Under the pieces are notes generated by a model. That model searched no databases, was not told the DNA's origin, and worked only from the letters and a program-made list of their open reading frames with translations. Below are positions 1 to 49,313 of a stretch of 49,313 nt of DNA, piece by piece. The first letter of the stretch is position 1. Each line of letters begins with the position of its first letter. Both the position numbers and the translations under genes were made by a program. The stretch is from positions 1 to 49,313 of the forward strand of contig CAZDMI010000002.1 in assembly GCA_964506635.1 (NCBI GenBank). Reading direction: 5' to 3'. This stretch comes from an uncultured Thermotogae bacterium (GTDB lineage Bacteria; Bipolaricaulota; Bipolaricaulia; M55B111).

Positions 1-229
1 GAGATAAGATAGCCAAGTCCTGGCGGGGCCTTTTAGGTAGTACCGATCGCCCGTTGCTGATCCGGACGATCGGTGTTAAAGCTCCCAAAGTTACAAATAG
101 GTCTTTTGGTACGGGGGCAGGCGTTCGTAATTTCGGAACGAATAACTGCCCTCAAAGCCTGTCACACCTTTCCACGCGCGATCAATCGTGCGTGTCTCCG
201 TGGTATATCTACTGGGGCTCGGCCCTCGT

Positions 230-1264
230 TTATTCTATATAGTGCTCCAACGAACGGACCTTACATTTAGGCATCGGCAACTGATCGATCGTCACGAACC
301 CGGGTTTGGCATTGATTACGTCCGGAATCCGGTTGACGATCTGTGTGCTCGTTCCGAGAAGCGTCGGAGGATTCTCGTTTCGCATATGTATGTCCGGTGT
401 TCCCTTTATAACCCATTCGTTGTAATCCTGGTCGCCTTCCTGATACACTTTCGCCGTTTGAGTCCCCTTAAACATAATACCTTCCTGGGTCTCTACCTCG
501 AACGTAATATCCAAACCGATCAAGTCACCAGCGGGAATCGTCTCGCCTAACGCCTCGCTTTCGAGATCTTTATCCAGAGTGATCGGTTCAACGACCTTAT
601 TGAAGCTCTTAGTGGTAAGGCCGAGGGCAGAAATCTGGTTTTCGAGGTCCATGAAAAGGAAATCCACCTCGTCGCCCAGCGGAAAATCTTCTCCAGCCTC
701 GATCATCTCTCTGATTTCGTCCTCGTCGCGGCCTACCGCGTAGAAGTCAGCTACCATCTCTCCGAGTTCGTCCACGTTGACGCTCAACCGGCCTTCGACG
801 GAGTCTATCTCTTGAGATGCCCCTGTGAGTGCCGTAACGAGGTTAGCCCAGAAGAGATCCTGCATGCCCGACCCCGTTACCGTCACGCCATTCTCCTTGG
901 CAATCCTGTCCAATTTCGCCGTAATACCCGGCGCTGTGGACCAGGGATAGGAAGCCTCCTCCGAAGAGGTGATGACATTAAGCCCGGCTTCAAGGCACTT
1001 TTCTATATGGGGCCCCACATTTTCCATCTTAGTTGCAACTGAAATCAGAGCAATGTCCGCCCCGGTTTCATCCAGCACCGCTTCCTCATCGTCGCGTATT
1101 TCCACGTTCAGATCCCGTTCGATACCCAGCACATCTCCGAGATCTTCTCCGACGTTCTCGATGTCTATGGCGTCAGTAATGACCACACCTTTATCCAGCA
1201 TAAACCGAGCTACATCCTGTCCGATGGTACCTGCACCGTACACAACTGCTTTAATATTATCCAT
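230..1264 (-). CDS. NAD(P)-binding DapB-like amine/diamino-acid dehydrogenase family protein (2,4-diaminopentanoate dehydrogenase-like)
   Basis: 344-aa ORF with an N-terminal Rossmann motif (VVYGAGTIGQ). Overall resemblance, from memory, to dihydrodipicolinate-reductase-like Ord/amine dehydrogenases. SD AAGGAGGG lies 3-4 nt upstream of the ATG at 1264. Confidence 0.55.
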   Translation of the reverse strand: MDNIKAVVYGAGTIGQDVARFMLDKGVVITDAIDIENVGEDLGDVLGIERDLNVEIRDDEEAVLDETGADIALISVATKMENVGPHIEKCLEAGLNVITSSEEASYPWSTAPGITAKLDRIAKENGVTVTGSGMQDLFWANLVTALTGASQEIDSVEGRLSVNVDELGEMVADFYAVGRDEDEIREMIEAGEDFPLGDEVDFLFMDLENQISALGLTTKSFNKVVEPITLDKDLESEALGETIPAGDLIGLDITFEVETQEGIMFKGTQTAKVYQEGDQDYNEWVIKGTPDIHMRNENPPTLLGTSTQIVNRIPDVINAKPGFVTIDQLPMPKCKVRSLEHYIE

Positions 1265-1499
1265 AGTCCCTCCTTAAAAACTTATAAAGTTCAAAATGAA
1301 AAACTTGGAGTGATTCTACCTTCTAACTGCATAATTGTCAAACAAATTCTCCAATAGGCTATATTCTCCGGCAAACATAATTTCAACCGCACGCACCCGC
1401 CTACTGGGCCTTGCCAATTACTTACATTATCATATTGCCCTTTCGACCCTAATCTCTGCCCTTTCCGTTTAGCCGAGTTGTCCCCATAGCAGTAATACA

Positions 1500-1850
1500 A
1501 CCCAATACGCAAGGTTTTGCAGCCTATATCGTTTCACATACCGTTTTTGACTTCTCAGTGGTGGATTAGTCTATCGATCAATGCCAGAGCTAGGGAGTCT
1601 CTAAGGGTGACCCCATTCGTTTAAACTCTTTTTTGAAGTAATGATCGTCGACTTCTCTTCGGTACCTGCCGGCAATTAATTTGTACATAAAGGGGGCTAG
1701 CTCCTCCTTTAACGGGAGGTAGCCAAACTCATCCAGTATCATAAGCTTTTCGAGGAGTTCGTCTTTAGTGTCTTTCCTTTCCGGTCTTTTCAGTTCAACT
1801 GCTAACGACTGGGCGTTTTGTACCGTTTCGTTAGTAATCGACTTGATTGA
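1500..1850 (-). pseudogene. Degraded IS21-family IstB (ATP-binding helper) remnant
   Basis: Minus-strand translation gives ELLEKLMILDEFGYLPLKEELAPFMYKLIAGRY (frame a, 1590-1850), STIITSKKEFKRMG (shifted frame) and VTLRDSLALALIDRLIHH* (third frame, TGA at 1555-1557). A possible KRYRLQN tail follows. These match the conserved IstB core LLILDE.GY.P...LF.LI..RYE..S.IITSN..F.EW...D..LA.A.LDRL.HH. There is no Walker-A N-terminus, no intact ORF and no istA. Confidence 0.6.
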
Positions 1851-2458
1851 TTACTTGGAAGAAACCGCCTGTAAGTAGTTGAAAAAAAATATAAAAGGTT
1901 ATATTATGAGTTTACGTGATGGGGGTAACCTTTTAAGGTTTCAGGTAGCTTGGATCCTTAATTGATTCTCTAGAACTGGGTGGTAATTTTGCTTTGTACG
2001 AAAAAGCATATTTGTAGGATCATTTACGGATTCATCTAGGAACTTGGTCGGAAGGAGAAGAGTTTTTTTGTCCGGATCTATTTTTATCTGGTAGGTTCGA
2101 TAAACCAGATAGTACAACTTGATTTGTTTGATTTATTCATTTCCAGTGAGAATCAAACTCATTTAATCCGCTTTTCGTGCTCGACTACTCGTAGCTTACT
2201 ACCGTTAAGTTCCCAGTTCTTTTCTTTTTCCAGTTCTTCTCGTTCTACCTCCAGCCGTTCTTCTATTAAGTATACTCAAAAGGTCATGATTTCGTGTTTT
2301 TCAATAAATATAAAACCCCCGGGGCTTCTAGATCGCTCCTCTATTGGTAATTTCTCCATACATATCAAGATTCTCGATGGCACATTTAGTTCAAATGGTT
2401 ATCTATATGAAAGTTTATTCAAAAATAAATTGCAGCTGTAATACAGGAGGTGCATTCC

Positions 2459-4345
2459 ATGGATTGGCATGGTTATCAAGGGAAGTATTTAAGGGTTAAC
2501 TTGACGGAAGGTAGTGCCAAAGTTGAGGAACTCGAAAAGGAATTTGCAGAAACTTATCTGGGCGGTAATGGCTTTGGTGCTAAAATTCTGCATGACGAGG
2601 TAGGACCAGATGTTGAACCTCTTTCATCAGAAAACAAATTGATCTTTTCTAGCGGGCCTTTAGTTGGAACTCAGTTTCCAAGTTCGGCTAGAGGCGAGGT
2701 CGTTTCGAAGTCACCATTGACCGGCATTTACGGGGATTCCAACGTGGGCGGCATGTTCCCGGCATTTTTGAAGATGTCCGGTTTTGACATGGTCATAGTA
2801 GAGGGAAAAGCTTCTCGTCCTGTTTATCTCCACTTAGAGGATGGTGAAGCTGAGTTAAACCCTGCAAAGGATCTCTGGGGGTTGGATGCCCTTGAAACGG
2901 AAAAGGAATTACAGGATACCCACGGCAAAGCTACGAAAGTAGCAAGTATAGGTCAGGCCGGTGAAAACCTGGTCCGGTTTGCCTGCATCATGGCAAGCCC
3001 AAGCAGGAGTTTCGGACGTACCGGTATGGGTGCCGTTATGGGCTTTAAAAACCTGAAGGCTATCTCGGCTTATGGTACAAACAGGCCATCACTGGCAAAT
3101 CCCGATAAGTTCAAAGAGGTCGCTGCTGAGATGAGGGAAAGAGTTACCAATAACGAGGTATTTCCTACCCTTGAGACCTACGGAACCCCAAGTCTCGTCC
3201 CCTTAATGAACGAAATCGGTCGTTTTCCCACAAAAAATTTCCAGTACGGAAGTTTTGACGAAGCCGAGAAGATAGGACCTGAGAGGCTGCATGAAGATTA
3301 CTGGGTTGAGGACATGGGCTGTTTTGGCTGCCCTGTACAGTGCGATAACCTGTACCGGGTAGAGGAAGGTGAATTCGCAGGAACGGAAATCAGCAGTGTA
3401 GAGTACGAAACATTGAGCGCACTTGGTTCTGGCGTGATGAATTCGAACCTGGCATCTATATTAAAGGGTAACGAACTATGCGATCGTCTCGGGATGGATA
3501 CTATATCAACCGGAAGGACCATATCCATGGCAATGGAGCTCTACGAAGAAGGCATTCTGGACAAAGAGGATGCAGATAATACGGATCTGGAATGGGGAGA
3601 CTATAACACTGTACTGGAATTAATTAAAAAGATCGCTCGGCGAGATGGTTTCGGTGACACCCTGGCCGACGGCGTAAAACGGATGGCAGATTCAATAGGC
3701 AAAGACGCCGAAGAGTACGCGATGCACGTAAAAGGCCAGGAGATCGCGGCGCAGGATGGTAGAGCCCAGCAATCCATGGGGCTGGCTCACGTCACATCAA
3801 CCAGGGGAGCAGATCACCTAAAAGGCTTTCCGGTAATCGACGAAACCGGTAATCCAGAAGAGGCGGAGAGGCGATACGGCGAGGACTACCTTCCCGAGAT
3901 GGCTAACCCTCAAGCGACAAAGCATAAACCTCTTTTAGTAAAAGACGGGGAGGACTTTGGAGTGGTAGTTGATTCCAGTGGCCTCTGTAAATCGGCCGGA
4001 AGTTTTGTATTAGCGGAAATTTACTGGGACGCCGTTTCCGATGGAATTACTTATGCTACCGGGTTAAATTTCTCCAAAGCTAAACTCAAGGATATCGGCG
4101 AGAGAATCTATAATTTGATGAGGATCTATAATTCCAAGCATGGCATAGACTCAGAAGACGATATTTTGCCAGAAAGATTTTTAGAAGAAGAATCCCCTTC
4201 CGGCAGAGCAGAAGGAAACGTATGCAGGTTAGACGAGATGATCGACGAATACTACGAACTGCGCGGGTGGGATAAAGAAACTGGTCTCCCCACCGATGAA
4301 ACCCTTGAGCGGCTGGGGCTAGAAGAACTGAGGCCGGAGGTATAA
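2459..4345 (+). CDS. Tungsten-type aldehyde:ferredoxin oxidoreductase family protein (AOR paralogue 1)
   Basis: N-terminus MDWHGYQGKYLRVNLT. Cluster ligands CFGCPVQC plus a later Cys (GLCKSAG). EYE and GADHLK motifs. The ATG at 2459 lies 8 nt after AGGAGG (2445-2450). The GTG at 2450 in the ORF track overlaps the SD and is rejected as the start. Confidence 0.9.
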   Translation: MDWHGYQGKYLRVNLTEGSAKVEELEKEFAETYLGGNGFGAKILHDEVGPDVEPLSSENKLIFSSGPLVGTQFPSSARGEVVSKSPLTGIYGDSNVGGMFPAFLKMSGFDMVIVEGKASRPVYLHLEDGEAELNPAKDLWGLDALETEKELQDTHGKATKVASIGQAGENLVRFACIMASPSRSFGRTGMGAVMGFKNLKAISAYGTNRPSLANPDKFKEVAAEMRERVTNNEVFPTLETYGTPSLVPLMNEIGRFPTKNFQYGSFDEAEKIGPERLHEDYWVEDMGCFGCPVQCDNLYRVEEGEFAGTEISSVEYETLSALGSGVMNSNLASILKGNELCDRLGMDTISTGRTISMAMELYEEGILDKEDADNTDLEWGDYNTVLELIKKIARRDGFGDTLADGVKRMADSIGKDAEEYAMHVKGQEIAAQDGRAQQSMGLAHVTSTRGADHLKGFPVIDETGNPEEAERRYGEDYLPEMANPQATKHKPLLVKDGEDFGVVVDSSGLCKSAGSFVLAEIYWDAVSDGITYATGLNFSKAKLKDIGERIYNLMRIYNSKHGIDSEDDILPERFLEEESPSGRAEGNVCRLDEMIDEYYELRGWDKETGLPTDETLERLGLEELRPEV

Positions 4346-4654
4346 GGAGCCCATAATTTTGGAGAGAATCTTCTGTGCGTGTATCCAAAATCAAAAGTTG
4401 AAGTTTATAGTTTGGCTATGAACTTCAATTAGGTGGCAGTTAAATATTAAAAGGTTGAGGTTTACCGATAAGCTTGTTAAACTGTCTAACAAGTTTATAG
4501 GTAGTTTCATTGTTATATAGCTTCCAACTTTTAATGTTCAGATGCAGTATACACTTCTGGGTCCCCATTGAAAAACCAGAAAAGCACTTATTTGACCGGA
4601 ACAAGGGGAGATATAAAGTGCAAATATCTTTGAAACACATTACGGAGGTGAACT

Positions 4655-6154
4655 TTGAATTTAAACCCTAAACCGAACGGTATTCTGACCGTAGATGTAG
4701 GTACTTCTTCTTTGAAAACCGCCCTTTACAACCAGGACGGCACCGTACAAAGAAAAGAGATAAGTCGTTACTCCTATAATTCTCCTCAATCCGGCTGGGC
4801 TGAAGGAGACCCTAATGAATGGTGGGAGGCCTTTAAAAAAAATCTTTCCAAATTGAAAAAAGGGGCTCAAGGGATAAGGGATATCGGGGCTATTTCTTTT
4901 ACCGGTCAGATGCATACCGGAATACTTTTAGATAAAAATAAGGAACCAATTAAACCGACCATATTATGGCTAGATCAGCGGGCGGACCAGGAAGCGGAAG
5001 AACTAAGGAACGAACTGAACCTTCCCCCTTATAAGATTAGCAGTGCTTATACGATACCCAAGCTGCTCTGGTTGAAGAAAAACCACCCAGAAAAACTAGA
5101 AAAGACGGAAAAAATATTATGGCCCAAGGACTATCTACGATTCAAACTAACCGGAGAAGTACTGACAGACGTCACGGAAGCTGGCGGTTCGGGTATGCTC
5201 AATTGGCAAAGCAAAGAATGGGAAGAGGAAAGGGTAAAAAAGGTGGGCTTGAGAATGGATCAGCTTCCCCCGTTAAAAAATCCGGAGGAGAAGGCAGGGG
5301 AGATCAAAGAAGAATTTTTAGCAGAATTCGGTTTGAGCGACGATATAGAAGTCTTCACCGGGATCGGCGACGTTGCGGCATTAATGGGCGGTGCGCCTCC
5401 CGATGAAGGAAGAGTCACCTGTACTCTCGGCAGCTCCTCGATGATATTTATGTCACTGGGGGAAGAGGATGAAGTAATAAAAGACTCCGACGACCGCTTA
5501 TACACTTACCCATTATTCCCGTACTTTAATTTTTTTGGGGGAGTTTCATCCACCACCGGGGCTGCCCTCGAATGGGTACAAAATAAAATTACGGGGATAG
5601 AAGAGAGGGATAAGGAGTTCGAAGAAACCATTGAGGAGGCACTGGACGTCGAACCGGGATCAGATGGGCTAACTTTTATTCCGTACCTGAGCGGGGAACG
5701 GAGCCCGTTCTGGAGCGATGATATAAAAGGAGGGTTTTACGGCTTCAGGCTAAGTCACGACTATCGTCATGCCATAAGGGCCGTTATGGAAGGCATAGGT
5801 TTCAGCCTGCGCCATCTTTTGGAAATTTACAATGAACACGGACTACAGCCCGAAAAGCTATCTCTTGCAGGTGGAGGGGCTGACACGAAGGGCTGGCCTC
5901 AAATTATCGCGGACGTAACTCAGATGGAAGTGTCTATTTTCGCCGGACGCGGAAGTGAGGCAGTTACACGTGTACTATTTGCACTCTCGAGTTCGGAAAT
6001 GAACGAAGAAAGTTTCAAGCGAAACTTGGACAAAACATATGCGGACCCGGAGATCGTTCAACCAAGGAACGAGTTAGAGGGCGTATATTCGGAAGGGTAT
6101 CAAACCTATAAAGAATTAAGTAATTTTGCCTTAAAACAATCCGAGAAGCTTTAA
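4655..6154 (+). CDS. FGGY-family carbohydrate kinase (xylulokinase/LsrK-like)
   Basis: N-terminal phosphate-1 motif LTVDVGTSSLKTALY and C-terminal LAGGGADTKGWPQIIADV. 499 aa. TTG start 4 nt after GGAGGTG. Confidence 0.85.
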   Translation: MNLNPKPNGILTVDVGTSSLKTALYNQDGTVQRKEISRYSYNSPQSGWAEGDPNEWWEAFKKNLSKLKKGAQGIRDIGAISFTGQMHTGILLDKNKEPIKPTILWLDQRADQEAEELRNELNLPPYKISSAYTIPKLLWLKKNHPEKLEKTEKILWPKDYLRFKLTGEVLTDVTEAGGSGMLNWQSKEWEEERVKKVGLRMDQLPPLKNPEEKAGEIKEEFLAEFGLSDDIEVFTGIGDVAALMGGAPPDEGRVTCTLGSSSMIFMSLGEEDEVIKDSDDRLYTYPLFPYFNFFGGVSSTTGAALEWVQNKITGIEERDKEFEETIEEALDVEPGSDGLTFIPYLSGERSPFWSDDIKGGFYGFRLSHDYRHAIRAVMEGIGFSLRHLLEIYNEHGLQPEKLSLAGGGADTKGWPQIIADVTQMEVSIFAGRGSEAVTRVLFALSSSEMNEESFKRNLDKTYADPEIVQPRNELEGVYSEGYQTYKELSNFALKQSEKL

Positions 6155-6307
6155 TTGTTTCGAAATACATTTGCTGTAGTAGATAGTTAATAGTTTGTTT
6201 TGAGAAAGTGATGACTATATCAATTACGAAAAGAGAAAATCAAGGTTCAAAGGAGAGCCAGTAATTATAGCTTTAACATTAAAAAAACAAAGGAGAGGTA
6301 ACCTAAC

Positions 6308-7051
6308 ATGAATGACAATCGCCGTTTAAAAAGGTTGTTTTCTGGTCCAAACGATACCTGTTTACTTGTACCCATGGATCACGGTCCCTGGCTTGGACCA
6401 ATCGAAGGCATCAAGGAGCCAAGGGAGATTACTGAAAAGGTAATTTCCGGAGGTGCATCCGGCCTACTGGTAACCCCCGGTTTCGCTGAGACAATTAAGC
6501 CCGTTTTAACTCCAGATGTGGGTCTGGCACTGAGGACAAGCATTACTCTGGGTGCCAGTGAAGAAGCTCAACAGGAAACTCCGGTGGCATCAGTTGAGAC
6601 TGCCCTGAAGCTGGATGCAGATGCCGTTGCTGTGTCGATATTTTTCGGCCGAGGAGCGGAAACCGGTGTTATGGAGTACCTGGGGGAACTTACCGAACAA
6701 GCACATCGTTACGACATCCCAGTACTGGCGGAGATGATGCCCACTGGTGACGAACAGTACGATGCAGAATCCATAGAGCACGTCGCCAGAATTGGCATGG
6801 AGTTCGGGGGGGACATCGTTAAGACGAACTACTGTGGTGACCCAGCTGACTTTTCCGAAATCACGACGTCAGTTCAAAGGCCGGTAATAGTTGCCGGAGG
6901 GCCCAAATCCGAAAGCGGCTCTTCGCTTGAAAATTTGGTAAATGGTGCCGTCGAAGGTGGAGCTGCAGGGGTCGCAATTGGAAGGCGAGTCTGGCAATCG
7001 GATGATCCGGAAGCCACCGTACGGCAAATAAGTAACTTATTATCCTCCTAA
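6308..7051 (+). CDS. Class I aldolase of the DhnA/FbaB/LsrF family
   Basis: 247 aa. VPMDHGP near the N-terminus and a DIVKTNY segment carrying the expected Schiff-base Lys. Length is typical of DhnA-type TIM-barrel aldolases/thiolases. SD AGGAGAGG. Confidence 0.75.
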   Translation: MNDNRRLKRLFSGPNDTCLLVPMDHGPWLGPIEGIKEPREITEKVISGGASGLLVTPGFAETIKPVLTPDVGLALRTSITLGASEEAQQETPVASVETALKLDADAVAVSIFFGRGAETGVMEYLGELTEQAHRYDIPVLAEMMPTGDEQYDAESIEHVARIGMEFGGDIVKTNYCGDPADFSEITTSVQRPVIVAGGPKSESGSSLENLVNGAVEGGAAGVAIGRRVWQSDDPEATVRQISNLLSS

Positions 7052-7061
7052 TAAATCAATT

Positions 7062-8468
7062 ATGAGCCAAAAAGTCGATCTCTTGATCCGGGATGGGGCC
7101 ATACTGCCACTGGATGACGAAGAGGCGTCGGACTGGTCCGATACCCTTATTACGGACGGAATACTGGCCGTCAACCAGGGTGAAATAGTCGATATAGGAC
7201 CATCAAACGAGGTTGGTGACCGGTACGAAGGTAGAGAGACTATAGACGCTTCAGGCAAGCTCTTAATGCCGGGCCTCATAGATACCCATCATCACTTCCT
7301 CCAGAACTTTCTCAAGGGATCGCGCGATGACCTTCAGCTAAGTGAATGGATCGAGGAAGTATCTTCGCCCGTCATAAATATGGCTGTACAGGATTATCTG
7401 AAAGGAGAAACGGAAATCCAGACCCAGGCAACCAGGCTCGGCTGCCTGGAAGCCCTTAAATCGGGTATTACCACCATTCTAAATATGGAGTGGGCTACTG
7501 ATCCGGAGCTTGTATCGGAGTACGAGAGGTTCGGAATAAGGGTAGACCATACACTTACGTTCACGGATTTGGATGAGTGGGACAACCCGGAGATGTTGCT
7601 TCCTTTAGAACAGGGCTTTGAACTGGCCGAGGGTTGGATGAACCGATGCGACAAACTGGAACACGACAGAATAAACTTTAGATACGGTTTAGCTGATCCC
7701 ATATCCTGCAGCGAAAACCTTATAGGGGAAATCAGGGACAGGGCGGAAGAAGAGGAAGTTGGGATCCACACCCACGTAGCTGAAACTGAATACGAAGCAA
7801 CCGAAATCAAAAAAAGGCATGGCCTCACGCCGGTTGAATATCTACAGGAGCTTGATTTGCTGGGATCAAACGTCCTTGGAGCCCACGTCGTGTGGGTAGA
7901 AGACAAAGACATCCAGATACTCGCCGATTCAGAAACGAGTGTGGCCCACAACCCAGAATGTAATATGAAGCTCGCCGACGGCGTTGCACCGGTAAAGGAT
8001 ATGCTGGATGCTGGTATTCCTGTCTCAATTGGGACGGATACGACAGCAGCAAATGATAACATGGATATATTTGAAGCAATGCGAATTGCCGGGATGCTGC
8101 AAAAGGTCACTCAAAACGACCCATCCGTTTTACCAGCATACGAGGCTCTAAAGATGGGAACCCTTGGAGGGGCGCAAGCTCTTGGAAGAGATCAGTCAAT
8201 AGGGTCACTTGCCCGGGGTAAGAGAGCCGACGTAATTTTAGTAGAACTCGGTGGCATCCATATGCAGCCAATCAATAACCTGATTAACAACCTGGTTTAT
8301 TCTGCAAGCGCCGTTAACGATGTGGAAACAGTCATCGTTGACGGGGAAATCATAGTGAGAGAAAACGAGTTCGTAAGTATCGACGAAGAAAAAGTTCTGA
8401 AACAGAGCAAAGATTTTGCTCGTAACAGGTTTTCGGAGGAAGGAATTGAACTTCCACGCTATTACTAA
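7062..8468 (+). CDS. Amidohydrolase-superfamily aminohydrolase/deaminase (COG0402-like: MtaD/guanine deaminase/chlorohydrolase type)
   Basis: Metal ligands PGLIDTHHH (HxH), HTHVAETEYE (HxxE), GAHVVW and GTDT (Asp). 468 aa. Confidence 0.8.
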   Translation: MSQKVDLLIRDGAILPLDDEEASDWSDTLITDGILAVNQGEIVDIGPSNEVGDRYEGRETIDASGKLLMPGLIDTHHHFLQNFLKGSRDDLQLSEWIEEVSSPVINMAVQDYLKGETEIQTQATRLGCLEALKSGITTILNMEWATDPELVSEYERFGIRVDHTLTFTDLDEWDNPEMLLPLEQGFELAEGWMNRCDKLEHDRINFRYGLADPISCSENLIGEIRDRAEEEEVGIHTHVAETEYEATEIKKRHGLTPVEYLQELDLLGSNVLGAHVVWVEDKDIQILADSETSVAHNPECNMKLADGVAPVKDMLDAGIPVSIGTDTTAANDNMDIFEAMRIAGMLQKVTQNDPSVLPAYEALKMGTLGGAQALGRDQSIGSLARGKRADVILVELGGIHMQPINNLINNLVYSASAVNDVETVIVDGEIIVRENEFVSIDEEKVLKQSKDFARNRFSEEGIELPRYY

Positions 8469-8491
8469 AAAATTCGGAGGTATAAAAACTT

Positions 8492-9544
8492 ATGAAAGCT
8501 GCTCCGCTAAAAGAACCATATGAGTTTACTATTCAGGAAAAAGAGATCCCGGAACCGGGTCCAGAAGAAGTTTTGATTGAGGTTTCCACCTGTGGGATAT
8601 GTGGCACCGACCTTGAAGCTTACATGGGCAACGAACCTTCAAGCTGGAACATCGAGTATCCTTTCCAGATGGGCCACGAACTTTCAGGTACCGTAAAAGA
8701 AGTCGGAACCAACGTACCTGATCTGGCCGAGCTAGAAGAAGGGGATGCCGTAGTACCGGATGGTCGGGTTGTATGCAATGTATGTCATTACTGCCGCGAA
8801 GGGCAATATAATCTCTGCGAGAACCAGTCCTACATCGCGGCAGGGTTCTCACAATACGCGGTTTACCCGTATGAAAACCTGATTTCCGTCCCGGAAAGTG
8901 TTTCACTGGACGAGGCCGCTTTTACCGAACCCCTTTCCTGCTGCATCAACGGAAACGAAAAGCTCAATGACGTACCCCTGGGAGGAATAGGTGTCGTTAT
9001 TGGAGCCGGCCCAATTGGCCTTCTACATATGCAGTTGTTGCAAAATAGAGGCCTTGGAACAGTTATCGTCGACCTAAACTCCAGGAGACTCCAGGCGGCG
9101 AAAGAGCTGGGGGCTGATTATACGGTGGAGGTCGAGAGTCAGGGCGAGGTAAATCAGGATGTAGTAGACCTCGTGAACGATGTCTCCCACGGTAGAGGTG
9201 CGGACGTAGTGGTCAGTGCGGCAGGACATGATCCTTCAGTCCTTCAGGAAGCAATTGATATATCTTCCAAAAGGGGACAGATCGTTTATTTTGCCGCAAC
9301 GATGAGTGATCCCGTAACTCTTAACCTGGATCCAATTCACTATGAAGAATTAACTATTGTGGGAAGTCACGATTCTACCTTTGGTAAATACGAAACTGCT
9401 CTAGAAGTTATTGAGAGGGGTGTCGTAGACGTAGAGCCAATTATATCTCATCGCTTTCCTCTCGAAGAAATCGACGAAGCATTTGAAGTAGCCAAGAAGA
9501 AAGAAGACCTGAAAGTCATGGTCGATAATCCAGAAGCACAATAA
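8492..9544 (+). CDS. Zn-dependent medium-chain alcohol/polyol dehydrogenase
   Basis: CGICGTDLE and GHELSGTV catalytic-Zn motifs. Structural-Zn cysteines CNVCHYCREGQYNLC. Rossmann motif GAGPIGLL. SD GGAGGT. Confidence 0.85.
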   Translation: MKAAPLKEPYEFTIQEKEIPEPGPEEVLIEVSTCGICGTDLEAYMGNEPSSWNIEYPFQMGHELSGTVKEVGTNVPDLAELEEGDAVVPDGRVVCNVCHYCREGQYNLCENQSYIAAGFSQYAVYPYENLISVPESVSLDEAAFTEPLSCCINGNEKLNDVPLGGIGVVIGAGPIGLLHMQLLQNRGLGTVIVDLNSRRLQAAKELGADYTVEVESQGEVNQDVVDLVNDVSHGRGADVVVSAAGHDPSVLQEAIDISSKRGQIVYFAATMSDPVTLNLDPIHYEELTIVGSHDSTFGKYETALEVIERGVVDVEPIISHRFPLEEIDEAFEVAKKKEDLKVMVDNPEAQ

Positions 9545-9566
9545 ACAAATTCAGGAGTGATGTGAA

Positions 9567-10433
9567 ATGAAGATGAACAGTGTAGAAATTAAGGACACTT
9601 TTGCAGAAGCATGGGAACTAGAAGTTGTTAGGTTGGTAATAACGGCTATTTCGGAAGATATTGCCATGGAAGCCGCTCACCAATTCGTCGGTGCTGCCGG
9701 TTCCAGCGAATTAGGTTCAAACGTTTCCGGTGGAATTGAAGGTGCGGTCAGCCCTTCCGAAACTCCGGACGGTAGATCAGGAGTGGCTGTTCAGTTAACC
9801 ATGCCACCTGGAGAACACGAGCAACTAGTAGACCAGCTTGCCCTGAGGGTAGTACTATCAACTCTCGTTCCTTCCTGTGCAGTATTCGATTTCCCGGCAT
9901 CCGACGTAGAGACGGAAAGTATCGACCTTTACGGCGAAACTGAAGATAACTGGGAAGGGCACGACTGCGAGGAAGTAATTAGCGGGCACGAAATGGCCGT
10001 CACTCCAACGACTACTGGCAGTTTTAAGTACGAGAAAGAGGTAAGCTACTCTACGGAAGGTACTGATGGCCACTTTGTATGCTATGCCGATAACGAATCA
10101 GAAGCCATCTTCGCCGTAAAAGCAGCTAAAGCAGCAATAAAGGATATCGACGGTGTTTCGCCAATGGGATACGGACTCGAACAGGTGTACCGAGAATGGG
10201 ATTACGTACCCGCCCTGAGGGATGAGATAGAAGACAGTAAGGTTCCGGAAGACGTTAACTCGATACTCAACCTGTTGATGTTTGGATCCTCAATGGACAA
10301 AATGGAGAACGCAATGGAAGCTGGCCTTCGAGCAGCAACCAATTCCGGAGACTTAATCTCCATTGGTGCGATGAACTTTGGCGGTGAGTTCGGCAGTTAC
10401 GAATACCACCTTCACGATCTACTGGAAGCCTAA
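9567..10433 (+). CDS. Formylmethanofuran:tetrahydromethanopterin formyltransferase (Ftr/FhcD)-like protein
   Basis: 288 aa. VEIKDTFAEAW, SETPDGRSGVAV and the C-terminal MNFGGEFGSYEYHLHDLL align with remembered Ftr strings (VEIEDTFAEAF, ETPDGRPGV, GNFGGKLGQYEIHLHDL). Confidence 0.7.
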   Translation: MKMNSVEIKDTFAEAWELEVVRLVITAISEDIAMEAAHQFVGAAGSSELGSNVSGGIEGAVSPSETPDGRSGVAVQLTMPPGEHEQLVDQLALRVVLSTLVPSCAVFDFPASDVETESIDLYGETEDNWEGHDCEEVISGHEMAVTPTTTGSFKYEKEVSYSTEGTDGHFVCYADNESEAIFAVKAAKAAIKDIDGVSPMGYGLEQVYREWDYVPALRDEIEDSKVPEDVNSILNLLMFGSSMDKMENAMEAGLRAATNSGDLISIGAMNFGGEFGSYEYHLHDLLEA

Positions 10434-10447
10434 AAGAGGTGACCTAA

Positions 10448-11434
10448 ATGCGTTATCGAAAACTTGGTAGTACAGGCTTTAAGGTGTCTGAAATAGGATA
10501 CGGCGCCTGGGGAATAGGTGAAGGTGAATGGAAGGGGAGCTCGGAAGAAAAAGCATTCGAGTCACTAAACCTGGCAATAGACAACGGAGTTAACTTTATT
10601 GATACGGCTCTGGGCTATGGCGAAGGAAAAAGCGAGGAAATAGTGGGTGAGGCAGTAAGAAAACGGGACGAAAGGGTATACATCGGCACTAAAGTTCCGC
10701 CAAAGAACGATGAATACGTGCCCGGCCCCGAAGTACCTGTGGAAGAGGCTTATCCAAAGGACTGGATCCTTGAAGCAACCGAGAAGAGCCTTGAAAACCT
10801 AGGCCAGGACAAAATCGATTTTCTTCAACTCCATGTCTGGGTGGACGAGTGGGCAAAATCGGACGGTTGGAAAGAGGCGGTTTCAGAATTGAAAGATAGC
10901 GGGATGATCTCCTCTTTTGGATTGTCCCTGGTGTTCCCGTTTCCAGAAGAAGAGCCGAATTACCCGGCCAGAGCTATCGGAACGGGTCTAATAGATGCAT
11001 GTAACGTCGTCTACAACATTTACGAACAGGAGAAACCACAGGAAAACCTTTTCCCGCTCGCAGAAGAGGAAGAGGTAGGGGTGATTGCGAAGTCTCCCCT
11101 CGACGAAGGAGCGTTGACCGGTAAGATTACCCCGGAAACGGAATTTCCGGAAGACGACTGGAGAAACTGGTACTTTAGAGAAGACCGGAAAGAAGAAGTT
11201 TATCAGCGAGCTCAGGACCTGGAATGGATGATAGAGGAAGGGGAAGTAGACTCACTCCCCGAAGGTGCACTGAGGTTCGGGCTCAGTCACTCAGCAGTTT
11301 CTACGGTCATAGTTGGTATGCGGAGCCCGAAGCACGTGGAAGAGAACGTTAGCACCTCGGACAAGGGACCGCTACCCAAGAGCTACCTTGAAAGACTAGA
11401 GGACCACGCCTGGCATCACAATTACTGGGCTTAA
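10448..11434 (+). CDS. Aldo/keto reductase
   Basis: GYGAWGIG, FIDTALGYGEGKSE (Asp/Tyr), IGTKV (Lys) and LQLH (His) form the AKR catalytic tetrad pattern. SD AGAGGTGA. Confidence 0.85.
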   Translation: MRYRKLGSTGFKVSEIGYGAWGIGEGEWKGSSEEKAFESLNLAIDNGVNFIDTALGYGEGKSEEIVGEAVRKRDERVYIGTKVPPKNDEYVPGPEVPVEEAYPKDWILEATEKSLENLGQDKIDFLQLHVWVDEWAKSDGWKEAVSELKDSGMISSFGLSLVFPFPEEEPNYPARAIGTGLIDACNVVYNIYEQEKPQENLFPLAEEEEVGVIAKSPLDEGALTGKITPETEFPEDDWRNWYFREDRKEEVYQRAQDLEWMIEEGEVDSLPEGALRFGLSHSAVSTVIVGMRSPKHVEENVSTSDKGPLPKSYLERLEDHAWHHNYWA

Positions 11435-11446
11435 TTAATAAATAAC

Positions 11447-11490
11447 CCCCGGGGTAAAAAAGTTCTCTACCCCGGGGTAAATTTTTCTTT
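11447..11490 (+). terminator. Terminator/attenuator-like hairpin inside the cluster
   Basis: CCCCGGGGTA (11447-11456) pairs with TACCCCGGGG (11468-11477), giving a 10-bp GC-rich stem and an 11-nt loop. TAAATTTTTCTTT follows directly, before the ATG at 11491. Confidence 0.45.
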
Positions 11491-12870
11491 ATGTTTGAAC
11501 TCGTCATAAAAAACGGAACTATAGTGAATCCATCCGGGCGCTTTCGCGGTGACATCGGAATCAATGACCGGACCATCGAATCAGTATCGAAGAATCTAGA
11601 AGGAGAAAGCGAGATCGATGCTTCCGGTTGTTTTGTCGTTCCAGGTGGGGTAGACCCGCATACTCACTTAGAGATGCAATCGGGTGACCTGGTGACTGCC
11701 GATACATTTCATACCGGAACGATTGCGGCAAGCCACGGGGGGACTACCACAGTCATTGATTTCGTAGAGCCCGAGGAAGGCGTGTCATTGGAGGAGGCCT
11801 TTGAACGTAGAAAGGAAGCAGCGAATAACGAAGCTCAGCTGGACTATAGTTTCCATATGACGATTCCAAGCTGGCATGCAAGTCGGGGAATAGAGGAGCG
11901 GGAAATAAGGGGTTTAATGGATCAAGGAATTACCAGTTTTAAGTTATATCAGGCTTACGAGGGCTTAAAACTTGATGACGATCAACTTTACCAAGTCTTG
12001 AAAACACTGGGCTCTTTAAAAGGCTTACCAATAATCCACTCCGAAAACGGTCCTCTATCTAAGGCCCTCCAATCTGAAAAACTGGAAGAAAGCAAGTGTG
12101 AGCCACGATTCCACGCCGCGTCCAAACCCCCATTACAGGAGGCCGAAGCAGTAAGCAGGGCTATCGTTGTAGCCAACCTGGCTGACTCCCCCCTGTACGT
12201 AGTGCACGTGTCAGCGAAAAGATCCCTTCACAAAATACAAAAAGCAAGGAAGCGAGGCGAGGATATATACGGCGAAACCTGCCCGCAATACTTGCTCCTG
12301 GACAAAAAACTACTTGAGCAACCCAAAGGAGAAATGTACATTTGCTCTCCCCCTTTAAGAGAAGCAGAAGACCAAGAAGCTCTCTGGCAAAGCTTAAATT
12401 CTGGAGCTCTTCAGGTTGTGGCCACGGATCACGCTCCTTTTACGGAAGCAGAAAAGCTCAGCGGTAATGACTTTACTCAAGTTCCCGGCGGTCTTCCTTC
12501 AATAGAAGGCAGGTTAAGTTTCATTTATGATGCCGGGGTGAAAACTGGCAAGATTTCTCTGGAGAAGTGGGTAAGCATTACCTCAACTCGACCTGCTAGA
12601 ATCTTTGGTCTGGAAAAGAAAGGGTTGCTTGAACCGGGATACGATGCCGACATAGTTGTTTTTGATCCTCAAGTTAAACGGGAAATATCACCCGAGAATC
12701 TCCACGAAGACGTCGACTGGTCCCCTTACGAGGGGCTTCAGGTGGAAGGCTGGCCCAGGACAGTTATAAGTAAGGGGGAAGTTTTGATTTCAGAAGGAGA
12801 ATACCTCGGTAAAACTGAGAGAGGAGAGTTCGTCCAAAGAAAAATTTCGTCGGTATATTCAGACTTATAA
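11491..12870 (+). CDS. D-hydantoinase / dihydropyrimidinase (cyclic amidohydrolase)
   Basis: VPGGVDPHTHLEM, GGTTTVIDF, ITSFKLYQAY (carboxylated Lys), IHSENG, LYVVHVS, ATDHAPF and DADIVVFDP. Collinear with remembered D-hydantoinase sequences over the full length. Confidence 0.9.
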   Translation: MFELVIKNGTIVNPSGRFRGDIGINDRTIESVSKNLEGESEIDASGCFVVPGGVDPHTHLEMQSGDLVTADTFHTGTIAASHGGTTTVIDFVEPEEGVSLEEAFERRKEAANNEAQLDYSFHMTIPSWHASRGIEEREIRGLMDQGITSFKLYQAYEGLKLDDDQLYQVLKTLGSLKGLPIIHSENGPLSKALQSEKLEESKCEPRFHAASKPPLQEAEAVSRAIVVANLADSPLYVVHVSAKRSLHKIQKARKRGEDIYGETCPQYLLLDKKLLEQPKGEMYICSPPLREAEDQEALWQSLNSGALQVVATDHAPFTEAEKLSGNDFTQVPGGLPSIEGRLSFIYDAGVKTGKISLEKWVSITSTRPARIFGLEKKGLLEPGYDADIVVFDPQVKREISPENLHEDVDWSPYEGLQVEGWPRTVISKGEVLISEGEYLGKTERGEFVQRKISSVYSDL

Positions 12871-12885
12871 ATTAAACGGTGTAAA

Positions 12886-14199
12886 ATGAAATTATTACTC
12901 GGTAATTATTTAATAAATCCTCGTCAGGACCATCTCAAAAAAGAGTGTGGGGTCGCGATCGAGGATGGGATGATCAGGAAAGTAGCTGGCAACGGGAAAC
13001 TCCAGGAAGAGTATCCAGAGGCCGAAGTTATAGATTTAAGAGACAAGATCCTCTCTCCTGGGTTTATCAACTCTCACATGCATTCCTACGGTATTTTATC
13101 CCATGGAATAGAGACCCCAGAAATTGGCAGTTTCAAGGACTTTCTCGAAAAATTCTGGTGGCCAGAAGTGGAGAACCAAATAGACCATGGGTTAATAGAA
13201 ATTAGTACCAGGGCAGCCGCCTTAGAACTTATTAACAGTGGCGTTACAACATTTTGTAACGTTATGGAAGCACCCAATGCCCTCCCTGGAGCCCTTGCGA
13301 CACAGGCAGAGGTATTAGACCAGTTAAATGTCAGAGCCGTGCTGTCTTTTGAGGCTTCGGAAAGAATAAGCAGGGCCAATGGAAATAAGGGGCTCAAAGA
13401 AAACGTGGATTTCTCCCTCGAAAAGGAAAACGATTCCTTGCTCTCCGGTATGATGTGTGTCCATACCACTTTTACTTGTTCTCCGGATTTTATCGAAAAA
13501 GCGTCCGCTCTGAGCAAGGAAAACGGGCTCTCAGTTCAAATGCACCTGAATGAAAGTAGTTATGAACCCGAGGTATGCAAAGACCGGCATAACCTGGCCC
13601 CTGTACAGCTTTATCGAGATTTGGGGTTCCTGGATAACCACGTTTTGGCCTCTCAGGGGGTTAAGCTAAGCGAAGAAGAAATTCAGATTTTAAAGGATAA
13701 AGGAGTCAACCTCGCGCACGTCCCGCTGTCTAACTGTGAGGTTGGTGGGGGCATAGCTCCGGTTCCAGATTTACTCGAGAAAGGGATAAACGTTTCTTTA
13801 GGTACCGACGGATATATTAACAACTTCTTTGAAGTCATGCGCGCCGCTTTCTTGATCCACAAGGGAAACCTCGAGACACCAGACGTAATGCCCGCCAGAA
13901 AGGTCTTACAGTTAGCAACGGTTAACGGGGCAAACGCTTTTGGACTCAACAAGTTGGGACGTTTGAAAAAGGGGTATCGTGCCGACGTGATTGCGCTGGA
14001 TGCGGATTTCGAAACTCCTTTTCGGGACCACAATTATTACGAGCAGTTAATTATGAGGCGGAACCCCAAACACGTCAGAGACGTCTTCATCAACGGTAAT
14101 TCAGTAATGAGGAACGGCGAATTCACTTACACTTCTGTGGATTTGAAGTCGGCCAGAAAGGAATTAAACAAAGCAGCCCATAAACTTTGGAAAGGGTGA
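12886..14199 (+). CDS. Amidohydrolase-superfamily aminohydrolase (SsnA/chlorohydrolase-like)
   Basis: SPGFINSHMHSYG (HxH), VQMHLNESSYE (HxxE) and LGTDG (Asp). 437 aa. Confidence 0.75.
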   Translation: MKLLLGNYLINPRQDHLKKECGVAIEDGMIRKVAGNGKLQEEYPEAEVIDLRDKILSPGFINSHMHSYGILSHGIETPEIGSFKDFLEKFWWPEVENQIDHGLIEISTRAAALELINSGVTTFCNVMEAPNALPGALATQAEVLDQLNVRAVLSFEASERISRANGNKGLKENVDFSLEKENDSLLSGMMCVHTTFTCSPDFIEKASALSKENGLSVQMHLNESSYEPEVCKDRHNLAPVQLYRDLGFLDNHVLASQGVKLSEEEIQILKDKGVNLAHVPLSNCEVGGGIAPVPDLLEKGINVSLGTDGYINNFFEVMRAAFLIHKGNLETPDVMPARKVLQLATVNGANAFGLNKLGRLKKGYRADVIALDADFETPFRDHNYYEQLIMRRNPKHVRDVFINGNSVMRNGEFTYTSVDLKSARKELNKAAHKLWKG

Positions 14200-14206
14200 T
14201 ATCTTA

Positions 14207-15283
14207 ATGAATTTAGAAGTCTCTCTCCTTGGAAATACCCTAGAGAACCCGTTTGTTTTGGCTTCTGGCCCTTTAAGCTATAGCGCAGAAGGTATTATCA
14301 AGGCCGACCGGGCCGGGGCAGGGGCCATAGTAACTAAAACCATTCGCCAGGAGGCTGCGGAAAACCCTACCCCGCACATAGTTGAGTCGGACAATAATTC
14401 TTTGATAAACGCAGAAAAATGGTCCGACCTCCCCCCTGAACGATGGATCGAAGACGAAATACCCAGGGTAAATGACATCTCGGCCATGTTGATTGCAAGC
14501 ATAGGTCACACTGCCGCCGAAGTAGAAAGCTTTCTGGAGCCAGTTGAAGAAGCTGGAGCCGACGGGTTTGAACTCGTTTCTTATGACAGGAACACACTTT
14601 TGCCCATGGTAGAAAAGGCCCGTTCAATTACGAATAAGCCCGTACTCGTTAAGGTCAGCCCAAACTGGGATTCCCCGGTCGAAACTGCCCTGGAAGCACT
14701 TGAGGCCGGAGGAAGTGGGGTGACAGTAATGGATTCTCTGGGTCCGGTCCTGAAAATCGATATCGAAAAAGAGAGTCCACTGCTGGGTAGTGAAAACGGA
14801 ACTGGGTGGCTCAGTGGAGAAGCGATCAACCCGCTGATGCTAAGATACGTTGCACAGATCGCGAGTTCAACCGAAAAACCCATCATCGCCACTGGGGGGA
14901 TCACCTCGGCAGAAGACGCAATGGAAGCCTTGATGGCCGGCGCCGCTGCGACAGGGCTTTGCTCTGCCGCGATCTTGAAGGGAGTGGAGTACTTTGGAAC
15001 CCTCCGACAGGATATGGAGGATTTGATGAACTCCATGGAATATGAGACCCCATCGGAGGTAACTGGAGCGGCTTTGAAAAACGTAACCGGCAAGGAACAT
15101 TCAAACGAGTTGTCCTTCAAGTTCGATGAAAATAAATGCATAAACTGTGGCAGATGTGTGACTGTTTGCTCGTATGATGCCAGAAGTCTGGAAAATGGTA
15201 AGATGGAACTAAGTAAAGAGAGATGTAGACACTGCGGTCTGTGTGTATCAGTGTGTCCTACCGAGGCTTTAACTCATGAATAA
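14207..15283 (+). CDS. Dihydroorotate/dihydropyrimidine dehydrogenase-like flavoprotein with C-terminal 2x[4Fe-4S] ferredoxin domain (PreA-like)
   Basis: NPFVLASGPLS, IVTKTI and GGITSAEDA form a DHODH-type TIM barrel. The C-terminus has CINCGRCVTVCS and CRHCGLCVSVCP. SD AAGGGTGAT. Confidence 0.8.
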   Translation: MNLEVSLLGNTLENPFVLASGPLSYSAEGIIKADRAGAGAIVTKTIRQEAAENPTPHIVESDNNSLINAEKWSDLPPERWIEDEIPRVNDISAMLIASIGHTAAEVESFLEPVEEAGADGFELVSYDRNTLLPMVEKARSITNKPVLVKVSPNWDSPVETALEALEAGGSGVTVMDSLGPVLKIDIEKESPLLGSENGTGWLSGEAINPLMLRYVAQIASSTEKPIIATGGITSAEDAMEALMAGAAATGLCSAAILKGVEYFGTLRQDMEDLMNSMEYETPSEVTGAALKNVTGKEHSNELSFKFDENKCINCGRCVTVCSYDARSLENGKMELSKERCRHCGLCVSVCPTEALTHE

Positions 15284-15316
15284 GGGAAAGATTTTTATAC
15301 CCAAGGAGGATTCAAT

Positions 15317-17173
15317 ATGGGGCTAACCGCAGAAATTAACCTTTCGGAAAATCAGGTAAAAGTTAGAGAGACCGAAAAGGAACTCTATTCTAAATTTTTA
15401 GGGAGCAGGGGGTATGCAGCAAAAATACTCTATGACCGTGTTGGTCCCGAAGTGGATCCGCTAGATCCCGAGAACCTGCTCATATTTTCTACGGGGCCTC
15501 TAACCGGAACTCCCTGGCCAACTTCTGCTCGATACACTCTAACAGGAAAATCCCCTCTGACGGGAATATATGGATACTCTAATTCTTCCGGATATTTTGG
15601 CCCGGAGCTAAAAAAAGCAGGCTTCGACGCGCTTGTATTCTCAGGTGAGTCCTCCGAACCACAGGTTTTATTCATAGACAACCAGGACCTCCAATTAATC
15701 TCAGCTGATGAATACTGGGGTATGACTACAAAAGAAGTAGAGGATGAGCTCAAGGAAAGGTTTTCCGGAGTAAAAGTCGCCTCCATTGGACCCGCCGGAG
15801 AGAACCTGGTTAAGTTCTCTTCCGTAGTCAACGACTATAGCCGAACGGCAGCTCGCTGTGGTTTAGGAGCTGTTATGGGCTCTAAAAATTTGAAAGCCGT
15901 TGCCGTACGCGGCGAAGGTGAAGTCGACTACAGTTCTGAATTCGCGGATATTGCAAAACGGATGATGCAAAAAGTAGGGCAACACCCAGGTTCAAAATCC
16001 TTAAGAAAATGGGGTACTGCCCACTTAATAGGGCCCAAAAACGTCCGGGGAGATTTACCCACGAGAAATCATCAATACGCCCAGTTCAAAGACGCCGATC
16101 AGATAGACGCAAAGAGTCTGGATGAGTACGTTACGAAAAACTCGGGCTGTTATTCCTGTCCCATTGCCTGTTCTCGTCACTCTAAAGTGGATAAAGGTAA
16201 ATATAAGAGTGAAGTCGAGGGACCCGAGTACGAAACGATGGATTCCCTGGGGCCACTGGTGGGGAACGGTGATCTAGAATCCATCATACATGGAAACCTC
16301 TTATGCAATCGCCTTGGAATCGATACCATTTCTACGGGAGTAGTAATCGCCTTTGCAATGGAATGCCACGAAAATGGTTTACTGGATAGCGAGGACTTAA
16401 GCCTCGAATGGGGGGATAGCGAAACTGTTATCCAGCTAATTCAGGATATTTCTCACAGGCAAGGTTTAGGTGAAACACTGGCAGAGGGAGTTCAAGATGC
16501 CGCCAATAAAATAGGAGGCGGCGCTTCTTACTACGCTATGCACGTAAAAGGAATGGAGATGCCCAGACAAGAACCGAGAGTTTGTAAATCCTATGGCCTG
16601 GCTCATTCTACTTCTAATAGGGGCGCGGACCATCTTTACGCCTTACCTACAATAGATTTAACCAACAACGAGGAAGTCGGAGAAAGCTTCTTCTCCGAAT
16701 GTATGCCCGAGGTCCTTGATCACGTAGATGAGACCTGTAAGCCCGATATGATCGTCTTTACTGAAGCTTTTAACGCGATATCCGATGCACTGGGCGTCTG
16801 CAAATTCTCAACAACCGAGAACTTTGCTCTTTATCCCGAGGATCTCGCAAGAGGACTCAGTACTTTTAAAGAATTTGAGCTTGACGGAAAGGCTTTGATC
16901 AAGGCAGGAGAAAGAATTGTAAATCTAGAACGGATGTATAATCACCGTCATGGTATAGATAGAACGGACGATCAATTACCCGAGAGGATACTGGAAGAGC
17001 AAATATCGGTATACGACATGGACACCGGAGAACAGGTGGAAGAGGGTTTGGAAGTGGATTTAGCATCGATGCTCGACCGGTATTACGAATTGAGGGGTTG
17101 GACCGAGGACGGAACACCCAAAGCTTCCAAACTCGAGGAATTAGAACTGGGTAGTCTAATTGAAGACATATAA
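15317..17173 (+). CDS. Tungsten-type aldehyde:ferredoxin oxidoreductase family protein (AOR paralogue 2)
   Basis: 618 aa. CYSCPIAC plus GVCKFST cysteines, EYE and GADHLY. Collinear with the AOR at 2459-4345. SD AGGAGG. Confidence 0.9.
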   Translation: MGLTAEINLSENQVKVRETEKELYSKFLGSRGYAAKILYDRVGPEVDPLDPENLLIFSTGPLTGTPWPTSARYTLTGKSPLTGIYGYSNSSGYFGPELKKAGFDALVFSGESSEPQVLFIDNQDLQLISADEYWGMTTKEVEDELKERFSGVKVASIGPAGENLVKFSSVVNDYSRTAARCGLGAVMGSKNLKAVAVRGEGEVDYSSEFADIAKRMMQKVGQHPGSKSLRKWGTAHLIGPKNVRGDLPTRNHQYAQFKDADQIDAKSLDEYVTKNSGCYSCPIACSRHSKVDKGKYKSEVEGPEYETMDSLGPLVGNGDLESIIHGNLLCNRLGIDTISTGVVIAFAMECHENGLLDSEDLSLEWGDSETVIQLIQDISHRQGLGETLAEGVQDAANKIGGGASYYAMHVKGMEMPRQEPRVCKSYGLAHSTSNRGADHLYALPTIDLTNNEEVGESFFSECMPEVLDHVDETCKPDMIVFTEAFNAISDALGVCKFSTTENFALYPEDLARGLSTFKEFELDGKALIKAGERIVNLERMYNHRHGIDRTDDQLPERILEEQISVYDMDTGEQVEEGLEVDLASMLDRYYELRGWTEDGTPKASKLEELELGSLIEDI

Positions 17174-17342
17174 ACAATGAACCTGACAAATTTTCAAAAG
17201 AAATAAAAGTAAAAATCAATCTGTGAAGAAAGCAGAAGTAAAAACTGAATTCTTTTTTGTTGCACGTATTACCTAACTTAAGTAAAATAATGATCCTATT
17301 GATAATTGTATGACAGCTTTACAAAACATAAGGAGGAAAAGT

Positions 17343-18023
17343 ATGCCGGACGATCAAATATTGGTGAACCTGCAAGAAGCGGTGAAAGAGATGGACCAGG
17401 AAGCCGCAGAAGAGGCGGCTCAAAAAGTGGTTGATGAGGATAGGGATATCCTCGAAGCAATAGAGGCTGCTACCGAAGCAATAAGAGAAGTGGGGGACTG
17501 GTTCCAGGAAGGAGAGATATATTTACCTGAACTTACCTGGGGAGCAGAGGCCATGCAAGGGGCAATGGATATTCTTAAACCACATTTAGAGGACAAGGAC
17601 GCATCAGAAACTAGCAAGGTGCTCATTGCTGCAGTCAAAGGGGATATACACGACGTTGGTAAAAACCTTGTCGACATAATGCTGGACATATCCGGCTTCG
17701 AGATAGAAAATATCGGTACAGATATTCCTTCCATGGATATAATCGATAAAGCCGAGGAGATGGGCGCAGATATCATCGGCTTATCCGCCTTAATGACTAC
17801 TTCTATCCCTTACCAAAAAGAGGTAATCAATTTACTAGAGGATATGGATAAAAGGGAAGAATTCTACGTAGCTGTTGGTGGTGGGCCTGTCTCAAAGGAA
17901 ATAGCCCAGGATATGGGGGCTGACATCTGGGCTAAGAACGCGGCAGGTGCAGTAAAGGCATGTGAACGAGCACTGGAATCACCTTCGAAACCTTCAGAAG
18001 ATTTCGTCTTTGAGGAGGATTAA
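17343..18023 (+). CDS. Corrinoid (cobalamin)-binding methyl-carrier protein, MtmC/MtbC/MttC-like
   Basis: DxHxxG motif (DIHDVGKN), LSALMTT (SxL) and VAVGGGP. The ATG at 17343 is preceded by AGGAGG, so the in-frame upstream ATG at 17310 is less likely. Confidence 0.85.
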   Translation: MPDDQILVNLQEAVKEMDQEAAEEAAQKVVDEDRDILEAIEAATEAIREVGDWFQEGEIYLPELTWGAEAMQGAMDILKPHLEDKDASETSKVLIAAVKGDIHDVGKNLVDIMLDISGFEIENIGTDIPSMDIIDKAEEMGADIIGLSALMTTSIPYQKEVINLLEDMDKREEFYVAVGGGPVSKEIAQDMGADIWAKNAAGAVKACERALESPSKPSEDFVFEED

Positions 18024-18024
18024 T

Positions 18025-19416
18025 ATGTCTATTGATAAAGATTGGATGTTAGAAGTTCTAGACAGAACCAATACGGGAAAAGTGGTGAAGGAAAAGAAAT
18101 GGAACAATCGTATTATGCCCCAGACAATCATGGAAATAGTAAGGGAATACGACCTTAAGGGCACCTGCGATCCCGGGAATCCGATAAACCAGGACGATGA
18201 ACTTGCCGATCGTTATTTTGAAGCTGGCCTCGCTGCTGCCGAAGAACTGGGAATGCTCTGCACTGATACCCACAGAGTCGTGGATTTTTCGAAAGACGAA
18301 ATCCTGGAACGTATTGATAAAGCACCTGCAAGCTTTAATCTTGGCGGGGGCAAAGAGGAAGTAGAGTTTAAGACCAGAGATACCGAGGACGAAGTCCAGC
18401 CAAAAATGATAGCACCGTTAAGCATAGTGGTTAGCGAGGAAGACTTCGTCCCGATGGTTGAAGCTATAGCCAGTGTGGATGAAGTAGACGTTATGGAAGG
18501 TCCTTCGCTGGAAACAGTCTGGGGTAGAGAATTGAAATCAGGTGTGCCTCATGAGCTGCTTGCAGGAAAATACCAGGCCGAATTAATGAAAGAAGGACTC
18601 GAACGAGCTGGTAGAGAAGGCCTTGGTCTATTCGCCGTAGGAAGTTCAACTACGGAATACGGTTTTCTGGGCGGTTATGGCCTAACTGGAGGTTATAAAC
18701 CGGAAAGAGACATCTCCCTCATACTTTCTCCGGCCGGAGTGAAAACTTCTTACGAATCTCTATTCAAACTCGCTCAAACTTATAATGCCGGGGGAGAAAA
18801 TATATACGCGGGGTCCTGGGTAATGTTAGGAGGTTATGCTGGAGGACCGGAGGGCACCACTGTGGCAGCAATAGCCAACAGTCTTCTTTTGTACACGGTA
18901 TACCAGGCCTCGAACGGAGCCTGCTTCCCGCTCGATATGCATTACATGGGGAATACCGATGGTAAAAACCAGTGGTCTCTGGGGCTAACGTTCCAGGCCC
19001 TGAGTAGAAATACCCACCTTGCCCTGAATTCAGTTTTAAATCAGGTCAACGGACCTTCAACGAAGGCTTTACTCTATGAAACTGCCGTGGGTATGATGAA
19101 CCTGGCAGTATCAGGGGCTACTTCCTGTACGGGAACTCGATCAGCCGGTGGGAGGTTAACCAACCACTTAACTCCTCTTGAAATCGAATTTGCCGGGAAA
19201 GTCTTCAAATCCGCAGCCGGGATGAGTCGTTCGGACGCAAACGAGATCGCCAAAGAGATAATCCCAAAATACGAGGACGGGCTCGAAGATCCTTCCGACG
19301 GCCAGAGCTTTAAGGAATGTTACGATCTTGAGAATCACCAACCGGGTGAAGAATGGAAAAGGAAATACGATGAGGTCGTGGAAGAGATCTCTGACCTTGG
19401 TTTAACTCTGGATTAA
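18025..19416 (+). CDS. MtmB-family (monomethylamine-type) corrinoid methyltransferase homologue lacking pyrrolysine
   Basis: CTDTHRVV, LGGYAGGPEGTT, SFKECYDLE and a C-terminal ISDLGLTL match remembered M. barkeri MtmB strings (CTDTHRIV, FGGYAGGIEETT, FQECYDV, LEDLGLVF). The frame is uninterrupted with no in-frame TAG. The ATG at 18025 lies 1 nt after the corrinoid gene stop and is preceded by GAGGAGGA. Confidence 0.75.
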   Translation: MSIDKDWMLEVLDRTNTGKVVKEKKWNNRIMPQTIMEIVREYDLKGTCDPGNPINQDDELADRYFEAGLAAAEELGMLCTDTHRVVDFSKDEILERIDKAPASFNLGGGKEEVEFKTRDTEDEVQPKMIAPLSIVVSEEDFVPMVEAIASVDEVDVMEGPSLETVWGRELKSGVPHELLAGKYQAELMKEGLERAGREGLGLFAVGSSTTEYGFLGGYGLTGGYKPERDISLILSPAGVKTSYESLFKLAQTYNAGGENIYAGSWVMLGGYAGGPEGTTVAAIANSLLLYTVYQASNGACFPLDMHYMGNTDGKNQWSLGLTFQALSRNTHLALNSVLNQVNGPSTKALLYETAVGMMNLAVSGATSCTGTRSAGGRLTNHLTPLEIEFAGKVFKSAAGMSRSDANEIAKEIIPKYEDGLEDPSDGQSFKECYDLENHQPGEEWKRKYDEVVEEISDLGLTLD

Positions 19417-19440
19417 CAGATCACAAAGTTTGTAGACAGA

Positions 19441-19483
19441 AAGGATGTCGGAGAGAGGAAATTCACATTTCTCCGACATCCTT
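19441..19483 (+). terminator. Hairpin downstream of the methyltransferase gene
   Basis: AAGGATGTCGGAGA (19441-19454) pairs perfectly with TCTCCGACATCCTT (19470-19483), giving a 14-bp stem and a 15-nt loop. There is no strong U-tract. Confidence 0.4.
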
Positions 19484-19692
19484 ATACAATCACCTTCCTC
19501 CCAATTTTGCAACCCTTAATGAATGAATAATCGCAAGGGGGAGTTTTGTTTAACAAAAGGAAGAGACCTGGAAAAATTGCCATGGCAAGGAACCAAGAGG
19601 TCCAGGATTGAACCTTTCTTAATTGCCTTACCAAATACCCCCCTTCAGAGCCCATATAAGCTAACCCCTCTACCTTTACCGTAATATTACTG

Positions 19693-19727
19693 AAAATCCC
19701 CGGACTTCAGAGCTGCCCGGGGATTTT
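19693..19727. terminator. Hairpin between convergent genes (likely terminator of the SDR gene)
   Basis: AAAATCCCCGG (19693-19703) pairs with CCGGGGATTTT (19717-19727). A/T runs flank both sides, and it lies 24 nt beyond the stop at 19751. Confidence 0.4.
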
Positions 19728-19750
19728 CGTGATATTGGAAAAAATAGTTC

Positions 19751-20539
19751 CTATCCAGCCATATAACCACCATCTGCCAAAACAAAAGAGCCCGTTACAA
19801 AGGACGAAGCATCGCTCGCCAGGAATAGGGTGATTTTTGCAACCTCTTTCGGCGTCCCAAGCCTACCCATTGGATTGCTCCCCGTTCGAACTTGCTCTTC
19901 GGCGTCCTCCACGCCGGACTCTTCCATGTCTTCTATTACCTGGTCCATCATGGCTGTATCTATATGGCCCGGCACCACAGCGGTGACGCGAATGTCATCA
20001 TCAACGTATTCCAGAGCGGAAGTTTTAGTCAACATCAAAAGCCCGGCTTTGGAAATGCAATAAGGAGATGCACCCGGGAAAGGGCGCATGCCCGCAGTTG
20101 AAGCTACGTTTACTACTTTTCCCCCGCCGACCTTTTTCATGTACGGGACTGCATGTTTGGTACATAGCCATGGCCCAGAAAGATTCACATCCAAAGTACG
20201 GTTCCACTCATCAACTGAAAGCTCGTGAGCTTTTTTATCGGGAGGCGCAAGCGTCCCGGCACTGTTGACCAAGATATTTACTTTGTCAAATTCATCTACA
20301 GTACGCTCGGTTAATTGTTTAACCTCTTCTTCGCTGCTTACGTCCGTAGGCATACCAACTAAATCGTGTTTCGATACTCCCTCGATATCACTGGCCTGGT
20401 TAATGGTTTCCTGGATACCTTCTTCATCGATATCCGCCACTGTTACCCTGGCACCTTCTTTAGCAAATAACTTAGATATAGCTCTACCCTGACCTGACGC
20501 TCCACCAGTTACTATGGCTACTTGATCTTCAAGTCTCAT
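19751..20539 (-). CDS. Short-chain dehydrogenase/reductase (SDR)
   Basis: TGGASGQG, NSAG and YCISK motifs. The ATG at 20539 (MRLEDQVAIVTGG) is preceded by AAGGTGAT and does not overlap the upstream gene. The longer 20623 start is rejected. Confidence 0.85.
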   Translation of the reverse strand: MRLEDQVAIVTGGASGQGRAISKLFAKEGARVTVADIDEEGIQETINQASDIEGVSKHDLVGMPTDVSSEEEVKQLTERTVDEFDKVNILVNSAGTLAPPDKKAHELSVDEWNRTLDVNLSGPWLCTKHAVPYMKKVGGGKVVNVASTAGMRPFPGASPYCISKAGLLMLTKTSALEYVDDDIRVTAVVPGHIDTAMMDQVIEDMEESGVEDAEEQVRTGSNPMGRLGTPKEVAKITLFLASDASSFVTGSFVLADGGYMAG

Positions 20540-20547
20540 GGTTTTAA

Positions 20548-21561
20548 TCACCTTTGCTCTATATTTTCTACTTTTTGAATTTTGCTTTCGAAAGCCGACT
20601 CGGATGCAGCCAGCACGGAGCACAAGTCGCGGTATGCATCTTCAGCCCGCATCTCCGGTTCTTTATCCTCTTTTAACGCATAATAAAAATCTTCAAATTC
20701 TTTATAGAAACTGGAACGTTCGCCTGATTCAAACAGCGTCTGGAGGCTCCCCTGCTGATGCTGGCTTACTTCGTCGGGACTAACAACCAACGTTTCTCCC
20801 GGAGTCCACAGGTGAATATGGCCAGTTCGTTCAGTAGCTGATGCAAAAGACCAATTTACCGAACAAAGATTACCCGATTCAAATTTCAGGTTGAATATAG
20901 CAGTATCCACCCCACCCAGGTGTTCCTTCAGATCTTGCCCAAACGTATGAACCAGATCAATCTCTCCCATAAGGTAACGAACCACGTCAATCATATGAAC
21001 GCCATGATCAAGAAGGAAACCGGAGGCGTGCTCGGGATTTTCCCGCCATGGCCGGCTCGCTATTTCGTCGTCCTTTCCCACGGGTTGCATCCATTGATAG
21101 GTCATCAAAAAGGGATTCGCGCTGGACTCTTTTGAAAGAAAATCCCTGGCAAACTGAATAGTGTCTTCGTATCTAAAATTCTCAGCTACAAGCAACTTTA
21201 TTCCGTATTTTTCCTTAAGCTCCAGCATTTTTTCGGCATCTTCCAAAGAAGTCGAGATTGGCTTCTCACAGATAACGTCCTTCCCCTGGCTGGCAGCTTT
21301 TGAAGCAACCTCGTAGTTCATTCTCGGAGGAAGCGCTAGATCTACTACTTCTACGTCATTACGATCCAGCAATTCTTCGTAATCTTGATAAACGTTTTCC
21401 GTGGCTAGACCGATTTTTTCGGCAAATTTAACCGCCTTACTCTTGGTCCTGTTTGCCAGTGCTACGATCTCGTATTTGTCCTTCAACTGTTTCAGTGCCG
21501 GCCAGTGCAACTGGCGAGCTGCTACACCAGTACCGATAATACCTAGCTTTACCTTGTTCAT
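20548..21561 (-). CDS. Gfo/Idh/MocA-family NAD(P) sugar oxidoreductase
   Basis: KLGIIGTGVAARQ Rossmann motif and VICEKPIS (EKP motif). 337 aa. Confidence 0.85.
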   Translation of the reverse strand: MNKVKLGIIGTGVAARQLHWPALKQLKDKYEIVALANRTKSKAVKFAEKIGLATENVYQDYEELLDRNDVEVVDLALPPRMNYEVASKAASQGKDVICEKPISTSLEDAEKMLELKEKYGIKLLVAENFRYEDTIQFARDFLSKESSANPFLMTYQWMQPVGKDDEIASRPWRENPEHASGFLLDHGVHMIDVVRYLMGEIDLVHTFGQDLKEHLGGVDTAIFNLKFESGNLCSVNWSFASATERTGHIHLWTPGETLVVSPDEVSQHQQGSLQTLFESGERSSFYKEFEDFYYALKEDKEPEMRAEDAYRDLCSVLAASESAFESKIQKVENIEQR

Positions 21562-22080
21562 AATTTATTCAACCTCACCCCTTCTAAATATACTAATTAA
21601 ATTTTGGGTACTCCCTCGTCACTACGAATTTTTCTGGTTCTCTGAAAAACCAATTTCGTTTAAGCTTAACTTACCAACTTTTGATTAGGATTACCCTTCT
21701 CTAAGTTCTTCAAAGACCTTATGTCCAGTTAAAAAACCAAAATTAATAAGTAAGATATCTAAAACAGTTTTGGGGAAGACCCCATTTGAAATAAGTAACA
21801 TCTTTCTTGGTGCATCTTCTCTACGGCTCTGCAATATTCTGATATACAATTAAAGTCTGAAAATTTTAGCCTGCAAAGTAGGTTGCCTGGGCCCTTTTAA
21901 GTTGTAAAACAAATTACTCGTTTCTGGATTAAAAGTATACTGCAGTCGCGATACTTGTTTATAAGGTACTATTTAGTTAAGTCTGTTGATTTTTCCATAC
22001 ACGAGCGGTCAAAAGATAGACGGCTCAACTTATCGAAGGGCTGAGAAAGTGTATGAATTTTTTCTACACCCCCCTACATT

Positions 22081-22749
22081 TTATTTTTCCTGGTTTACGG
22101 AGGTGAAGTAACCTGTAGAAGCATCACATTCGGAAATACTATAGAAATTACGAGTAACTAACACCACCCAAATCGGGAGAAAAAAAAGAAACACTACTTC
22201 ATAAAGCGAAAAAGATATAATATAGCCGATGATGATTGCTGGAATAAATGTGATTATGGCAGTCCGTTGAAAGTTTTTCCACGCCATATCAAAAGATCTC
22301 CTGATCCCTTCAAATACCCCCTTTTCCGTTAGGAGGACAATGGGTAACAAATAGATGAAGAAGAATGGGTAAAAGGCAAGGGGGATAAACAGATAAAAAC
22401 TGAAAAAATTTAGGAATAGGTATAGAATCAGAAGTCCGGCCGGGGTAATTAATATCATTGAAAAAAGAAGGCTGGGTAGGTTCTTTAAAACGTAGAGGGC
22501 ATTATCCCCGAGTCCAAAATTAACACCGCTTGTAACCCCCCATACGTCTATGGCAGTCAGACTCACAGCTATTAAGGCAAAAAACCCAAAACAGGAGAAG
22601 AACGTACCCAGCACTACCTTGTTCGAGAAAGGGACCAACCTGACCGAAGCAACATATCCCCCCACCAGGAAGAGATAAGGTAAGGTCAGCCGGATAAAAT
22701 TTTTAAAATAGATCTCTAAGGATTCTTTTAGGTCCGTAAGTATATGCAA
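22081..22749 (-). CDS. Polytopic membrane protein of unknown function
   Basis: 222 aa with about 5-6 long hydrophobic segments. TTG start with weak RBS. Sits at the distal end of the ABC transporter gene string. Confidence 0.5.
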   Translation of the reverse strand: MHILTDLKESLEIYFKNFIRLTLPYLFLVGGYVASVRLVPFSNKVVLGTFFSCFGFFALIAVSLTAIDVWGVTSGVNFGLGDNALYVLKNLPSLLFSMILITPAGLLILYLFLNFFSFYLFIPLAFYPFFFIYLLPIVLLTEKGVFEGIRRSFDMAWKNFQRTAIITFIPAIIIGYIISFSLYEVVFLFFLPIWVVLVTRNFYSISECDASTGYFTSVNQEK

Positions 22750-22824
22750 TTTACCAATACAGAATTGAAGTCAAAATTCCCTAATCCGGTTAACACCGTC
22801 AATTTTGCCCCTAGTAGTCAAAAT

Positions 22825-23637
22825 TTAATCCACCCCACCTAGCTGAAGTCCTGTTTCAAGATATTTTTGTCCAAATATTAAGATCAACAGCGTAGGAACT
22901 AATAGCAATATACCACCGGCCGTCATTACTCCATAATCAAGATTATATTGGGTACTTCTGACAGCCACCTTAAGAGCAGCTGGGAAAAGTCTCTTTGATG
23001 GTTCCTTTATAAAAGTCGCTCCATATAAATACTCCATCCATGCAAAACGGAACGCAAACAAGAATCCTGCTATCAGAGCCGGCTTGGATAACGGGAGGAA
23101 AATTCTGTAGAACCTCTTAACTGGTCCCGCCCCGTCGACTATCGCTGCCTCGACGATAGGGTCTTCCACTGTGTCAAAGTAATTGGTGAACAGAAAAGTA
23201 TTCAATGGCATATTCGAGAGTTGATATATGAATACTATTGCCAGCCGGCTATTTAACCACCCCAGTTCGCTGAACACCGAGTACATTGGGATGATGTTTA
23301 GGGCTGGGGGAAGTAAAAGTGTAATAAGAACTGCCCCGAAGAAAAACTTCTTGAAGGGCATCTGTAACTGAGAAAAAACGTAACCGGCCATTGAGCAAAC
23401 CACTACTGAGACAAATGCAGAGAGAGTTGCTACCATCAAGGAGTTCAGTATGCTGGTAACTATATTCGATGTAGTTAACAAGTCAACGTAACTTGAAATC
23501 GATAGGTCCGTGGGTATGTAAGAAGGTGGGAAACTCACTTGCTCTTGCACGGACAAGTTAGCTATCCAGTATATAGGTAGCAAGGTAAACAATGAATAAC
23601 TAATAAGAATTAGTATTCGAGTCTTTTTTTCGCTCAT
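22825..23637 (-). CDS. Carbohydrate ABC transporter permease (MalG-like)
   Basis: EAA-loop EAAIVDGAGPVKRFYRIFLPLSKP and six hydrophobic segments. SD AAGGAGGA. Confidence 0.9.
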   Translation of the reverse strand: MSEKKTRILILISYSLFTLLPIYWIANLSVQEQVSFPPSYIPTDLSISSYVDLLTTSNIVTSILNSLMVATLSAFVSVVVCSMAGYVFSQLQMPFKKFFFGAVLITLLLPPALNIIPMYSVFSELGWLNSRLAIVFIYQLSNMPLNTFLFTNYFDTVEDPIVEAAIVDGAGPVKRFYRIFLPLSKPALIAGFLFAFRFAWMEYLYGATFIKEPSKRLFPAALKVAVRSTQYNLDYGVMTAGGILLLVPTLLILIFGQKYLETGLQLGGVD

Positions 23638-23646
23638 TTTTCCTCC

Positions 23647-24525
23647 TTAATCTGCAAACTCGACGCCGGAAACTTTGATGTATATATATACCAGTATCAA
23701 ATTCATAGCCAGAGCACCAAGGCTTACTGCTGATCCGTAAGAAAACTCACCCAGATCGAACGCCGCCTGGTACCCATGGAGCGGGAACACTTTCGTCGCA
23801 TTCAAAGGTCCCCCATTGGTAAGCAATAAAATCAAGGAAAACTGGTTAAACGCCCACACAGTAGTCAAGATCAGAGCAACTACTAGAAATGGAAGTAAAA
23901 TAGGTAGAGCAACTCTGGTGAAAAATATCCATTCAGAAGCTCCATCTATTTTCGCCACTTCGACCAACTGTGGAGAAATAGATGTCATTCCTGAACTCAA
24001 AAGTAGTATTACAAACGGGGTTCCCCACCAGACGCTGGCAACGATAACCAGGGTCATCGCCGCAGTGCCATTCCCCAAGAAATTAATCCTTGGAAACCCA
24101 ACAGCCTCGATTATCCTATTGATGAAGCCGATATTTTTCGCTGCCATTAATCTCCAGCTGAAAGCCGCTACCACGACGGAACTCAACCAGGGAATGATAA
24201 TTATGGGCCGGAAAAACTTTTCAACCGCTGAATCGGCCCTGTAGAGAAAATAGGAAATTGAAGTACCAATAAACATCTGAAGCGTTACGCTCCCAATAGT
24301 AAAAATGGCGGTGTTCTTGAGGGAGGCTAAGGTTGCGGGGTCAGTAAAAACCTCGACGAAGTTCTGCAACCCGACAAAATCCCACTCCTGATGAAAATTC
24401 ATCAGAGTAACGTCATGCAATGCGATATTCAGGTTCCACGACCATACGAAGAACTGTAAGAAAAACAGTATCCCCATGGCAGGTAATAAAAACAACAAAG
24501 GAACAAGCACGCTATATCTTCTCAT
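23647..24525 (-). CDS. Carbohydrate ABC transporter permease (MalF-like)
   Basis: EAA-loop EVAKIDGASEWIFFTRVALPILLP. The ATG at 24525 (MRRYSVLVPLLF) is preferred over the 24585 start. Confidence 0.85.
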   Translation of the reverse strand: MRRYSVLVPLLFLLPAMGILFFLQFFVWSWNLNIALHDVTLMNFHQEWDFVGLQNFVEVFTDPATLASLKNTAIFTIGSVTLQMFIGTSISYFLYRADSAVEKFFRPIIIIPWLSSVVVAAFSWRLMAAKNIGFINRIIEAVGFPRINFLGNGTAAMTLVIVASVWWGTPFVILLLSSGMTSISPQLVEVAKIDGASEWIFFTRVALPILLPFLVVALILTTVWAFNQFSLILLLTNGGPLNATKVFPLHGYQAAFDLGEFSYGSAVSLGALAMNLILVYIYIKVSGVEFAD

Positions 24526-24606
24526 ATAATACCCCCGTAAATATAAATAAGAAGTGGGGGTAGAATCGCCCACCCCCACTCCCATTGCTTGTCAATTTTG
24601 TTAAGG

Positions 24607-25995
24607 TTAGTCCTCTTTCATCATTTTGTTGACTTTATCTGCCGCCGTGGACAGGGCTTCTTCCGCTGTTGCCCTCCCGGCAATTACCTTCTGCATAGCG
24701 GTCCAGAGTTCCTGCGCTACGCTCGAATACTCGGGGACGTAAGGTCTCAATATTCCTCCAGAGACGGCTTCCTGGAATTTGTCGTACCACTCGTCCGGCA
24801 TCCTATCGAGCATACCTTCCTGGTATGTCTCGTTGTTGAACACCTTTTCATTGGTCGGGAACTTCCCTTGATCGAGAAGCATCTGGGCGTAATTTGCTTC
24901 GTTACTGAAGAGGTGTTCCATCATTATATCAAAGGCCAGATCACCGTGCTTGGCAGCTTTCGGTATTACCATCATAAAGCCGCCGGTGAGGGTCCTCATG
25001 TCCTTCCCTTCAAAGGTAGGCTGGGGCACCATGCCTACCTCGACCTGGATCTCTTCGGGTGTCTTGTCTGGCCAGTGAGAGTTTAGATCGGATACGTTCC
25101 AGCCGCCTTCGAAGGTCATTGCGTAACGTCTATCCAGGAAGTTTACCAGATTGTACTGCCACGTACGCTTCAGTGTTGCACCGGCTTCGTCCAGCTTCTT
25201 CAAGTAATTCAGGGCTTTGTAGCCTGCTTTATTGTTAAAGCCAGCCCTCCATTCTCCGTCCTCGTTCTTCTCGAGGATTTTTCCTCCAAGCTGATAAAGC
25301 CAACCGTACCAATAACCTACGGCACTCTTTCCGTCAAAGTTGTATTCCAGGGCTCCTTCCATATCGAATTGTTCCTTTGCAACTTTATTGATTTCCGGAA
25401 GTGCCTCGAGTAGACCCTCTGCAGTCCTGATGTCTTCCATCGTGTAACCGGCAGCGTGCAGGACGTCCTTCCAGACCCAGAGCGCTCTGGAATCGGTGGA
25501 CCTCCAGATTCCATAGAACTTCCCCTTGTAAGTTGATCCATCTCTGAAGCCCGGGAACAGGCCGAAGTCGTCCGCCCACTGTCTGTATTCCTCGGAATAC
25601 TCGGCCGAGAGACCTCCACTTTCTGCAAACTGGCCGAGCCACATGTGATCCATGACCATTATGTCATAGGCTTCTCTGCTGGTCAGAGCCAGTATTTCCT
25701 CTTTCCTCAAATCCGAAAAAGCTGGAATGTAAAGGTCGAGGCTTACCTTCTTATCTGGATGAGCTTGATTGTAACTTATCAGGGGAAAGCTATTGAAGTG
25801 TTTTTCGCTTACGTTTTTTTTCGCCTTGGCTGGGTCCTCCGGGCCGAAGAAAGTTATACGCTTGTAAGGAGATGTAAGCCCACCAATGGCTCTCAGCGTT
25901 ATCTCTTCCTGGTCCTGAGCAAATGATTTAGTAGAGAAGAATCCTAACCCTACTACCAGACTTAAGACTAATACACCAATGGTTAATTTTTTCAT
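24607..25995 (-). CDS. ABC transporter extracellular sugar-binding protein (family 1)
   Basis: Signal peptide MKKLTIGVLVLSLVVGLGFFSTKSFA/QD with no lipobox Cys. 462 aa and rich in W/Y, like oligosaccharide-binding proteins. SD AAGGAGGA. Confidence 0.85.
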   Translation of the reverse strand: MKKLTIGVLVLSLVVGLGFFSTKSFAQDQEEITLRAIGGLTSPYKRITFFGPEDPAKAKKNVSEKHFNSFPLISYNQAHPDKKVSLDLYIPAFSDLRKEEILALTSREAYDIMVMDHMWLGQFAESGGLSAEYSEEYRQWADDFGLFPGFRDGSTYKGKFYGIWRSTDSRALWVWKDVLHAAGYTMEDIRTAEGLLEALPEINKVAKEQFDMEGALEYNFDGKSAVGYWYGWLYQLGGKILEKNEDGEWRAGFNNKAGYKALNYLKKLDEAGATLKRTWQYNLVNFLDRRYAMTFEGGWNVSDLNSHWPDKTPEEIQVEVGMVPQPTFEGKDMRTLTGGFMMVIPKAAKHGDLAFDIMMEHLFSNEANYAQMLLDQGKFPTNEKVFNNETYQEGMLDRMPDEWYDKFQEAVSGGILRPYVPEYSSVAQELWTAMQKVIAGRATAEEALSTAADKVNKMMKED

Positions 25996-26024
25996 ATAAT
26001 CCTCCTTTTAAGGGTACCACTTAT

Positions 26025-26231
26025 TCAAATGGTATAAAAATCTTTTAACTCCAAAAATTTTCTAAAGTTACCACCTATCACCTCACATTTCTGGGTCAGT
26101 GTTTTTAACCCGGCAATGACTTCAGAGGTGCTAAGAAATTGTTTAGAACAACAAAAAGAGCACCCCTCCGAAAAAACGATTTCGCCGGGTAATTTTTTAA
26201 CTCTACTAACTTTTTTGTTCTTAGTCTCCAT
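26025..26231 (-). CDS. Hypothetical small Cys-containing protein
   Basis: 68-aa ORF with AAGGTGG 4-5 nt upstream of the ATG. Lies directly upstream of the binding-protein gene. Contains GCSFCC. No recognisable family. Confidence 0.3.
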   Translation of the reverse strand: METKNKKVSRVKKLPGEIVFSEGCSFCCSKQFLSTSEVIAGLKTLTQKCEVIGGNFRKFLELKDFYTI

Positions 26232-26610
26232 GCTTCCACCTTATACTGCAATGATTATATAAATGTAAGCATACTTGTCAAGTAGTATTACATATTTAAA
26301 CTACGGGGTGTTGTTGCCGTAAATTCTTCATTGAAAATAAAACTCAATTCTAGCATAATATTTTGCTTCCGCCTTCTGCCAACATTAGACCAATAAGTGA
26401 AAAAGCCATATAATTTATTTTTAAACTCTTGTGTCAGAGAGTTTTACTTTGGAAGGTAAAACTACGGTCATCTAGAGTGCCATGAATTTTTTGGGACCCA
26501 CCAAAAAGTTAAACTTATATTAATGTCACGGAGAATACCTTTGTTCATAATATTAACTTGAATAACAAATATTCCAATTTTTTCTGATACGATGTTTTGG
26601 AGGTTACATT

Positions 26611-29600
26611 ATGAATAAATTCAAATCGACTCTGAAAAAACGAGCGGATAGGACTGAGGATTTATTAAAGGATCTACAGATAGGAATTTACAAAGATATT
26701 AATGAAGTCGGCACGATGGGTTTTTATAAAACCCAAGGCTTTTTAGAACCGGAAGCGGTAAGAAAGAAACAGTTTAGACGATGTAAAACCGGCTTTCAAT
26801 GGGAAAGAAATAAAGAAAAGGGCGAAAAGAACCGCCTCGGTGCCGGTGAATCAGGTGCGGATTTAACATCGGGTGCTGAACTGCCGGCAGATCTTTCTGT
26901 AGGAGATTCCGTCTGGTTTAACCTTGATTTTTCTATACCGGAAAATATGGAGGGTAAGCCGACATACCTCAAGTTTGCAGCCCGCCCTTCCGGGACTCCC
27001 AAAATGGAACTCGAACAGAGAAGACCAAACCTGGAGGCACTTTGCTATAAAAATGGGGAACCCTGGCAGGCTTTCGACCAGGGACGAGAAGAACTTTTAT
27101 TAGACAAAAACGCTCGTGCCGAGTCTTTTGATCTACTCGTAGAAGCGGGTACCACTACACTTTGGGGTGGGCTTGACGTCAATGAATTTACTCTAGAGGC
27201 CTGTGGAATTTATACACTCATACAGGAAGTCAGAGAGCTTTATCTAAATGTCAAACTACTCAATGATTTGCGAAAGGATATAGAGGAAGGGAAACCGCGC
27301 TACGATAACATCTTAAAATCTCTTAACGAAGCCAGAAAAGTCTTCCCTTTCCAGTCGGATAACAGCGAGGAACTGGCCGAAGGAGCTCGTTATGCACTTG
27401 AAAAACTAGAAGACGTCAAGGAAAGCTGCTCGGATCTGAGTGATTATAGCCTGGAAACTGTAGGTCACGCTCACATAGATACTGCCTGGCTCTGGCCATG
27501 GAGTGAAACCGTAAGAAAGACCGGCAGGACGTTCTCAAATACGTTGCAGTTGATGGAAGAGTATCCGGAACTTAAGTTTCTCCAATCTCAACCGCATCTT
27601 TACGAATTCGCGAAAAACCGTTATCCGGAAGTTTTTTCTCGAATAGAAGAAGCTGTAGAAGAAGGAAAATGGGACCCAACAGGTGCCTTCTGGGTAGAGT
27701 GCGACGTAAATATTTCCGGAGGCGAGGCTATAGCACGCCAGTACCTAATGGGTAAGAGATACTTCCGGGACGAGTTCGACGTAGACCCCAAGGTCACCTT
27801 CATCCCTGACGTATTCGGCTATCCACCTTCACTGCCATCGATAGCTCAGGCAGCCGACTGTCCTTACTTTTTCACTCAAAAATTGAGCTGGAACGAAATA
27901 AACGAGTTCCCGCATCACGCTTTTATCTGGGAAGGTATAGACGGGTCGGAGTTACTGTCACACTTTCTACCCACAAATACCTACAGTGGCAGGGCAGAAG
28001 TAGAGGAAACTAGAAAAGCAGTAAACTCCTTCTCGGAAAAAGACGAGCTAAATGAGATACCTTACTTGATTGGATGGGGAGACGGGGGAGGGGGCGTAAC
28101 CAGAGAAATGCTGGATAAAGTTGAAACAATGAACGAAATCGAGGCTTTGCCCGACATCGAGTTTTCATCACTGAAAGACTTCTTCGAAGAACTGGATGAG
28201 AAAGACGTGGATCTACCCAGGTGGGTGGGCGAACTATACCTCGAGCTTCATCGTGGTACTCTTACGACTCAGGCAGATACGAAAAAGAACAATAGAAAGG
28301 CCGAATTAGGATTAAGAGAGGCCGAAATATGGGCTACAACGGCGTCTATTCGCAAAGAAATGGGTTACCCGAGAGAAAGCCTCGAAAAGGCCTGGAAAAT
28401 TACTTTGTTCAACCAGTTTCACGATATTTTACCCGGTTCATCCGTACGGGAAGTCTATCAGGATGCGGAAAGGGATTACAGAGAAGTATTCAAAATAGTA
28501 GAGGAGGAAACCGACCGGGCCCTAAGAGACCTCACCGGAGAAGGGGATCGTGAAGTAATCAGACTGAGAAATTCGCTTTCCTGGTGGCGAGATGAAGTTG
28601 TTGTGATTGACGAACTCGAGGAGAAAGTAAACTCCCTGAAGGACGAAGATGGAAATAGTTACCCGGTTCAAGAATCTCATTTAGACGGGGAAGCACTGGT
28701 AGACGTAGCGGACCTTCCACCACTGGGTACGAAGACTTTTGAACCGTCGTCGAAATCTTCCGAGCCTGAAAATGAATTCGAGGTAAGCAAAAAGTCGTTT
28801 GAGAACTCGATGTTAAGGCTGAAATTCGACGGAGATGGCTACCTGAATTCTATCTTCGATAAAACCGAAGGAAGAGAGGTTCTCCTGGAAGAAAGAAAGG
28901 GTAACGAACTTCGCTTATACAGAGATATACCGCTGCGGGAAAGTAAAGAAGCGTGGGATCTGGACGAGGACTATTACGACGTCTGGGAAAGTTTACCCGA
29001 GGCCGAAACGAGAATACTGGAGGAAGGCCCAATGAGAGCCGTAATCTCTCAAAAAAGGGCTTTCAATGATTCGGAGATTGTCCAATACGTGATCATGTAC
29101 CGGGATTCCAGACGCGTCGATTTCAAAACGGAAGTAAACTGGTACGAGGACAACAAGCTCCTCAAAGCTCATTTCCCACTTGATCTTCAGACCGACGAAG
29201 CGACTTTCGAAACTCAGTTTGGACATTTTTCCAGGCCAACTCACGACAATACTTCCTGGGATGCGGCTGAGTTCGAAGTTGCTCAGCAAAAATGGCTCGA
29301 CCTCTCCGAGTACGGTTATGGTGTCTCGCTACTGAACGATTGCAAATACGGCGTTAGCGTTGACAGGACTGACGTGGGATTATCATTGCTCAGGGCCACT
29401 CCGTCACCTGACCCCGAAGCGGACAGGGGAGAACACACGTTTACTTACTCCCTGTTGCCTCACCAGGGGTCTTTCCAGGAAGCGGGAGTTATCGAGCAAT
29501 CCTACCAGCTGAACGTGCCCGTGGGGTCCGAAAAACTGGAGATGGATCACTCGACGTACTCTTTGATGGAAATAGAGGACCCTGGAGTAATCGTAGAAGG

Positions 29601-29823
29601 AGTCAAACGGGCCGAAGACTACGAAGACAGGTATCTGTTCAGAATTTACGAAGCTTACGGCCGGCGAACTAAGACCGCAATCAAGCCCGGCTTCTCCTTC
29701 GGTAAAGCGTTTTCCGTCAATCTCATCGAGGATATCAAAGAAGAGCTGGAGCCGACCGGGGATAAACTGGAGCTCGAATTCGACCCTTTTGAGATAAAAA
29801 GCGTTCTGATAGAACAGAAATGA
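26611..29823 (+). CDS. GH38 alpha-mannosidase, cytoplasmic
   Basis: VGHAHIDTAWLWPW, FIPDVFGY and FNQFHDILPGSS are GH38 signatures. 1070 aa with a hydrophilic N-terminus and no signal peptide. SD GGAGGT. Confidence 0.9.
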   Translation: MNKFKSTLKKRADRTEDLLKDLQIGIYKDINEVGTMGFYKTQGFLEPEAVRKKQFRRCKTGFQWERNKEKGEKNRLGAGESGADLTSGAELPADLSVGDSVWFNLDFSIPENMEGKPTYLKFAARPSGTPKMELEQRRPNLEALCYKNGEPWQAFDQGREELLLDKNARAESFDLLVEAGTTTLWGGLDVNEFTLEACGIYTLIQEVRELYLNVKLLNDLRKDIEEGKPRYDNILKSLNEARKVFPFQSDNSEELAEGARYALEKLEDVKESCSDLSDYSLETVGHAHIDTAWLWPWSETVRKTGRTFSNTLQLMEEYPELKFLQSQPHLYEFAKNRYPEVFSRIEEAVEEGKWDPTGAFWVECDVNISGGEAIARQYLMGKRYFRDEFDVDPKVTFIPDVFGYPPSLPSIAQAADCPYFFTQKLSWNEINEFPHHAFIWEGIDGSELLSHFLPTNTYSGRAEVEETRKAVNSFSEKDELNEIPYLIGWGDGGGGVTREMLDKVETMNEIEALPDIEFSSLKDFFEELDEKDVDLPRWVGELYLELHRGTLTTQADTKKNNRKAELGLREAEIWATTASIRKEMGYPRESLEKAWKITLFNQFHDILPGSSVREVYQDAERDYREVFKIVEEETDRALRDLTGEGDREVIRLRNSLSWWRDEVVVIDELEEKVNSLKDEDGNSYPVQESHLDGEALVDVADLPPLGTKTFEPSSKSSEPENEFEVSKKSFENSMLRLKFDGDGYLNSIFDKTEGREVLLEERKGNELRLYRDIPLRESKEAWDLDEDYYDVWESLPEAETRILEEGPMRAVISQKRAFNDSEIVQYVIMYRDSRRVDFKTEVNWYEDNKLLKAHFPLDLQTDEATFETQFGHFSRPTHDNTSWDAAEFEVAQQKWLDLSEYGYGVSLLNDCKYGVSVDRTDVGLSLLRATPSPDPEADRGEHTFTYSLLPHQGSFQEAGVIEQSYQLNVPVGSEKLEMDHSTYSLMEIEDPGVIVEGVKRAEDYEDRYLFRIYEAYGRRTKTAIKPGFSFGKAFSVNLIEDIKEELEPTGDKLELEFDPFEIKSVLIEQK

Positions 29824-29854
29824 CTATTAAACAGCAGTAGAACTTGCTCAACCA

Positions 29855-29913
29855 CCCGGCGGTCTACAGGGAGAGAAGTTATGAACGTAGATCGCCGGGG
29901 TTCTTCTTTGTTT
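29855..29913 (+). terminator. Rho-independent-type terminator after the GH38 gene
   Basis: CCCGGCGGTCTAC (29855-29867) pairs with GTAGATCGCCGGG (29887-29899), a 13-bp stem with one G-U. TTCTTCTTTGTTT follows. Confidence 0.5.
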
Positions 29914-29960
29914 CCAGTAGTTCCAAAGACTTTATGGGCCCGTTCTGGTTGATAAACTAG

Positions 29961-31118
29961 TTATTTGCTCTGGTTATTGGTAGCTTGTCCCGAATCACCA
30001 AGGTATCCTTGTACGTCATTAAAGGAAGAATAACCTCCCAGTCCGACTATCGCCTCTTTTTCTATGCCTTTTTCCCTCAGGGGATTTACGATATCACTCT
30101 TGAGATCGGGCACGAAACACTTGGCCAATTTGCAGGAAGGTTCCGGGTTTATACTATAATCCCCCAGATAAGCGGGAATTAATACGGTATCCCCTTTGAC
30201 AATGAGTTCTTCTCCGCCGGAATAGTCTATGGTCCCTTTTCCTTCTAAGGCGGTATAGAGATAGAATTTATCTTGATCGGAAGAAGTATGGTACTCCTCC
30301 TTAAGCCTCAACAATTCAAGGGCAAATTTCTCGCTTGCATAGCGATACTCCCTTTCGTTCCGACCCAGGTTGACTGAAACTGGAGTTATCTTGGCTTGAT
30401 CCCTGGGTACCTGTTCGACGATCATCTGGTCGATAAAGATATCGGCCGCATCCGAGCCCGTGTAAAGTTCGTATTCCTTATTGTTAATGCTCTTTTTAAC
30501 TCTTCCGGGTTCAAAAGTTACATCGGCATTTTGCTGCAATTCAAGAACTATAATCCCGTCGCCAATTGCGTGTATCCATCGGTGGGGGATTGGAATGGTA
30601 TCGCCCGGTTCTACAGGCACTTCCTGGGTAAGTTCTAGCCCTTTACCTGCACGAATTGCCTCGGCCATCTCCTCCTCGGTCACTCCATCCTTGACTCCCC
30701 AGTGGATAGTGGAATCTTCTCTAGTTTCCAGCACGTGGTATACCTCTGCCTTGCCATTATGATCCAGATGATTTGCGCGTGCGTATTCGTCGTCGGGGTG
30801 GATCTGTACCGCCAGTGTTTCGCGAGCGTCCAGAAGTTTTAGGAGGAGCGGGAAGAACATATTGAATGTATTAAAGACTTCGTCCCCGAGGAGCTTTTCT
30901 CTTAGTTCCCATATGAGCCCGCGGAGGTTTTTGTCTCTCCAATCACCGTTTTTTACTATGCTGATGTCTTTATCGTGGTCAGAAACTTCCCAGGTTTCAG
31001 CTATTTTTTTGTCTTCTGGAAGGTCTTTGTTGTACTTATTCGGGATCTTTCTCCCCCCTACACCGTAACTTCGAATTATCTCGTGGAATTTCAGCGGATA
31101 CAAATCTTTTCTATTCAT
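29961..31118 (-). CDS. Class I mannose-6-phosphate isomerase (cupin)
   Basis: ETWEVSDH, LAVQIHPDD and HAIGDG are Zn-ligand-type motifs. The ATG at 31118 (MNRKDLYPLKF) is preceded by AAGGGGGT. The 31175 start is rejected. Confidence 0.75.
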   Translation of the reverse strand: MNRKDLYPLKFHEIIRSYGVGGRKIPNKYNKDLPEDKKIAETWEVSDHDKDISIVKNGDWRDKNLRGLIWELREKLLGDEVFNTFNMFFPLLLKLLDARETLAVQIHPDDEYARANHLDHNGKAEVYHVLETREDSTIHWGVKDGVTEEEMAEAIRAGKGLELTQEVPVEPGDTIPIPHRWIHAIGDGIIVLELQQNADVTFEPGRVKKSINNKEYELYTGSDAADIFIDQMIVEQVPRDQAKITPVSVNLGRNEREYRYASEKFALELLRLKEEYHTSSDQDKFYLYTALEGKGTIDYSGGEELIVKGDTVLIPAYLGDYSINPEPSCKLAKCFVPDLKSDIVNPLREKGIEKEAIVGLGGYSSFNDVQGYLGDSGQATNNQSK

Positions 31119-31880
31119 AAATCTAATCGACCCCCTTTCAGTCTGAAATCTTACAGTCAAAGCAAACAGAGCCAACTTCTACTTTGTTGCTACAAGATAA
31201 TGATTCCGGGACTAAGAGCCGTCTCCAAATTTTTCTTCGCTTAGATGGCTAATCCAGAGCAACCAAACTCCTTAAATATCCGATCCGTTTTTGCAAATTT
31301 AGCCAAATGACTCCCTGCATCAACTATGAGTTTTGCCTGTTACTGTTACTCAAAACTTGTACCATTATGGATCTCACGTAGACGGCGGCCAACTAGGATG
31401 AGTAATGCAATTTGAGCCTGGTAAAACGCTCAATAACGGAGACAATCCTACCACTCTAAAGAAAATTATAACCATCTCTACGATAATATACGAACTGTTC
31501 TGACCAGTTATCAATGGTACTCGCTCCAATGGAGCCAATCTTAAAAAGTGTTAGGAGATAAGCAGTGGCAATACAGCTACTAGCCGAAGTTCAAATCAAT
31601 ATTGTTCATTGAAACCCTGAAAGGAGATAGCAAAAACGTGTAAATAGCCAATACTGACAACCTCTACAGCGCTTCCAAACTGGAAAAGTGATCCAAAATT
31701 TTAAGCGAGGGCATTTGATTAAGATTGTGAGACAAGTACGATAGACTACCGTGGCTTGTATTTGTTCTAGATTAAAGTTGCACTTTCTTGTCGTGTCCAA
31801 GAAGGTTAATTTTAGAAATTAGAGATAAGAACCAGTAGAAGCCATTTGAAATATTCCTTTACATTAGGAGGGTGAAGATT

Positions 31881-31952
31881 ATGGAAAAATGCATTTCTAG
31901 TTTTGCAAGAAGAAAGAGAAGCCAATTTGGAAAAACGGGTAGGTTTTTATGA
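31881..31952 (+). CDS. Candidate 23-codon upstream ORF translationally coupled to the dipeptidase gene
   Basis: Strong SD AGGAGGGTG (31867-31875) precedes the ATG at 31881. Encodes MEKCISSFARRKRSQFGKTGRFL. Its TGA (31950-31952) overlaps the dipeptidase ATG (31949) as ATGA. Confidence 0.3.
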   Translation: MEKCISSFARRKRSQFGKTGRFL

Positions 31953-33010
31953 GTTCCAGTAACCAGAATGATACTGCCGCCAGGACACACGAGACCTCAA
32001 TTGTCATTGATGCACACAACGATACCGTCTTGAGGCTGGTCGAGAAAGGACCTTTTATAACGGAAACGAGAGGAAAATTCGACAATATCGGTGATAAAAA
32101 CAAGTTTTTAGGGCCTCACTTGACCCTCTCCGAGGAATCGAAATCTTCCAGGATAGACCTTCCCAAAGCCCAAAAAGGTGGCATAAACTGTTTAATTTTC
32201 GCCTGCTGGGTTTCACCCAGGTATTCTAATCCACTCTCAAGGCTTTTTTCTTATCTAGATACTCTGGAGTCCGAAATACAAAAAACTGAAGGAATAAAGC
32301 CGGCTAAAGATTACGATGGATTACAAAATAATATTAAAAACTCGAAAATATCTGCCCTGATTTCCGTAGAAGGCGGCCTACCACTACACGAAAACCTTTC
32401 AGTTTTACGTATGTTAAACAAGCTAGGTGTAACCTCTTTAACGCTTACACACCTTCACCGAAATGCACTGGGAGACGGTTCAGCATGTGAATCCGATTCT
32501 CATTTAACCAACTTCGGCAGGGAGGTCATAAATGAGATGAACCAACTGGGGATGATCGTTGACCTAGCTCATATAAACAGAAAAGGTTTTTTCGACGCTA
32601 TTCAGGAGAGCAGCGACCCCGTAATTGTGTCTCACGCTAACGTCAATAGCTTAACCTCCCATCATCGGAATTTAACCGACAAACAACTCGTAAGATTAGC
32701 TGATAATGGCGGTGTAATTGGGTTAAGTTTTGTTTCTAATTTTCTTCAGAATAGTGAAGGAAACGAAGAGTCCACTGCTTCTATAGATGACCTACTGGAT
32801 AACGTGGATTATTTGAAGGATTTAGTGGGCATCGATCATATAGGTATTGGCTCCGATTTCGACGGAGGTGGTGAACTTTCGGATTTGCATGATATAAGCG
32901 ATTTACCCAAAATAACTAAAGGACTGGTTCAAAGGGGATATTCTTCGGGAGAGATAGAAAAAATACTTGGTGAAAACTTCATGAGGTTATTCAAAGAAGT
33001 ACTAAGTTAA
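31949..33010 (+). CDS. Membrane-dipeptidase-family (M19, renal dipeptidase-like) Zn hydrolase
   Basis: VIDAHNDT, LTLTHLHRNALGDG, VDLAHIN, VIVSHANV and IGSDFDG are M19 metal-ligand motifs. Confidence 0.85.
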   Translation: MSSSNQNDTAARTHETSIVIDAHNDTVLRLVEKGPFITETRGKFDNIGDKNKFLGPHLTLSEESKSSRIDLPKAQKGGINCLIFACWVSPRYSNPLSRLFSYLDTLESEIQKTEGIKPAKDYDGLQNNIKNSKISALISVEGGLPLHENLSVLRMLNKLGVTSLTLTHLHRNALGDGSACESDSHLTNFGREVINEMNQLGMIVDLAHINRKGFFDAIQESSDPVIVSHANVNSLTSHHRNLTDKQLVRLADNGGVIGLSFVSNFLQNSEGNEESTASIDDLLDNVDYLKDLVGIDHIGIGSDFDGGGELSDLHDISDLPKITKGLVQRGYSSGEIEKILGENFMRLFKEVLS

Positions 33011-33290
33011 ACAAGCAATTGAAACACATAAGTGTAAGTTTGAAAGAGGAAGACTGGAGACTTGAAAGTCGCATATTGAAAACTGCGAGATGTCAGCAAT
33101 TTTAGAAAGTAACCCCGATCCAGTTCTGGACTAACACGACTGGAAAGTTTTTATAGGTCTTAGATGAGTAAAAAAATGTCTTGATTTACAAGATTTGTTT
33201 TTTGATAATCAAACTAATATAATATAATAACTTTTTTTAAATATTGTTGATCCAATATGCAAGATTTTAAATTAGATGGAGGAAATCTCA

Positions 33291-34106
33291 ATGAGCGAGA
33301 AAACGAAAAAACGTGAGGGCAATTTTAACTCAATTGTAGATTCCAAGAGCAAAAGTATGAAGGTCGCGGAACAGATCATGGAAGCCATTGACGAAGGGAA
33401 TTATGAACCCGGAGACAAACTACCCTCTGAAATTAAACTGGCCGAGGAAATGGGTGTCAGTAGACCTTCTATCAGGGAGGCGTTAAGTGGACTCAATGCT
33501 GTTGGTATAGTCGAAGCAAGAAAGGGCTCCGGTACTTACGTAAGCAATCCAAGTCCAAGGAATAGCTTAGCTGGAAGGTTCTATATCAGGGAATGTGGTA
33601 CCCACGTAAGTGGCTCAGACTCTCAACAAATCTCGGACGTAGAAGCGTCTTCGGTAGGTAAGGTAGCTAATTGCTTAAAAATCATCCGCGCACGGGAAAG
33701 TTTAGAGCCCACTGCTCTGGAGTTGATAATTAACGAAGTAACGGAGGATGATTTGAACGAACTAGAAGCAATATTAAATGAATTGAAAAAATATTCAGAA
33801 AGTGCAGATCCCGAAAAATACTTGAGCGCTGATCACGATTTTCACCGACGGTTAATTGATATCAGTTCCAATGAATGGTTGTGTGAGGCGATGAAACCGC
33901 TGGTTTCGTCAATGAACCGAGAGGCCTATCGGGAATTAATACTGGACTATTATTTGACTAACAAGGACCGAATACAAAAATGTTACAGGGTCCATAAATC
34001 AATCTATGAAGCGATAGCAGAAAAAGATTACTTTGCCGCCAAGAGCGGAATGCACCACCACTGGTCGCTCGTTAAGGAAGCACTTGAGGTCCGTGATTTC
34101 AACTAA
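33291..34106 (+). CDS. GntR-family transcriptional regulator (FadR/FCD-type C-terminal domain)
   Basis: wHTH segment KLPSEIKLAEEMGVSRPSIREALSGLNAVGIVEARKGSGTYV with a helical C-terminal domain. The ATG at 33291 lies 8 nt after GGAGGA. The linker between domains is unusually long. Confidence 0.85.
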   Translation: MSEKTKKREGNFNSIVDSKSKSMKVAEQIMEAIDEGNYEPGDKLPSEIKLAEEMGVSRPSIREALSGLNAVGIVEARKGSGTYVSNPSPRNSLAGRFYIRECGTHVSGSDSQQISDVEASSVGKVANCLKIIRARESLEPTALELIINEVTEDDLNELEAILNELKKYSESADPEKYLSADHDFHRRLIDISSNEWLCEAMKPLVSSMNREAYRELILDYYLTNKDRIQKCYRVHKSIYEAIAEKDYFAAKSGMHHHWSLVKEALEVRDFN

Positions 34107-34235
34107 CGACTCAAGCTGGCACGTTCTCGCACTTACACTTTGGTTCTCTACCAAATCCGCCATTTAGGGTAGAATATAGGTTGAAAAGTTGAGTCCCTGG
34201 TTTCAATCGAGTAGTGGAAATAAAAGTTAAAAATA

Positions 34236-35657
34236 TTACATATCGACGCTCTTCCCTTTTTCTTGATAGGATGTCAATATTTCTCTCAAATTATAAACGA
34301 TATCCTGTCTTTCTAACCATAAGTTATCCTTTTCTCCCGGGTCTGCTTCCAAATTGTATAATTGACCCTCGGGCTCACCGGGTTCTGGTTCGGGGCTTTC
34401 CGGCTCCGTAAATCCTCCCGAACCCCTTTTTAGTACCATCTTCCAGGGACCTTTTCTTACCGCAAGGTGTCCCTGGCCCGACTGGTGAATGGTTGCCTCA
34501 CGTATCGGACCATCAATATCACCGTCGGATAATAGCGGGCTCATATCATAACTATCCTCTCCGGCATTTTCTGGAAGAGAGGCTCCAGTGATTCCTGCTA
34601 TAGTGGCCAGTAAGTCGCTCAAACATACGGTTTCATCCGAAGCAATACCGGCCTCAATATGTTTTGGCCATCGAGCGATGAGAGGTTCTCTGTGGCCACC
34701 ATCCCATATGTCAGCTTTCTGGCCTCTCCAGTCGCCGTTAGTTTTATGGCCATAGTATTCGGAAAAGTCATGGCCGTAAAATGAAGAAGTTCGACCCCCA
34801 TTATCGCTGGTGACTATGAATAACGTGTCATCCAGAACTCCGTATTCCTGAAGCACATTACGAACCTCCCCGACCATCCAATCAACCTGGTGCACCATGT
34901 CTCCCCTCGGCCCAGCATCACTTTTTCCTTCCAAAAAATCGGGAGGTACGCAGGGGCGGTGAGGCGCGGATGTCGGGAAGTATAGGAAGAATGGCTGGTC
35001 AGGGTTTTCTGTCAGGTGATCCGTTAAAAAATCAGTAGCTTTTTCAGTAAACCTTGGCCCAACTTCTGAGTCCTTCCAGCCTTCCACCATGGGGCCTTCT
35101 CTCTGTTGTGGATGATAAGGATCCTTTTCTACTTCAGGAATTCCAACCGTCCGGTCGTTTTCGATAAAACAATAGGGAGGCAAATCCAGAGAAGCTCGAA
35201 TCCCGAAAAAGTAATCAAATCCACGTTTACAGGGCCCACCTTTTACCGGTTTGGTAAAATCAACTTCCCCCGCATCGTCTTCTTGCCAGCCCATTCCAAG
35301 ATGCCACTTACCTATAGCGGCGGTAGCATAACCCTCGTTCTTAAGAAGCGAGGCAACAGTCATTCGGTCTTCATCTATCAGAGGGTCTTCGTAGTCGAAG
35401 ACGACCCCATCCAGGTCCGTTCTCCAGCAATATCGGCCAGTTAGAATACTATAACGCGATGGGGTACAAACTGCAGAAGACGCATGTGCATCAGTAAACC
35501 TCACGCCCTCTTCGGCCAGCTGGTCCATATTAGGAGTGGGTATTTTAGATTCTTCATTATAGCAACCCAAATCTCCATAACCCATGTCATCCGCCATCAA
35601 AAAAACTACATTTGGCTGTTCGGGCGAAAAAGACTTTTCGTTACGCCTTTCATTCAT
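34236..35657 (-). CDS. Cys-type (formylglycine) sulfatase, no signal peptide
   Basis: VVFLMADDMGYGDLGCY and CTPSRYSILTGRY (C-x-P-x-R). 473 aa with a hydrophilic N-terminus. Confidence 0.9.
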   Translation of the reverse strand: MNERRNEKSFSPEQPNVVFLMADDMGYGDLGCYNEESKIPTPNMDQLAEEGVRFTDAHASSAVCTPSRYSILTGRYCWRTDLDGVVFDYEDPLIDEDRMTVASLLKNEGYATAAIGKWHLGMGWQEDDAGEVDFTKPVKGGPCKRGFDYFFGIRASLDLPPYCFIENDRTVGIPEVEKDPYHPQQREGPMVEGWKDSEVGPRFTEKATDFLTDHLTENPDQPFFLYFPTSAPHRPCVPPDFLEGKSDAGPRGDMVHQVDWMVGEVRNVLQEYGVLDDTLFIVTSDNGGRTSSFYGHDFSEYYGHKTNGDWRGQKADIWDGGHREPLIARWPKHIEAGIASDETVCLSDLLATIAGITGASLPENAGEDSYDMSPLLSDGDIDGPIREATIHQSGQGHLAVRKGPWKMVLKRGSGGFTEPESPEPEPGEPEGQLYNLEADPGEKDNLWLERQDIVYNLREILTSYQEKGKSVDM

Positions 35658-35903
35658 ATAAAGCTGAATACCTCCTTAAGATAAAAGCTTTAGTTTTTTT
35701 CGGTAAGCAAATAGCTTTTAAAAAAACATAGTAATTTATAGAAATACTCAGAAATTTTGCTAGATATTAAGCTTTTACCCAAGAGCCGCTCTTTTGCGAC
35801 TTGATTCTTCGCAAACACAATAATATCTAAATTTAATATCTAGAATCGATTTTTAAAGAACCCGTCTAACGTATAACTATTTTTATCTGACTCACTAATT
35901 TCT

Positions 35904-36224
35904 TCAATAAGGTTCTCTCAATCTAGTCTTTAAGTCAACCCCCACGACGCCCACTTCCTGGAACCCGCCCAGCTCCATCACATGGTCGCGAACTTCTCTC
36001 TCAGGTACTCGTCCGGGACATGATTTCCGACCATCCACGAGAATACGGCGATAAAGCACGCTTCCGAGTGCATTATCAACAGCGATTTTTCCCACATACC
36101 CGTGGTCGACGAAAACTGCCAGGTAATCGGGATCGTGACCAGCGATAGTATCATACAGCTGGTTCGGGTCCAGCAGCCGATTCCCGGCACGGAAGAAATC
36201 GAGCCGGAGGCCTGAGTCAACCAA
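35904..36224 (-). CDS. Hypothetical protein at the distal end of the arg/car operon
   Basis: 106-aa acidic ORF (TTG start, weak RBS) 35 nt after the carB stop. No recognisable family. A competing 89-aa frame (35978-36247) has a better RBS but an implausible W/C-rich composition. Confidence 0.3.
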   Translation of the reverse strand: MVDSGLRLDFFRAGNRLLDPNQLYDTIAGHDPDYLAVFVDHGYVGKIAVDNALGSVLYRRILVDGRKSCPGRVPEREVRDHVMELGGFQEVGVVGVDLKTRLREPY

Positions 36225-36258
36225 AGAATATAATCGCCACCCCTCACCGTAGTTTCCT

Positions 36259-39200
36259 CTATCCCTGGTATTCTTCGAGGTTTTTTACGGTTAGACCGCT
36301 CCGCTTCGAGTTTTTTATAGCCCGGACCGCCGCGTGTGCCGCCTGCAGATCGGTAATGTACGGGATATTCAGGTCGACCGCCGCCCGGCGAATCTTGAAA
36401 CCGTCCCGGTGAGGCTTCTGCCCCTCGGTCGGGGTATTGATTATCAGATCTATCTCCTCGATCCTGTCGAGTACGTCGGGCGACCCCTGGCTGATCTTGT
36501 TGACCCTCTCCAGTTCTACATCATGATCCTCGAGGTATGAGGCAGTTCCATTCGTACAGAGCAATTCCAGTCCTGCCTCTTCCAGTTCTTTAGCAACAGG
36601 GATAATTTCGGCCTTATCGGCGTCCCGTACGCTCAGCATTACTTTACCTGATTCGGGTAACTCGTTGCCGGCTGCCAGCTGAGCCTTGTAGTAGGCTCGA
36701 TCAAAACTCCCGGCAATTCCCATTACTTCGCCGGTGGACTGCATTTCCGGTCCCAGCAGCGGGTCCACTCCGGGCAGGTTCTCAAATGGAGGAACGACTT
36801 CTTTTACCGCCACGTGGCCAGGCGACCCATCTTGATAGTCAATATTTGCCAGGTCCTTTCCGGCCATCACCTTTGCGGCAATTTTCGCAAGCGGTATCCC
36901 CCTTGCCTTGCTCAGGAAGGGAACCGTTCTGCTGGATCTCGGGTTTGCTTCGAGCAAAAAGATATTCCCGTTCTTTACTGCAAGCTGGACATTTAGCAGT
37001 CCGACTACGTTAAGTGACTTGGCAATTTCCTTTACGTTCCTCTCTATTCTGGTCAGCAGCTCGGGCGATGTCGATTGTGGCGGGAAGACACAGGCCGAAT
37101 CGCCGGAATGAACGCCGGCGTGTTCCACGTGTTCCATTATTCCCCCGATCAGTACGTCCTTATCGTCACATATCGCATCGACGTCTATTTCGGTACTGTT
37201 CTCCAGAAAACGGTCGATCAGCAGCCCGCCTTCTCCACCTTCTCGCATCGACGAGGCCAGGTACTCCGAAAGCTCTTCCCGGTCGTAGAGCACCTCCATT
37301 TCCCTGCCGCCGAGTACGTAGGAAGGACGAACGAGTACGGGATACCCTATCCGCTCAGCCAGTTCTCTTGCTTCTTCCTTCGTGTGGGCTATACCGTTTT
37401 CCGGTTGGGAAATGTTTAAGTCCTCCAGCTTCACCCGGAAGCTATCCCTGTCCTCAGCAACGTCCATCATCTTTGGGTCGGTGCCGAATATTTCCGTCTC
37501 TATGTCTTCTCGGCGATTCAGCTCCTGCTCCAGCGGGCTCGCCAGGTTAACCGAGGTCTGGCCACCGAACTGAACGATAACTCCTTCCGGCTTCTCCCGC
37601 TCAATTACGTTCATTACATCCTCCAGCGTCAGCGGGTCGAAAAAGAGTTTGTCCGAAGTGTCGTAATCGGTAGAGACGGTCTCCGGGTTGTTGTTGAGCA
37701 TTACGGTCTCGTAACCTTCCTCGTTCAACCCCTCGAGTGCGTGGACGCAGCCGTAATCGAATTCTATTCCCTGACCGATACGAATAGGACCGGCTCCAAG
37801 GATCAGTACCTTCTCGTCGTCGCTCGAATTGGATTCTTCGTCGGGTTGCCCGGCCGTAAGCCGACCCTTACTCCTGTAAGTCGAATAATAATAAGGGGTT
37901 TCCGCACGAAACTCGCCGGCACAGGTGTCGACCATTTTGTAGTCAAGGTCCAGGACCTTTTTCCTGGTATTTTCTACCTCTTTCTCCTCAACCCCGGCAA
38001 TATCGGCAATTAAGCTATCACTAAACCCTTTCTTTTTCGCTTTCGGAAGTGCTTTCCGCCAGTCATCCCTGAGCTGCTCTTCTACATCGAGGATATTTTG
38101 GAATCTGCGGATCCAGAAGCTATCGATTTTCGAGTGCTCCGCGACTTCTTCGACGCTCATCCCGGATTTCAACGCATCATAGATCGCGAACTTTCTTCTA
38201 TCAGTCGGTCGCTTGAGAAATTCTATAATTTCGTCCCTGGACTCAAATTTGCCTCTGTTCTTCTCGACCAGACCTTCCTTCCCTATATCCAGGGAGCGTA
38301 CTGCCTTGAGAATTGCCTCTTCCAGGTTGCGACCGATGGCCATTACCTCTCCGGTCGACTTCATCTGGGTCGTCAGCTCCCTATCGACGTCACGGAACTT
38401 CTCGAACGGCCATTTCGGTATTTTCACCACGGTGTAATCAACGGTCGGCTCGAAAGCGGCCGGCGTTTCTTCGGTCACGTCGTTAGGTATCTCGTCCAGA
38501 TTCATCCCGATCGCAATTTTTGCCGCCACCCGCGCTATCGGGTAACCCGTTGCCTTCGAGGCAAGCGCTGAGGACCGGGAAACTCTCGGGTTCACTTCTA
38601 CGACGCGGTATTCACCCGAATCCGGGTTAAGGGCGAACTGAATGTTGCAGCCCCCTTCGACTCCGAGCTCCCTGATTATGCGGATTGCCGCCGTCCGCAG
38701 CTTCTGGTGTTCGGTATCGGATAGAGTCTGGGATGGAGCAGTCACCATCGACTCTCCGGTATGAATCCCCATTGGATCCATGTTTTCCATGTTGACCACA
38801 GTTATGCAGGTATCGCTGGAGTCCCGAATGACCTCGTATTCGAACTCCTTCCAGCCTTCGACGCTCTCTTCCACCAGAACCTGGTCAATTCGGGAGAGCT
38901 TCAGCCCGCGAGAAGCTATCCCTTCGAACTCGGCCTCCGTCTTTGCCAGCCCACCTCCGGCGCCACCCAGCGTGTAAGCCGGTCGTACAACCAGCGGGAG
39001 TCCCAGCTTCGCCTTCGCATCCCGAGCTTCATCGAGCGAAGCGACCGGAATGCTCTCAGCCACCTTCTCTCCGATTGACTCCATGAGGTTCTTGAACCTG
39101 GCCCGGTCCTCGCTTTCGTGGATCGTCTCTATCGGGGTTCCGAGGACTTCAACTCCGTAGTCTTGCAGGACGCCGCGGTCCTCCAGCTCCGCAGTTAGGT

Positions 39201-39489
39201 TTAGTCCGGTCTGGCCGCCGAGCCCCGCCGCAATTCCGTCCGGCTTTTCCCGTTTGATTACTTTCTCAAGCGTATCTCCGGTAAGCGGCTCGATGTAGAC
39301 CGAATCCGCCATGTCCGGATCAGTCATTATCGTAGCCGGGTTGGAGTTTACCAGGGCTACTTCGACGCCCTCTTCCCTCAATCCCTGACAGGCCTGCGAA
39401 CCAGAGTAGTCGAACTCCGCTGCCTGCCCGATCCGTATCGGCCCGCTACCAACCAAAAGTACTTTGTCGATATCAGAACGCTTTGGCAT
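36259..39489 (-). CDS. carB: Carbamoyl-phosphate synthase large subunit
   Basis: MPKRSDIDKVLLVGSGPIRIGQAAEFDYSGSQ, a duplicated ATP-grasp halves pattern and a second LILGAGPIRIGQGIEFDY. The ATG at 39489 is preceded by GGAGGA and overlaps the carA 3' end by 17 nt. The upstream extension to 39624 has an Arg/Ser/Thr-rich, non-CarB sequence and is rejected. Confidence 0.95.
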   Translation of the reverse strand: MPKRSDIDKVLLVGSGPIRIGQAAEFDYSGSQACQGLREEGVEVALVNSNPATIMTDPDMADSVYIEPLTGDTLEKVIKREKPDGIAAGLGGQTGLNLTAELEDRGVLQDYGVEVLGTPIETIHESEDRARFKNLMESIGEKVAESIPVASLDEARDAKAKLGLPLVVRPAYTLGGAGGGLAKTEAEFEGIASRGLKLSRIDQVLVEESVEGWKEFEYEVIRDSSDTCITVVNMENMDPMGIHTGESMVTAPSQTLSDTEHQKLRTAAIRIIRELGVEGGCNIQFALNPDSGEYRVVEVNPRVSRSSALASKATGYPIARVAAKIAIGMNLDEIPNDVTEETPAAFEPTVDYTVVKIPKWPFEKFRDVDRELTTQMKSTGEVMAIGRNLEEAILKAVRSLDIGKEGLVEKNRGKFESRDEIIEFLKRPTDRRKFAIYDALKSGMSVEEVAEHSKIDSFWIRRFQNILDVEEQLRDDWRKALPKAKKKGFSDSLIADIAGVEEKEVENTRKKVLDLDYKMVDTCAGEFRAETPYYYSTYRSKGRLTAGQPDEESNSSDDEKVLILGAGPIRIGQGIEFDYGCVHALEGLNEEGYETVMLNNNPETVSTDYDTSDKLFFDPLTLEDVMNVIEREKPEGVIVQFGGQTSVNLASPLEQELNRREDIETEIFGTDPKMMDVAEDRDSFRVKLEDLNISQPENGIAHTKEEARELAERIGYPVLVRPSYVLGGREMEVLYDREELSEYLASSMREGGEGGLLIDRFLENSTEIDVDAICDDKDVLIGGIMEHVEHAGVHSGDSACVFPPQSTSPELLTRIERNVKEIAKSLNVVGLLNVQLAVKNGNIFLLEANPRSSRTVPFLSKARGIPLAKIAAKVMAGKDLANIDYQDGSPGHVAVKEVVPPFENLPGVDPLLGPEMQSTGEVMGIAGSFDRAYYKAQLAAGNELPESGKVMLSVRDADKAEIIPVAKELEEAGLELLCTNGTASYLEDHDVELERVNKISQGSPDVLDRIEEIDLIINTPTEGQKPHRDGFKIRRAAVDLNIPYITDLQAAHAAVRAIKNSKRSGLTVKNLEEYQG

Positions 39490-40567
39490 GGTCCTCCTTG
39501 ATGACCTTTTCGACTCGCTCGAAGAATGAAGCCTCGTTGTCCTCAGGCCCCGGCGAGGCCTCCGGGTGGTACTGAACTGCAAATACGTTCCTGTTCTCGT
39601 CGGAGATGGCTTCGACCGTGCCATCGATTGCGTTTGTCTCCGGTACCTTTAATCCCGTTCCATCCAGGGAATCCTTATCTATCGCGAAGCCGTGATTTTG
39701 TGCCGTTATGTTAACTACCCCGCTATCGTGATCCTTAACTGGCTGATTGGCTCCCCGGTGGCCGAACTTCAACTTGTATGTCTCTCCGCCCAGCGCAAGT
39801 GAGATTATCTGTGCCCCGAAACAGATCCCGAAGGTCGGTACGTCACCGAGAAACCAGCGCGCCGTCTCCTTCGGCTGGAGGGCGTTTTCCGGGTCGCCGG
39901 GCCCGTTGGTAAAAAAGATCCCATCCGGCTCGTATTTTTCCACCTCTTCGGGACCGGTATCATGTGGCAATAATTTAACGTCGAAACCCCTCTCCGCAAG
40001 GTCCTTCAGTATATTTTTCTTAACTCCCGTATCTATAACCACAACCGTCGGACCCGTCCCGCCCAGGCTTGCGGGCTTCTCCGTACTTACTTCGGGTATG
40101 AGGTCCTTTTCTTCTATCGGCGGCTGAGCCTTCGCAGCAGCCAGGACTTCTTCTCGGTCGTAATTACCGACTCCGACGGCCGATTTCACGGTTCCGCGCT
40201 CCCTGATTCTCAGCGTAAGTTCCCGGGTATCCACCCCGAAAATCCCGCGTGACCCGTTATCCTCCAGGTAGCCCTGCACGGGTTTCCCCGAATCCGGGTT
40301 CTCGGGCCGTTCCGTGAGCTCTTCCGCAACAATGGCCTCCGGCTGGATCGAATCCGACTGCGGATTCTTACCCTGAATCCCGTAGTTTCCGATCAATGGA
40401 TAGGTGAACATCAGTATCTGTCCCTTGTACGACGGATCGGTCAGCGCCTCCTCGTAACCCGTAAAGGAGGTATTAAAAACCAGTTCTCCGGTTGATATCC
40501 CTTTTACCCCGGCTCCCTTTCCTTCGATTACGACCCCACTTTCCAGGGCAAGTAAAGCTTTATTCAT
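39473..40567 (-). CDS. carA: Carbamoyl-phosphate synthase small (glutaminase) subunit
   Basis: Class I glutamine amidotransferase triad context (GICFGAQ, HGFA, QYHPE). 364 aa, adjacent to carB. Confidence 0.95.
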   Translation of the reverse strand: MNKALLALESGVVIEGKGAGVKGISTGELVFNTSFTGYEEALTDPSYKGQILMFTYPLIGNYGIQGKNPQSDSIQPEAIVAEELTERPENPDSGKPVQGYLEDNGSRGIFGVDTRELTLRIRERGTVKSAVGVGNYDREEVLAAAKAQPPIEEKDLIPEVSTEKPASLGGTGPTVVVIDTGVKKNILKDLAERGFDVKLLPHDTGPEEVEKYEPDGIFFTNGPGDPENALQPKETARWFLGDVPTFGICFGAQIISLALGGETYKLKFGHRGANQPVKDHDSGVVNITAQNHGFAIDKDSLDGTGLKVPETNAIDGTVEAISDENRNVFAVQYHPEASPGPEDNEASFFERVEKVIKEDHAKAF

Positions 40568-40583
40568 GGTTAATATCCCCTTT

Positions 40584-41963
40584 TTATCCCTCGTTCAATC
40601 CTTTCTCGCCGAGGTTTTCCAGGGCCATTCGGAAGTTAGCCCTCCTGTCCATCCATTTCTTTTCCCTTCTTTTTAGCTCGGCTCGTCCCTCTTCCAGATT
40701 CAGGTTTCCCGGCCCGCCCTTGTGCTGTCGTGACTCGAGCGCTTCTCGGGCTTTCTCCGGGCTGACTTTTCCTTTTTGCTCCCCCTGCTTGGTTGCTTGC
40801 TTGACCTCTCTGTAAGCCTCTCTGAACGGTTTACCCTGCTTCACCAGGGAGAACACCCTGTCGGTGGCAAATACCTCCTCGCTGAAACCGGACAGCAGGT
40901 TTTCCTCGTTCACTTCCAGTTCCGAAATCAGCGGCTGCAGTATCCGGATACAACCAGAAACGGTATCCAATCCCTCCATCATTGCTCGCTTTGTTTCTTG
41001 CAAGTCGCGGCTGTAACCGGACCGAAGGCTTTGAAGCACGTTGTAGAGTTCGTTAATTTTGCCGGAAAACGCGGAAGCCCGACCCCGAACCAGCTCCAGT
41101 ACGTCCGGATTCTCCTTCTGCGGCATGATTGAAGAACCAGTGGTAAACTCCTCGGGGATTTTGAAGTATCCGAACTGATCGTCGCTGAAGCTTATCAGGT
41201 CCTCCGCCAGCCGGGAAAGCTCCAGGGTTAACCCACCGAGCGCGGACAAAAGATGGTATTCGAACTTGCCCCGGCTGTTCATCACGTAGATCGCGTTGTT
41301 CTGTACCTTGCCGAATCCGAGCTGAGCGGCGGTAAGTTCCCTGTCCAGCTTTACGGGAACTCCGTAGCCCGCCCCGACGCCCAGTGGGGATTGATCGATT
41401 AACTTGAAGGCCGAGTCCAGCGGTACCAGCCCGTCAATCAGCGCCTCGGCGTAGCCGGCGGACCAGAGGCCGACGGAAGAGGGCATCGCCTTCCGGCTGT
41501 GGGTGTAGCCGACCATCGGAGTATCCGCTTCCTCTTCCGCAAAATCCAGAAGTGCTTCCGCCAGGTCAACTATCTCCTCGACCAGCTTGAAGACGTAGTC
41601 CTTTTCGTAGAGGCGGAGGTCAACCAGCACCTGGTCGTTGCGGGATCTAGCCGTATGTAATTTGGCTCCGAGATCACCTAGCGATTCCGTTAGTTTATTT
41701 TCTACCTTCGTGTGAACGTCCTCGTCCTCCGGAGAAAGCTGGATTTTCTCGTCCAGCAGTTTTCTCAGCTCCTCCCTGAGCTCGTCGGCTTCCGAACCGG
41801 ACAGCAGGCCGATTTCTTCCAATCCGGTTACGTGGGCTATAGAGCCGTAAAGGTCGTAGTCGGCCAGGCGCTGATCGTAGCCCACGTCAGCGCCCGCCGT
41901 AAACTCTTCCGTCAGGTTCTTCAGGTCCGAGTGGCCTTCTCCGTCTACTTCCCAGATCTTCAT
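40584..41963 (-). CDS. argH: Argininosuccinate lyase
   Basis: Fumarate-lyase signature GSSIMPQKENPD and TARSRNDQV. 459 aa. The ATG lies 4 nt after the argG stop. Confidence 0.95.
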   Translation of the reverse strand: MKIWEVDGEGHSDLKNLTEEFTAGADVGYDQRLADYDLYGSIAHVTGLEEIGLLSGSEADELREELRKLLDEKIQLSPEDEDVHTKVENKLTESLGDLGAKLHTARSRNDQVLVDLRLYEKDYVFKLVEEIVDLAEALLDFAEEEADTPMVGYTHSRKAMPSSVGLWSAGYAEALIDGLVPLDSAFKLIDQSPLGVGAGYGVPVKLDRELTAAQLGFGKVQNNAIYVMNSRGKFEYHLLSALGGLTLELSRLAEDLISFSDDQFGYFKIPEEFTTGSSIMPQKENPDVLELVRGRASAFSGKINELYNVLQSLRSGYSRDLQETKRAMMEGLDTVSGCIRILQPLISELEVNEENLLSGFSEEVFATDRVFSLVKQGKPFREAYREVKQATKQGEQKGKVSPEKAREALESRQHKGGPGNLNLEEGRAELKRREKKWMDRRANFRMALENLGEKGLNEG

Positions 41964-41967
41964 CTCG

Positions 41968-43224
41968 TCAGACCTCGGAGTTTTCCTGGTTAAAGCCGAC
42001 GCGCGTCGGGAGGCTCCAGATATCTATGAAACCCTCCGAGGAGGACTGGTCGAAAGTACTGCCCTCGTCGTAGGTAGCCAGGGAATAGCTATAGAGTCCG
42101 TTCTCCGAACTCCGTCCGGTAACGGTTGCCTTCCCTTTGAACAACTTAAGTTCTACCTCCCCTTCCACCTTTTCGTTTACCTTGTCAATGTAGGCATTGA
42201 GGTCGGACATGAGCGGGTCGAAAGCCAGACCCTGGTAGACCATTTCGCCCCATTTTTTATCGACCATCGGCTTGAACCCGTTTTCGTGGCGGGTCGAGCA
42301 ATACTTTTCCAGTTCTTCGTGGGCTTTAAGGATTACCGACGCAGCCGGTGTCTCGTATATTTCTCGCGATTTCAACCCGACGATTCTATCCTCAACCATG
42401 TCTATCAGGCCAACTCCGTGCTTTCCGGCAAGCTCGTTCAATTCCTTGATCAGGGGGGCCAGGTCCATCTTTTCCCCGTTTAGCCCAACGGGCACGCCGT
42501 TCTCAAAGTCCAGTTTCACGTATTCCGCCTCGTCCGGCGTTTCCGGGACCGGATTGGTCAACTCGTGGACGTCCTCCGGCGGTTCCGTGCTCGGGTTCTC
42601 CAGCTCTCCACACTCCACGCTTCGGCCCCAGAGGTTTTCGTCGATCGAATAGGGCGACCCCTCGTCCACCGGAATCGGAATTCCGTTTTCTTCGGCGTAG
42701 ACCAGCTCTTCGTCCCGACCCATATCCCACTTTCTGATCGGCGCCAGGACGTTTATCGAATCGTCGAGGGCGGTAATCGATGCCTCAAATCTGACCTGGT
42801 CGTTTCCCTTACCGGTACTCCCGTGGGCGATCGCCGAAATGCCTTCCGCGTTCGCGTACTCCACGGCGATTTCGCTCATCAGTGGTCTGGCCAGTGCCGT
42901 GCTCAGCGGGTAGCTGTCCTGGTAAAGGCCGTTTGCTTTGATGCTTGTCGCGATGTATTCCTCCGCAAACTGTTCCTTGGCGTCAATCACGAACGCGTTT
43001 TTCGCTCCGAGGTCTAACGCTTTCTCTTTAACCTGATCCAGGTGCGCTTCTCTCTGGCCGACGTCAACTGTAAAAGTCGAAACGTCGGCCTCGTACTGGT
43101 CCTGAATCCAGGTGAGCATAACCGAGGTATCCAGCCCGCCGGAATACATCAAGAGGGCGTGGTCTATTTCGTCCTTGAGTTCCGGATCAACTTCTAAACT
43201 CGATTCTTCACTTTTGGTCGTCAA
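41968..43224 (-). CDS. argG: Argininosuccinate synthase
   Basis: LMYSGGLDTS (PP-loop), HGSTGKGNDQVRFE and ENLWGRS. TTG start. About 25 aa of acidic N-terminal extension, so the start is somewhat uncertain. Confidence 0.93.
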   Translation of the reverse strand: MTTKSEESSLEVDPELKDEIDHALLMYSGGLDTSVMLTWIQDQYEADVSTFTVDVGQREAHLDQVKEKALDLGAKNAFVIDAKEQFAEEYIATSIKANGLYQDSYPLSTALARPLMSEIAVEYANAEGISAIAHGSTGKGNDQVRFEASITALDDSINVLAPIRKWDMGRDEELVYAEENGIPIPVDEGSPYSIDENLWGRSVECGELENPSTEPPEDVHELTNPVPETPDEAEYVKLDFENGVPVGLNGEKMDLAPLIKELNELAGKHGVGLIDMVEDRIVGLKSREIYETPAASVILKAHEELEKYCSTRHENGFKPMVDKKWGEMVYQGLAFDPLMSDLNAYIDKVNEKVEGEVELKLFKGKATVTGRSSENGLYSYSLATYDEGSTFDQSSSEGFIDIWSLPTRVGFNQENSEV

Positions 43225-44044
43225 TTCAGTCGCCTTCCCAATTTCATCACCTCAAAAATATTTGATGCTGCAGATTTGGTATTTTAGTGATCAGTAAAAC
43301 AAACTTAGATTACGGAAACCGTAGCCGGGGCCATTCGAAAGAAAATAGCTCAACCGGAACCGCGATGATTCCGTAAAGGTCCTGCTGCTCCAGAATGTAA
43401 AAGTGTAGATTATTTGAGGGAGGTTAGCCCTCTCCTGAGTGGAGAGATAGCAGAAATGAGGAAGCCAGTCAGGATTCTAAAAGAAAGTCTAAAAGCCTGT
43501 TTGGTATTGTTCATATTTTTGGCCACCTCTTGGACAGGAATTTACTCCAAATTGGTCCTAATTTCAAGGGGGGTTTTTGTCATTTAACTTTTTTGCGAGC
43601 TTTACGAAACACTTTCAACCTAATTGCACTAAAAGTTGATCCCCTTAAAAATTTATGTCGAAAACATTTAAATTCATGGGTTGATTTCTCGCTAAGGGTT
43701 CGTTAAACTCAGTTCTAATATAGGTGAAGATAGAAATGACGAATAATTATTTTGAGGTCCGCAGCGAAAAAATTGGAAAGATGGCTGAAAGCTCAGGCTT
43801 CGGCAGTAAACCGGGCCTCCCCCTTCTATCTTCCCCGATCCACTCCAGGCCGAAGGGGATTTAATCCCCTTTCATATCTAAACTACATTTTTTTCGTTTC
43901 CTTTTCGTATTTCTAAAGTCAAAAAAGAAAACCCAGATCGGGTTTATCTAGAAAACGCGCGAAAGAGGGTTTTCTTCAGGAGTACGAAAATTTCAATATT
44001 CAACATTCATAATAACACAACGATAAATCTAGGAGGTGTTTGCT

Positions 44045-44209
44045 ATGGTCAATTGTCCTGAGTGCGGTACGGAAATCGATCTTCCGGAAGACACTATCAA
44101 GAACGAGATTCTGGATTGTCCTACCTGTGGCCTGGAGCTCGAAGTGGTGAGCCTGGATCCGGCCGAGGTAGATCTCGCACCCGAAGAAGAAGAAGACTGG
44201 GGTGAATAG
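44045..44209 (+). CDS. lysW: Amino-group carrier protein LysW/ArgW
   Basis: 54-aa ORF not in the supplied track (too short): MVNCPECGTEIDLPEDTIKNEILDCPTCGLELEVVSLDPAEVDLAPEEEEDWGE. It has a CPxCG...CPxCG zinc ribbon and the hallmark C-terminal EDWGE. SD AGGAGGTG (44031-44038). LysX-type ligase genes follow directly. Confidence 0.88.
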   Translation: MVNCPECGTEIDLPEDTIKNEILDCPTCGLELEVVSLDPAEVDLAPEEEEDWGE

Positions 44210-44212
44210 AAC

Positions 44213-45091
44213 TTGAAGGTGGAGTTAGGAGTTCTGGCATCGCGAATCCGACTCGAGGAAAAGACCCTGGTCAAGCAGGCCAGGAAAAGGAACGACGTTA
44301 ATTTGACGATCGTCGATCCGCGCGAATTTACCTGGAGTGAATCCGACTTGCGGCACCTGGACGTTCTTCTGGATAGGGAGATATCACAATCGAGGGCTTA
44401 TCACGTCATGGAACTGCTATCGGGAACGGGAGTTACTCTGGTTAATGACTTTAAAACCGTCCAGCTCTGCGGCGACAAGGCGTTTACCTCAGTTAAGCTC
44501 AAAAAGCACGGGGTGCCGACGCCGGACTTCCGGGTTGCCTTCGACAAGGAGAGCGCGCTGCGAGCGATAGAGGATATCGGGTACCCGGCAGTGCTAAAAC
44601 CCGTCGACGGCTCCTGGGGCAGGATGGTATCCAAGATCGATAACAGGGAATCGGCGGAAGCCACGCTGGAACACAAGTCACAGCTGGATTCGCACTTTCA
44701 CTCCATATATTACGTCCAGGATTTCGTCGAAACGGGAAACAAGGATATTAGGGCCTTCGTCCTGGATCAGGACGTCATCGGTGCCGCCTACCGGGAATCG
44801 GATCACTGGATAACAAACGCGGCCCGGGGCGGGGAATCCAGGGCTTACCCCCTGACCGACGAACTGGAGGAGATAGTCCAGTCAACGAGCGACGTATTCG
44901 GGGGAGGTGCCCTGGCCGTGGATCTGCTGGAAAGCGAACGCGGACTCCTGATAAACGAAGTGAACTGCTCAATGGAGTTCAAGGAATCAATGAAGGTAAT
45001 CGACCGCGATATAGCCGCGGAACTGCTCGAATATACAGTAGAGCAGGTAAAAGTTTCCGAGGAGGTTACTCAAGACAGATGTCTAGCTTAA
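44213..45091 (+). CDS. RimK-type ATP-grasp ligase, LysX/ArgX family (paralogue 1)
   Basis: [14 protein letters not shown]-terminus typical of LysX. ATP-grasp core ([20 protein letters not shown]...LINEVN). TTG start 3 nt after the lysW stop. Confidence 0.85.
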
Positions 45092-45933
45092 ACATAGGAC
45101 TCCTCTTCTCCCGGATAAGGGTGGAGGAGAAGAAGTTGATAAAGGAAGCGGAGGAGCGGGGTCACGAGGTCAGCCGGGTAGATAGCCGCGAGCTGGTCTT
45201 CGATTTCGAGGATAGCTACGATCTTGACGTCCTGCTGGAACGTGACGTTTCCCATTCCCGCGCTCTCTACATACTGAACCTGTTCGAGAACGTCGACGTC
45301 CCCACGGTCAACTCCTACGAGGCCGCCAGGATATGCGGTGACAAGATAGCAACGACCAAGGCACTTCAGGACGCGGGAGTCCCGACTCCCAAAGTCAAAG
45401 TTACCTTTACCAAAGAGAGCGCGCTGGAAGGGATCGAAGAGATGGGTTACCCCGTCGTGCTGAAACCTGTTACCGGTTCCTGGGGCAGGCTACTTGCAAA
45501 GATAAACGACAGGGAATCCGCCGAAGCCGTACTCGAGCACAAAAGCCAGCTCGGCTCCTACTACCACAAGATCTATTACATCCAGGAATACATCGATAAA
45601 CCAAACCGTGACATAAGGGCATTTGTAGTCGGAGGAGAGACTATAGCCGCGATTTACCGCCAGTCGGACCACTGGATCACCAATACGGCTCAGGGTGGCG
45701 AGGCAAAGAACTGTCCGGTCACCGACGAGATTGAACGAATCTGCCGGGAGGCCTCGGAAGCGGTCGGCGGAGGAGTCCTGGCCGTGGACCTGCTGGAAGG
45801 TGAAGACGGACTGACCGTGGCGGAGGTCAACTACACCGTGGAATTCAAGAACAGCATCGAGCCGACCGGAGTCGATATACCCGGCAAGATCCTTGACTAC
45901 GTCGAAGAAGTCGGGGAGGGCGGGGGCAGATGA
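45079..45933 (+). CDS. RimK-type ATP-grasp ligase, LysX/ArgX family (paralogue 2)
   Basis: [27 protein letters not shown] and AVDLLE...VAEVN. Collinear with paralogue 1. The ATG overlaps the preceding gene by 13 nt. Confidence 0.85.
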
Positions 45934-46979
45934 CGGACACTAGAAGAGCCGCGATAGTCGGCGGGTCGGGTTATACCGGAGGAGAGCTGATCCGGATCCT
46001 GGTTAACCATCCGAATATCGATCTGGCTGCGGTAACTTCCAGAAAAAACGAAGGCAGGTCGGTTAGCAAACTCCACCCGAATTTGAGGGATAAAACCGAG
46101 CTGAGTTTCGTAAAGCCGGACGAACTGACCGCGGAATTCACCGACCTCGACCTGCTCTTCACCGCTTTGCCTCACGGTAAATCGATGGAGCTGATGGAAG
46201 AATACCTTCCGCTTTCGGAGAAGATAATCGACCTCTCCGGTGACTTCAGGCTGAACAGCCCGGAAGAGTACGAGCACTGGTACGGAGAGGAACACGTGTC
46301 ACCCGGGTTGAACGAGCAATTTACCTACGGGCTGCCGGAACTGCACAGGGACGAGATCGTCGGTTCCGATTACGTTGCCTCGCCAGGTTGTACGGCAACG
46401 GCAGCAATAGTCCCGCTATACCCGATCACCTCGGAACTGGGCGAGGGAATAATCCGGATAGCCGTCGATTCGAAGGTCGGCTCCTCCGCGGGCGGGGCAA
46501 AGGTCAATCCTGGAAGCCACCACCCGGAAAGGCGCGGTGTCGTCCGGAGCTACATGCCAACCGGACACAGACACACGGCCGAAATGGAGCAGGAACTCGG
46601 GACGACGGTATCCTTTTCACCGCACGGCGTGGAGACCGTGAGAGGGATTCTCAGCACGATCCACGTGCTTTACGATGACGTCCCGGGGCTCGGAGACGTC
46701 TGGCAGGCACTGAGAAAACACTACGAGGACGAGCACTTCGTCAGGTTCGTCAACGAGCGGAAGGGACTTTACCGCTATCCGGAGCCAAAATTGCTCAATG
46801 GAACCAATACAGTGGAGATAGGCTTCGAGCTCGGCCAGCGCGACGACCGGCTCGTTCTGATGGCGGCAATCGACAACCTGGTCAAGGGAGCAGCGGGCCA
46901 GGCGGTTCAGTCAGCCAACCTGTCCTGCGGTTACGAAGAAACCGCCGGTCTGGAACGAACGGGCCTGCACCCAATTTAA
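45930..46979 (+). CDS. lysY: [LysW]-aminoadipyl/glutamyl-phosphate reductase (ArgC/LysY)
   Basis: [16 protein letters not shown] and the active-site Cys in [13 protein letters not shown] overlap with the preceding gene. Confidence 0.9.
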
Positions 46980-46993
46980 GGACGGAGGAAGTC

Positions 46994-47788
46994 ATGCTAG
47001 TAGTAAAAATAGGTGGCAGCGACAAAATAGACTACGAAAGTTTTCTCGCGGACCTTGCCGGTTACGAGGACTGGATTCTGCTTCACGGTGGTTCGCACGA
47101 GCTGGACAGGATTTCCGAGGAGCTGGGCCACCCTCCTAGGTTCGTCGAGTCCGTTTCCGGCTATACCAGCCGTTACACGGACGAGGAAACGGTTGACCTG
47201 ATCAACATGGTCTATCCAGGCAAGATGAACAAGTTCATCGTCGAGGAACTGCAACAACTGGGAGTGAACGCCTTCGGCTTCTCCGGCCTGGATGGCAGGG
47301 TACTCGAGTGCAAGAGGAAATCCAGTCTAAAAATTAAGAAGGAGGGCAAGAAGGTCGTCCTCCGGGGAGAGCACAGCGGGATAATCAAGCAGGTCAATAA
47401 AGAACCAGTTGAAGCACTGATCTCGGCCGGCTACAGCCCGGTTTTGACGATCCCGGCGGTCACATTTGACGGGGTCGCAGTCAACGTCGATGGTGACAGA
47501 GCGGCGGCCGAAGTCGGGAGCGCCTTTTCCGCTGACAAGTTGCTTCTTCTGTCCGACGTACCCGGCCTACTGAAGGACGTCGACGATGAAGACAGTTTAG
47601 TCGAACAAATCGATCAAGGCGACATTGAGTCCTATTCGGAGGATTACGCCGAGGGCAGGATGGAAAAGAAGTTAATGGGAGCGGGAGAAGCAATTGAAAA
47701 CGGGGTCAGCTCCGTAATACTGGGCGACGGAACCGGGGAACAACCGGTCACCAAGGCCCTAAACGGCGGAGGAACGAAAATTTCATAG
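46994..47788 (+). CDS. lysZ: [LysW]-aminoadipate/glutamate kinase (ArgB/LysZ), amino-acid kinase family
   Basis: VVKIGGS N-terminus, NVDGDRAAAEV and LLLLSDVPGLL. SD GGAGGA. Confidence 0.85.
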   Translation: MLVVKIGGSDKIDYESFLADLAGYEDWILLHGGSHELDRISEELGHPPRFVESVSGYTSRYTDEETVDLINMVYPGKMNKFIVEELQQLGVNAFGFSGLDGRVLECKRKSSLKIKKEGKKVVLRGEHSGIIKQVNKEPVEALISAGYSPVLTIPAVTFDGVAVNVDGDRAAAEVGSAFSADKLLLLSDVPGLLKDVDDEDSLVEQIDQGDIESYSEDYAEGRMEKKLMGAGEAIENGVSSVILGDGTGEQPVTKALNGGGTKIS

Positions 47789-47798
47789 ATAGAGGTAA

Positions 47799-48980
47799 AT
47801 GGTGAGAAAAATGGACGTTTTCGAGAAGGAAGACAGGTTTTCGACCGGAGTTTACTCGCGCCAGGACCTGCAGCTCGTCAGAGGTTCCGGAACGAAAGTG
47901 TACGACGAGGAAGGAAACGAATACCTCGATCTAACCACGGGCATTGGTGTGGCGGCCGTAGGTCACGCGAACGAAAAGGTGGCCGAAGCAGTTAAGGATC
48001 AGTCCGAAAAACTGATGACGTGTTCACCGGCCTACTTCTACAACGAGGTCAGGGCCGAGCTTCTGGAGAAATTGGCAGAGATAACGCCGGAAGGCCTAAA
48101 CCAGTCCTTCCTCTGCAATTCGGGTACTGAGGCCATAGAGGCCAGTCTCAAGTTCGCCCGTCATCACACCGGCAAGAAAGAGATAATAGCAACGATGCGA
48201 GGCTTTCACGGTAGAACGCTCGGTTCGCTCAGCGCTACCTGGAAACGGAAATACAGCCAGCCATTTAAGCCGCTGGTTCCTGGGTTCAGTCACGTACCAT
48301 ACGGTGACCTGGATCAGTTAGAAGAGGAGATCTCGGACGAAACGGCCGCAGTGCTGCTCGAACCGATACAGGGGGAAGGCGGAATTCATACGCCACCGGA
48401 AGGTTACCTGACCGGCGTCAGGGAAATCTGCGATCAATACGGAGTATTGCTCGTTCTTGACGAAGTCCAGACGGGATTCGGCAGAACCGGGGAGATGTTC
48501 GCCGGCGATCACTGGGGAATCAAACCGGACGTAATGGCTCTCGCCAAGGCCATGGGCGGCGGCGCTCCGATAGGAGCATCGGTGGTCAGTGAGAACATGG
48601 AGTTTTCACCCGGCCTACACGGAAGCACTTTCGGCGGCAACCCCTTAACCGCGGCAGGGGCACTGGCAGCTATTAATTACATCCAGGAGGAAAACCTCGT
48701 TGAACTCGCCCGGGAGCGGGGAGGGCAGTTCAAGGAGGGACTTGAAGAAATAGCAGAAGAACACGGCAAGGTGATCCGGGAGGTTAGAGGGCTGGGCCTG
48801 ATGCTAGCGCTCCAGCTAAGAAAGAAAGCAGGACCCTACCTGGATGCTCTAATGGAAAAGGGAATACTCGCCCTGCCGGCCGGTTCGTCCGTGCTCAGGT
48901 TCCTGCCGCCGCTGGAGATCAGCCCGGAGGAGATCGAACGTGTTATTAAAACACTGGATCAGGTTTTAGAAGACTTTTAA
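47799..48980 (+). CDS. lysJ: Class III PLP aminotransferase (ArgD/LysJ)
   Basis: CNSGTEAIEA, LVLDEVQTGFGRTG and the PLP-Lys context ALAKAMGGG. The start is ambiguous among ATG 47799, GTG 47802 and ATG 47811. Confidence 0.9.
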   Translation: MVRKMDVFEKEDRFSTGVYSRQDLQLVRGSGTKVYDEEGNEYLDLTTGIGVAAVGHANEKVAEAVKDQSEKLMTCSPAYFYNEVRAELLEKLAEITPEGLNQSFLCNSGTEAIEASLKFARHHTGKKEIIATMRGFHGRTLGSLSATWKRKYSQPFKPLVPGFSHVPYGDLDQLEEEISDETAAVLLEPIQGEGGIHTPPEGYLTGVREICDQYGVLLVLDEVQTGFGRTGEMFAGDHWGIKPDVMALAKAMGGGAPIGASVVSENMEFSPGLHGSTFGGNPLTAAGALAAINYIQEENLVELARERGGQFKEGLEEIAEEHGKVIREVRGLGLMLALQLRKKAGPYLDALMEKGILALPAGSSVLRFLPPLEISPEEIERVIKTLDQVLEDF

Positions 48981-48992
48981 CAAAACATGTCG

Positions 48993-49182
48993 AATGCTCA
49001 AAAACGAGAGAGTACATTGTCGTTTAAGAGCATTTCAGTGACCGTCCAGGAAAATCCCGTCGGAGACCGAGCGGGCATGGTTCCGCCCTTTCTCCGAAAG
49101 GGCGGGGAGCGAGGTCGAGAGAGGAAGCGCTGATTTCCGCGCCGGGGAAATCACGCGCGGTTTTATCGGACGGTGACTGAAA
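48993..49182 (+). ncRNA. Candidate structured RNA / cis-regulatory leader (class unresolved)
   Basis: Nested and tandem stems. (1) AATGCTC..AAACGA (48993-49007) with TCGTTT..GAGCATT (49020-49034). (2) Closing stem TTTCAGTGACCGTCC (49033-49047) with GGACGGTGACTGAAA (49168-49182), 14 of 15 bp. (3) Inner hairpin CCGCCCTTT/AAAGGGCGG (49083-49105). (4) Inner hairpin GCGCTGATTTCC/GGAAATCACGCGC (49127-49158). An SD (AGGAGGT) and the ATG at 49303 of the next gene follow. Confidence 0.35.
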
Positions 49183-49313
49183 GGCGATAAAAACCCGTAA
49201 AAAGATAAATTTAAGAAAATGACGTATTAAACCATTTTTGCCTGAATTTTAACGTGAAAAGCAAGGTACACTTATGGCCCAGTTTTAAATAGGAGGTCCA
49301 AAATGCACGACGT

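Follow-up and report, generated by a model that had tools for sequence, protein, structure and literature searches.

The window analyzed here, a stretch of 49,313 nucleotides, contains nine closely spaced plus-strand genes (g1 to g9) at 6308 to 17173, which would be the center of a ~19-kb catabolic locus (~2.4 to 21.6 kb of the window). Its host is apparently a member of the Bipolaricaulota/Acetothermia. The predicted ORFs coincide exactly with the coordinates given in an earlier sequence-only reading of this DNA, and the intergenic gaps are likewise 10, 23, 22, 14, 56, 15, 7, and 33 nt. That reading gave most of the genes GGAGG-type ribosome binding sites, which is fair, since GGAG/GAGG-type sites lie 5 to 12 nt upstream of six of the nine (g1, g3, g4, g5, g9, and, weakly, g8), while those of g2, g6, and g7 are weak or missing. 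Pfam and NCBIfam profiles bear out the gene families that it named (hydantoinase, SsnA-like, FeS flavoprotein, FTR, and AFOR); g1, g3, and g5 (an aldolase, a Zn-ADH, and an aldo-keto reductase) had been left unnamed. The flanks are also as described, with an aldehyde:ferredoxin oxidoreductase (AOR1) and an FGGY kinase upstream and, downstream, a corrinoid protein followed by a methyltransferase like MtmB. Gene order is identical in a related metagenome contig (L042, ~87% nucleotide identity), and dN/dS against this contig is 0.03 to 0.15 for each of the nine genes. The nine genes are real, under purifying selection, and functional.

The FGGY kinase and three of the nine genes are a sugar/polyol module that the earlier reading missed. 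All coordinates below refer to the plus strand unless stated. The kinase (4655 to 6154; FGGY_N and FGGY_C domains) is xylulokinase-like, with a score of 345.6 bits against TIGR01312 XylB that is under the cut-off of 380. It is present at 25 of 31 loci with an Ftr-like gene, normally immediately 5' of the aldolase, and in most genomes it opens the set of genes called cassette A below. The aldolase, g1 (6308 to 7051; Pfam DeoC), is a DhnA/DeoC-type class I enzyme like ADH synthase and archaeal FBP aldolase. Its top PDB match is MJ0400, it does not reach the cut-off of NF005556 (216 bits vs 241), and aldolases of this type occur at 23 of the 31 loci. By Pfam and NCBIfam profiles g2 (7062 to 8468) is a deaminase-type amidohydrolase of the TRZ/ATZ family, closest to the MTA, SAH, and 5'-deoxyadenosine deaminases (PDB 4f0r, 203 bits). 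It scores under all of the MtaD, DadD, and guanine deaminase cut-offs and shares 26% identity with E. coli GuaD. Of the motifs, HxH, HxxE, and Asp are retained; a different segment aligns where MTA deaminases have WPxE, which we take to be the site of the ribose-binding Glu. The Zn-dependent medium-chain dehydrogenase g3 (8492 to 9544; ADH_N and ADH_zinc_N; dN/dS 0.032) resembles threonine, sorbitol, and scyllo-inosose dehydrogenases, scores under all NCBIfam cut-offs, and is always placed between the TRZ/ATZ and Ftr-like genes at the 31 loci. The Ftr-like protein g4 (9567 to 10433) has the FTR and FTR_C domains of the formylmethanofuran:H4MPT formyltransferase fold and misses the cut-offs of both NF002554 (175 bits vs 297) and TIGR03119 (142 bits vs 293). 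The Glu of the formyltransferase is thought to stabilize an oxyanion. Asn235 of g4 aligns with this Glu, part of YE(I)V in 1ftr, 1m5s, 1m5h, and 6s6y_D, and all 121 of 121 members of the Ftr-like family have Asn at the position, where it is thus invariant. Cassette A is closed by the aldo-keto reductase (AKR) g5 (10448 to 11434; Pfam Aldo_ket_red), which is found at 24 of the 31 loci, mostly directly 3' of the Ftr-like gene or of an inserted corrinoid/MttB pair.

The next three genes match three steps of a ygeW-ygfT type pathway, those of HyuA, SsnA, and a PydA-type reductase; the sequence-only reading had drawn this likeness, and profiles, identities, and domain architecture uphold it. The HyuA/PydB-like D-hydantoinase/dihydropyrimidinase g6 (11491 to 12870) clears the TIGR02033 cut-off of 393 bits with a score of 516 and shares 40% identity with E. 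coli HyuA; its start at ATG 11491 is backed by changes in L042 that are confined to third positions. The best NCBIfam matches of the TRZ/ATZ amidohydrolase g7 (12886 to 14199) are SsnA models, although the scores are under the cut-offs (274 vs 444 and 246 vs 455), and its identity to E. coli SsnA is 27%. It falls in a clade that is sister to SsnA and is a candidate for the hydrolase that opens the ring. At other loci this clade adjoins genes for PreA/PydA-type reductases, XDH, OTCase-like proteins, and M20 proteins. The three amidohydrolases thus lie outside the housekeeping clades, g2 being below their cut-offs, g7 SsnA-like, and g6 above the hydantoinase cut-off. The product of g8 (14207 to 15283; Pfam) has an FMN (DHO_dh) domain and a C-terminal 2x[4Fe-4S] domain and lacks an FAD/NAD(P)H domain. 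It misses the cut-off of PreA NF006183 (166 bits vs 335), in the PDB it matches DHODH B and, in DPD, the FMN domain, and it is presumably a ferredoxin-dependent ring reductase of the UacX/PydAc/PreA type.

The same three genes could instead constitute a ferredoxin-dependent reductive Pyd pathway, in which uracil or thymine would come from a pyrimidine nucleoside and g7 would be a cytosine-type deaminase. In agreement with this, g6 clears the dihydropyrimidinase equivalog model, g8 has the FMN-plus-ferredoxin-domain architecture of Pyd reductases, and cytosine deaminases are found among the TRZ/ATZ enzymes. However, SsnA is the best family match of g7, and no beta-ureidopropionase (PydC) is present among the window genes scanned. 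In addition, the g7 clade is tied to the reductase gene and is accompanied by XDH, YgeW-like OTCase, and YgeY-like M20 proteins, which mark a purine pathway rather than the Pyd pathway. Pyrimidine degradation by these genes is rather improbable.

The locus has two AORs. AOR1 (2459 to 4345; ORF 2450/2459, with ATG 2459 behind AGGAGG) and AOR2, which is g9 (15317 to 17173), both have AFOR_N and AFOR_C domains and are 43% identical to each other. In an alignment of the two paralogues, in which 1AOR was not included, the EYET and GADH segments, which we take to be catalytic motifs of AOR, are ungapped and nearly identical. The best PDB match of AOR1 is 1AOR, with 457 bits vs 209 for BamB, and the corresponding scores of AOR2 are 418 and 203 bits; the 1AOR matches are full length, whereas the BamB matches cover part of the length. 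Judged by these comparisons, AOR1 and AOR2 are canonical aldehyde:ferredoxin oxidoreductase paralogues, nearest to Pyrococcus AOR and not BamB-like, and the parallel with dearomatization by BamB drawn in the sequence-only reading is not supported.

Downstream of AOR2 are a corrinoid protein (17343 to 18023; B12-binding_2 and B12-binding domains, with the DxHxxG motif as DIHDVG) and a non-pyrrolysine methyltransferase of the MtmB family (18025 to 19416; Pfam MtmB, profile positions 4-450 of 450, in an uninterrupted ORF). The more likely starts are ATG 17343 and ATG 18025, each behind GGAGG. A corrinoid protein adjoins the core at 16 of the 31 Ftr-like loci, and the methyltransferase beside the core is MtmB-like at 9 and MttB-like at 16 of them. 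A non-pyrrolysine MtmB homologue is known to demethylate quaternary amines. Three further genes are on the minus strand. A gene at 230 to 1264 (Pfam DAP_DH_C) resembles 2,4-diaminopentanoate dehydrogenase, of the amine dehydrogenase family, although it misses the cut-off of NCBIfam Ord (164 bits vs 400). It is a possible accessory member of the locus, and homologues with 68 to 70% identity lie within or beside the core cassette at two loci (L012 and L021). An SDR (19751-20623; Pfam) and a GFO/IDH/MocA oxidoreductase (20548-21561; Pfam) are probable accessory sugar oxidoreductases; both are syntenic in L042 with 92 to 93% identity, and their homologues stand in line after the AKR in L009 and L038.

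Synteny shows that the string is not a single nine-gene pathway, as first proposed, but a composite of two independently conserved cassettes that have been joined. Cassette A consists of the FGGY kinase, DhnA aldolase, TRZ/ATZ, Zn-ADH, Ftr-like, and AKR genes together with the corrinoid protein and non-pyrrolysine MtmB, while cassette B consists of the HyuA-like, SsnA-like, and UacX/PydAc-like genes and AOR. The gene order is conserved in L042 and L043, and synteny of the core of cassette A extends to about 30 species in the Chloroflexota, Bacillota, and Spirochaetota. The string is accordingly a conserved catabolic unit, contrary to the lack of conserved order that the sequence-only reading had named first as grounds for rejecting it. 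For cassette A, no paper describing it was found in the literature. Across the 31 Ftr-like loci the recurring order is [Cor-MttB/MtmB]-FGGY-DhnA-(GlcD-GlcF)-TRZ/ATZ-ZnADH-Ftr-AKR. The TRZ/ATZ-ZnADH-Ftr triad is contiguous at 26 of the 31, and the GlcD/GlcF-like pair, of which the window has none, is found at about 21.

The cassettes and the methyltransferase pair might be unrelated operons on a horizontally acquired island, with no common substrate. Each cassette is mostly found without the other. The sugar/deaminase cassette of the Ftr-like gene usually lacks hydantoinase, SsnA, PreA, and AOR (SsnA/PreA at only 3 and AOR at 6 of the 31 loci), and among 80 SsnA-like loci an Ftr-like gene is present at only 2 and a gene of the sugar module (FGGY/DhnA) at 4. 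Formimonas has both clusters, 24 kb apart, and the G+C of the island is below that of the housekeeping part of the window. Moreover, the junction of the cassettes has a GC-rich hairpin (11447 to 11477; RNA fold) with a 10-bp stem, an 11-nt loop, and then a short U-tract. Its folding energy is -20.6 kcal/mol (z = -3.1), L042 and L043 have exactly the same stem despite a dS of ~0.55 in the flanking genes, and it is possibly a partial terminator or an mRNA-processing or stability element. Against the absence of a common substrate, the cassettes are joined in varied arrangements in L009, L011, L017, L023, L041, L065, and L116, and such independent fusions with different gene orders, at least seven other loci in three phyla, argue for a functional link. 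TRZ/ATZ-GlcD-GlcF(-Ftr) blocks are joined to ring cassettes in L053, L106, L113, and L116. AOR genes are intermixed with the two cassettes, AOR1 standing before FGGY and AOR2 after g8, and methyltransferase/corrinoid pairs occur within both cluster types, with an MtmB- or MttB-like methyltransferase inside the purine-type clusters of L040, L049, and L122. A chance assembly of unconnected operons is very unlikely.

The distribution of AORs suggests that they are linked to the reductase. Among 34 well-flanked SsnA-like metagenome loci, which are not phylogenetically independent, AOR accompanies the FAD-less (short) reductase in 10 of 12 loci vs 2 of the 22 others (odds ratio 50, p = 3e-5), and AOR and XDH are weakly mutually exclusive (AOR only at 7, XDH only at 18, both at 5; odds ratio 0.16, p = 0.026), with XDH at 5 of the 12 AOR-bearing loci. 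AOR1 orthologues (55 to 65% identity) lie directly 5' of SsnA-like/PreA-like pairs at many metagenome loci, and AOR2 orthologues (50 to 69% identity) lie 3' of SsnA-like/PreA or PydA pairs or beside XDH. The sequence-only reading had AORs taking the place of the Mo/Se hydroxylase; as putative tungsten-pterin enzymes they would then replace XdhD/DOPDH and take an oxo group off a purine-like ring, or put one on, before dearomatization. Its positional part stands: the slot after the AKR holds a three-subunit XDH-family enzyme in L008 and L038 and AORs in L009, L011, L017, L023, L024, L028, and the window. The partial exclusion of XDH points the same way, as do the fixed positions of AOR1- and AOR2-type orthologues by SsnA-like and PreA-like genes, including at loci that lack a visible sugar module. 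In Mo aldehyde oxidases, the oxidation of aldehydes and the hydroxylation of heterocycles are formally the same chemistry. On the other hand, both proteins are in the ordinary AOR clade, and to our knowledge BamB is the only AOR-family enzyme that acts on a ring and none hydroxylates an N-heterocycle. AOR and XDH are directly adjacent in L041, L122, and L123, and the XDH-family enzyme in the slot after the AKR could itself be an aldehyde oxidoreductase. Because the AORs are canonical, track the FAD-less reductase, and exclude XDH only weakly, action on the ring is possible but not the best reading, and we consider it unlikely. A supply of electrons by aldehyde oxidation fits better. A pure electron-supply role is weakened by the loci where AOR occurs with a long NAD(P)H-type PydA (L055, L057, L061, L096, and L123) or beside XDH, and the many AOR-SsnA-PreA cassettes without a visible sugar module leave the source of aldehyde there unexplained.

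A plausible though tentative explanation of the whole locus is that the two cassettes degrade a nucleoside-like substrate with ferredoxin-linked opening of its ring. Cassette A would act on a nucleoside-like, N-methylated, amino-substituted compound. The AKR and Zn-ADH may isomerize the sugar or polyol part by reduction and re-oxidation, after which the xylulokinase-like FGGY kinase would phosphorylate it and g1 would cleave the product to DHAP and a short aldehyde. An exocyclic amine or amidine could be hydrolyzed by g2, a formyl-level one-carbon unit transferred or removed by g4, and an N-methyl group removed by the corrinoid/MtmB pair. In cassette B (g6 to g9 and AOR1), g8 would reduce the heterocycle, g7 would open the six-membered ring, and g6 would open the resulting hydantoin or dihydropyrimidine, while AOR1 and AOR2 would oxidize pathway aldehydes to acids and provide low-potential electrons, as reduced ferredoxin, for g8. 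Counting against the proposal are the distance of g7 from SsnA, the absence of the oxyanion Glu from the Ftr-like protein, and the changed WPxE segment of g2. The substrate of the joined cassettes is probably a methylated nucleoside-like or pterin-like compound used by uncultured anaerobes, the most likely candidates being methylated purine nucleosides and pterin cofactors. The methyltransferase/corrinoid pairs of both cluster types speak for the methyl group. A nucleoside-like substrate is suggested by the PnrA/Bmp-type binding proteins within the core of L012, L022, L025, and L026, by the Bmp transporter before the ring cluster of Formimonas, and by the nucleoside deaminases that are the nearest relatives of g2. 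The window contains no nucleoside hydrolase or phosphorylase. Creatinine or N-methylhydantoin, also suggested earlier, would leave the sugar module unaccounted for.

The reductive urate (2,8-dioxopurine) pathway was solved biochemically in 2025. In this pathway 2,8-dioxopurine is converted to ureidomethyl-hydantoin by UacX or YgfK with SsnA, and HyuA then opens the hydantoin ring. As the sequence-only reading had noted, carbamoyltransferase, M20 peptidase, and diaminopropionate ammonia-lyase are absent from the whole window, and so is XDH; with none of the downstream ureido-cleaving enzymes (YgeW/UacY, YgeY, and YgeX) encoded there, the product of cassette B would need enzymes encoded elsewhere. 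Cassette B thus matches the dearomatizing and hydrolyzing steps of the urate pathway but lacks XdhD, YgeW, YgeY, and YgeX, and it may be a ferredoxin-linked version of those steps. PydAc is an FAD-less reductase that depends on ferredoxin, and the domain architecture of g8 is the one published for both PydAc and UacX.

The nine-gene string in the window is real, and its structure is more interesting than was recognized from the sequence alone. The ORF listing contains nine plus strand genes (g1 to g9, 6308-17173) exactly where the sequence-only reading had placed them: 6308-7051, 7062-8468, 8492-9544, 9567-10433, 10448-11434, 11491-12870, 12886-14199, 14207-15283, and 15317-17173. The intergenic gaps are 10, 23, 22, 14, 56, 15, 7, and 33 nt, as had been claimed. 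That most of the genes have GGAGG-type ribosome binding sites also holds, since GGAG/GAGG-type sites precede six of the nine genes and are absent or weak for g2, g6, and g7. The flanks are as described earlier, with an AOR (AOR1, 2459-4345) and a xylulokinase-like FGGY kinase (4655-6154) upstream and a corrinoid protein and a methyltransferase downstream. Three genes that had been left unnamed, g1, g3, and g5, were identified with Pfam and NCBIfam as a DhnA/DeoC aldolase, a Zn-dependent polyol/alcohol dehydrogenase, and an aldo-keto reductase (AKR). The aldolase is of class I, and its top PDB match is MJ0400. The other genes encode a TRZ/ATZ amidohydrolase (g2), an Ftr-like protein (g4), a HyuA-like hydantoinase (g6), an SsnA-like hydrolase (g7), a reductase with a DHO_dh FMN domain and two [4Fe-4S] motifs by Pfam and NCBIfam (g8), and a second AOR (g9, or AOR2). 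The gene order is conserved elsewhere. In L042, one of the comparison loci on genome and metagenome contigs (L-numbers), the order is identical from the FGGY kinase through a GFO/SDR pair at about 87% nucleotide identity, and dN/dS between the two is 0.03-0.15 across all genes. The window contig is present in six public assemblies.

The distribution of the genes shows that the string combines two cassettes. A profile search for the Ftr-like protein in one-genome-per-species GTDB contigs gave 29 loci, and further loci came from exact-protein look-up. The hosts are Anaerolineae and other Chloroflexota, Clostridia and other Bacillota (including 'Candidatus Formimonas warabiya' DCMF), and one member of the Spirochaetales. 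In the combined set of 31 non-redundant loci, the genes recur in the order [corrinoid-MttB/MtmB]-FGGY-DhnA-GlcD-like-GlcF-like-TRZ/ATZ-ZnADH-Ftr-AKR. The TRZ/ATZ, Zn-dehydrogenase, and Ftr-like genes are contiguous in 26 of the 31, and FGGY (25), AKR (24), DhnA (23), GlcD (21), and GlcF (22) are nearly as frequent. A corrinoid protein and an MttB-like protein are each found in 16 loci and an MtmB-like protein in 9, while an AOR is present in 6/31, SsnA-like and PreA-like genes in 3/31, and a hydantoinase in 2/31. The converse search gave a similar picture. The g7 clade includes 1940 proteins at E <= 1e-30 among 8000 candidates scored and has more than 560 confirmed matches in metagenomes; in 80 sampled g7-clade loci, an Ftr-like gene was found in two and a sugar-module gene (FGGY or DhnA) in four. 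These counts divide the string into cassette A (g1-g5, the FGGY kinase, and the methyltransferase pair) and cassette B (g6-g9 and AOR1). Cassette A, which includes the Asn-type Ftr homologue, is both conserved and widespread, and the Ftr-like family as a whole comprises about 920 database clusters.

The two cassettes are fused repeatedly and in varied orders, which speaks for a common substrate and against chance adjacency. The order AKR-AOR2-(Hyd)-ferredoxin-AOR1-SsnA-PreA is found in L009, L011, L017, and L023. In L065 the Ftr core is followed by SsnA and a long PydA, in L041 a ring cluster is followed by GntR-FGGY, and L116 has the order SsnA-PreA-TRZ/ATZ-GlcD-GlcF-Ftr. In Formimonas warabiya (CP017634, ~3.18-3.25 Mb; L040 and L020), 24 kb separates an Ftr-type cassette from a purine-type ring cluster on the same strand. 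The former also encodes an ECF transporter, a pterin-binding methyltransferase, GcvH, and a URO-D protein. Five loci (L053, L106, L113, L116, and L121) have distant TRZ/ATZ, GlcD-like, and GlcF-like homologues (25-35% identity) joined to AOR/SsnA-like/PreA-like cassettes without a kinase or aldolase. Because of this kinase- and aldolase-free attachment to ring cassettes, the GlcD/GlcF-like FAD/FeS pair may act on the heterocycle and not on a sugar-derived hydroxy acid. The GlcD-like partner found in other genomes could not be assigned as a glycolate, lactate, or 2-hydroxyglutarate enzyme, since solved structures (D-lactate dehydrogenases) match its FAD domain only.

The junction of the cassettes in the window is marked by a hairpin between g5 and g6, the sole standout among regulatory signals on manual reading. 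It has a 10-bp GC stem and a short U-tract, with an RNA folding energy of -20.6 kcal/mol (z = -3.1). The stem is unchanged in L042 and L043, though adjacent synonymous sites have diverged to dS ~0.55, and it may be a partial terminator or stability element. A motif shared between the hairpin and the region upstream of AOR1, CCCCCGGGG, was dropped because two copies are no more than expected by chance. A promoter and terminator scan found sites no commoner than in shuffled sequence. No Rfam family matched anywhere in the window at gathering thresholds, and hence there was no riboswitch clue to the ligand.

Cassette B is a new version, linked to ferredoxin and AOR, of a pathway reported in 2025. 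The anaerobic urate pathway was solved in two preprints (Li et al. 2025, bioRxiv 10.1101/2025.05.19.654654; Liu et al. 2025, bioRxiv 10.1101/2025.04.24.650524). XdhD/DOPDH forms 2,8-dioxopurine, which YgfK then dearomatizes, a step performed in C. difficile by UacX, a PF01180 enzyme that lacks FAD; opening of the pyrimidine ring by SsnA yields ureidomethyl-hydantoin, whose own ring is opened by HyuA, and YgeW/UacY, YgeY, and YgeX complete the route (Li et al. 2025; Liu et al. 2025). The sequence-only reading had called the string a candidate for an undescribed pathway. This is true of cassette A, which has no known function, but chemistry of the cassette B type was already part of the 2025 work. 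The hydantoinase assignment of g6 holds, with 516 bits against the TIGR02033 cut-off of 393 and 40% identity to E. coli HyuA over 458 aa. The SsnA-type assignment of g7 holds in part: SsnA is its best-scoring family, but it falls below the cut-offs (246 bits against 455.5 for TIGR03314 and 274 against 444 for NF005540), and it is 27% identical to E. coli SsnA. We take TIGR03314 to be the signature behind InterPro IPR017700, the marker family of the published urate-pathway network. With a score below TIGR03314, the g7 clade is probably outside the family surveyed in that network.

Several partners of the urate cluster are missing from the window, and the absence noted earlier is borne out. XdhD, YgfK, YgeW, YgeX, YgeY, and the carbamate kinase YqeA have no counterpart in the 49 kb by tblastn and domain searches. 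E. coli XdhD and YgfM gave no tblastn match in the window, and no Ald_Xan_dh domains were found among the ORFs scanned. Pfam domains of the OTCace and DAP-lyase families are likewise absent, and the window has nothing more closely related than an M19 dipeptidase and biosynthetic arg genes. Membership in an E. coli-type ygeW-ygfT cluster was rejected, as the window lacks five of the eight genes that define it. XDH, YgeW-like, and YgeY-like partners are, however, present in clusters that contain g7 relatives of about 50% identity. L040 from Formimonas has Bmp-ABC, corrinoid, MtmB, M20, OTCase-like, SsnA-like, three-subunit XDH, and long PydA genes, and L041, L122, and L123 have M20, OTCase-like, short or long reductase, SsnA-like, (corrinoid-MtmB), XDH, and AOR genes. 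These urate-type neighbors suggest that the g7 clade is a sister branch of SsnA in purine-type ring degradation. L123 encodes a UbiD-family decarboxylase (8571-9908) between its long PydA and SsnA-like genes, and in L122 (12765-14842) and L049 a corrinoid/MtmB pair lies between the SsnA-like gene and XDH. These extra genes hint at carboxylated or N-methylated heterocycle substrates.

The two AORs are predicted to be ordinary aldehyde oxidizers that supply electrons to the ring reductase. By sequence, both belong to AOR sensu stricto and are not BamB-like; BamB is the ring-reducing member of the AOR family. Against PDB sequences, AOR1 scores 457 bits and g9 418 bits with 1AOR, the Pyrococcus enzyme, over the full length, compared to 209 and 203 bits with BamB, where only the N-terminal two-thirds align. 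Scores of AOR1 and g9 with other branches are 356 and 299 bits for FOR, 225 and 226 for WOR5, and below 50 for GAPOR. Both proteins have AFOR_N and AFOR_C domains and align over their full length with 1AOR, 9g7j, 9mqx, and 8c0z. They are 43% identical to each other and align without gaps over the CxxCxxxC, EYET, and GADH segments, presumably the cluster, cofactor, and catalytic motifs of AOR. Orthologues of AOR1 are found directly upstream of SsnA-PreA, often behind a polyferredoxin, and those of AOR2 are found downstream of the reductase or adjoining XDH. The AORs would oxidize aldehydes and generate reduced ferredoxin for the FAD-less reductase g8, and the aldolase of cassette A would be the obvious aldehyde source in the window.

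It had been proposed instead that a tungsten AOR takes the place of the Mo/Se hydroxylase, which would mean that AOR itself carries out ring (de)hydroxylation. This is possible, and it draws some support from gene position and from statistics: the slot after the AKR gene is occupied by a three-subunit XDH-family enzyme in L008 and L038 and by AORs in other genomes, and AOR and XDH are partly exclusive. Of the 34 loci flanked by 4 kb or more on each side, 7 have AOR without XDH, 18 XDH without AOR, 5 both, and 4 neither (odds ratio 0.16, p = 0.026); the loci are phylogenetically non-independent, and the p-value is indicative only. It is not the best-supported reading, however. AOR and XDH lie side by side in L041, L122, and L123, AOR accompanies the long NAD(P)H-type PydA in several loci, and we know of no precedent for ring (de)hydroxylation in the AOR family. 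Over the 34 loci, an AOR was present in 10 of 12 with a short reductase but in 2 of 22 others (odds ratio 50, p = 3e-5, likewise indicative only). This pairing of AOR with FAD-less reductases, which would fit aldehyde oxidation coupled to ferredoxin, is a tendency and not a rule, and strict pairing was rejected because of exceptions (L055, L057, L061, L096, and L123). The window showed no tungstate transporter. In L009, L011, L017, and many metagenome loci, a polyferredoxin gene (YgfS/AorA-like) precedes AOR1; the window lacks it, and no remnant was detected. Upstream of AOR1 is an AT-rich stretch of about 1.2 kb (1265-2450), whose sole ORF (105 aa) has no family match and in which no pseudogene of any neighbor-locus protein could be recognized.

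Taken as a whole, the features of cassette A suggest a substrate that resembles a nucleoside, is N-methylated and amino-substituted, and bears an unusual sugar or polyol. An AKR, a Zn-dependent polyol dehydrogenase, and a XylB-like kinase are the enzyme families of the oxidoreductive aldose-to-ketose route, as in fungal xylose utilization. In the DHAP shunt for 5-deoxyribose and methylthioribose, a kinase and then an aldolase produce DHAP and a short aldehyde. The FGGY kinase of the window scores 345.6 bits against the XylB model, below its cut-off of 380. A DhnA-type class I aldolase acting after a kinase implies cleavage to DHAP and an aldehyde and not entry into the pentose phosphate pathway. 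The amidohydrolase g2 is nearest to nucleoside (MTA/SAH) deaminases and keeps the HxH/HxxE/Asp machinery. It lies outside the MtaD/DadD housekeeping clade, with 319 bits against 522 for NF005557 and 230 against 779 for NF012037, and is below every curated cut-off. The segment of g2 aligned with WPxE of MTA deaminases, which presumably carries the ribose-binding Glu, differs.

Transporters and methyltransferases are embedded in cassette A. The cassette A core includes PnrA/Bmp nucleoside-type ABC systems in L012, L018, L022, L025, and L026, ECF modules in L012, L020, L029, and L036, and CUT1 sugar-type ABC systems in L021, L027, L030, L032, and L034; the transporter type varies by lineage, and the regulators are of the GntR/UTRA type. 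In the 31 loci, a corrinoid protein with a non-Pyl MttB- or MtmB-family methyltransferase is found upstream of FGGY or between Ftr and AKR. The MtmB-like protein of the window matches the Pfam profile over positions 4-450 of 450 and is encoded by an uninterrupted ORF without an in-frame amber codon, and the motif DxHxxG is present in the corrinoid protein as DIHDVG. A mechanical ORF list starts the MtmB-like gene at GTG 17962, which would overlap the corrinoid gene by 62 nt. More likely starts are ATG 18025 for the MtmB-like gene and ATG 17343 for the corrinoid gene, each 6-8 nt behind GGAGG and matching the gene calls of the public contig L001. Creatinine or N-methylhydantoin, an earlier candidate substrate, is not borne out, as it leaves the kinase, aldolase, polyol dehydrogenase, and AKR genes and the PnrA-type transporters unexplained. 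A literature search found no description of cassette A or of the combination of Ftr, FGGY, aldolase, and amidohydrolase.

The Ftr-like protein g4 departs from Ftr proper in two features, family score and oxyanion Glu. It has full-length Pfam FTR and FTR_C domains (E = 8.6e-25 and 1.9e-20) and aligns with 1ftr over residues 1-285. It scores below the curated cut-offs, with 175.5 bits against 297 for NF002554 and 142.1 against 292.6 for TIGR03119. In FhcD, protonated Glu252 has been proposed to stabilize the tetrahedral oxyanion (PMC6926001). The Glu of the YE(I)V/LEIV motif found in all four solved Ftr/FhcD sequences aligns with Asn235 of g4, and Asn occupies the oxyanion-Glu position in 121 of 121 Ftr-like homologues. 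Because an amide is still able to act as a hydrogen-bond donor, this substitution would be compatible with activity of g4. Neither the window nor the 31 loci showed genes of the H4MPT/methanofuran pathway (Fwd, Mch, Mtd, or Fae-type), and a search for literature on Ftr in Chloroflexi found nothing relevant.

A more specific proposal is that the locus scavenges a C1-loaded polyol-bearing pterin (methanopterin-type) or a purine nucleoside that is methylated and cationic, for example 7-methylguanosine, and that the Ftr-like protein recovers the formyl carbon. We consider this improbable. To our knowledge, the Ftr fold is known only from H4MPT and methanofuran enzymes. Under such a scheme methanogens would be the source of the pterin cofactor, and the Ftr-like protein would remove an N-formyl group, either cofactor-bound or as formamide from imidazole-ring opening. 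The corrinoid/MtmB pair would remove an N-methyl group, the TRZ/ATZ enzyme would deaminate the 2-amino group, and the ribityl or ribosyl chain would be converted to DHAP and an aldehyde. The remaining dione ring would be reduced with AOR-derived ferredoxin and then hydrolyzed. If true, this scheme would give such a cofactor or modified nucleoside its first catabolic route, and an Ftr homologue of bacterial non-methylotrophs its first function.

Base composition and sequence relationships suggest that the catabolic region is a horizontally acquired island or that the contig is chimeric. G+C ranges over 0.40-0.48 in the first ~36 kb and over 0.54-0.555 in the remainder. ArgG (41968-43224) is 80-89% identical to proteins of Candidatus Acetothermia/Bipolaricaulota, while the nearest relatives of the catabolic genes outside the species are from Anaerolineae (55-63% identity). 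Searches gave no tRNA in the entire window and no integrase domain in the scanned ORFs, so neither marks the border. The region at 36259-48980 is a LysW-carrier-type arginine/lysine biosynthesis cluster, consisting of the housekeeping genes carB, carA, argH, and argG (minus strand), then two LysX/ArgX-type ATP-grasp ligases, a semialdehyde dehydrogenase, an amino-acid kinase, and a class III aminotransferase. A second catabolic neighborhood (22825-35657) may be a mannoside utilization locus. It has a CUT1 ABC transporter (binding protein at 24607-25995 and two permeases) and a GH38 alpha-mannosidase of 1070 aa (26611-29823), followed by a phosphomannose-isomerase-like protein, an M19 dipeptidase, a GntR/FCD regulator, and a sulfatase. 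A minus-strand ORF of 222 aa (22081-22749), located between the GFO/SDR pair and the ABC permeases, has no Pfam match.

If the model of a reductive ring cassette joined to a nucleoside-like sugar cassette holds, the purine pathway described in 2025 has a large unexplored sister branch, as the more than 560 metagenome matches indicate. This branch would run on ferredoxin and recruit AOR-family enzymes and sometimes corrinoid demethylases. Anaerobic degradation of N-heterocycles would then reach sediments, digesters, and the subsurface, well beyond gut bacteria. The bacterial Ftr-like family would gain its first physiological context outside methanogenesis and methylotrophy, namely one-carbon removal in the breakdown of nucleoside-like compounds. 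The model would also provide a testable handle on the diet of abundant uncultured Anaerolineae, Clostridia, and Bipolaricaulota, and one carrier, 'Candidatus Formimonas warabiya' DCMF, is cultured.

Cassette B resembles known ring-degrading systems in part. As in the urate cluster, a PydA-type flavin/FeS reductase, an adjoining TRZ/ATZ ring-opening hydrolase, and a HyuA-type hydantoinase are contiguous in the window. Unlike the urate cluster, the window adds two AORs and a fusion to the sugar/Ftr-like cassette, and relatives add corrinoid/MtmB pairs. Like UacX and PydAc, g8 has PF01180 and two [4Fe-4S] motifs but no FAD domain, and it would be the dearomatizing reductase. PydAc of Clostridium chromiireducens is a biochemically proven ferredoxin-dependent FAD-less relative that acts on uracil (PMC7332683). 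The pairing of an FAD-less FMN/FeS reductase with a hydrolase of the dihydropyrimidinase family in strict anaerobes is shared with the Pyd pathway, and reduced ferredoxin is the expected donor. In contrast to Pyd, there is a PydA-like g8 and a PydB-like g6 but no PydC, as the scanned ORFs of the window gave no beta-ureidopropionase family; the set always includes an SsnA-like hydrolase, and the neighbors are purine-type. At 358 aa, g8 is also shorter than the Pyd reductase, with an FMN and one ferredoxin domain. The known AOR of Pyrococcus furiosus and bacterial AorABC systems differ in that the AORs here are two paralogues, each at its own conserved position beside ring-degradation genes, and the window lacks the polyferredoxin of its relatives.

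Cassette A combines features of several systems. It shares the AKR, Zn-dependent polyol dehydrogenase, and XylB-like FGGY kinase with the fungal xylose route, and the pairing of a kinase with an aldolase with the DHAP shunt. It differs from the DHAP shunt and the pentose route in having a class I DhnA aldolase, not a class II enzyme, and in lacking an isomerase; its kinase is of the FGGY type and not the MtnK type of the DHAP shunt. The only characterized non-Pyl MtmB homologue with its corrinoid protein is MtqB/MtqC, which demethylates the quaternary amines tetramethylammonium and choline (PMC13044021). The window pair is similar in its amber-free MtmB-family protein and adjoining DxHxxG corrinoid protein. 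Unlike MtqB/MtqC, it is bacterial and embedded in heterocycle/sugar clusters, and an MttB-family paralogue replaces or joins MtmB in many relatives. In the Fhc complex of methylotrophs, an Ftr homologue works with an amidohydrolase (PMC6926001). Like Ftr of methanogens and FhcD of methylotrophs, g4 keeps both Pfam domains and well conserved terminal motifs (DTFAEA... and NFGG...HLH), and like FhcD with FhcA it is genetically coupled to an amidohydrolase. However, this partner is of the TRZ/ATZ type, unlike FhcA/FwdA, and the hosts of the g4 family are Chloroflexota, Bacillota, Spirochaetota, and Bipolaricaulota, which sets them apart from the carriers of Ftr/FhcD.

Follow-up and report, generated by a model that had tools for sequence, protein, structure and literature searches.

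Gene content of the locus

The Ftr-like gene lies at 9567..10433 (+) of the window, which is the whole stretch of DNA analysed (49,313 nucleotides), from the metagenome-assembled genome (MAG, 74% complete) of a halophilic member of the Bipolaricaulota. It is an intact open reading frame with an ATG start and no internal stops, encoding 288 amino acids. Directly upstream is a Zn-dependent medium-chain dehydrogenase (Zn-ADH; 8492..9544, +) resembling Tdh, sorbitol dehydrogenase and inosose dehydrogenase. This is preceded by a deaminase-type amidohydrolase (7062..8468, +) of the MtaD / 5'-deoxyadenosine deaminase / TRZ-ATZ / 8-oxoguanine deaminase group, a DhnA-type class I aldolase of the DeoC/LacD family with ADH synthase and LsrF as the nearest models (6308..7051, +) and an XylB-like FGGY sugar kinase that scores 346 bits against a cut-off of 380 (4655..6154, +). 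An aldo/keto reductase (AKR; 10448..11434, +) follows the Ftr-like gene. The only long intergenic gap comes next and contains a GC palindrome with a 14-bp stem (11447..11477), which separates these core genes from an accessory module (11491..17173, +). This module encodes a dihydropyrimidinase (516 bits, above the cut-off of 393), an SsnA-like aminohydrolase, a PreA-like flavoprotein carrying 2x[4Fe-4S] and the second of two aldehyde:ferredoxin oxidoreductases (AOR), the first of which, also part of the module, is at 2450..4345 (+).

Beyond the accessory module are an MtgC/MtbC-like corrinoid (B12-binding) protein (17310..18023, +) and an MtmB-family methyltransferase (17962..19416, +), which is pyrrolysine-free, with no in-frame stops. 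Translation of the latter probably starts further downstream than the listed GTG, given a Pfam match that sets in only at residue 30. On the other strand, a 2,4-diaminopentanoate-dehydrogenase-like gene of the amine dehydrogenase family (230..1264, -) recurs beside the cluster in three other loci (L011, L020 and L035). A scan of the window for promoters and terminators gave matches at background level only.

The earlier note on this DNA had described the neighbours as amidohydrolases, dehydrogenases and AORs. This is so, with three amidohydrolases and two AORs, and the AKR, the PreA-like flavoprotein, the FGGY kinase and the class I aldolase are to be added. Its claim that the 49 kb contain no fwd/fhc, mch, mtd or mer genes agrees with a Pfam search of every open reading frame of at least 100 aa, in which mtr and mcr were also absent. 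Neither FhcB/FhcC homologues nor GXGXG or molybdopterin-type subunits were found in the Pfam scan of the open reading frames of the window. The idea of an FhcA-like or obviously ring-opening amidohydrolase partner did not hold, as the conserved amidohydrolase is of the mononuclear deaminase type.

Identity and fold of the Ftr-like protein

The product had been recognised as a homologue of formylmethanofuran:H4MPT formyltransferase (Ftr) from the strings VEIKDTFAEAW, SETPDGRSGVAV and MNFGGEFGSYEYHLHDLL, all of which it contains, and this identification is correct. Both Ftr domains of Pfam are present above their cut-offs, FTR (distal domain) at residues 1-147 with 87.8 bits against 27 and FTR_C (proximal domain) with 73.8 bits against 25. 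The protein aligns over its full length with Ftr of M. kandleri (1FTR, E 3.8e-36), and also with 1M5S, 1M5H and the bacterial FhcD (6S6Y_D). Its AF2 model (pLDDT 91.7) superposes on all four of these solved Ftr/FhcD structures with TM-scores of 0.84-0.88. On Pfam scores and superposition alike, this is the two-lobed fold of Ftr/FhcD. The central third of the protein, said before to be divergent and very acidic, is both: it has 21% identity to 1FTR versus 41% and 33% for the outer thirds, and its D+E content of 20.8% is the highest among the thirds.

Likeness to the archaeal enzymes (EC 2.3.1.101; 1FTR/2FHJ/2FHK, 1M5S and 1M5H) extends through the full-length fold (TM 0.87-0.88), with 31-32% identity and the common motifs DTFAEA, TPDGRPG and NFGGxxG. 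FhcD of the FhcABCD complex (6S6Y chain D) shares the fold (TM 0.84), a bacterial host and a nearby amidohydrolase gene, but is 29% identical and belongs to another clade. Databases label the bacterial Ftr-like genes as the methanogen enzyme. The protein of the window scores far under the equivalog/subfamily cut-offs of that enzyme, with 142.1 bits against 292.6 for TIGR03119 and 175.5 against 297 for NF002554.

A separate bacterial clade

In a phylogeny with FhcD and archaeal Ftr the protein falls within a clade of its own, fully supported and separate from the canonical enzymes (SH-aLRT 100, stem length 0.87). It is nested in neither the clade of archaeal Ftr nor that of bacterial FhcD; FhcD is the group in which the canonical copies are placed. 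Identity within the clade is 53-63%, and to canonical enzymes at most 34%. Among the 50%-identity representatives only two exceed 50% identity, and the next level is 38%. The matches listed include at least 120 homologues at 53-63% identity, from Chloroflexota, Bacillota, Spirochaetota and Bipolaricaulota. The Ftr-like gene is intact and under selection, and the bacterial clade of the Ftr fold to which its product belongs had not been characterised before. The copy in the non-halophilic carrier Ca. Formimonas warabiya lies at about 3,237,688-3,238,554 of NZ_CP017634. Literature searches on Ftr-like, FhcD-like or PF01913 proteins outside methanogens and methylotrophs, and on the operon, found nothing relevant, and the papers and proteome tables of Ca. 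Formimonas warabiya do not mention the protein.

Nearest in the tree, with a joint support of 99, is a sister clade of seven Ftr paralogues (P0123, P0124, the second copy of L037, P0136, P0138, P0139 and P0169), which are 37-38% identical to the Ftr-like protein. Six of the seven keep the catalytic glutamate discussed below, unlike the Ftr-like clade. P0123, the one member whose gene context was examined, also adjoins an amidohydrolase, sugar-type oxidoreductases and transporters, but its cluster also includes another Ftr copy and two MCH-like genes.

Remodelling of the active site

Alignment to the sequences of the crystal structures places Asn235 of the window protein at the position of the catalytic glutamate, Glu245 in M. 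kandleri and Glu252 in FhcD. This glutamate is strictly conserved and protonated, and is assigned the task of stabilising the oxyanion (PMC6926001). The position is Asn in all 125 members of the Ftr-like clade, whereas 38 of 46 canonical sequences and all four solved structures have Glu there. The conserved catalytic residue of Ftr/FhcD is lacking from the clade. Alongside this change there are about 15 further invariant switches and one loop deletion. Changes in the active-site region include E245N, N168H, T223R, N224E and G166D, and the loop that is deleted bears the conserved S209-K210 of the archaeal enzyme. New invariant polar residues are D167, H169, K188, E205, Q206, R209 and E210. The clade signature (W16, G45 insertion, W129, D167, H169, E205, Q206, R209, E210, N235, M269, F275 and a short 201-210 loop) is present in full in the window protein.

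Much of the Ftr core is kept (D10, T11, E14, R22, T26, TPDGRxG at 66-72, R94, N270 and the G273/G276 motif), which argues for retained catalysis or binding. However, the active site is so heavily remodelled that the protein may now transfer a different group or even catalyse another class of reaction.

Conservation of the gene cluster

Synteny was compared in 32 loci belonging to Chloroflexota, Bacillota and Spirochaetota. A core set is kept in 24-30 of these for each gene: the Zn-ADH in 30, the deaminase-type amidohydrolase in 27, the FGGY kinase and the AKR in 26 each, and the DhnA aldolase in 24. Genes 4655-11434 of the window have this same operon context. Linkage is tightest between the Zn-ADH and the Ftr-like gene, which sometimes overlap, as in locus L003. 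The accessory genes of the window are rarer, each being found in between 2 and 6 of the 32 loci, AOR 1 in 6; most other loci have a GlcD-like FAD oxidase and a CCG iron-sulfur protein in place of AOR.

The usual extra members are a corrinoid protein, pyrrolysine-free MttB/MtmB methyltransferases and a GntR/UTRA regulator. The corrinoid protein is within 10 kb in 17/32 loci; nearby methyltransferases are MtmB-like in 10/32 and MttB-like in 17/32. An ECF S-component adjoins the Ftr-like gene in Bacillota, with 16 relatives, all without a name, and no Pfam or NCBIfam matches. The ABC system is of the CUT1 sugar type in Chloroflexota, and some Bacillota have one of the Bmp type. No hint of the substrate was obtained from these transporters.

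Host genome and cofactors

The window copy is strongly acidified, with 18.8% D+E versus a mean of 12.6% in its homologues, and the tetranucleotide signature of its contig (C2) correlates with the rest of the genome at 0.963 (median 0.958). Together these indicate that the Ftr-like gene is adapted to its halophilic host. Mis-binning of the contig was ruled out on the same tetranucleotide fit and on an acidity of the protein that matches the host proteome. A search of the MAG for 16S/23S primer-site patterns gave none. The Ftr-like clade is otherwise absent among 184 genomes of Bipolaricaulota. In two sister species (G075 and G073) the flanks are conserved, with 80-89% nucleotide identity, but their contigs break off within the two amidohydrolase genes on either side of the Ftr-like region, and the absence of the gene from them is thus an assembly gap and not evidence. 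A recent acquisition by a single species could not be shown for this reason.

Genes for H4MPT and methanofuran were sought in the rest of the genome. None of MCH, RFAP synthase and MfnB was found in the MAG, so that at 74% completeness it shows no provision for the methanofuran/methylofuran and H4MPT of Ftr/FhcD, and MCH is absent from all 19 genomes of the host's family (its own and 18 relatives). Enzymes of tetrahydrofolate (THF) are present, with FolD, FTHFS and a Pterin_bind methyltransferase (methyl-THF methyltransferase) encoded side by side on contig C3. FTHFS was found in 10/10 genomes that carry the Ftr-like gene. Of the nine other carriers, seven are without RFAP synthase and MfnB and six without MCH. 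A methanofuran/H4MPT gene island is present in only two of the ten, Ca. Formimonas warabiya and a Caldilineaceae MAG. Both have a second, canonical FhcD inside the island, in addition to the Ftr-like gene, and a complete H4MPT pathway served by the Ftr-like protein as the sole Ftr was not encountered.

Proposed function

Given the loss of the glutamate, the absence of the cofactors and the recurrent breakdown operon, the task of the Ftr-like protein is probably the transfer of a one-carbon unit within an anaerobic pathway not described so far. The proposal of the earlier note, a recruited, non-methanogenic Ftr homologue with another substrate or pterin, is supported by the model scores, the clade, the loss of Glu, the absence of cofactor genes and the presence of THF enzymes. 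The protein is not a canonical Ftr/FhcD. The best explanation of the whole is that it is a C1-acyl transferase in a conserved anaerobic catabolic operon, a reading held with somewhat less than even confidence. Archaeal Ftr differs in that its gene belongs to a C1 pathway, whereas the Ftr-like gene sits in a sugar/amine catabolic operon, in hosts most of which have no methanofuran/H4MPT genes.

In this mechanism the acyl-transfer chemistry of Ftr would be kept at the dimer-interface site, with Asn235 replacing the protonated Glu245/252 as the hydrogen-bond donor that stabilises the oxyanion. A formyl or formimidoyl group would pass from an N-formylated amine intermediate to a tetrahydropterin, which in the carrier hosts would have to be THF. 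The operon and the corrinoid methyltransferases would then supply the THF pool of an anaerobe containing Wood-Ljungdahl / FTHFS enzymes with both methyl and formyl units. Formyl as the group moved, THF as its acceptor and Asn235 as the oxyanion hydrogen-bond donor may be inferred from the comparisons above; the link to THF is drawn from the absence of alternatives and from the nearby THF-dependent methyltransferase genes. The neighbours point to a pathway substrate that is an N-methylated compound with a carbon chain resembling a (deoxy)pentose or polyol and, in addition, an amidine or amino-heterocycle group.

A more specific version, which is possible but unlikely, is that the protein is a THF-dependent formyl/formimidoyl transferase in a widespread anaerobic pathway for an N-methylated compound joining a sugar or polyol to an amino-heterocycle, with both methyl and formyl groups banked on THF. 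Candidate substrates would be a modified nucleoside or a 5'-deoxy/5'-substituted adenosine-type compound. A functional analogue is the glutamate formimidoyltransferase domain of FTCD, which is THF-dependent and takes a formimino/formyl group from the amine product of heterocycle breakdown. SCOP lists this domain beside Ftr and describes it as a duplicated alpha/beta fold of two subdomains. No FTCD_N or FTCD domain is detected in the Ftr-like protein (Pfam, E up to 1; only FTR and FTR_C reported) and no FTCD structure is among the fold matches of its AF2 model. The earlier note had envisaged formyl or formimino transfer onto a ring-cleavage product. It counts against formyl transfer that no formylated intermediate, or enzyme making one, was identified and that the conserved amidohydrolase is deaminase-type and not a known ring-opener.

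Alternatively, the fold may be kept with its chemistry changed, so that the protein moves another group, is a lyase/isomerase acting on an amino-sugar/polyol intermediate made by the Zn-ADH, or is a non-catalytic binding or scaffold subunit in a complex of several enzymes. This is on balance doubtful. The lost glutamate, the invariant switches and the deleted loop would all fit, as would a tightest linkage to the Zn-ADH and not to any C1 enzyme, and FhcD itself acts inside a complex (PMC6926001). A pure scaffold, however, has no need for about 60 invariant positions, including the DTFAEA, TPDGRxG and NFGG common to the catalytic enzymes, and Asn, being isosteric, could plausibly replace a protonated Glu as hydrogen-bond donor.

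It is improbable that the protein and the neighbouring amidohydrolase form an Fhc-like pair that removes formyl groups as free formate, with no transfer to THF. FhcD does partner the amidohydrolase FhcA in methylotrophs (PMC6926001), and an amidohydrolase gene stands two genes upstream in 27/32 loci and next to the 38%-identical P0123. This amidohydrolase, however, is of the mononuclear MtaD/TRZ-ATZ deaminase group and not of the binuclear FhcA/FwdA type, FhcB and FhcC have no homologues in the window, and with FTHFS in all ten carrier genomes it would be energetically attractive to keep formyl on THF.

Since Ftr can transfer formyl in both directions and bacteria have sugar N-formyltransferases, the protein might work biosynthetically, with 10-formyl-THF as the donor for N-formylation of an amine such as an amino sugar. 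This is very improbable given a catabolic context of kinase, aldolase, AOR or GlcD-like oxidase, uptake systems and a GntR/UTRA regulator, with no glycosyltransferase or nucleotide-sugar genes. That the protein is an ordinary Ftr/FhcD, its methanofuran/H4MPT partners lying in the missing 26% of the MAG or being scavenged from methanogens, agrees with its fold and overall alignment but can hardly be credited, being contradicted by the scores, the clade, the loss of Glu, the absence of MCH from the host family and of cofactor genes from most other carriers, and the separate canonical copy in those carriers that have the pathway.

Significance

Ftr has traditionally been seen as tied to methanofuran and H4MPT. 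A compact and widespread bacterial clade without those cofactors and with a rebuilt active site implies a second function for the Ftr fold. This has a practical side, since PF01913, PF02741 and PF02289 serve as markers of methanogenesis in metagenomes, and bacterial Ftr-like and MCH-like genes may inflate the ftr and mch counts on which methanogenesis is assessed. In hypersaline mats, ftr (698) and mch (864) exceed mtd (69) and hmd (83) by about tenfold (PMC10059902).

If the proposed transfer of formyl or formimidoyl groups to THF is true, it would add a new reaction to the Ftr fold, and methyl groups (via the pyrrolysine-free MttB/MtmB) and formyl on THF would feed acetogenesis and ATP synthesis. 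The operon ties the Ftr-like protein to pyrrolysine-free MtmB/MttB proteins, and solving one part should reveal the whole anaerobic pathway.

Identity and fold of the Ftr-like protein

The open reading frame at window positions 9567–10433 on the forward strand encodes 288 aa without interruption and contains all of the peptide strings quoted in the earlier note, which had read it as a homologue of Ftr. This reading is borne out by Pfam matches to FTR (87.8 bits) and FTR_C (73.8 bits), both far over their cut-offs, and by end-to-end alignment with the solved structures of Ftr from Methanopyrus, Methanosarcina and Archaeoglobus and of FhcD from Methylorubrum. The central third, said to be divergent and very acidic, is the most divergent part of the protein (21% identity to 1FTR, against 41% and 33% in the outer thirds) and also the most acidic. 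A Pfam scan of all ORFs of at least 100 aa likewise found no methanogenesis or H4MPT-pathway gene in the 49 kb; the earlier observation is confirmed in full. An AlphaFold2 model made with an alignment of 41 clade sequences has a pLDDT of 91.7 and a pTM of 0.89. The predicted model matches only the four Ftr/FhcD structures (TM 0.84–0.88), all other fold matches being at TM 0.22 or less. Its low-confidence loops, residues 41–50 and 201–210, are those that bear clade-specific invariants.

The NCBI models for Ftr and FhcD score the protein at 175.5 and 142.1 bits, against cut-offs of 297 and 292.6. Among 1.84 billion representatives at 50% identity, two have 53–54% identity to it, the next have 38% and 37%, and the canonical enzymes, archaeal Ftr and bacterial FhcD, have 34% or less. 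Within a tree of 71 Ftr-family sequences, the Ftr-like clade has a support of 100 and a long stem (0.87); a small set of further paralogues forms its sister group. FhcD and archaeal Ftr, with which a phylogenetic comparison had been proposed, are both placed elsewhere.

Active site

Hemmann et al. (PMC6926001) locate the active site of Ftr/FhcD at the homodimer interface and presume that Glu252 of FhcD, conserved and protonated, stabilises the oxyanion. Asn235 of the Ftr-like protein (SILN235LL) aligns with the catalytic Glu of all four solved structures (VYE245IV, VLE252IV). Glu245 of the M. kandleri Ftr, the equivalent of Glu252 of FhcD, was reportedly described by Acharya et al. in 2006 as strictly conserved. 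This position is Asn in all 125 of 125 Ftr-like clade members, and Glu in 38 of 46 canonical and 6 of 7 sister-clade sequences. Other clade-invariant switches from the M. kandleri residues are F16W, Q95L, G128W, V147T, G166D, N168H, V187K, F200M, P201G, T223R, N224E, N249F, G279M and L285F. One residue, G45, is inserted, and the loop of ~14 residues bearing the conserved S209-K210 is lost.

Such changes might be expected of a protein with a changed chemistry or a scaffold role, a reading that we regard as possible and rather doubtful. Much of the family core is kept (D10, T11, A13, E14, R22, T26, TPDGRxG at 66–72, R94, P147, G151, N270, G273 and G276), and the clade gains a set of invariant polar residues. 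The invariant Asn that replaces the protonated Glu is likewise a neutral hydrogen-bond donor.

Operon context

Homologues of window genes were counted within 10 kb of the Ftr-like gene at 32 loci, and an independent clustering was also run. The neighbours are a Zn-ADH (30 loci), amidohydrolase 1 (27), an FGGY kinase and an AKR (26 each), a DhnA-type aldolase (24), a CCG iron-sulfur protein (23), a GlcD-like FAD oxidase (22), an MttB-like methyltransferase and a corrinoid protein (17 each), a GntR/UTRA regulator (15) and an MtmB-like methyltransferase (10). The accessory module of the window (dihydropyrimidinase, SsnA-like, PreA-like and AOR genes) is present at 2–6 of the 32 loci, depending on the gene, and a strong palindrome at 11447–11477 lies between it and the core genes. 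It is highly probable that the Ftr-like proteins form a clade of their own, separate from the canonical enzymes, and that this clade is fixed in a conserved catabolic operon.

Among the core genes, the kinase resembles XylB (346 bits, cut-off 380), and the models closest to the aldolase are ADH synthase (DhnA type) and LsrF. Amidohydrolase 1 falls in the MtaD/5'-deoxyadenosine deaminase/TRZ-ATZ/8-oxoguanine deaminase group; among solved structures it is best matched by an MTA/SAH deaminase (4F0R). This points to a deaminase of amino-heterocycles or amidines. The association of an Ftr-like protein with an amidohydrolase could be that of an Fhc-like, formate-releasing pair; this is improbable, as amidohydrolase 1, unlike its counterpart in FhcABCD, is not FhcA-like.

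Uptake genes are of a CUT1 sugar-type ABC system at Chloroflexota loci, and of a Bmp-type ABC system or an ECF system at Bacillota loci. A membrane protein of ~204 aa, encoded 3' of the Ftr-like gene in two Bacillota loci (L003:10998–11621 and L035:11029–11643), is followed by CbiQ and two ABC ATPases, an arrangement that resembles an ECF transporter with an S-component of its own. This candidate S-component has no Pfam or NCBIfam match, and only 16 clusters in the protein collection, all without a name.

The pyrrolysine-free MtmB homologue (window 17962–19416; G073:C122:1354–2805 in the sister species G073) has 95% identity in two sister species. A single TGA stands in frame in the G073 copy and could stem from a sequencing error or from recoding. 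The GTG listed as the start of the window gene gives a 62-nt overlap with the corrinoid gene, and the true start is probably further downstream.

Host genome and distribution

The host MAG has 1.58 Mb in 215 contigs and is 74% complete, with a GyrB 88–92% identical to proteins named Candidatus Bipolaricaulota and an acidic proteome (D+E 15.9%, K+R 10.9%). The tetranucleotide signature of the window's contig fits the genome (r 0.963; median 0.958), and the D+E of the Ftr-like protein, 18.8%, is above that of every homologue (mean 12.6%, maximum 15.2%). The gene is therefore seen as resident and adapted, and a binning artefact is ruled out. It is the only FTR-family gene found in this 74%-complete MAG. 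The genome search called for in the earlier note found no MCH, beta-RFAP synthase (H4MPT biosynthesis) or MfnB (methanofuran biosynthesis) in the MAG, and MCH was found in 0 of 19 genomes of the host's family. The THF-dependent C1 enzymes FolD, FTHFS and a Pterin_bind methyltransferase are encoded side by side on contig C3 of the MAG.

Among the matches listed, homologues at 53–63% identity are from Anaerolineae, other Chloroflexota and Clostridia, and many carry a methanogen-enzyme annotation. A scan of species-representative genomes found 29 loci in Anaerolineae, Caldilineales, Chloroflexia, Clostridia/Bacillota and one Spirochaetales MAG, and the gene also in the enrichment-cultured 'Ca. 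Formimonas warabiya' DCMF. In a pathway-marker search of ten carrier genomes, FTHFS was matched in all ten, MCH in three, and beta-RFAP synthase and MfnB in two each. The carriers with the last two are Formimonas and a Caldilineaceae MAG, where these genes are clustered in an island with a second FTR gene. This island copy has N-domain scores of 172–205 bits, against 82–103 bits for the Ftr-like copies, and groups with FhcD in the tree; the H4MPT pathway, where present, thus has its own FhcD. In both carriers the Ftr-like gene is an additional paralogue outside the island.

The islands (G001:C1:858001–878000, locus L058, in Ca. Formimonas warabiya; G008:C23:48–66 kb in the Caldilineaceae MAG) both hold MfnB, beta-RFAP synthase, MCH and a canonical FhcD-type gene. 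They look like methanofuran/H4MPT modules, and their hosts, a Peptococcaceae bacterium and a Chloroflexota MAG, are from lineages not usually linked to such a module.

Of 184 Bipolaricaulota genomes searched, only this one has a member of the Ftr-like clade. Two sister species have the genes flanking the Ftr-like segment at 80–89% nucleotide identity; their contigs stop within the two amidohydrolase genes that bracket it, so absence of the gene there cannot be claimed. In G075, one of these sister species, contig C75 ends at 8654 and C37 begins inside the dihydropyrimidinase gene. The two breaks flank a segment equivalent to about window 7407–11828, Ftr-like gene included, and may reflect strain-level variation at that spot. 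Distant FTR homologues (25–33% identity) are present in 22 Bipolaricaulota genomes that belong to other families of the phylum (among G020, G049 and G120–G183; loci L051–L055). Some of the distant homologues are in long open frames, up to 593 aa, and may be fusions.

Proposed function

The Ftr-like protein would still be an acyltransferase, moving a formyl or formimidoyl group between an amine and the N5 or N10 position of a tetrahydropterin. THF is the proposed acceptor, since all the hosts have THF enzymes and methanofuran and H4MPT are lacking. Judged by family membership, the AKR, Zn-ADH and XylB-like kinase would repeat the reductase/polyol-dehydrogenase/kinase logic for pentoses, and the class I aldolase would split a ketose phosphate into DHAP and a short aldehyde. 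The aldehyde could be handled by the AOR, or by the GlcD-like oxidase after further oxidation. In a Wood-Ljungdahl-type anaerobe, the corrinoid, MttB/MtmB and Pterin_bind components would pass methyl groups to the THF pool, and this pool would also receive a formyl group. FTHFS can make ATP and formate from formyl-THF. Judged by the neighbours, a candidate substrate would be N-methylated and would combine an amino-heterocycle or amidine with a (deoxy)pentose or polyol moiety. The mechanistic part of this proposal is tentative, and we hold it with somewhat less than even confidence.

The reverse reaction, a biosynthetic N-formylation, is very improbable in the setting of a catabolic operon. An ordinary Ftr with a hidden pathway is hardly credible where that pathway, in the carriers that have it, comes with an FhcD of its own.

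Related paralogues and other features

A Clostridia MAG with an Ftr-like cluster (G007; locus L056, G007:C35:1–16000) has seven MCH-family matches, and no RFAP synthase or MfnB was found in it. Three full-length MCH-like ORFs and a trailing fragmentary one are located on C35 around an SDR gene and a 2-oxoacid dehydrogenase E1a/E1b/E2 set. The arrangement suggests a recruitment of Mch paralogues, too, to roles outside H4MPT metabolism. Genes clustered with that of the sister-clade protein P0123 (38% identity; locus L037/L038, GCA_023131225.1, JAGLZW010000002.1) encode an amidohydrolase, a pair of Gfo/Idh/MocA oxidoreductases, M19 dipeptidases and a sugar-type ABC transporter; two MCH-like genes and a second FTR gene are also in the cluster. 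It is a further puzzling setting for Ftr and Mch paralogues. The window has an M19 membrane-dipeptidase-family gene at 31949–33010, and M19 genes flank the sister-clade Ftr cluster in L037, which may be coincidence.

Unrelated to the Ftr-like finding is a block of higher GC (54–55%) at window 36259–48980. It carries carAB, argH and argG on the minus strand and, on the plus strand, a LysX (two copies)/ArgC/ArgB/ArgD-type cluster in the LysW-carrier style, for arginine or lysine biosynthesis.

Significance

A literature search found no description of the Ftr-like clade or its operon. What is new is the remodelled active site in a known fold, together with the proposed cofactor logic and pathway context. 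Annotation is affected, as are marker-gene surveys, in which PF01913, PF02741 and PF02289 count as methanogenesis genes. Pfam counts from the Guerrero Negro hypersaline mat metagenomes are 698 for ftr, 620 for FTR_C and 864 for mch, with lower counts of 69 for mtd, 83 for hmd and 362 for mtrA; those of ftr and mch are roughly tenfold those of mtd and hmd (PMC10059902). Such numbers would fit an inflation of methanogenesis markers by Ftr-like and MCH-like genes from non-methanogens.

What the first reader, a model, noticed from the sequence alone, without database searches (positions are those of the whole stretch)
17343..19416. Corrinoid protein plus MtmB-family methyltransferase that lacks the pyrrolysine codon: possible new substrate class (secondary amine such as sarcosine or an N-methyl heterocycle)
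Seen: a DxHxxG corrinoid protein (17343-18023) is followed 1 nt later by a 463-aa ORF. That ORF carries CTDTHRVV, LGGYAGGPEGTT, SFKECYDLE and ISDLGLTL, which is collinear with my recollection of M. barkeri MtmB. The frame has no in-frame TAG. In my manual alignment of REGLGLFAVGSST with RPGMGV-O-GPETSL, the pyrrolysine position (Pyl202) is occupied by Phe203 (TTC, 18631-18633).

Established: non-Pyl members of the MttB (trimethylamine) superfamily use quaternary amines such as glycine betaine, proline betaine and carnitine. As far as I know, non-Pyl relatives of MtmB are far less explored.

Inference: by analogy, this enzyme may demethylate an N-monomethyl compound other than methylamine. Candidates are sarcosine, N-methylhydantoin or creatinine-derived products, and methylated purines. 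That would fit the adjacent hydantoinase/deaminase operon and a betaine-rich hypersaline setting. No MT2 (MtbA/MtqA-type) methyltransferase or RamA activase is in the window.
Basis: partly seen in the sequence, partly recalled or inferred. Interest (0 to 1): 0.72.

Follow-up and report, generated by a model that had tools for sequence, protein, structure and literature searches.

The report
Pyrrolysine-free MtmB-type methyltransferase with corrinoid partner
This is an intact two-gene vitamin-B12-dependent demethylase module, a relative of the methanogen methylamine enzyme that lacks its special amino acid pyrrolysine, sitting inside a breakdown island for a nitrogen-ring or sugar-linked compound; its substrate is unknown but is probably a methylated nucleobase- or nucleoside-like molecule rather than methylamine.

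Summary
Window 17343-18023 encodes a 226-aa corrinoid protein with a DxHxxG motif. One base later, 18025-19416 encodes a 463-aa full-length MtmB-family protein (Pfam 257 bits; predicted fold TM 0.90 to M. barkeri MtmB). It has no in-frame TAG, and Phe203 (TTC 18631-18633) aligns with Pyl202.

It is not a decayed copy. dN/dS against a 96%-identical relative is 0.03, and hundreds of full-length homologues exist. It belongs to one of at least 25 deep, almost entirely pyrrolysine-free MtmB clades.

Only one non-Pyl MtmB homologue has a known function: MtqB, which acts on tetramethylammonium and choline (2026). I could not obtain its sequence, so membership of its clade is untested.

New findings:
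- The partner MT2 gene (URO-D type), present in three sister contigs, has been deleted in this window. A 70-nt remnant remains.
- The module is embedded in a conserved island: sugar kinase, class I aldolase, two deaminase-type amidohydrolases, hydantoinase, PreA-like reductase, AFORs and an FTR-like protein.
- Across the clade, neighbours are xanthine-dehydrogenase-type enzymes, nucleoside-type transporters and deaminases.
- The residue at the Pyl position tracks these contexts.

Best reading: an anaerobic demethylase for a methylated N-heterocycle or nucleoside-like compound. The substrate is unproven.

The parts
17343..18023 (+). Cognate corrinoid protein (226 aa) with DxHxxG (DIHDVG, residues 101-106)
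   Evidence: PF02310 and PF02607. Best NCBIfam matches are MtgC/MtbC-type corrinoid proteins, all below cut-off. SD sequence before the ATG at 17343 and motif position. The same 226-aa gene is called in L001.
18025..19416 (+). Non-pyrrolysine MtmB-family methyltransferase (MT1, 463 aa)
   Evidence: PF05369, 257 bits, full length. 1L2Q/1NTH E 9e-49. AF2 plus Foldseek TM 0.90-0.92. dN/dS 0.03 against L001. No in-frame TAG.
18631..18633 (+). TTC codon for Phe203, the residue aligned with Pyl202 of M. barkeri MtmB
   Evidence: The position is specific to subclade and gene context.
19443..19482 (+). Conserved 12-bp intergenic stem-loop after the MT1 gene (GGATGTCGGAGA...TCTCCGACATCC)
   Evidence: Sequence. 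It is kept in L001 and L003, where the only changes are to wobble pairs. It has no T-run and was not called as a terminator.
19546..19615 (+). Remnant of a deleted URO-D-type MT2 gene. It keeps the start codon, 6 codons, and then about codons 76-93.
   Evidence: L001, L003 and L009 carry an intact 347-aa PF01208 gene here. The window has 120 nt where L001 has about 1147 nt. Alignment. tblastn fragments at 19563-19615. Coordinates.
15317..17173 (+). Aldehyde:ferredoxin oxidoreductase family tungstoenzyme (AFOR2), immediately upstream of the corrinoid protein gene
   Evidence: PF02730 and PF01314. Conserved next to the module in L001, L009 and L004, and in the 46-48% subclade.
14207..15283 (+). 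PreA-like flavoprotein (DHO_dh domain plus two 4Fe-4S clusters); candidate ring reductase
   Evidence: PreA model 166 bits, below cut-off. Also found near homologues in L001, L004, L009, L026, L059 and L063.
12886..14199 (+). SsnA-like amidohydrolase with HxH and HxxE motifs
   Evidence: NCBIfam SsnA models score 274 and 246 bits, below their cut-offs. Motifs.
11491..12870 (+). D-hydantoinase / dihydropyrimidinase
   Evidence: TIGR02033, 516 bits, above the 393 cut-off. Also found near homologues in L001, L004, L009, L059 and L063.
10448..11434 (+). Aldo/keto reductase
   Evidence: PF00248. Also present in L009, L019 and L024.
9567..10433 (+). FTR-like protein (homologue of formylmethanofuran:H4MPT formyltransferase)
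   Evidence: PF01913 and PF02741. 1FTR 128 bits. Orthologues at 51-61% identity in 7 homologue loci.
8492..9544 (+). Zn-dependent alcohol/polyol dehydrogenase
   Evidence: Conserved in 8 loci.
7062..8468 (+). TRZ/ATZ-family deaminase-type amidohydrolase (closest to MTA/SAH and 5'-deoxyadenosine deaminases)
   Evidence: 4F0R 203 bits. HxH and HxxE motifs. This family is the most frequent neighbour after the corrinoid protein, in 21 of 40 long loci.
6308..7051 (+). DhnA-type class I aldolase (MJ0400 / ADH-synthase-like)
   Evidence: Conserved in 11 loci.
4655..6154 (+). FGGY sugar kinase, xylulokinase-like
   Evidence: (XylB model 346 bits, cut-off 380). Conserved in 13 loci.
2450..4345 (+). Second AFOR-family enzyme, at the head of the same-strand gene row
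   Evidence: Homologues in L004, L013 and others.
19751..25995 (-). Divergent row of genes: SDR, GFO/IDH/MocA oxidoreductase, membrane protein, two ABC permeases and a CUT1-type sugar-binding protein. It is conserved only in the close lineage, so whether it belongs to the system is uncertain.

Best explanation
Genes 17343-19416 encode the substrate-specific half of a three-component corrinoid methyl-transfer system.

Proposed mechanism:
1. The MtmB-fold TIM-barrel enzyme (MT1) binds a methylated substrate and passes its methyl group to Co(I) of the adjacent corrinoid protein.
2. The resulting methyl-Co(III) is unloaded by an MT2. That MT2 is URO-D-type in sister genomes and pterin-binding, hence tetrahydrofolate-directed, in Chloroflexi relatives.
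3. The methyl group thereby enters C1 metabolism. The host is probably a member of Bipolaricaulota/Acetothermia.

Because there is no pyrrolysine to activate methylamine, the substrate must carry its own leaving-group activation. I propose a methylated nitrogen heterocycle of the nucleobase or nucleoside kind. Examples are a methylamino group on an amidine carbon, as in N6-methyladenine/adenosine, or a cationic ring N-methyl group.

Proposed fate of the demethylated product, handled by the surrounding island:
- deamination by the TRZ/ATZ enzymes;
- ring reduction by the PreA-like enzyme;
- ring opening by the SsnA-like enzyme and the hydantoinase;
- transfer of a C1 unit by the FTR-like protein;
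- catabolism of a sugar-like part by the FGGY kinase, class I aldolase, ADH and AFOR.

Shown here: family, fold, absence of Pyl, gene pairing, purifying selection, conserved neighbourhoods.
Inferred: direction of transfer (demethylation), substrate class, and the order of the steps.

In this particular genome the local MT2 gene has been deleted, so unloading must rely on an MT2 encoded elsewhere.
For: Identity and integrity of the module:
- Identity of MT1 and the corrinoid protein.
- Functional constraint: dN/dS is 0.03 for MT1 and 0.066 for the corrinoid protein against L001. On the window's own branch there are 8 amino-acid changes against 55 synonymous changes, similar to the sister branch.
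- MT2 partners next to homologues: URO-D in L001, L003 and L009; Pterin_bind in 9 long loci; a RACo activase next to homologues in 5 loci.

Neighbourhood of clade members:
- In 40 loci of at least 8 kb: corrinoid protein in 36, TRZ/ATZ or SsnA-type amidohydrolase in 21, FGGY in 13, aldolase in 11, GlcD-like in 14.
- From ORF clustering: an XDH-type Mo hydroxylase in 10 loci with its FAD subunit in 8, and Bmp/PnrA-type plus BPD_transp_2 nucleoside-type ABC transporters in about 8.
- After de-replication at 80% identity (33 groups): TRZ/ATZ in 14, XDH in 8, BPD_transp_2 in 11.
- These neighbours best match 5'-deoxyadenosine deaminase and XdhA/PucD models.
- Example operon L069: Bmp-ABC-XDH-CP-MT1-TRZ/ATZ-MttB homologue-CP-RACo.
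- L026 joins the sugar module, XDH, CP-MT1 and the PreA-like gene in a single locus.

Supporting observations:
- The residue at the Pyl position tracks subclade and context.
- A different MtmB clade shows the operon adenine deaminase (TIGR01178, 657 bits, above cut-off)-CP-URO-D-MT1.
- The window trio hydantoinase / SsnA-like / flavin-FeS reductase parallels HyuA/SsnA/YgfK of the reductive uric acid (2,8-dioxopurine) pathway (bioRxiv 10.1101/2025.05.19.654654; 10.1101/2025.04.24.650524).
- The host ArgG is 79-89% identical to Bipolaricaulota/Acetothermia proteins.
Against: - No assay exists, and no characterised close homologue. The nearest characterised relative, MtqB, uses tetramethylammonium and choline (PMC13044021).
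- The window's own F/Y subclade mostly lacks XDH and Bmp-type genes. Instead it has a CUT1 sugar/glycoside-type binding protein (L007 SBP scores 207 bits to T. maritima MalE3) and often an MttB homologue, a family known only for quaternary amines.
- No nucleoside hydrolase or phosphorylase is present in the conserved clusters.
- The SsnA-like and PreA-like proteins score below their NCBIfam cut-offs, so the analogy with the 2,8-dioxopurine pathway is not orthology.
- The MT2 gene is deleted in this window, and no activase is present.
- Some loci are related to each other, so the neighbourhood counts overstate the number of independent observations.
Confidence: 0.42

Rival explanations
1. Quaternary-amine demethylase of the MtqB type. 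On this reading the enzyme removes a methyl group from choline, tetramethylammonium, or a trimethylammonium compound with a glycerol or sugar-like backbone, such as glycerophosphocholine or a betaine-lipid head group. The MttB homologues seen in relatives would take other methyl groups of the same molecule.
For: - The only characterised non-Pyl MtmB homologue, MtqB, demethylates tetramethylammonium and choline (PMC13044021).
- MttB homologues with their own corrinoid protein sit next to the Y-subclade genes in 10 long loci.
- The conserved binding protein is CUT1-type, related to trehalose/maltose-binding and sulfoquinovosyl-glycerol-binding proteins.
- The proteome is acidic, which suggests a salt-rich setting where such solutes abound.
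Against: - The window has no MttB homologue and no BCCT or OpuA-type betaine transporter.
- The deaminase-type amidohydrolases, hydantoinase, PreA-like reductase and FTR-like protein have no role in the catabolism of choline or betaines.
- The protein is only 27-29% identical to sequences near Pyl-MtmB, which is where the MtqB clade is reported to branch (PMC13044021 Fig. 6 legend).
Confidence: 0.15
2. O-demethylase for a methylated sugar, cyclitol or methoxy-bearing sugar-derived solute, for example O-methyl deoxy-sugars, pinitol-type methyl-inositols or mycosporine-like amino acids. The kinase, aldolase, ADH and AFOR genes would then catabolise the carbohydrate skeleton.
For: - In-window genes: a sugar-type ABC transporter, xylulokinase-like FGGY kinase, class I aldolase, Zn-ADH, AKR, SDR and an inositol-dehydrogenase-like GFO protein.
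- The GlcD/CCG pair (in relatives) or AFOR (in the window) fits oxidation of a lactaldehyde- or glycolaldehyde-type product.
- A GH38 mannosidase and a mannose isomerase lie nearby.
Against: - No MtmB-family or MttB-family enzyme is known to act on O-methyl groups. Known O-demethylase MT1s belong to other families (my own knowledge).
- Two deaminase-type amidohydrolases, the hydantoinase and the FTR-like protein point to nitrogen chemistry.
- Sister subclades sit with XDH and nucleoside transporters.
Confidence: 0.14
3. One reading: a demethylase of a simple N-monomethyl compound, namely sarcosine, or N-methylhydantoin and other creatinine-derived products. The hydantoinase and amidohydrolases would process the ring.
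For: - The hydantoinase (above its equivalog cut-off) and two cytosine-deaminase-superfamily amidohydrolases are in the same gene row, and this recurs in L001, L004, L009, L059 and L063.
- Another MtmB clade lies next to a dimethylglycine/sarcosine-dehydrogenase-like gene and an MttB homologue (L092).
Against: - The sugar kinase, aldolase, ADH and FTR genes, which are conserved with the module at 50-60% identity in Chloroflexi, have no place in sarcosine or creatinine catabolism.
- There are no sarcosine reductase or glycine-cleavage genes here.
- An unactivated secondary aliphatic amine is a poor methyl donor without a Pyl-like activating group (inference from the Pyl mechanism; PMC9842639).
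Confidence: 0.1
4. The module is on its way to being lost. With the MT2 gene deleted, the MT1 and corrinoid protein genes would be non-functional leftovers in this genome.
For: The MT2 gene, intact in L001, L003 and L009, is reduced to a 70-nt remnant here. There is no activase or alternative MT2 in the 49 kb.
Against: - Both reading frames are intact with strong ribosome-binding sites.
- The window-specific branch shows 8 amino-acid changes against 55 synonymous changes in MT1, no worse than the sister branch.
- MT2 enzymes and activases are commonly shared among several systems and can be encoded elsewhere (PMC13044021 for MtbA and RamA).
Confidence: 0.06
5. A genuine monomethylamine:corrinoid methyltransferase that works without pyrrolysine.
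For: Databases name all homologues 'monomethylamine:corrinoid methyltransferase'. MtqB shows a low side activity with monomethylamine, 11 nmol/min/mg (PMC13044021).
Against: - Pyl202 is replaced by Phe, and the position is not conserved in the clade.
- The gene context is catabolism of a complex substrate with a dedicated transporter, not ammonium or methylamine uptake.
- Pyl is held to be required for activating methylamine (PMC9842639).
Confidence: 0.03

Closest known systems
MtmB, monomethylamine:corrinoid methyltransferase of Methanosarcina barkeri (PDB 1NTH, 1L2Q)
   Same: Same Pfam family (PF05369) over the full length. Same TIM-barrel fold (TM 0.90-0.92). Same gene pairing with a DxHxxG corrinoid protein. 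CTDTHR and GGYAGG motifs are conserved.
   Different: Only 27% identity. No UAG/pyrrolysine, with Phe203 at that position. Bacterial host. Embedded in a heterocycle/sugar catabolic island rather than a methanogen mtmCB-mtbA-ramA setting.
MtqB/MtqC of Methanococcoides methylutens Q3c (tetramethylammonium/choline:corrinoid methyltransferase; PMC13044021, 2026)
   Same: A non-Pyl member of the MtmB superfamily, paired with its own corrinoid protein. It shows that Pyl-free MtmB homologues are real methyltransferases acting on substrates other than methylamine.
   Different: MtqB is archaeal and feeds MtbA/CoM. Its clade is reported to branch next to the Pyl-MtmBs. The window protein's named relatives are Chloroflexi, Acidimicrobiia and Bathyarchaeia MAG proteins, and its gene context is unrelated. 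A direct sequence comparison was not possible because the MtqB sequence was not obtainable with these tools.
Non-Pyl MttB-superfamily methyltransferases (MtgB, MtpB, MtcB, MtyB)
   Same: Same logic: a Pyl-free relative of a Pyl enzyme works with a corrinoid protein, an MT2 and an activase, and the substrate is proposed to mimic the Pyl-amine adduct (PMC13044021 discussion; PMC9768040).
   Different: A different sequence family (PF06253). Foldseek gives only TM about 0.45 and 12% identity. The known substrates are all quaternary amines.
Reductive uric acid / 2,8-dioxopurine pathway (XdhD, YgfK, SsnA, HyuA and others) of E. coli and Clostridia
   Same: The window carries hydantoinase, an SsnA-like amidohydrolase and a flavin/Fe-S reductase side by side. 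Related loci add an XDH-type Mo hydroxylase. This is the same chemical logic: dearomatise, then open the rings.
   Different: The SsnA-like and reductase proteins are below the family cut-offs and are not YgfK orthologues. The window has no XdhD, YgeW, YgeX or YgeY. That pathway has no methyltransferase module.

Membership tests
MtmB family (Pfam PF05369) | Full-length match to the family profile above the gathering score | tested here: met
   257 bits against a cut-off of 25; profile positions 4-450 of 450.
MtmB family (Pfam PF05369) | TIM-barrel fold of M. barkeri MtmB | tested here: met
   AF2 model with pLDDT 91.7. Foldseek TM 0.90-0.92 and rmsd 2.2 A to 1NTH, 1L2Q and 1TV2.
Monomethylamine methyltransferase MtmB in the strict sense (Pyl enzyme) | In-frame UAG encoding pyrrolysine at the position of Pyl202 | tested here: not met
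   No in-frame TAG. TTC (Phe203) aligns with Pyl202.
Monomethylamine methyltransferase MtmB in the strict sense (Pyl enzyme) | pylTSBCD present in the genome | not testable with these tools
   Only 49 kb of the genome is available. It contains no tRNA gene and no pyl genes. TAG is used as a stop codon in 3 of 34 genes.
Monomethylamine methyltransferase MtmB in the strict sense (Pyl enzyme) | Methylamine:corrinoid methyl transfer activity | not testable with these tools
   Requires an enzyme assay.
MtqB clade (tetramethylammonium/choline methyltransferase) | Groups phylogenetically with ACT9XH_RS04775 and the Methanococcoides homologues | not tested
   The MtqB sequence is not in the paper's text or supplements and was not found among named cluster members.
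MtqB clade (tetramethylammonium/choline methyltransferase) | Conserved Met/Cys and aromatic residues around the docked ligand | not testable with these tools
   The paper gives only logo positions, not residue numbers.
MtqB clade (tetramethylammonium/choline methyltransferase) | Methanogen context with MtqC and MtbA-type CoM methyltransferase | tested here: not met
   The host is bacterial (Bipolaricaulota-like), and the neighbours are catabolic genes.
Three-component corrinoid methyltransferase system (MT1 + corrinoid protein + MT2, plus activase) | MT1 adjacent to a B12-binding protein with DxHxxG | tested here: met
   The corrinoid protein is next to the homologue in 36 of 40 long loci.
Three-component corrinoid methyltransferase system (MT1 + corrinoid protein + MT2, plus activase) | MT2 (URO-D, pterin-binding or MtrH type) encoded with the module | tested here: not met
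   Only a 70-nt remnant remains in the window. The gene is intact in L001, L003 and L009, and a pterin-binding MT2 is present in 9 relatives.
Three-component corrinoid methyltransferase system (MT1 + corrinoid protein + MT2, plus activase) | Reductive activase (RamA/RACo) | tested here: not met
   None in the window. A RACo gene lies next to homologues in 5 loci. The rest of the genome was not available.
Reductive purine (2,8-dioxopurine) degradation module | HyuA-type hydantoinase | tested here: met
   TIGR02033, 516 bits against a cut-off of 393.
Reductive purine (2,8-dioxopurine) degradation module | SsnA aminohydrolase | tested here: inconclusive
   SsnA models score 274 and 246 bits, below their cut-offs of 444 and 455. 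HxH and HxxE motifs are present.
Reductive purine (2,8-dioxopurine) degradation module | YgfK reductase and XdhD molybdenum enzyme | tested here: not met
   The window has a PreA-like DHO_dh plus 2x[4Fe-4S] protein and AFORs instead. No XDH-family gene is in the window. XDH-type genes do occur next to clade homologues elsewhere.

The most novel reading that the evidence does not exclude
This clade of pyrrolysine-free MtmB homologues would be the missing anaerobic N-demethylases for methylated nucleobases and nucleosides: N6-methyladenine/adenosine and other exocyclic or ring N-methyl purines and pyrimidines, possibly also methylxanthines.

- The substrate's own amidine ring would play the part that the pyrroline ring of pyrrolysine plays in the Pyl-methylamine adduct.
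- Different subclades, marked by the residue at the Pyl position, would take different methyl positions.
- The methyl groups of nucleic-acid debris would then feed acetogenic or fermentative C1 metabolism in Bipolaricaulota, Anaerolineae and Bathyarchaeia.
Probability: 0.28. Interest if true: 0.8.

Novelty: new variant of a known kind. Interest (0 to 1): 0.6.

Why it matters
Pyrrolysine-free MtmB homologues are numerous. This search found 869 clusters at 50% identity, in at least 25 deep clades. They are routinely annotated as 'monomethylamine methyltransferase' and counted as evidence of methylamine use in Chloroflexi, Bathyarchaeia and other sediment lineages. Only one of them has a known function.

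This work shows that one large clade travels with purine-type hydroxylases, nucleoside-type transporters, deaminases and ring-opening enzymes, and that the Pyl-equivalent residue tracks those contexts. That gives a concrete, testable substrate hypothesis.

It also bears on an open question. Anaerobic N-demethylation of methylated purines such as caffeine has been observed in sediments, with no enzyme assigned (bioRxiv 10.64898/2026.01.06.697959).

Finally, it warns against reading these genes as markers of methylamine metabolism.

Tried and rejected
- **MtqB sequence.** I could not obtain it for a direct clade test. The paper's text and supplements carry no sequence. Two look-ups of cluster names (20 representatives) found no Methanococcoides entry.
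- **Genome-collection scan.** An alignment query would have been more useful.
- **NCBIfam.** It has no model that matches the MT1.
- **RNA elements.** Rfam (no cobalamin riboswitch) and tRNA scans of the window were empty. The promoter/terminator scan was at background level.
- **Decayed Pyl gene: rejected.** The evidence is dN/dS, the branch-specific counts and hundreds of full-length homologues.
- **Phe203 as a conserved functional substitute for Pyl: rejected.** The column is variable.
- **More specific substrate stories.** I considered the trimethylguanosine cap, methanopterin or other ribityl cofactors, mycosporines, glyceryl-trimethylhomoserine, trigonelline/homarine and the products of methylthioadenosine. 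I could not discriminate among them with sequence data.

Full report
**Observation**

The two genes are as described.
- ORF 17343-18023(+) follows an AAGGAGG ribosome-binding site. It encodes 226 aa with B12-binding and B12-binding_2 domains and DIHDVG at residues 101-106.
- Its stop codon ends at 18023. The next gene starts at 18025 behind GAGGAGG, which suggests translational coupling.
- ORF 18025-19416 encodes 463 aa, ends in TAA and has no in-frame TAG.
- It matches Pfam MtmB (PF05369) end to end at 257 bits and the M. barkeri MtmB1 crystal-structure sequences at E 9e-49.
- The pairwise alignment is ungapped around the pyrrolysine site and puts Phe203 (TTC, 18631-18633) opposite Pyl202. 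A 137-sequence alignment gives the same column.
- An AlphaFold2 model built on 34 homologues (pLDDT 91.7) superposes on 1NTH, 1L2Q and 1TV2 at TM 0.90-0.92. MttB and MtgB come next, at TM about 0.45.

**Place in the family**

An exhaustive profile-free search found 869 representative clusters (50% identity) at E up to 1e-3, and 174 at E up to 1e-30.
- Clustering 137 full-length sequences gives at least 25 deep groups at about 34% identity.
- In all but M. barkeri MtmB itself, an ordinary amino acid occupies the Pyl column.
- The window protein belongs to a group of 38 representatives (35-67% identity to it) and is 27-29% identical to M. barkeri MtmB.
- Its named relatives are MAG proteins from Chloroflexi/Anaerolineae, Acidimicrobiia and Bathyarchaeia, all labelled 'monomethylamine:corrinoid methyltransferase'.
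- NCBIfam has no model for it.

**Literature**

- Non-Pyl MtmB homologues have long been known to exist. The first function was published in 2026: MtqB of Methanococcoides methylutens Q3c demethylates tetramethylammonium and choline, with weak activity on methylamine. In that paper's 1,061-sequence tree the remaining non-Pyl MtmBs are of unknown function (PMC13044021).
- Another non-Pyl member is the most strongly induced protein in dichloromethane-grown 'Ca. Formimonas warabiya' (PMC9768040).
- I could not obtain the MtqB sequence, so whether the window protein lies in its clade is untested.

**Close relatives and the lost MT2**

Three contigs carry 95-96% identical proteins at about 87% DNA identity. 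They are L001/L002 (a MAG deposited as 'uncultured Thermotogae bacterium'), L003 and L009.
- In all three, a 347-aa URO-D-family gene (PF01208, weakly MtaA-like) follows the MT1 gene.
- In the window, about 1147 nt are replaced by 120 nt.
- What remains is the start codon with six codons at 19546, joined to about codons 76-93 and running to 19615.
- So this genome has lost its local MT2 through deletions.
- The MT1 and corrinoid genes nevertheless look healthy. dN/dS against L001 is 0.03 and 0.066, the lowest of the five genes compared.
- The window's own branch has 8 amino-acid changes against 55 synonymous changes in MT1. The L001 branch has 5 against 51.

**Host**

- ArgG of the window is 79-89% identical to proteins of Ca. 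Bipolaricaulota/Acetothermia MAGs.
- The encoded proteins are acidic (D+E 16.1%, K+R 9.6%), which fits a salt-rich habitat.
- TAG ends 3 of 34 genes.

**Neighbourhood in the window**

The same strand carries an uninterrupted row of genes from 2450 to 19416:

| Start | Gene product |
|---|---|
| 2450 | AFOR |
| 4655 | xylulokinase-like FGGY kinase |
| 6308 | MJ0400-like class I aldolase |
| 7062 | TRZ/ATZ deaminase-type amidohydrolase (closest structure an MTA/SAH deaminase) |
| 8492 | Zn-ADH |
| 9567 | FTR-like protein |
| 10448 | aldo/keto reductase |
| 11491 | D-hydantoinase (above its equivalog cut-off) |
| 12886 | SsnA-like amidohydrolase |
| 14207 | PreA-like flavin/Fe-S reductase |
| 15317 | AFOR |
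| 17343 | corrinoid protein |
| 18025 | MT1 |

**Conservation of that neighbourhood**

I fetched 79 metagenome loci with an alignment query, plus contigs for individual homologues.
- Among 40 loci of at least 8 kb, tblastn finds a corrinoid protein in 36, a TRZ/ATZ or SsnA-type amidohydrolase in 21, FGGY in 13, the aldolase in 11, a GlcD-like oxidase in 14, Zn-ADH in 8, the FTR-like protein in 7, an MttB homologue in 10, a pterin-binding MT2 in 9, AFOR in 9, hydantoinase in 5 and the PreA-like protein in 6.
- In the 56-60% identity relatives the order is fixed: sugar-type ABC transporter, pterin-binding MT2, corrinoid protein, MT1, often corrinoid protein plus MttB homologue, then FGGY, aldolase, GlcD, CCG protein, TRZ/ATZ, Zn-ADH and FTR-like.
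- These relatives include MAGs that NCBI labels Chloroflexi.
- The window has the same set rearranged, with AFOR in place of GlcD/CCG.

**Clade-wide pattern**

All-against-all clustering of the ORFs in the fetched loci of at least 6 kb exposed further recurrent neighbours:
- an XDH-family molybdenum hydroxylase in 10 loci, with its FAD subunit in 8;
- Bmp/PnrA-type binding proteins with BPD_transp_2 permeases and double ATPases in about 8;
- RACo activases in 5;
- GntR/UTRA regulators in 7.

The amidohydrolases best match 5'-deoxyadenosine deaminase models, and the Mo enzymes best match XdhA/PucD, all below their cut-offs. After collapsing the MT1 proteins at 80% identity (33 groups), TRZ/ATZ remains in 14, XDH in 8 and the nucleoside-type permeases in 11.

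The residue in the Pyl column tracks subclade and context:
- F (window lineage) and Y go with the sugar-kinase/aldolase/TRZ-ATZ/FTR set.
- D and I, and part of the T sequences, go with XDH and the Bmp-type transporter. These types often occur as two or three paralogues in one locus.
- One T type goes with AFOR, GlcD and TRZ/ATZ.

L026 joins the sugar module, XDH, CP-MT1 and a PreA-like gene in one locus.

Other clades differ:
- One shows adenine deaminase (equivalog, 657 bits)-corrinoid protein-URO-D-MT1.
- One Desulfobacteraceae clade sits with a dimethylglycine/sarcosine-dehydrogenase-like gene and an MttB homologue.
- Three lie beside pyl genes and split Pyl-MtmB genes.

**Interpretation**

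What is shown is an intact, constrained MT1 plus corrinoid protein of the MtmB family without pyrrolysine, embedded in a conserved catabolic island.

What I infer is that it demethylates a methylated nitrogen heterocycle of the nucleobase or nucleoside kind. The reasons are as follows.
- Both Pyl-free families characterised so far act on substrates that need no Pyl activation.
- The neighbours are deaminases, ring reductases, ring-opening amidohydrolases, purine-type hydroxylases and nucleoside-type transporters.
- The hydantoinase / SsnA-like / flavin-FeS reductase trio mirrors HyuA/SsnA/YgfK of the reductive uric acid pathway (bioRxiv 10.1101/2025.05.19.654654 and 10.1101/2025.04.24.650524).
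- A methylamino group on an amidine carbon resembles the Pyl-methylamine adduct. This is my inference, extending the mimicry idea in PMC13044021.
- The sugar kinase, aldolase, ADH and AFOR would handle a pentose-like part. The FTR-like protein could conserve a formyl unit from ring opening. Both roles are speculative.

**Weak points**

- The window's F/Y subclade mostly lacks XDH and Bmp-type genes.
- Its conserved binding protein resembles disaccharide- and glycoside-binding proteins.
- MttB homologues point to quaternary amines.
- No nucleoside-cleaving enzyme is in the clusters.
- The local MT2 is gone.

Quaternary-amine, O-methyl-sugar and N-methylhydantoin/sarcosine readings therefore remain open. 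I put the heterocycle reading at about 0.4.

**Novelty**

The kind of system is known: a Pyl-free MtmB homologue acting as a corrinoid-dependent MT1. This clade, its gene context and the context-linked residue at the Pyl site are not described in the papers I could search.

Anaerobic N-demethylation of caffeine has been observed in sediments, with Anaerolineae and Bathyarchaeia enriched and no enzyme assigned (bioRxiv 10.64898/2026.01.06.697959). This makes the hypothesis directly testable.

Noticed in passing
window 19417-19750, against L001 7734-9093 and L003 2806-4000: The URO-D-type MT2 gene, intact in three sister contigs, is reduced here to a 21-codon remnant by two deletions. The first junction shows microhomology (TGGGA-AA).
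   Followed up: yes
window 19443-19482: A 12-bp stem-loop between the MT1 gene and the MT2 remnant. It is kept in L001 and L003, where the only changes are to G-U wobble pairs. It has no T-run, so it is not a classical terminator.
   Followed up: partly
window 36001-49313 against 1-36000: G+C jumps from 0.40-0.48 to 0.54-0.55 at about 36 kb. Beyond that point lie the arginine genes (carA, carB, argH, argG) and the LysX/ArgX-type amino-acid biosynthesis genes. The lower-G+C catabolic region may be horizontally acquired, or the difference may reflect expression level. I did not test for assembly chimerism.
   Followed up: no
window 41968-43224 (ArgG); L002 record title: The closest named ArgG relatives (79-89% identity) are from Ca. 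Bipolaricaulota/Acetothermia. The sister MAG that carries the 96%-identical MT1 is deposited as 'uncultured Thermotogae bacterium'. The deposited label may be wrong.
   Followed up: partly
window, 34 genes: The proteome is acidic (D+E 16.1%, K+R 9.6%), which suggests adaptation to high salt. Stop-codon usage is TAA 25, TGA 6, TAG 3.
   Followed up: partly
window 9567-10433: A homologue of formylmethanofuran:H4MPT formyltransferase in a bacterium (128 bits to 1FTR). It is conserved at 51-61% identity in 7 loci next to the MT1 clade, always near the TRZ/ATZ amidohydrolase and the Zn-ADH. Its role is unknown.
   Followed up: partly
window 230-1264(-); L083 2686-3723: A 2,4-diaminopentanoate-dehydrogenase-like (amine dehydrogenase) gene lies at the edge of the island. 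A 68%-identical copy sits inside the L083 cluster, between the TRZ/ATZ gene and the aldolase.
   Followed up: no
L088 4095-9374: In a different MtmB clade (about 28% identical to the window protein), the operon reads adenine deaminase (TIGR01178, above cut-off)-corrinoid protein-URO-D-MtmB homologue-PocR/AraC regulator. This suggests demethylation of a methyladenine.
   Followed up: partly
L092 7279-13406: A large Desulfobacteraceae MtmB-homologue cluster (173 members) sits with a DAO/FAO_M/GCV_T protein (dimethylglycine/sarcosine-dehydrogenase-like) and an MttB homologue.
   Followed up: no
L038, L061, L035, L040, L042, L047, L073: Two to four MtmB-homologue plus corrinoid-protein pairs occur per locus. 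Their residues at the Pyl column differ (D, I, T, N, S, R), and they lie beside nucleoside-type ABC transporters. This is reminiscent of position-specific demethylases for a substrate with several methyl groups.
   Followed up: partly
L089, L090, L093: Full-length non-Pyl MtmB homologues lie next to pylB/C/D or PylS genes and next to 200-aa MtmB fragments, which are Pyl genes split at UAG by the gene caller. Pyl and non-Pyl paralogues therefore coexist in some genomes.
   Followed up: no
window 26611-35657: GH38 alpha-mannosidase, a type I phosphomannose isomerase-like gene, an M19 dipeptidase, a GntR/FCD regulator and a sulfatase follow the ABC transporter. This is ordinary carbohydrate-utilisation content, and I established no link to the methyltransferase module.
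   Followed up: no
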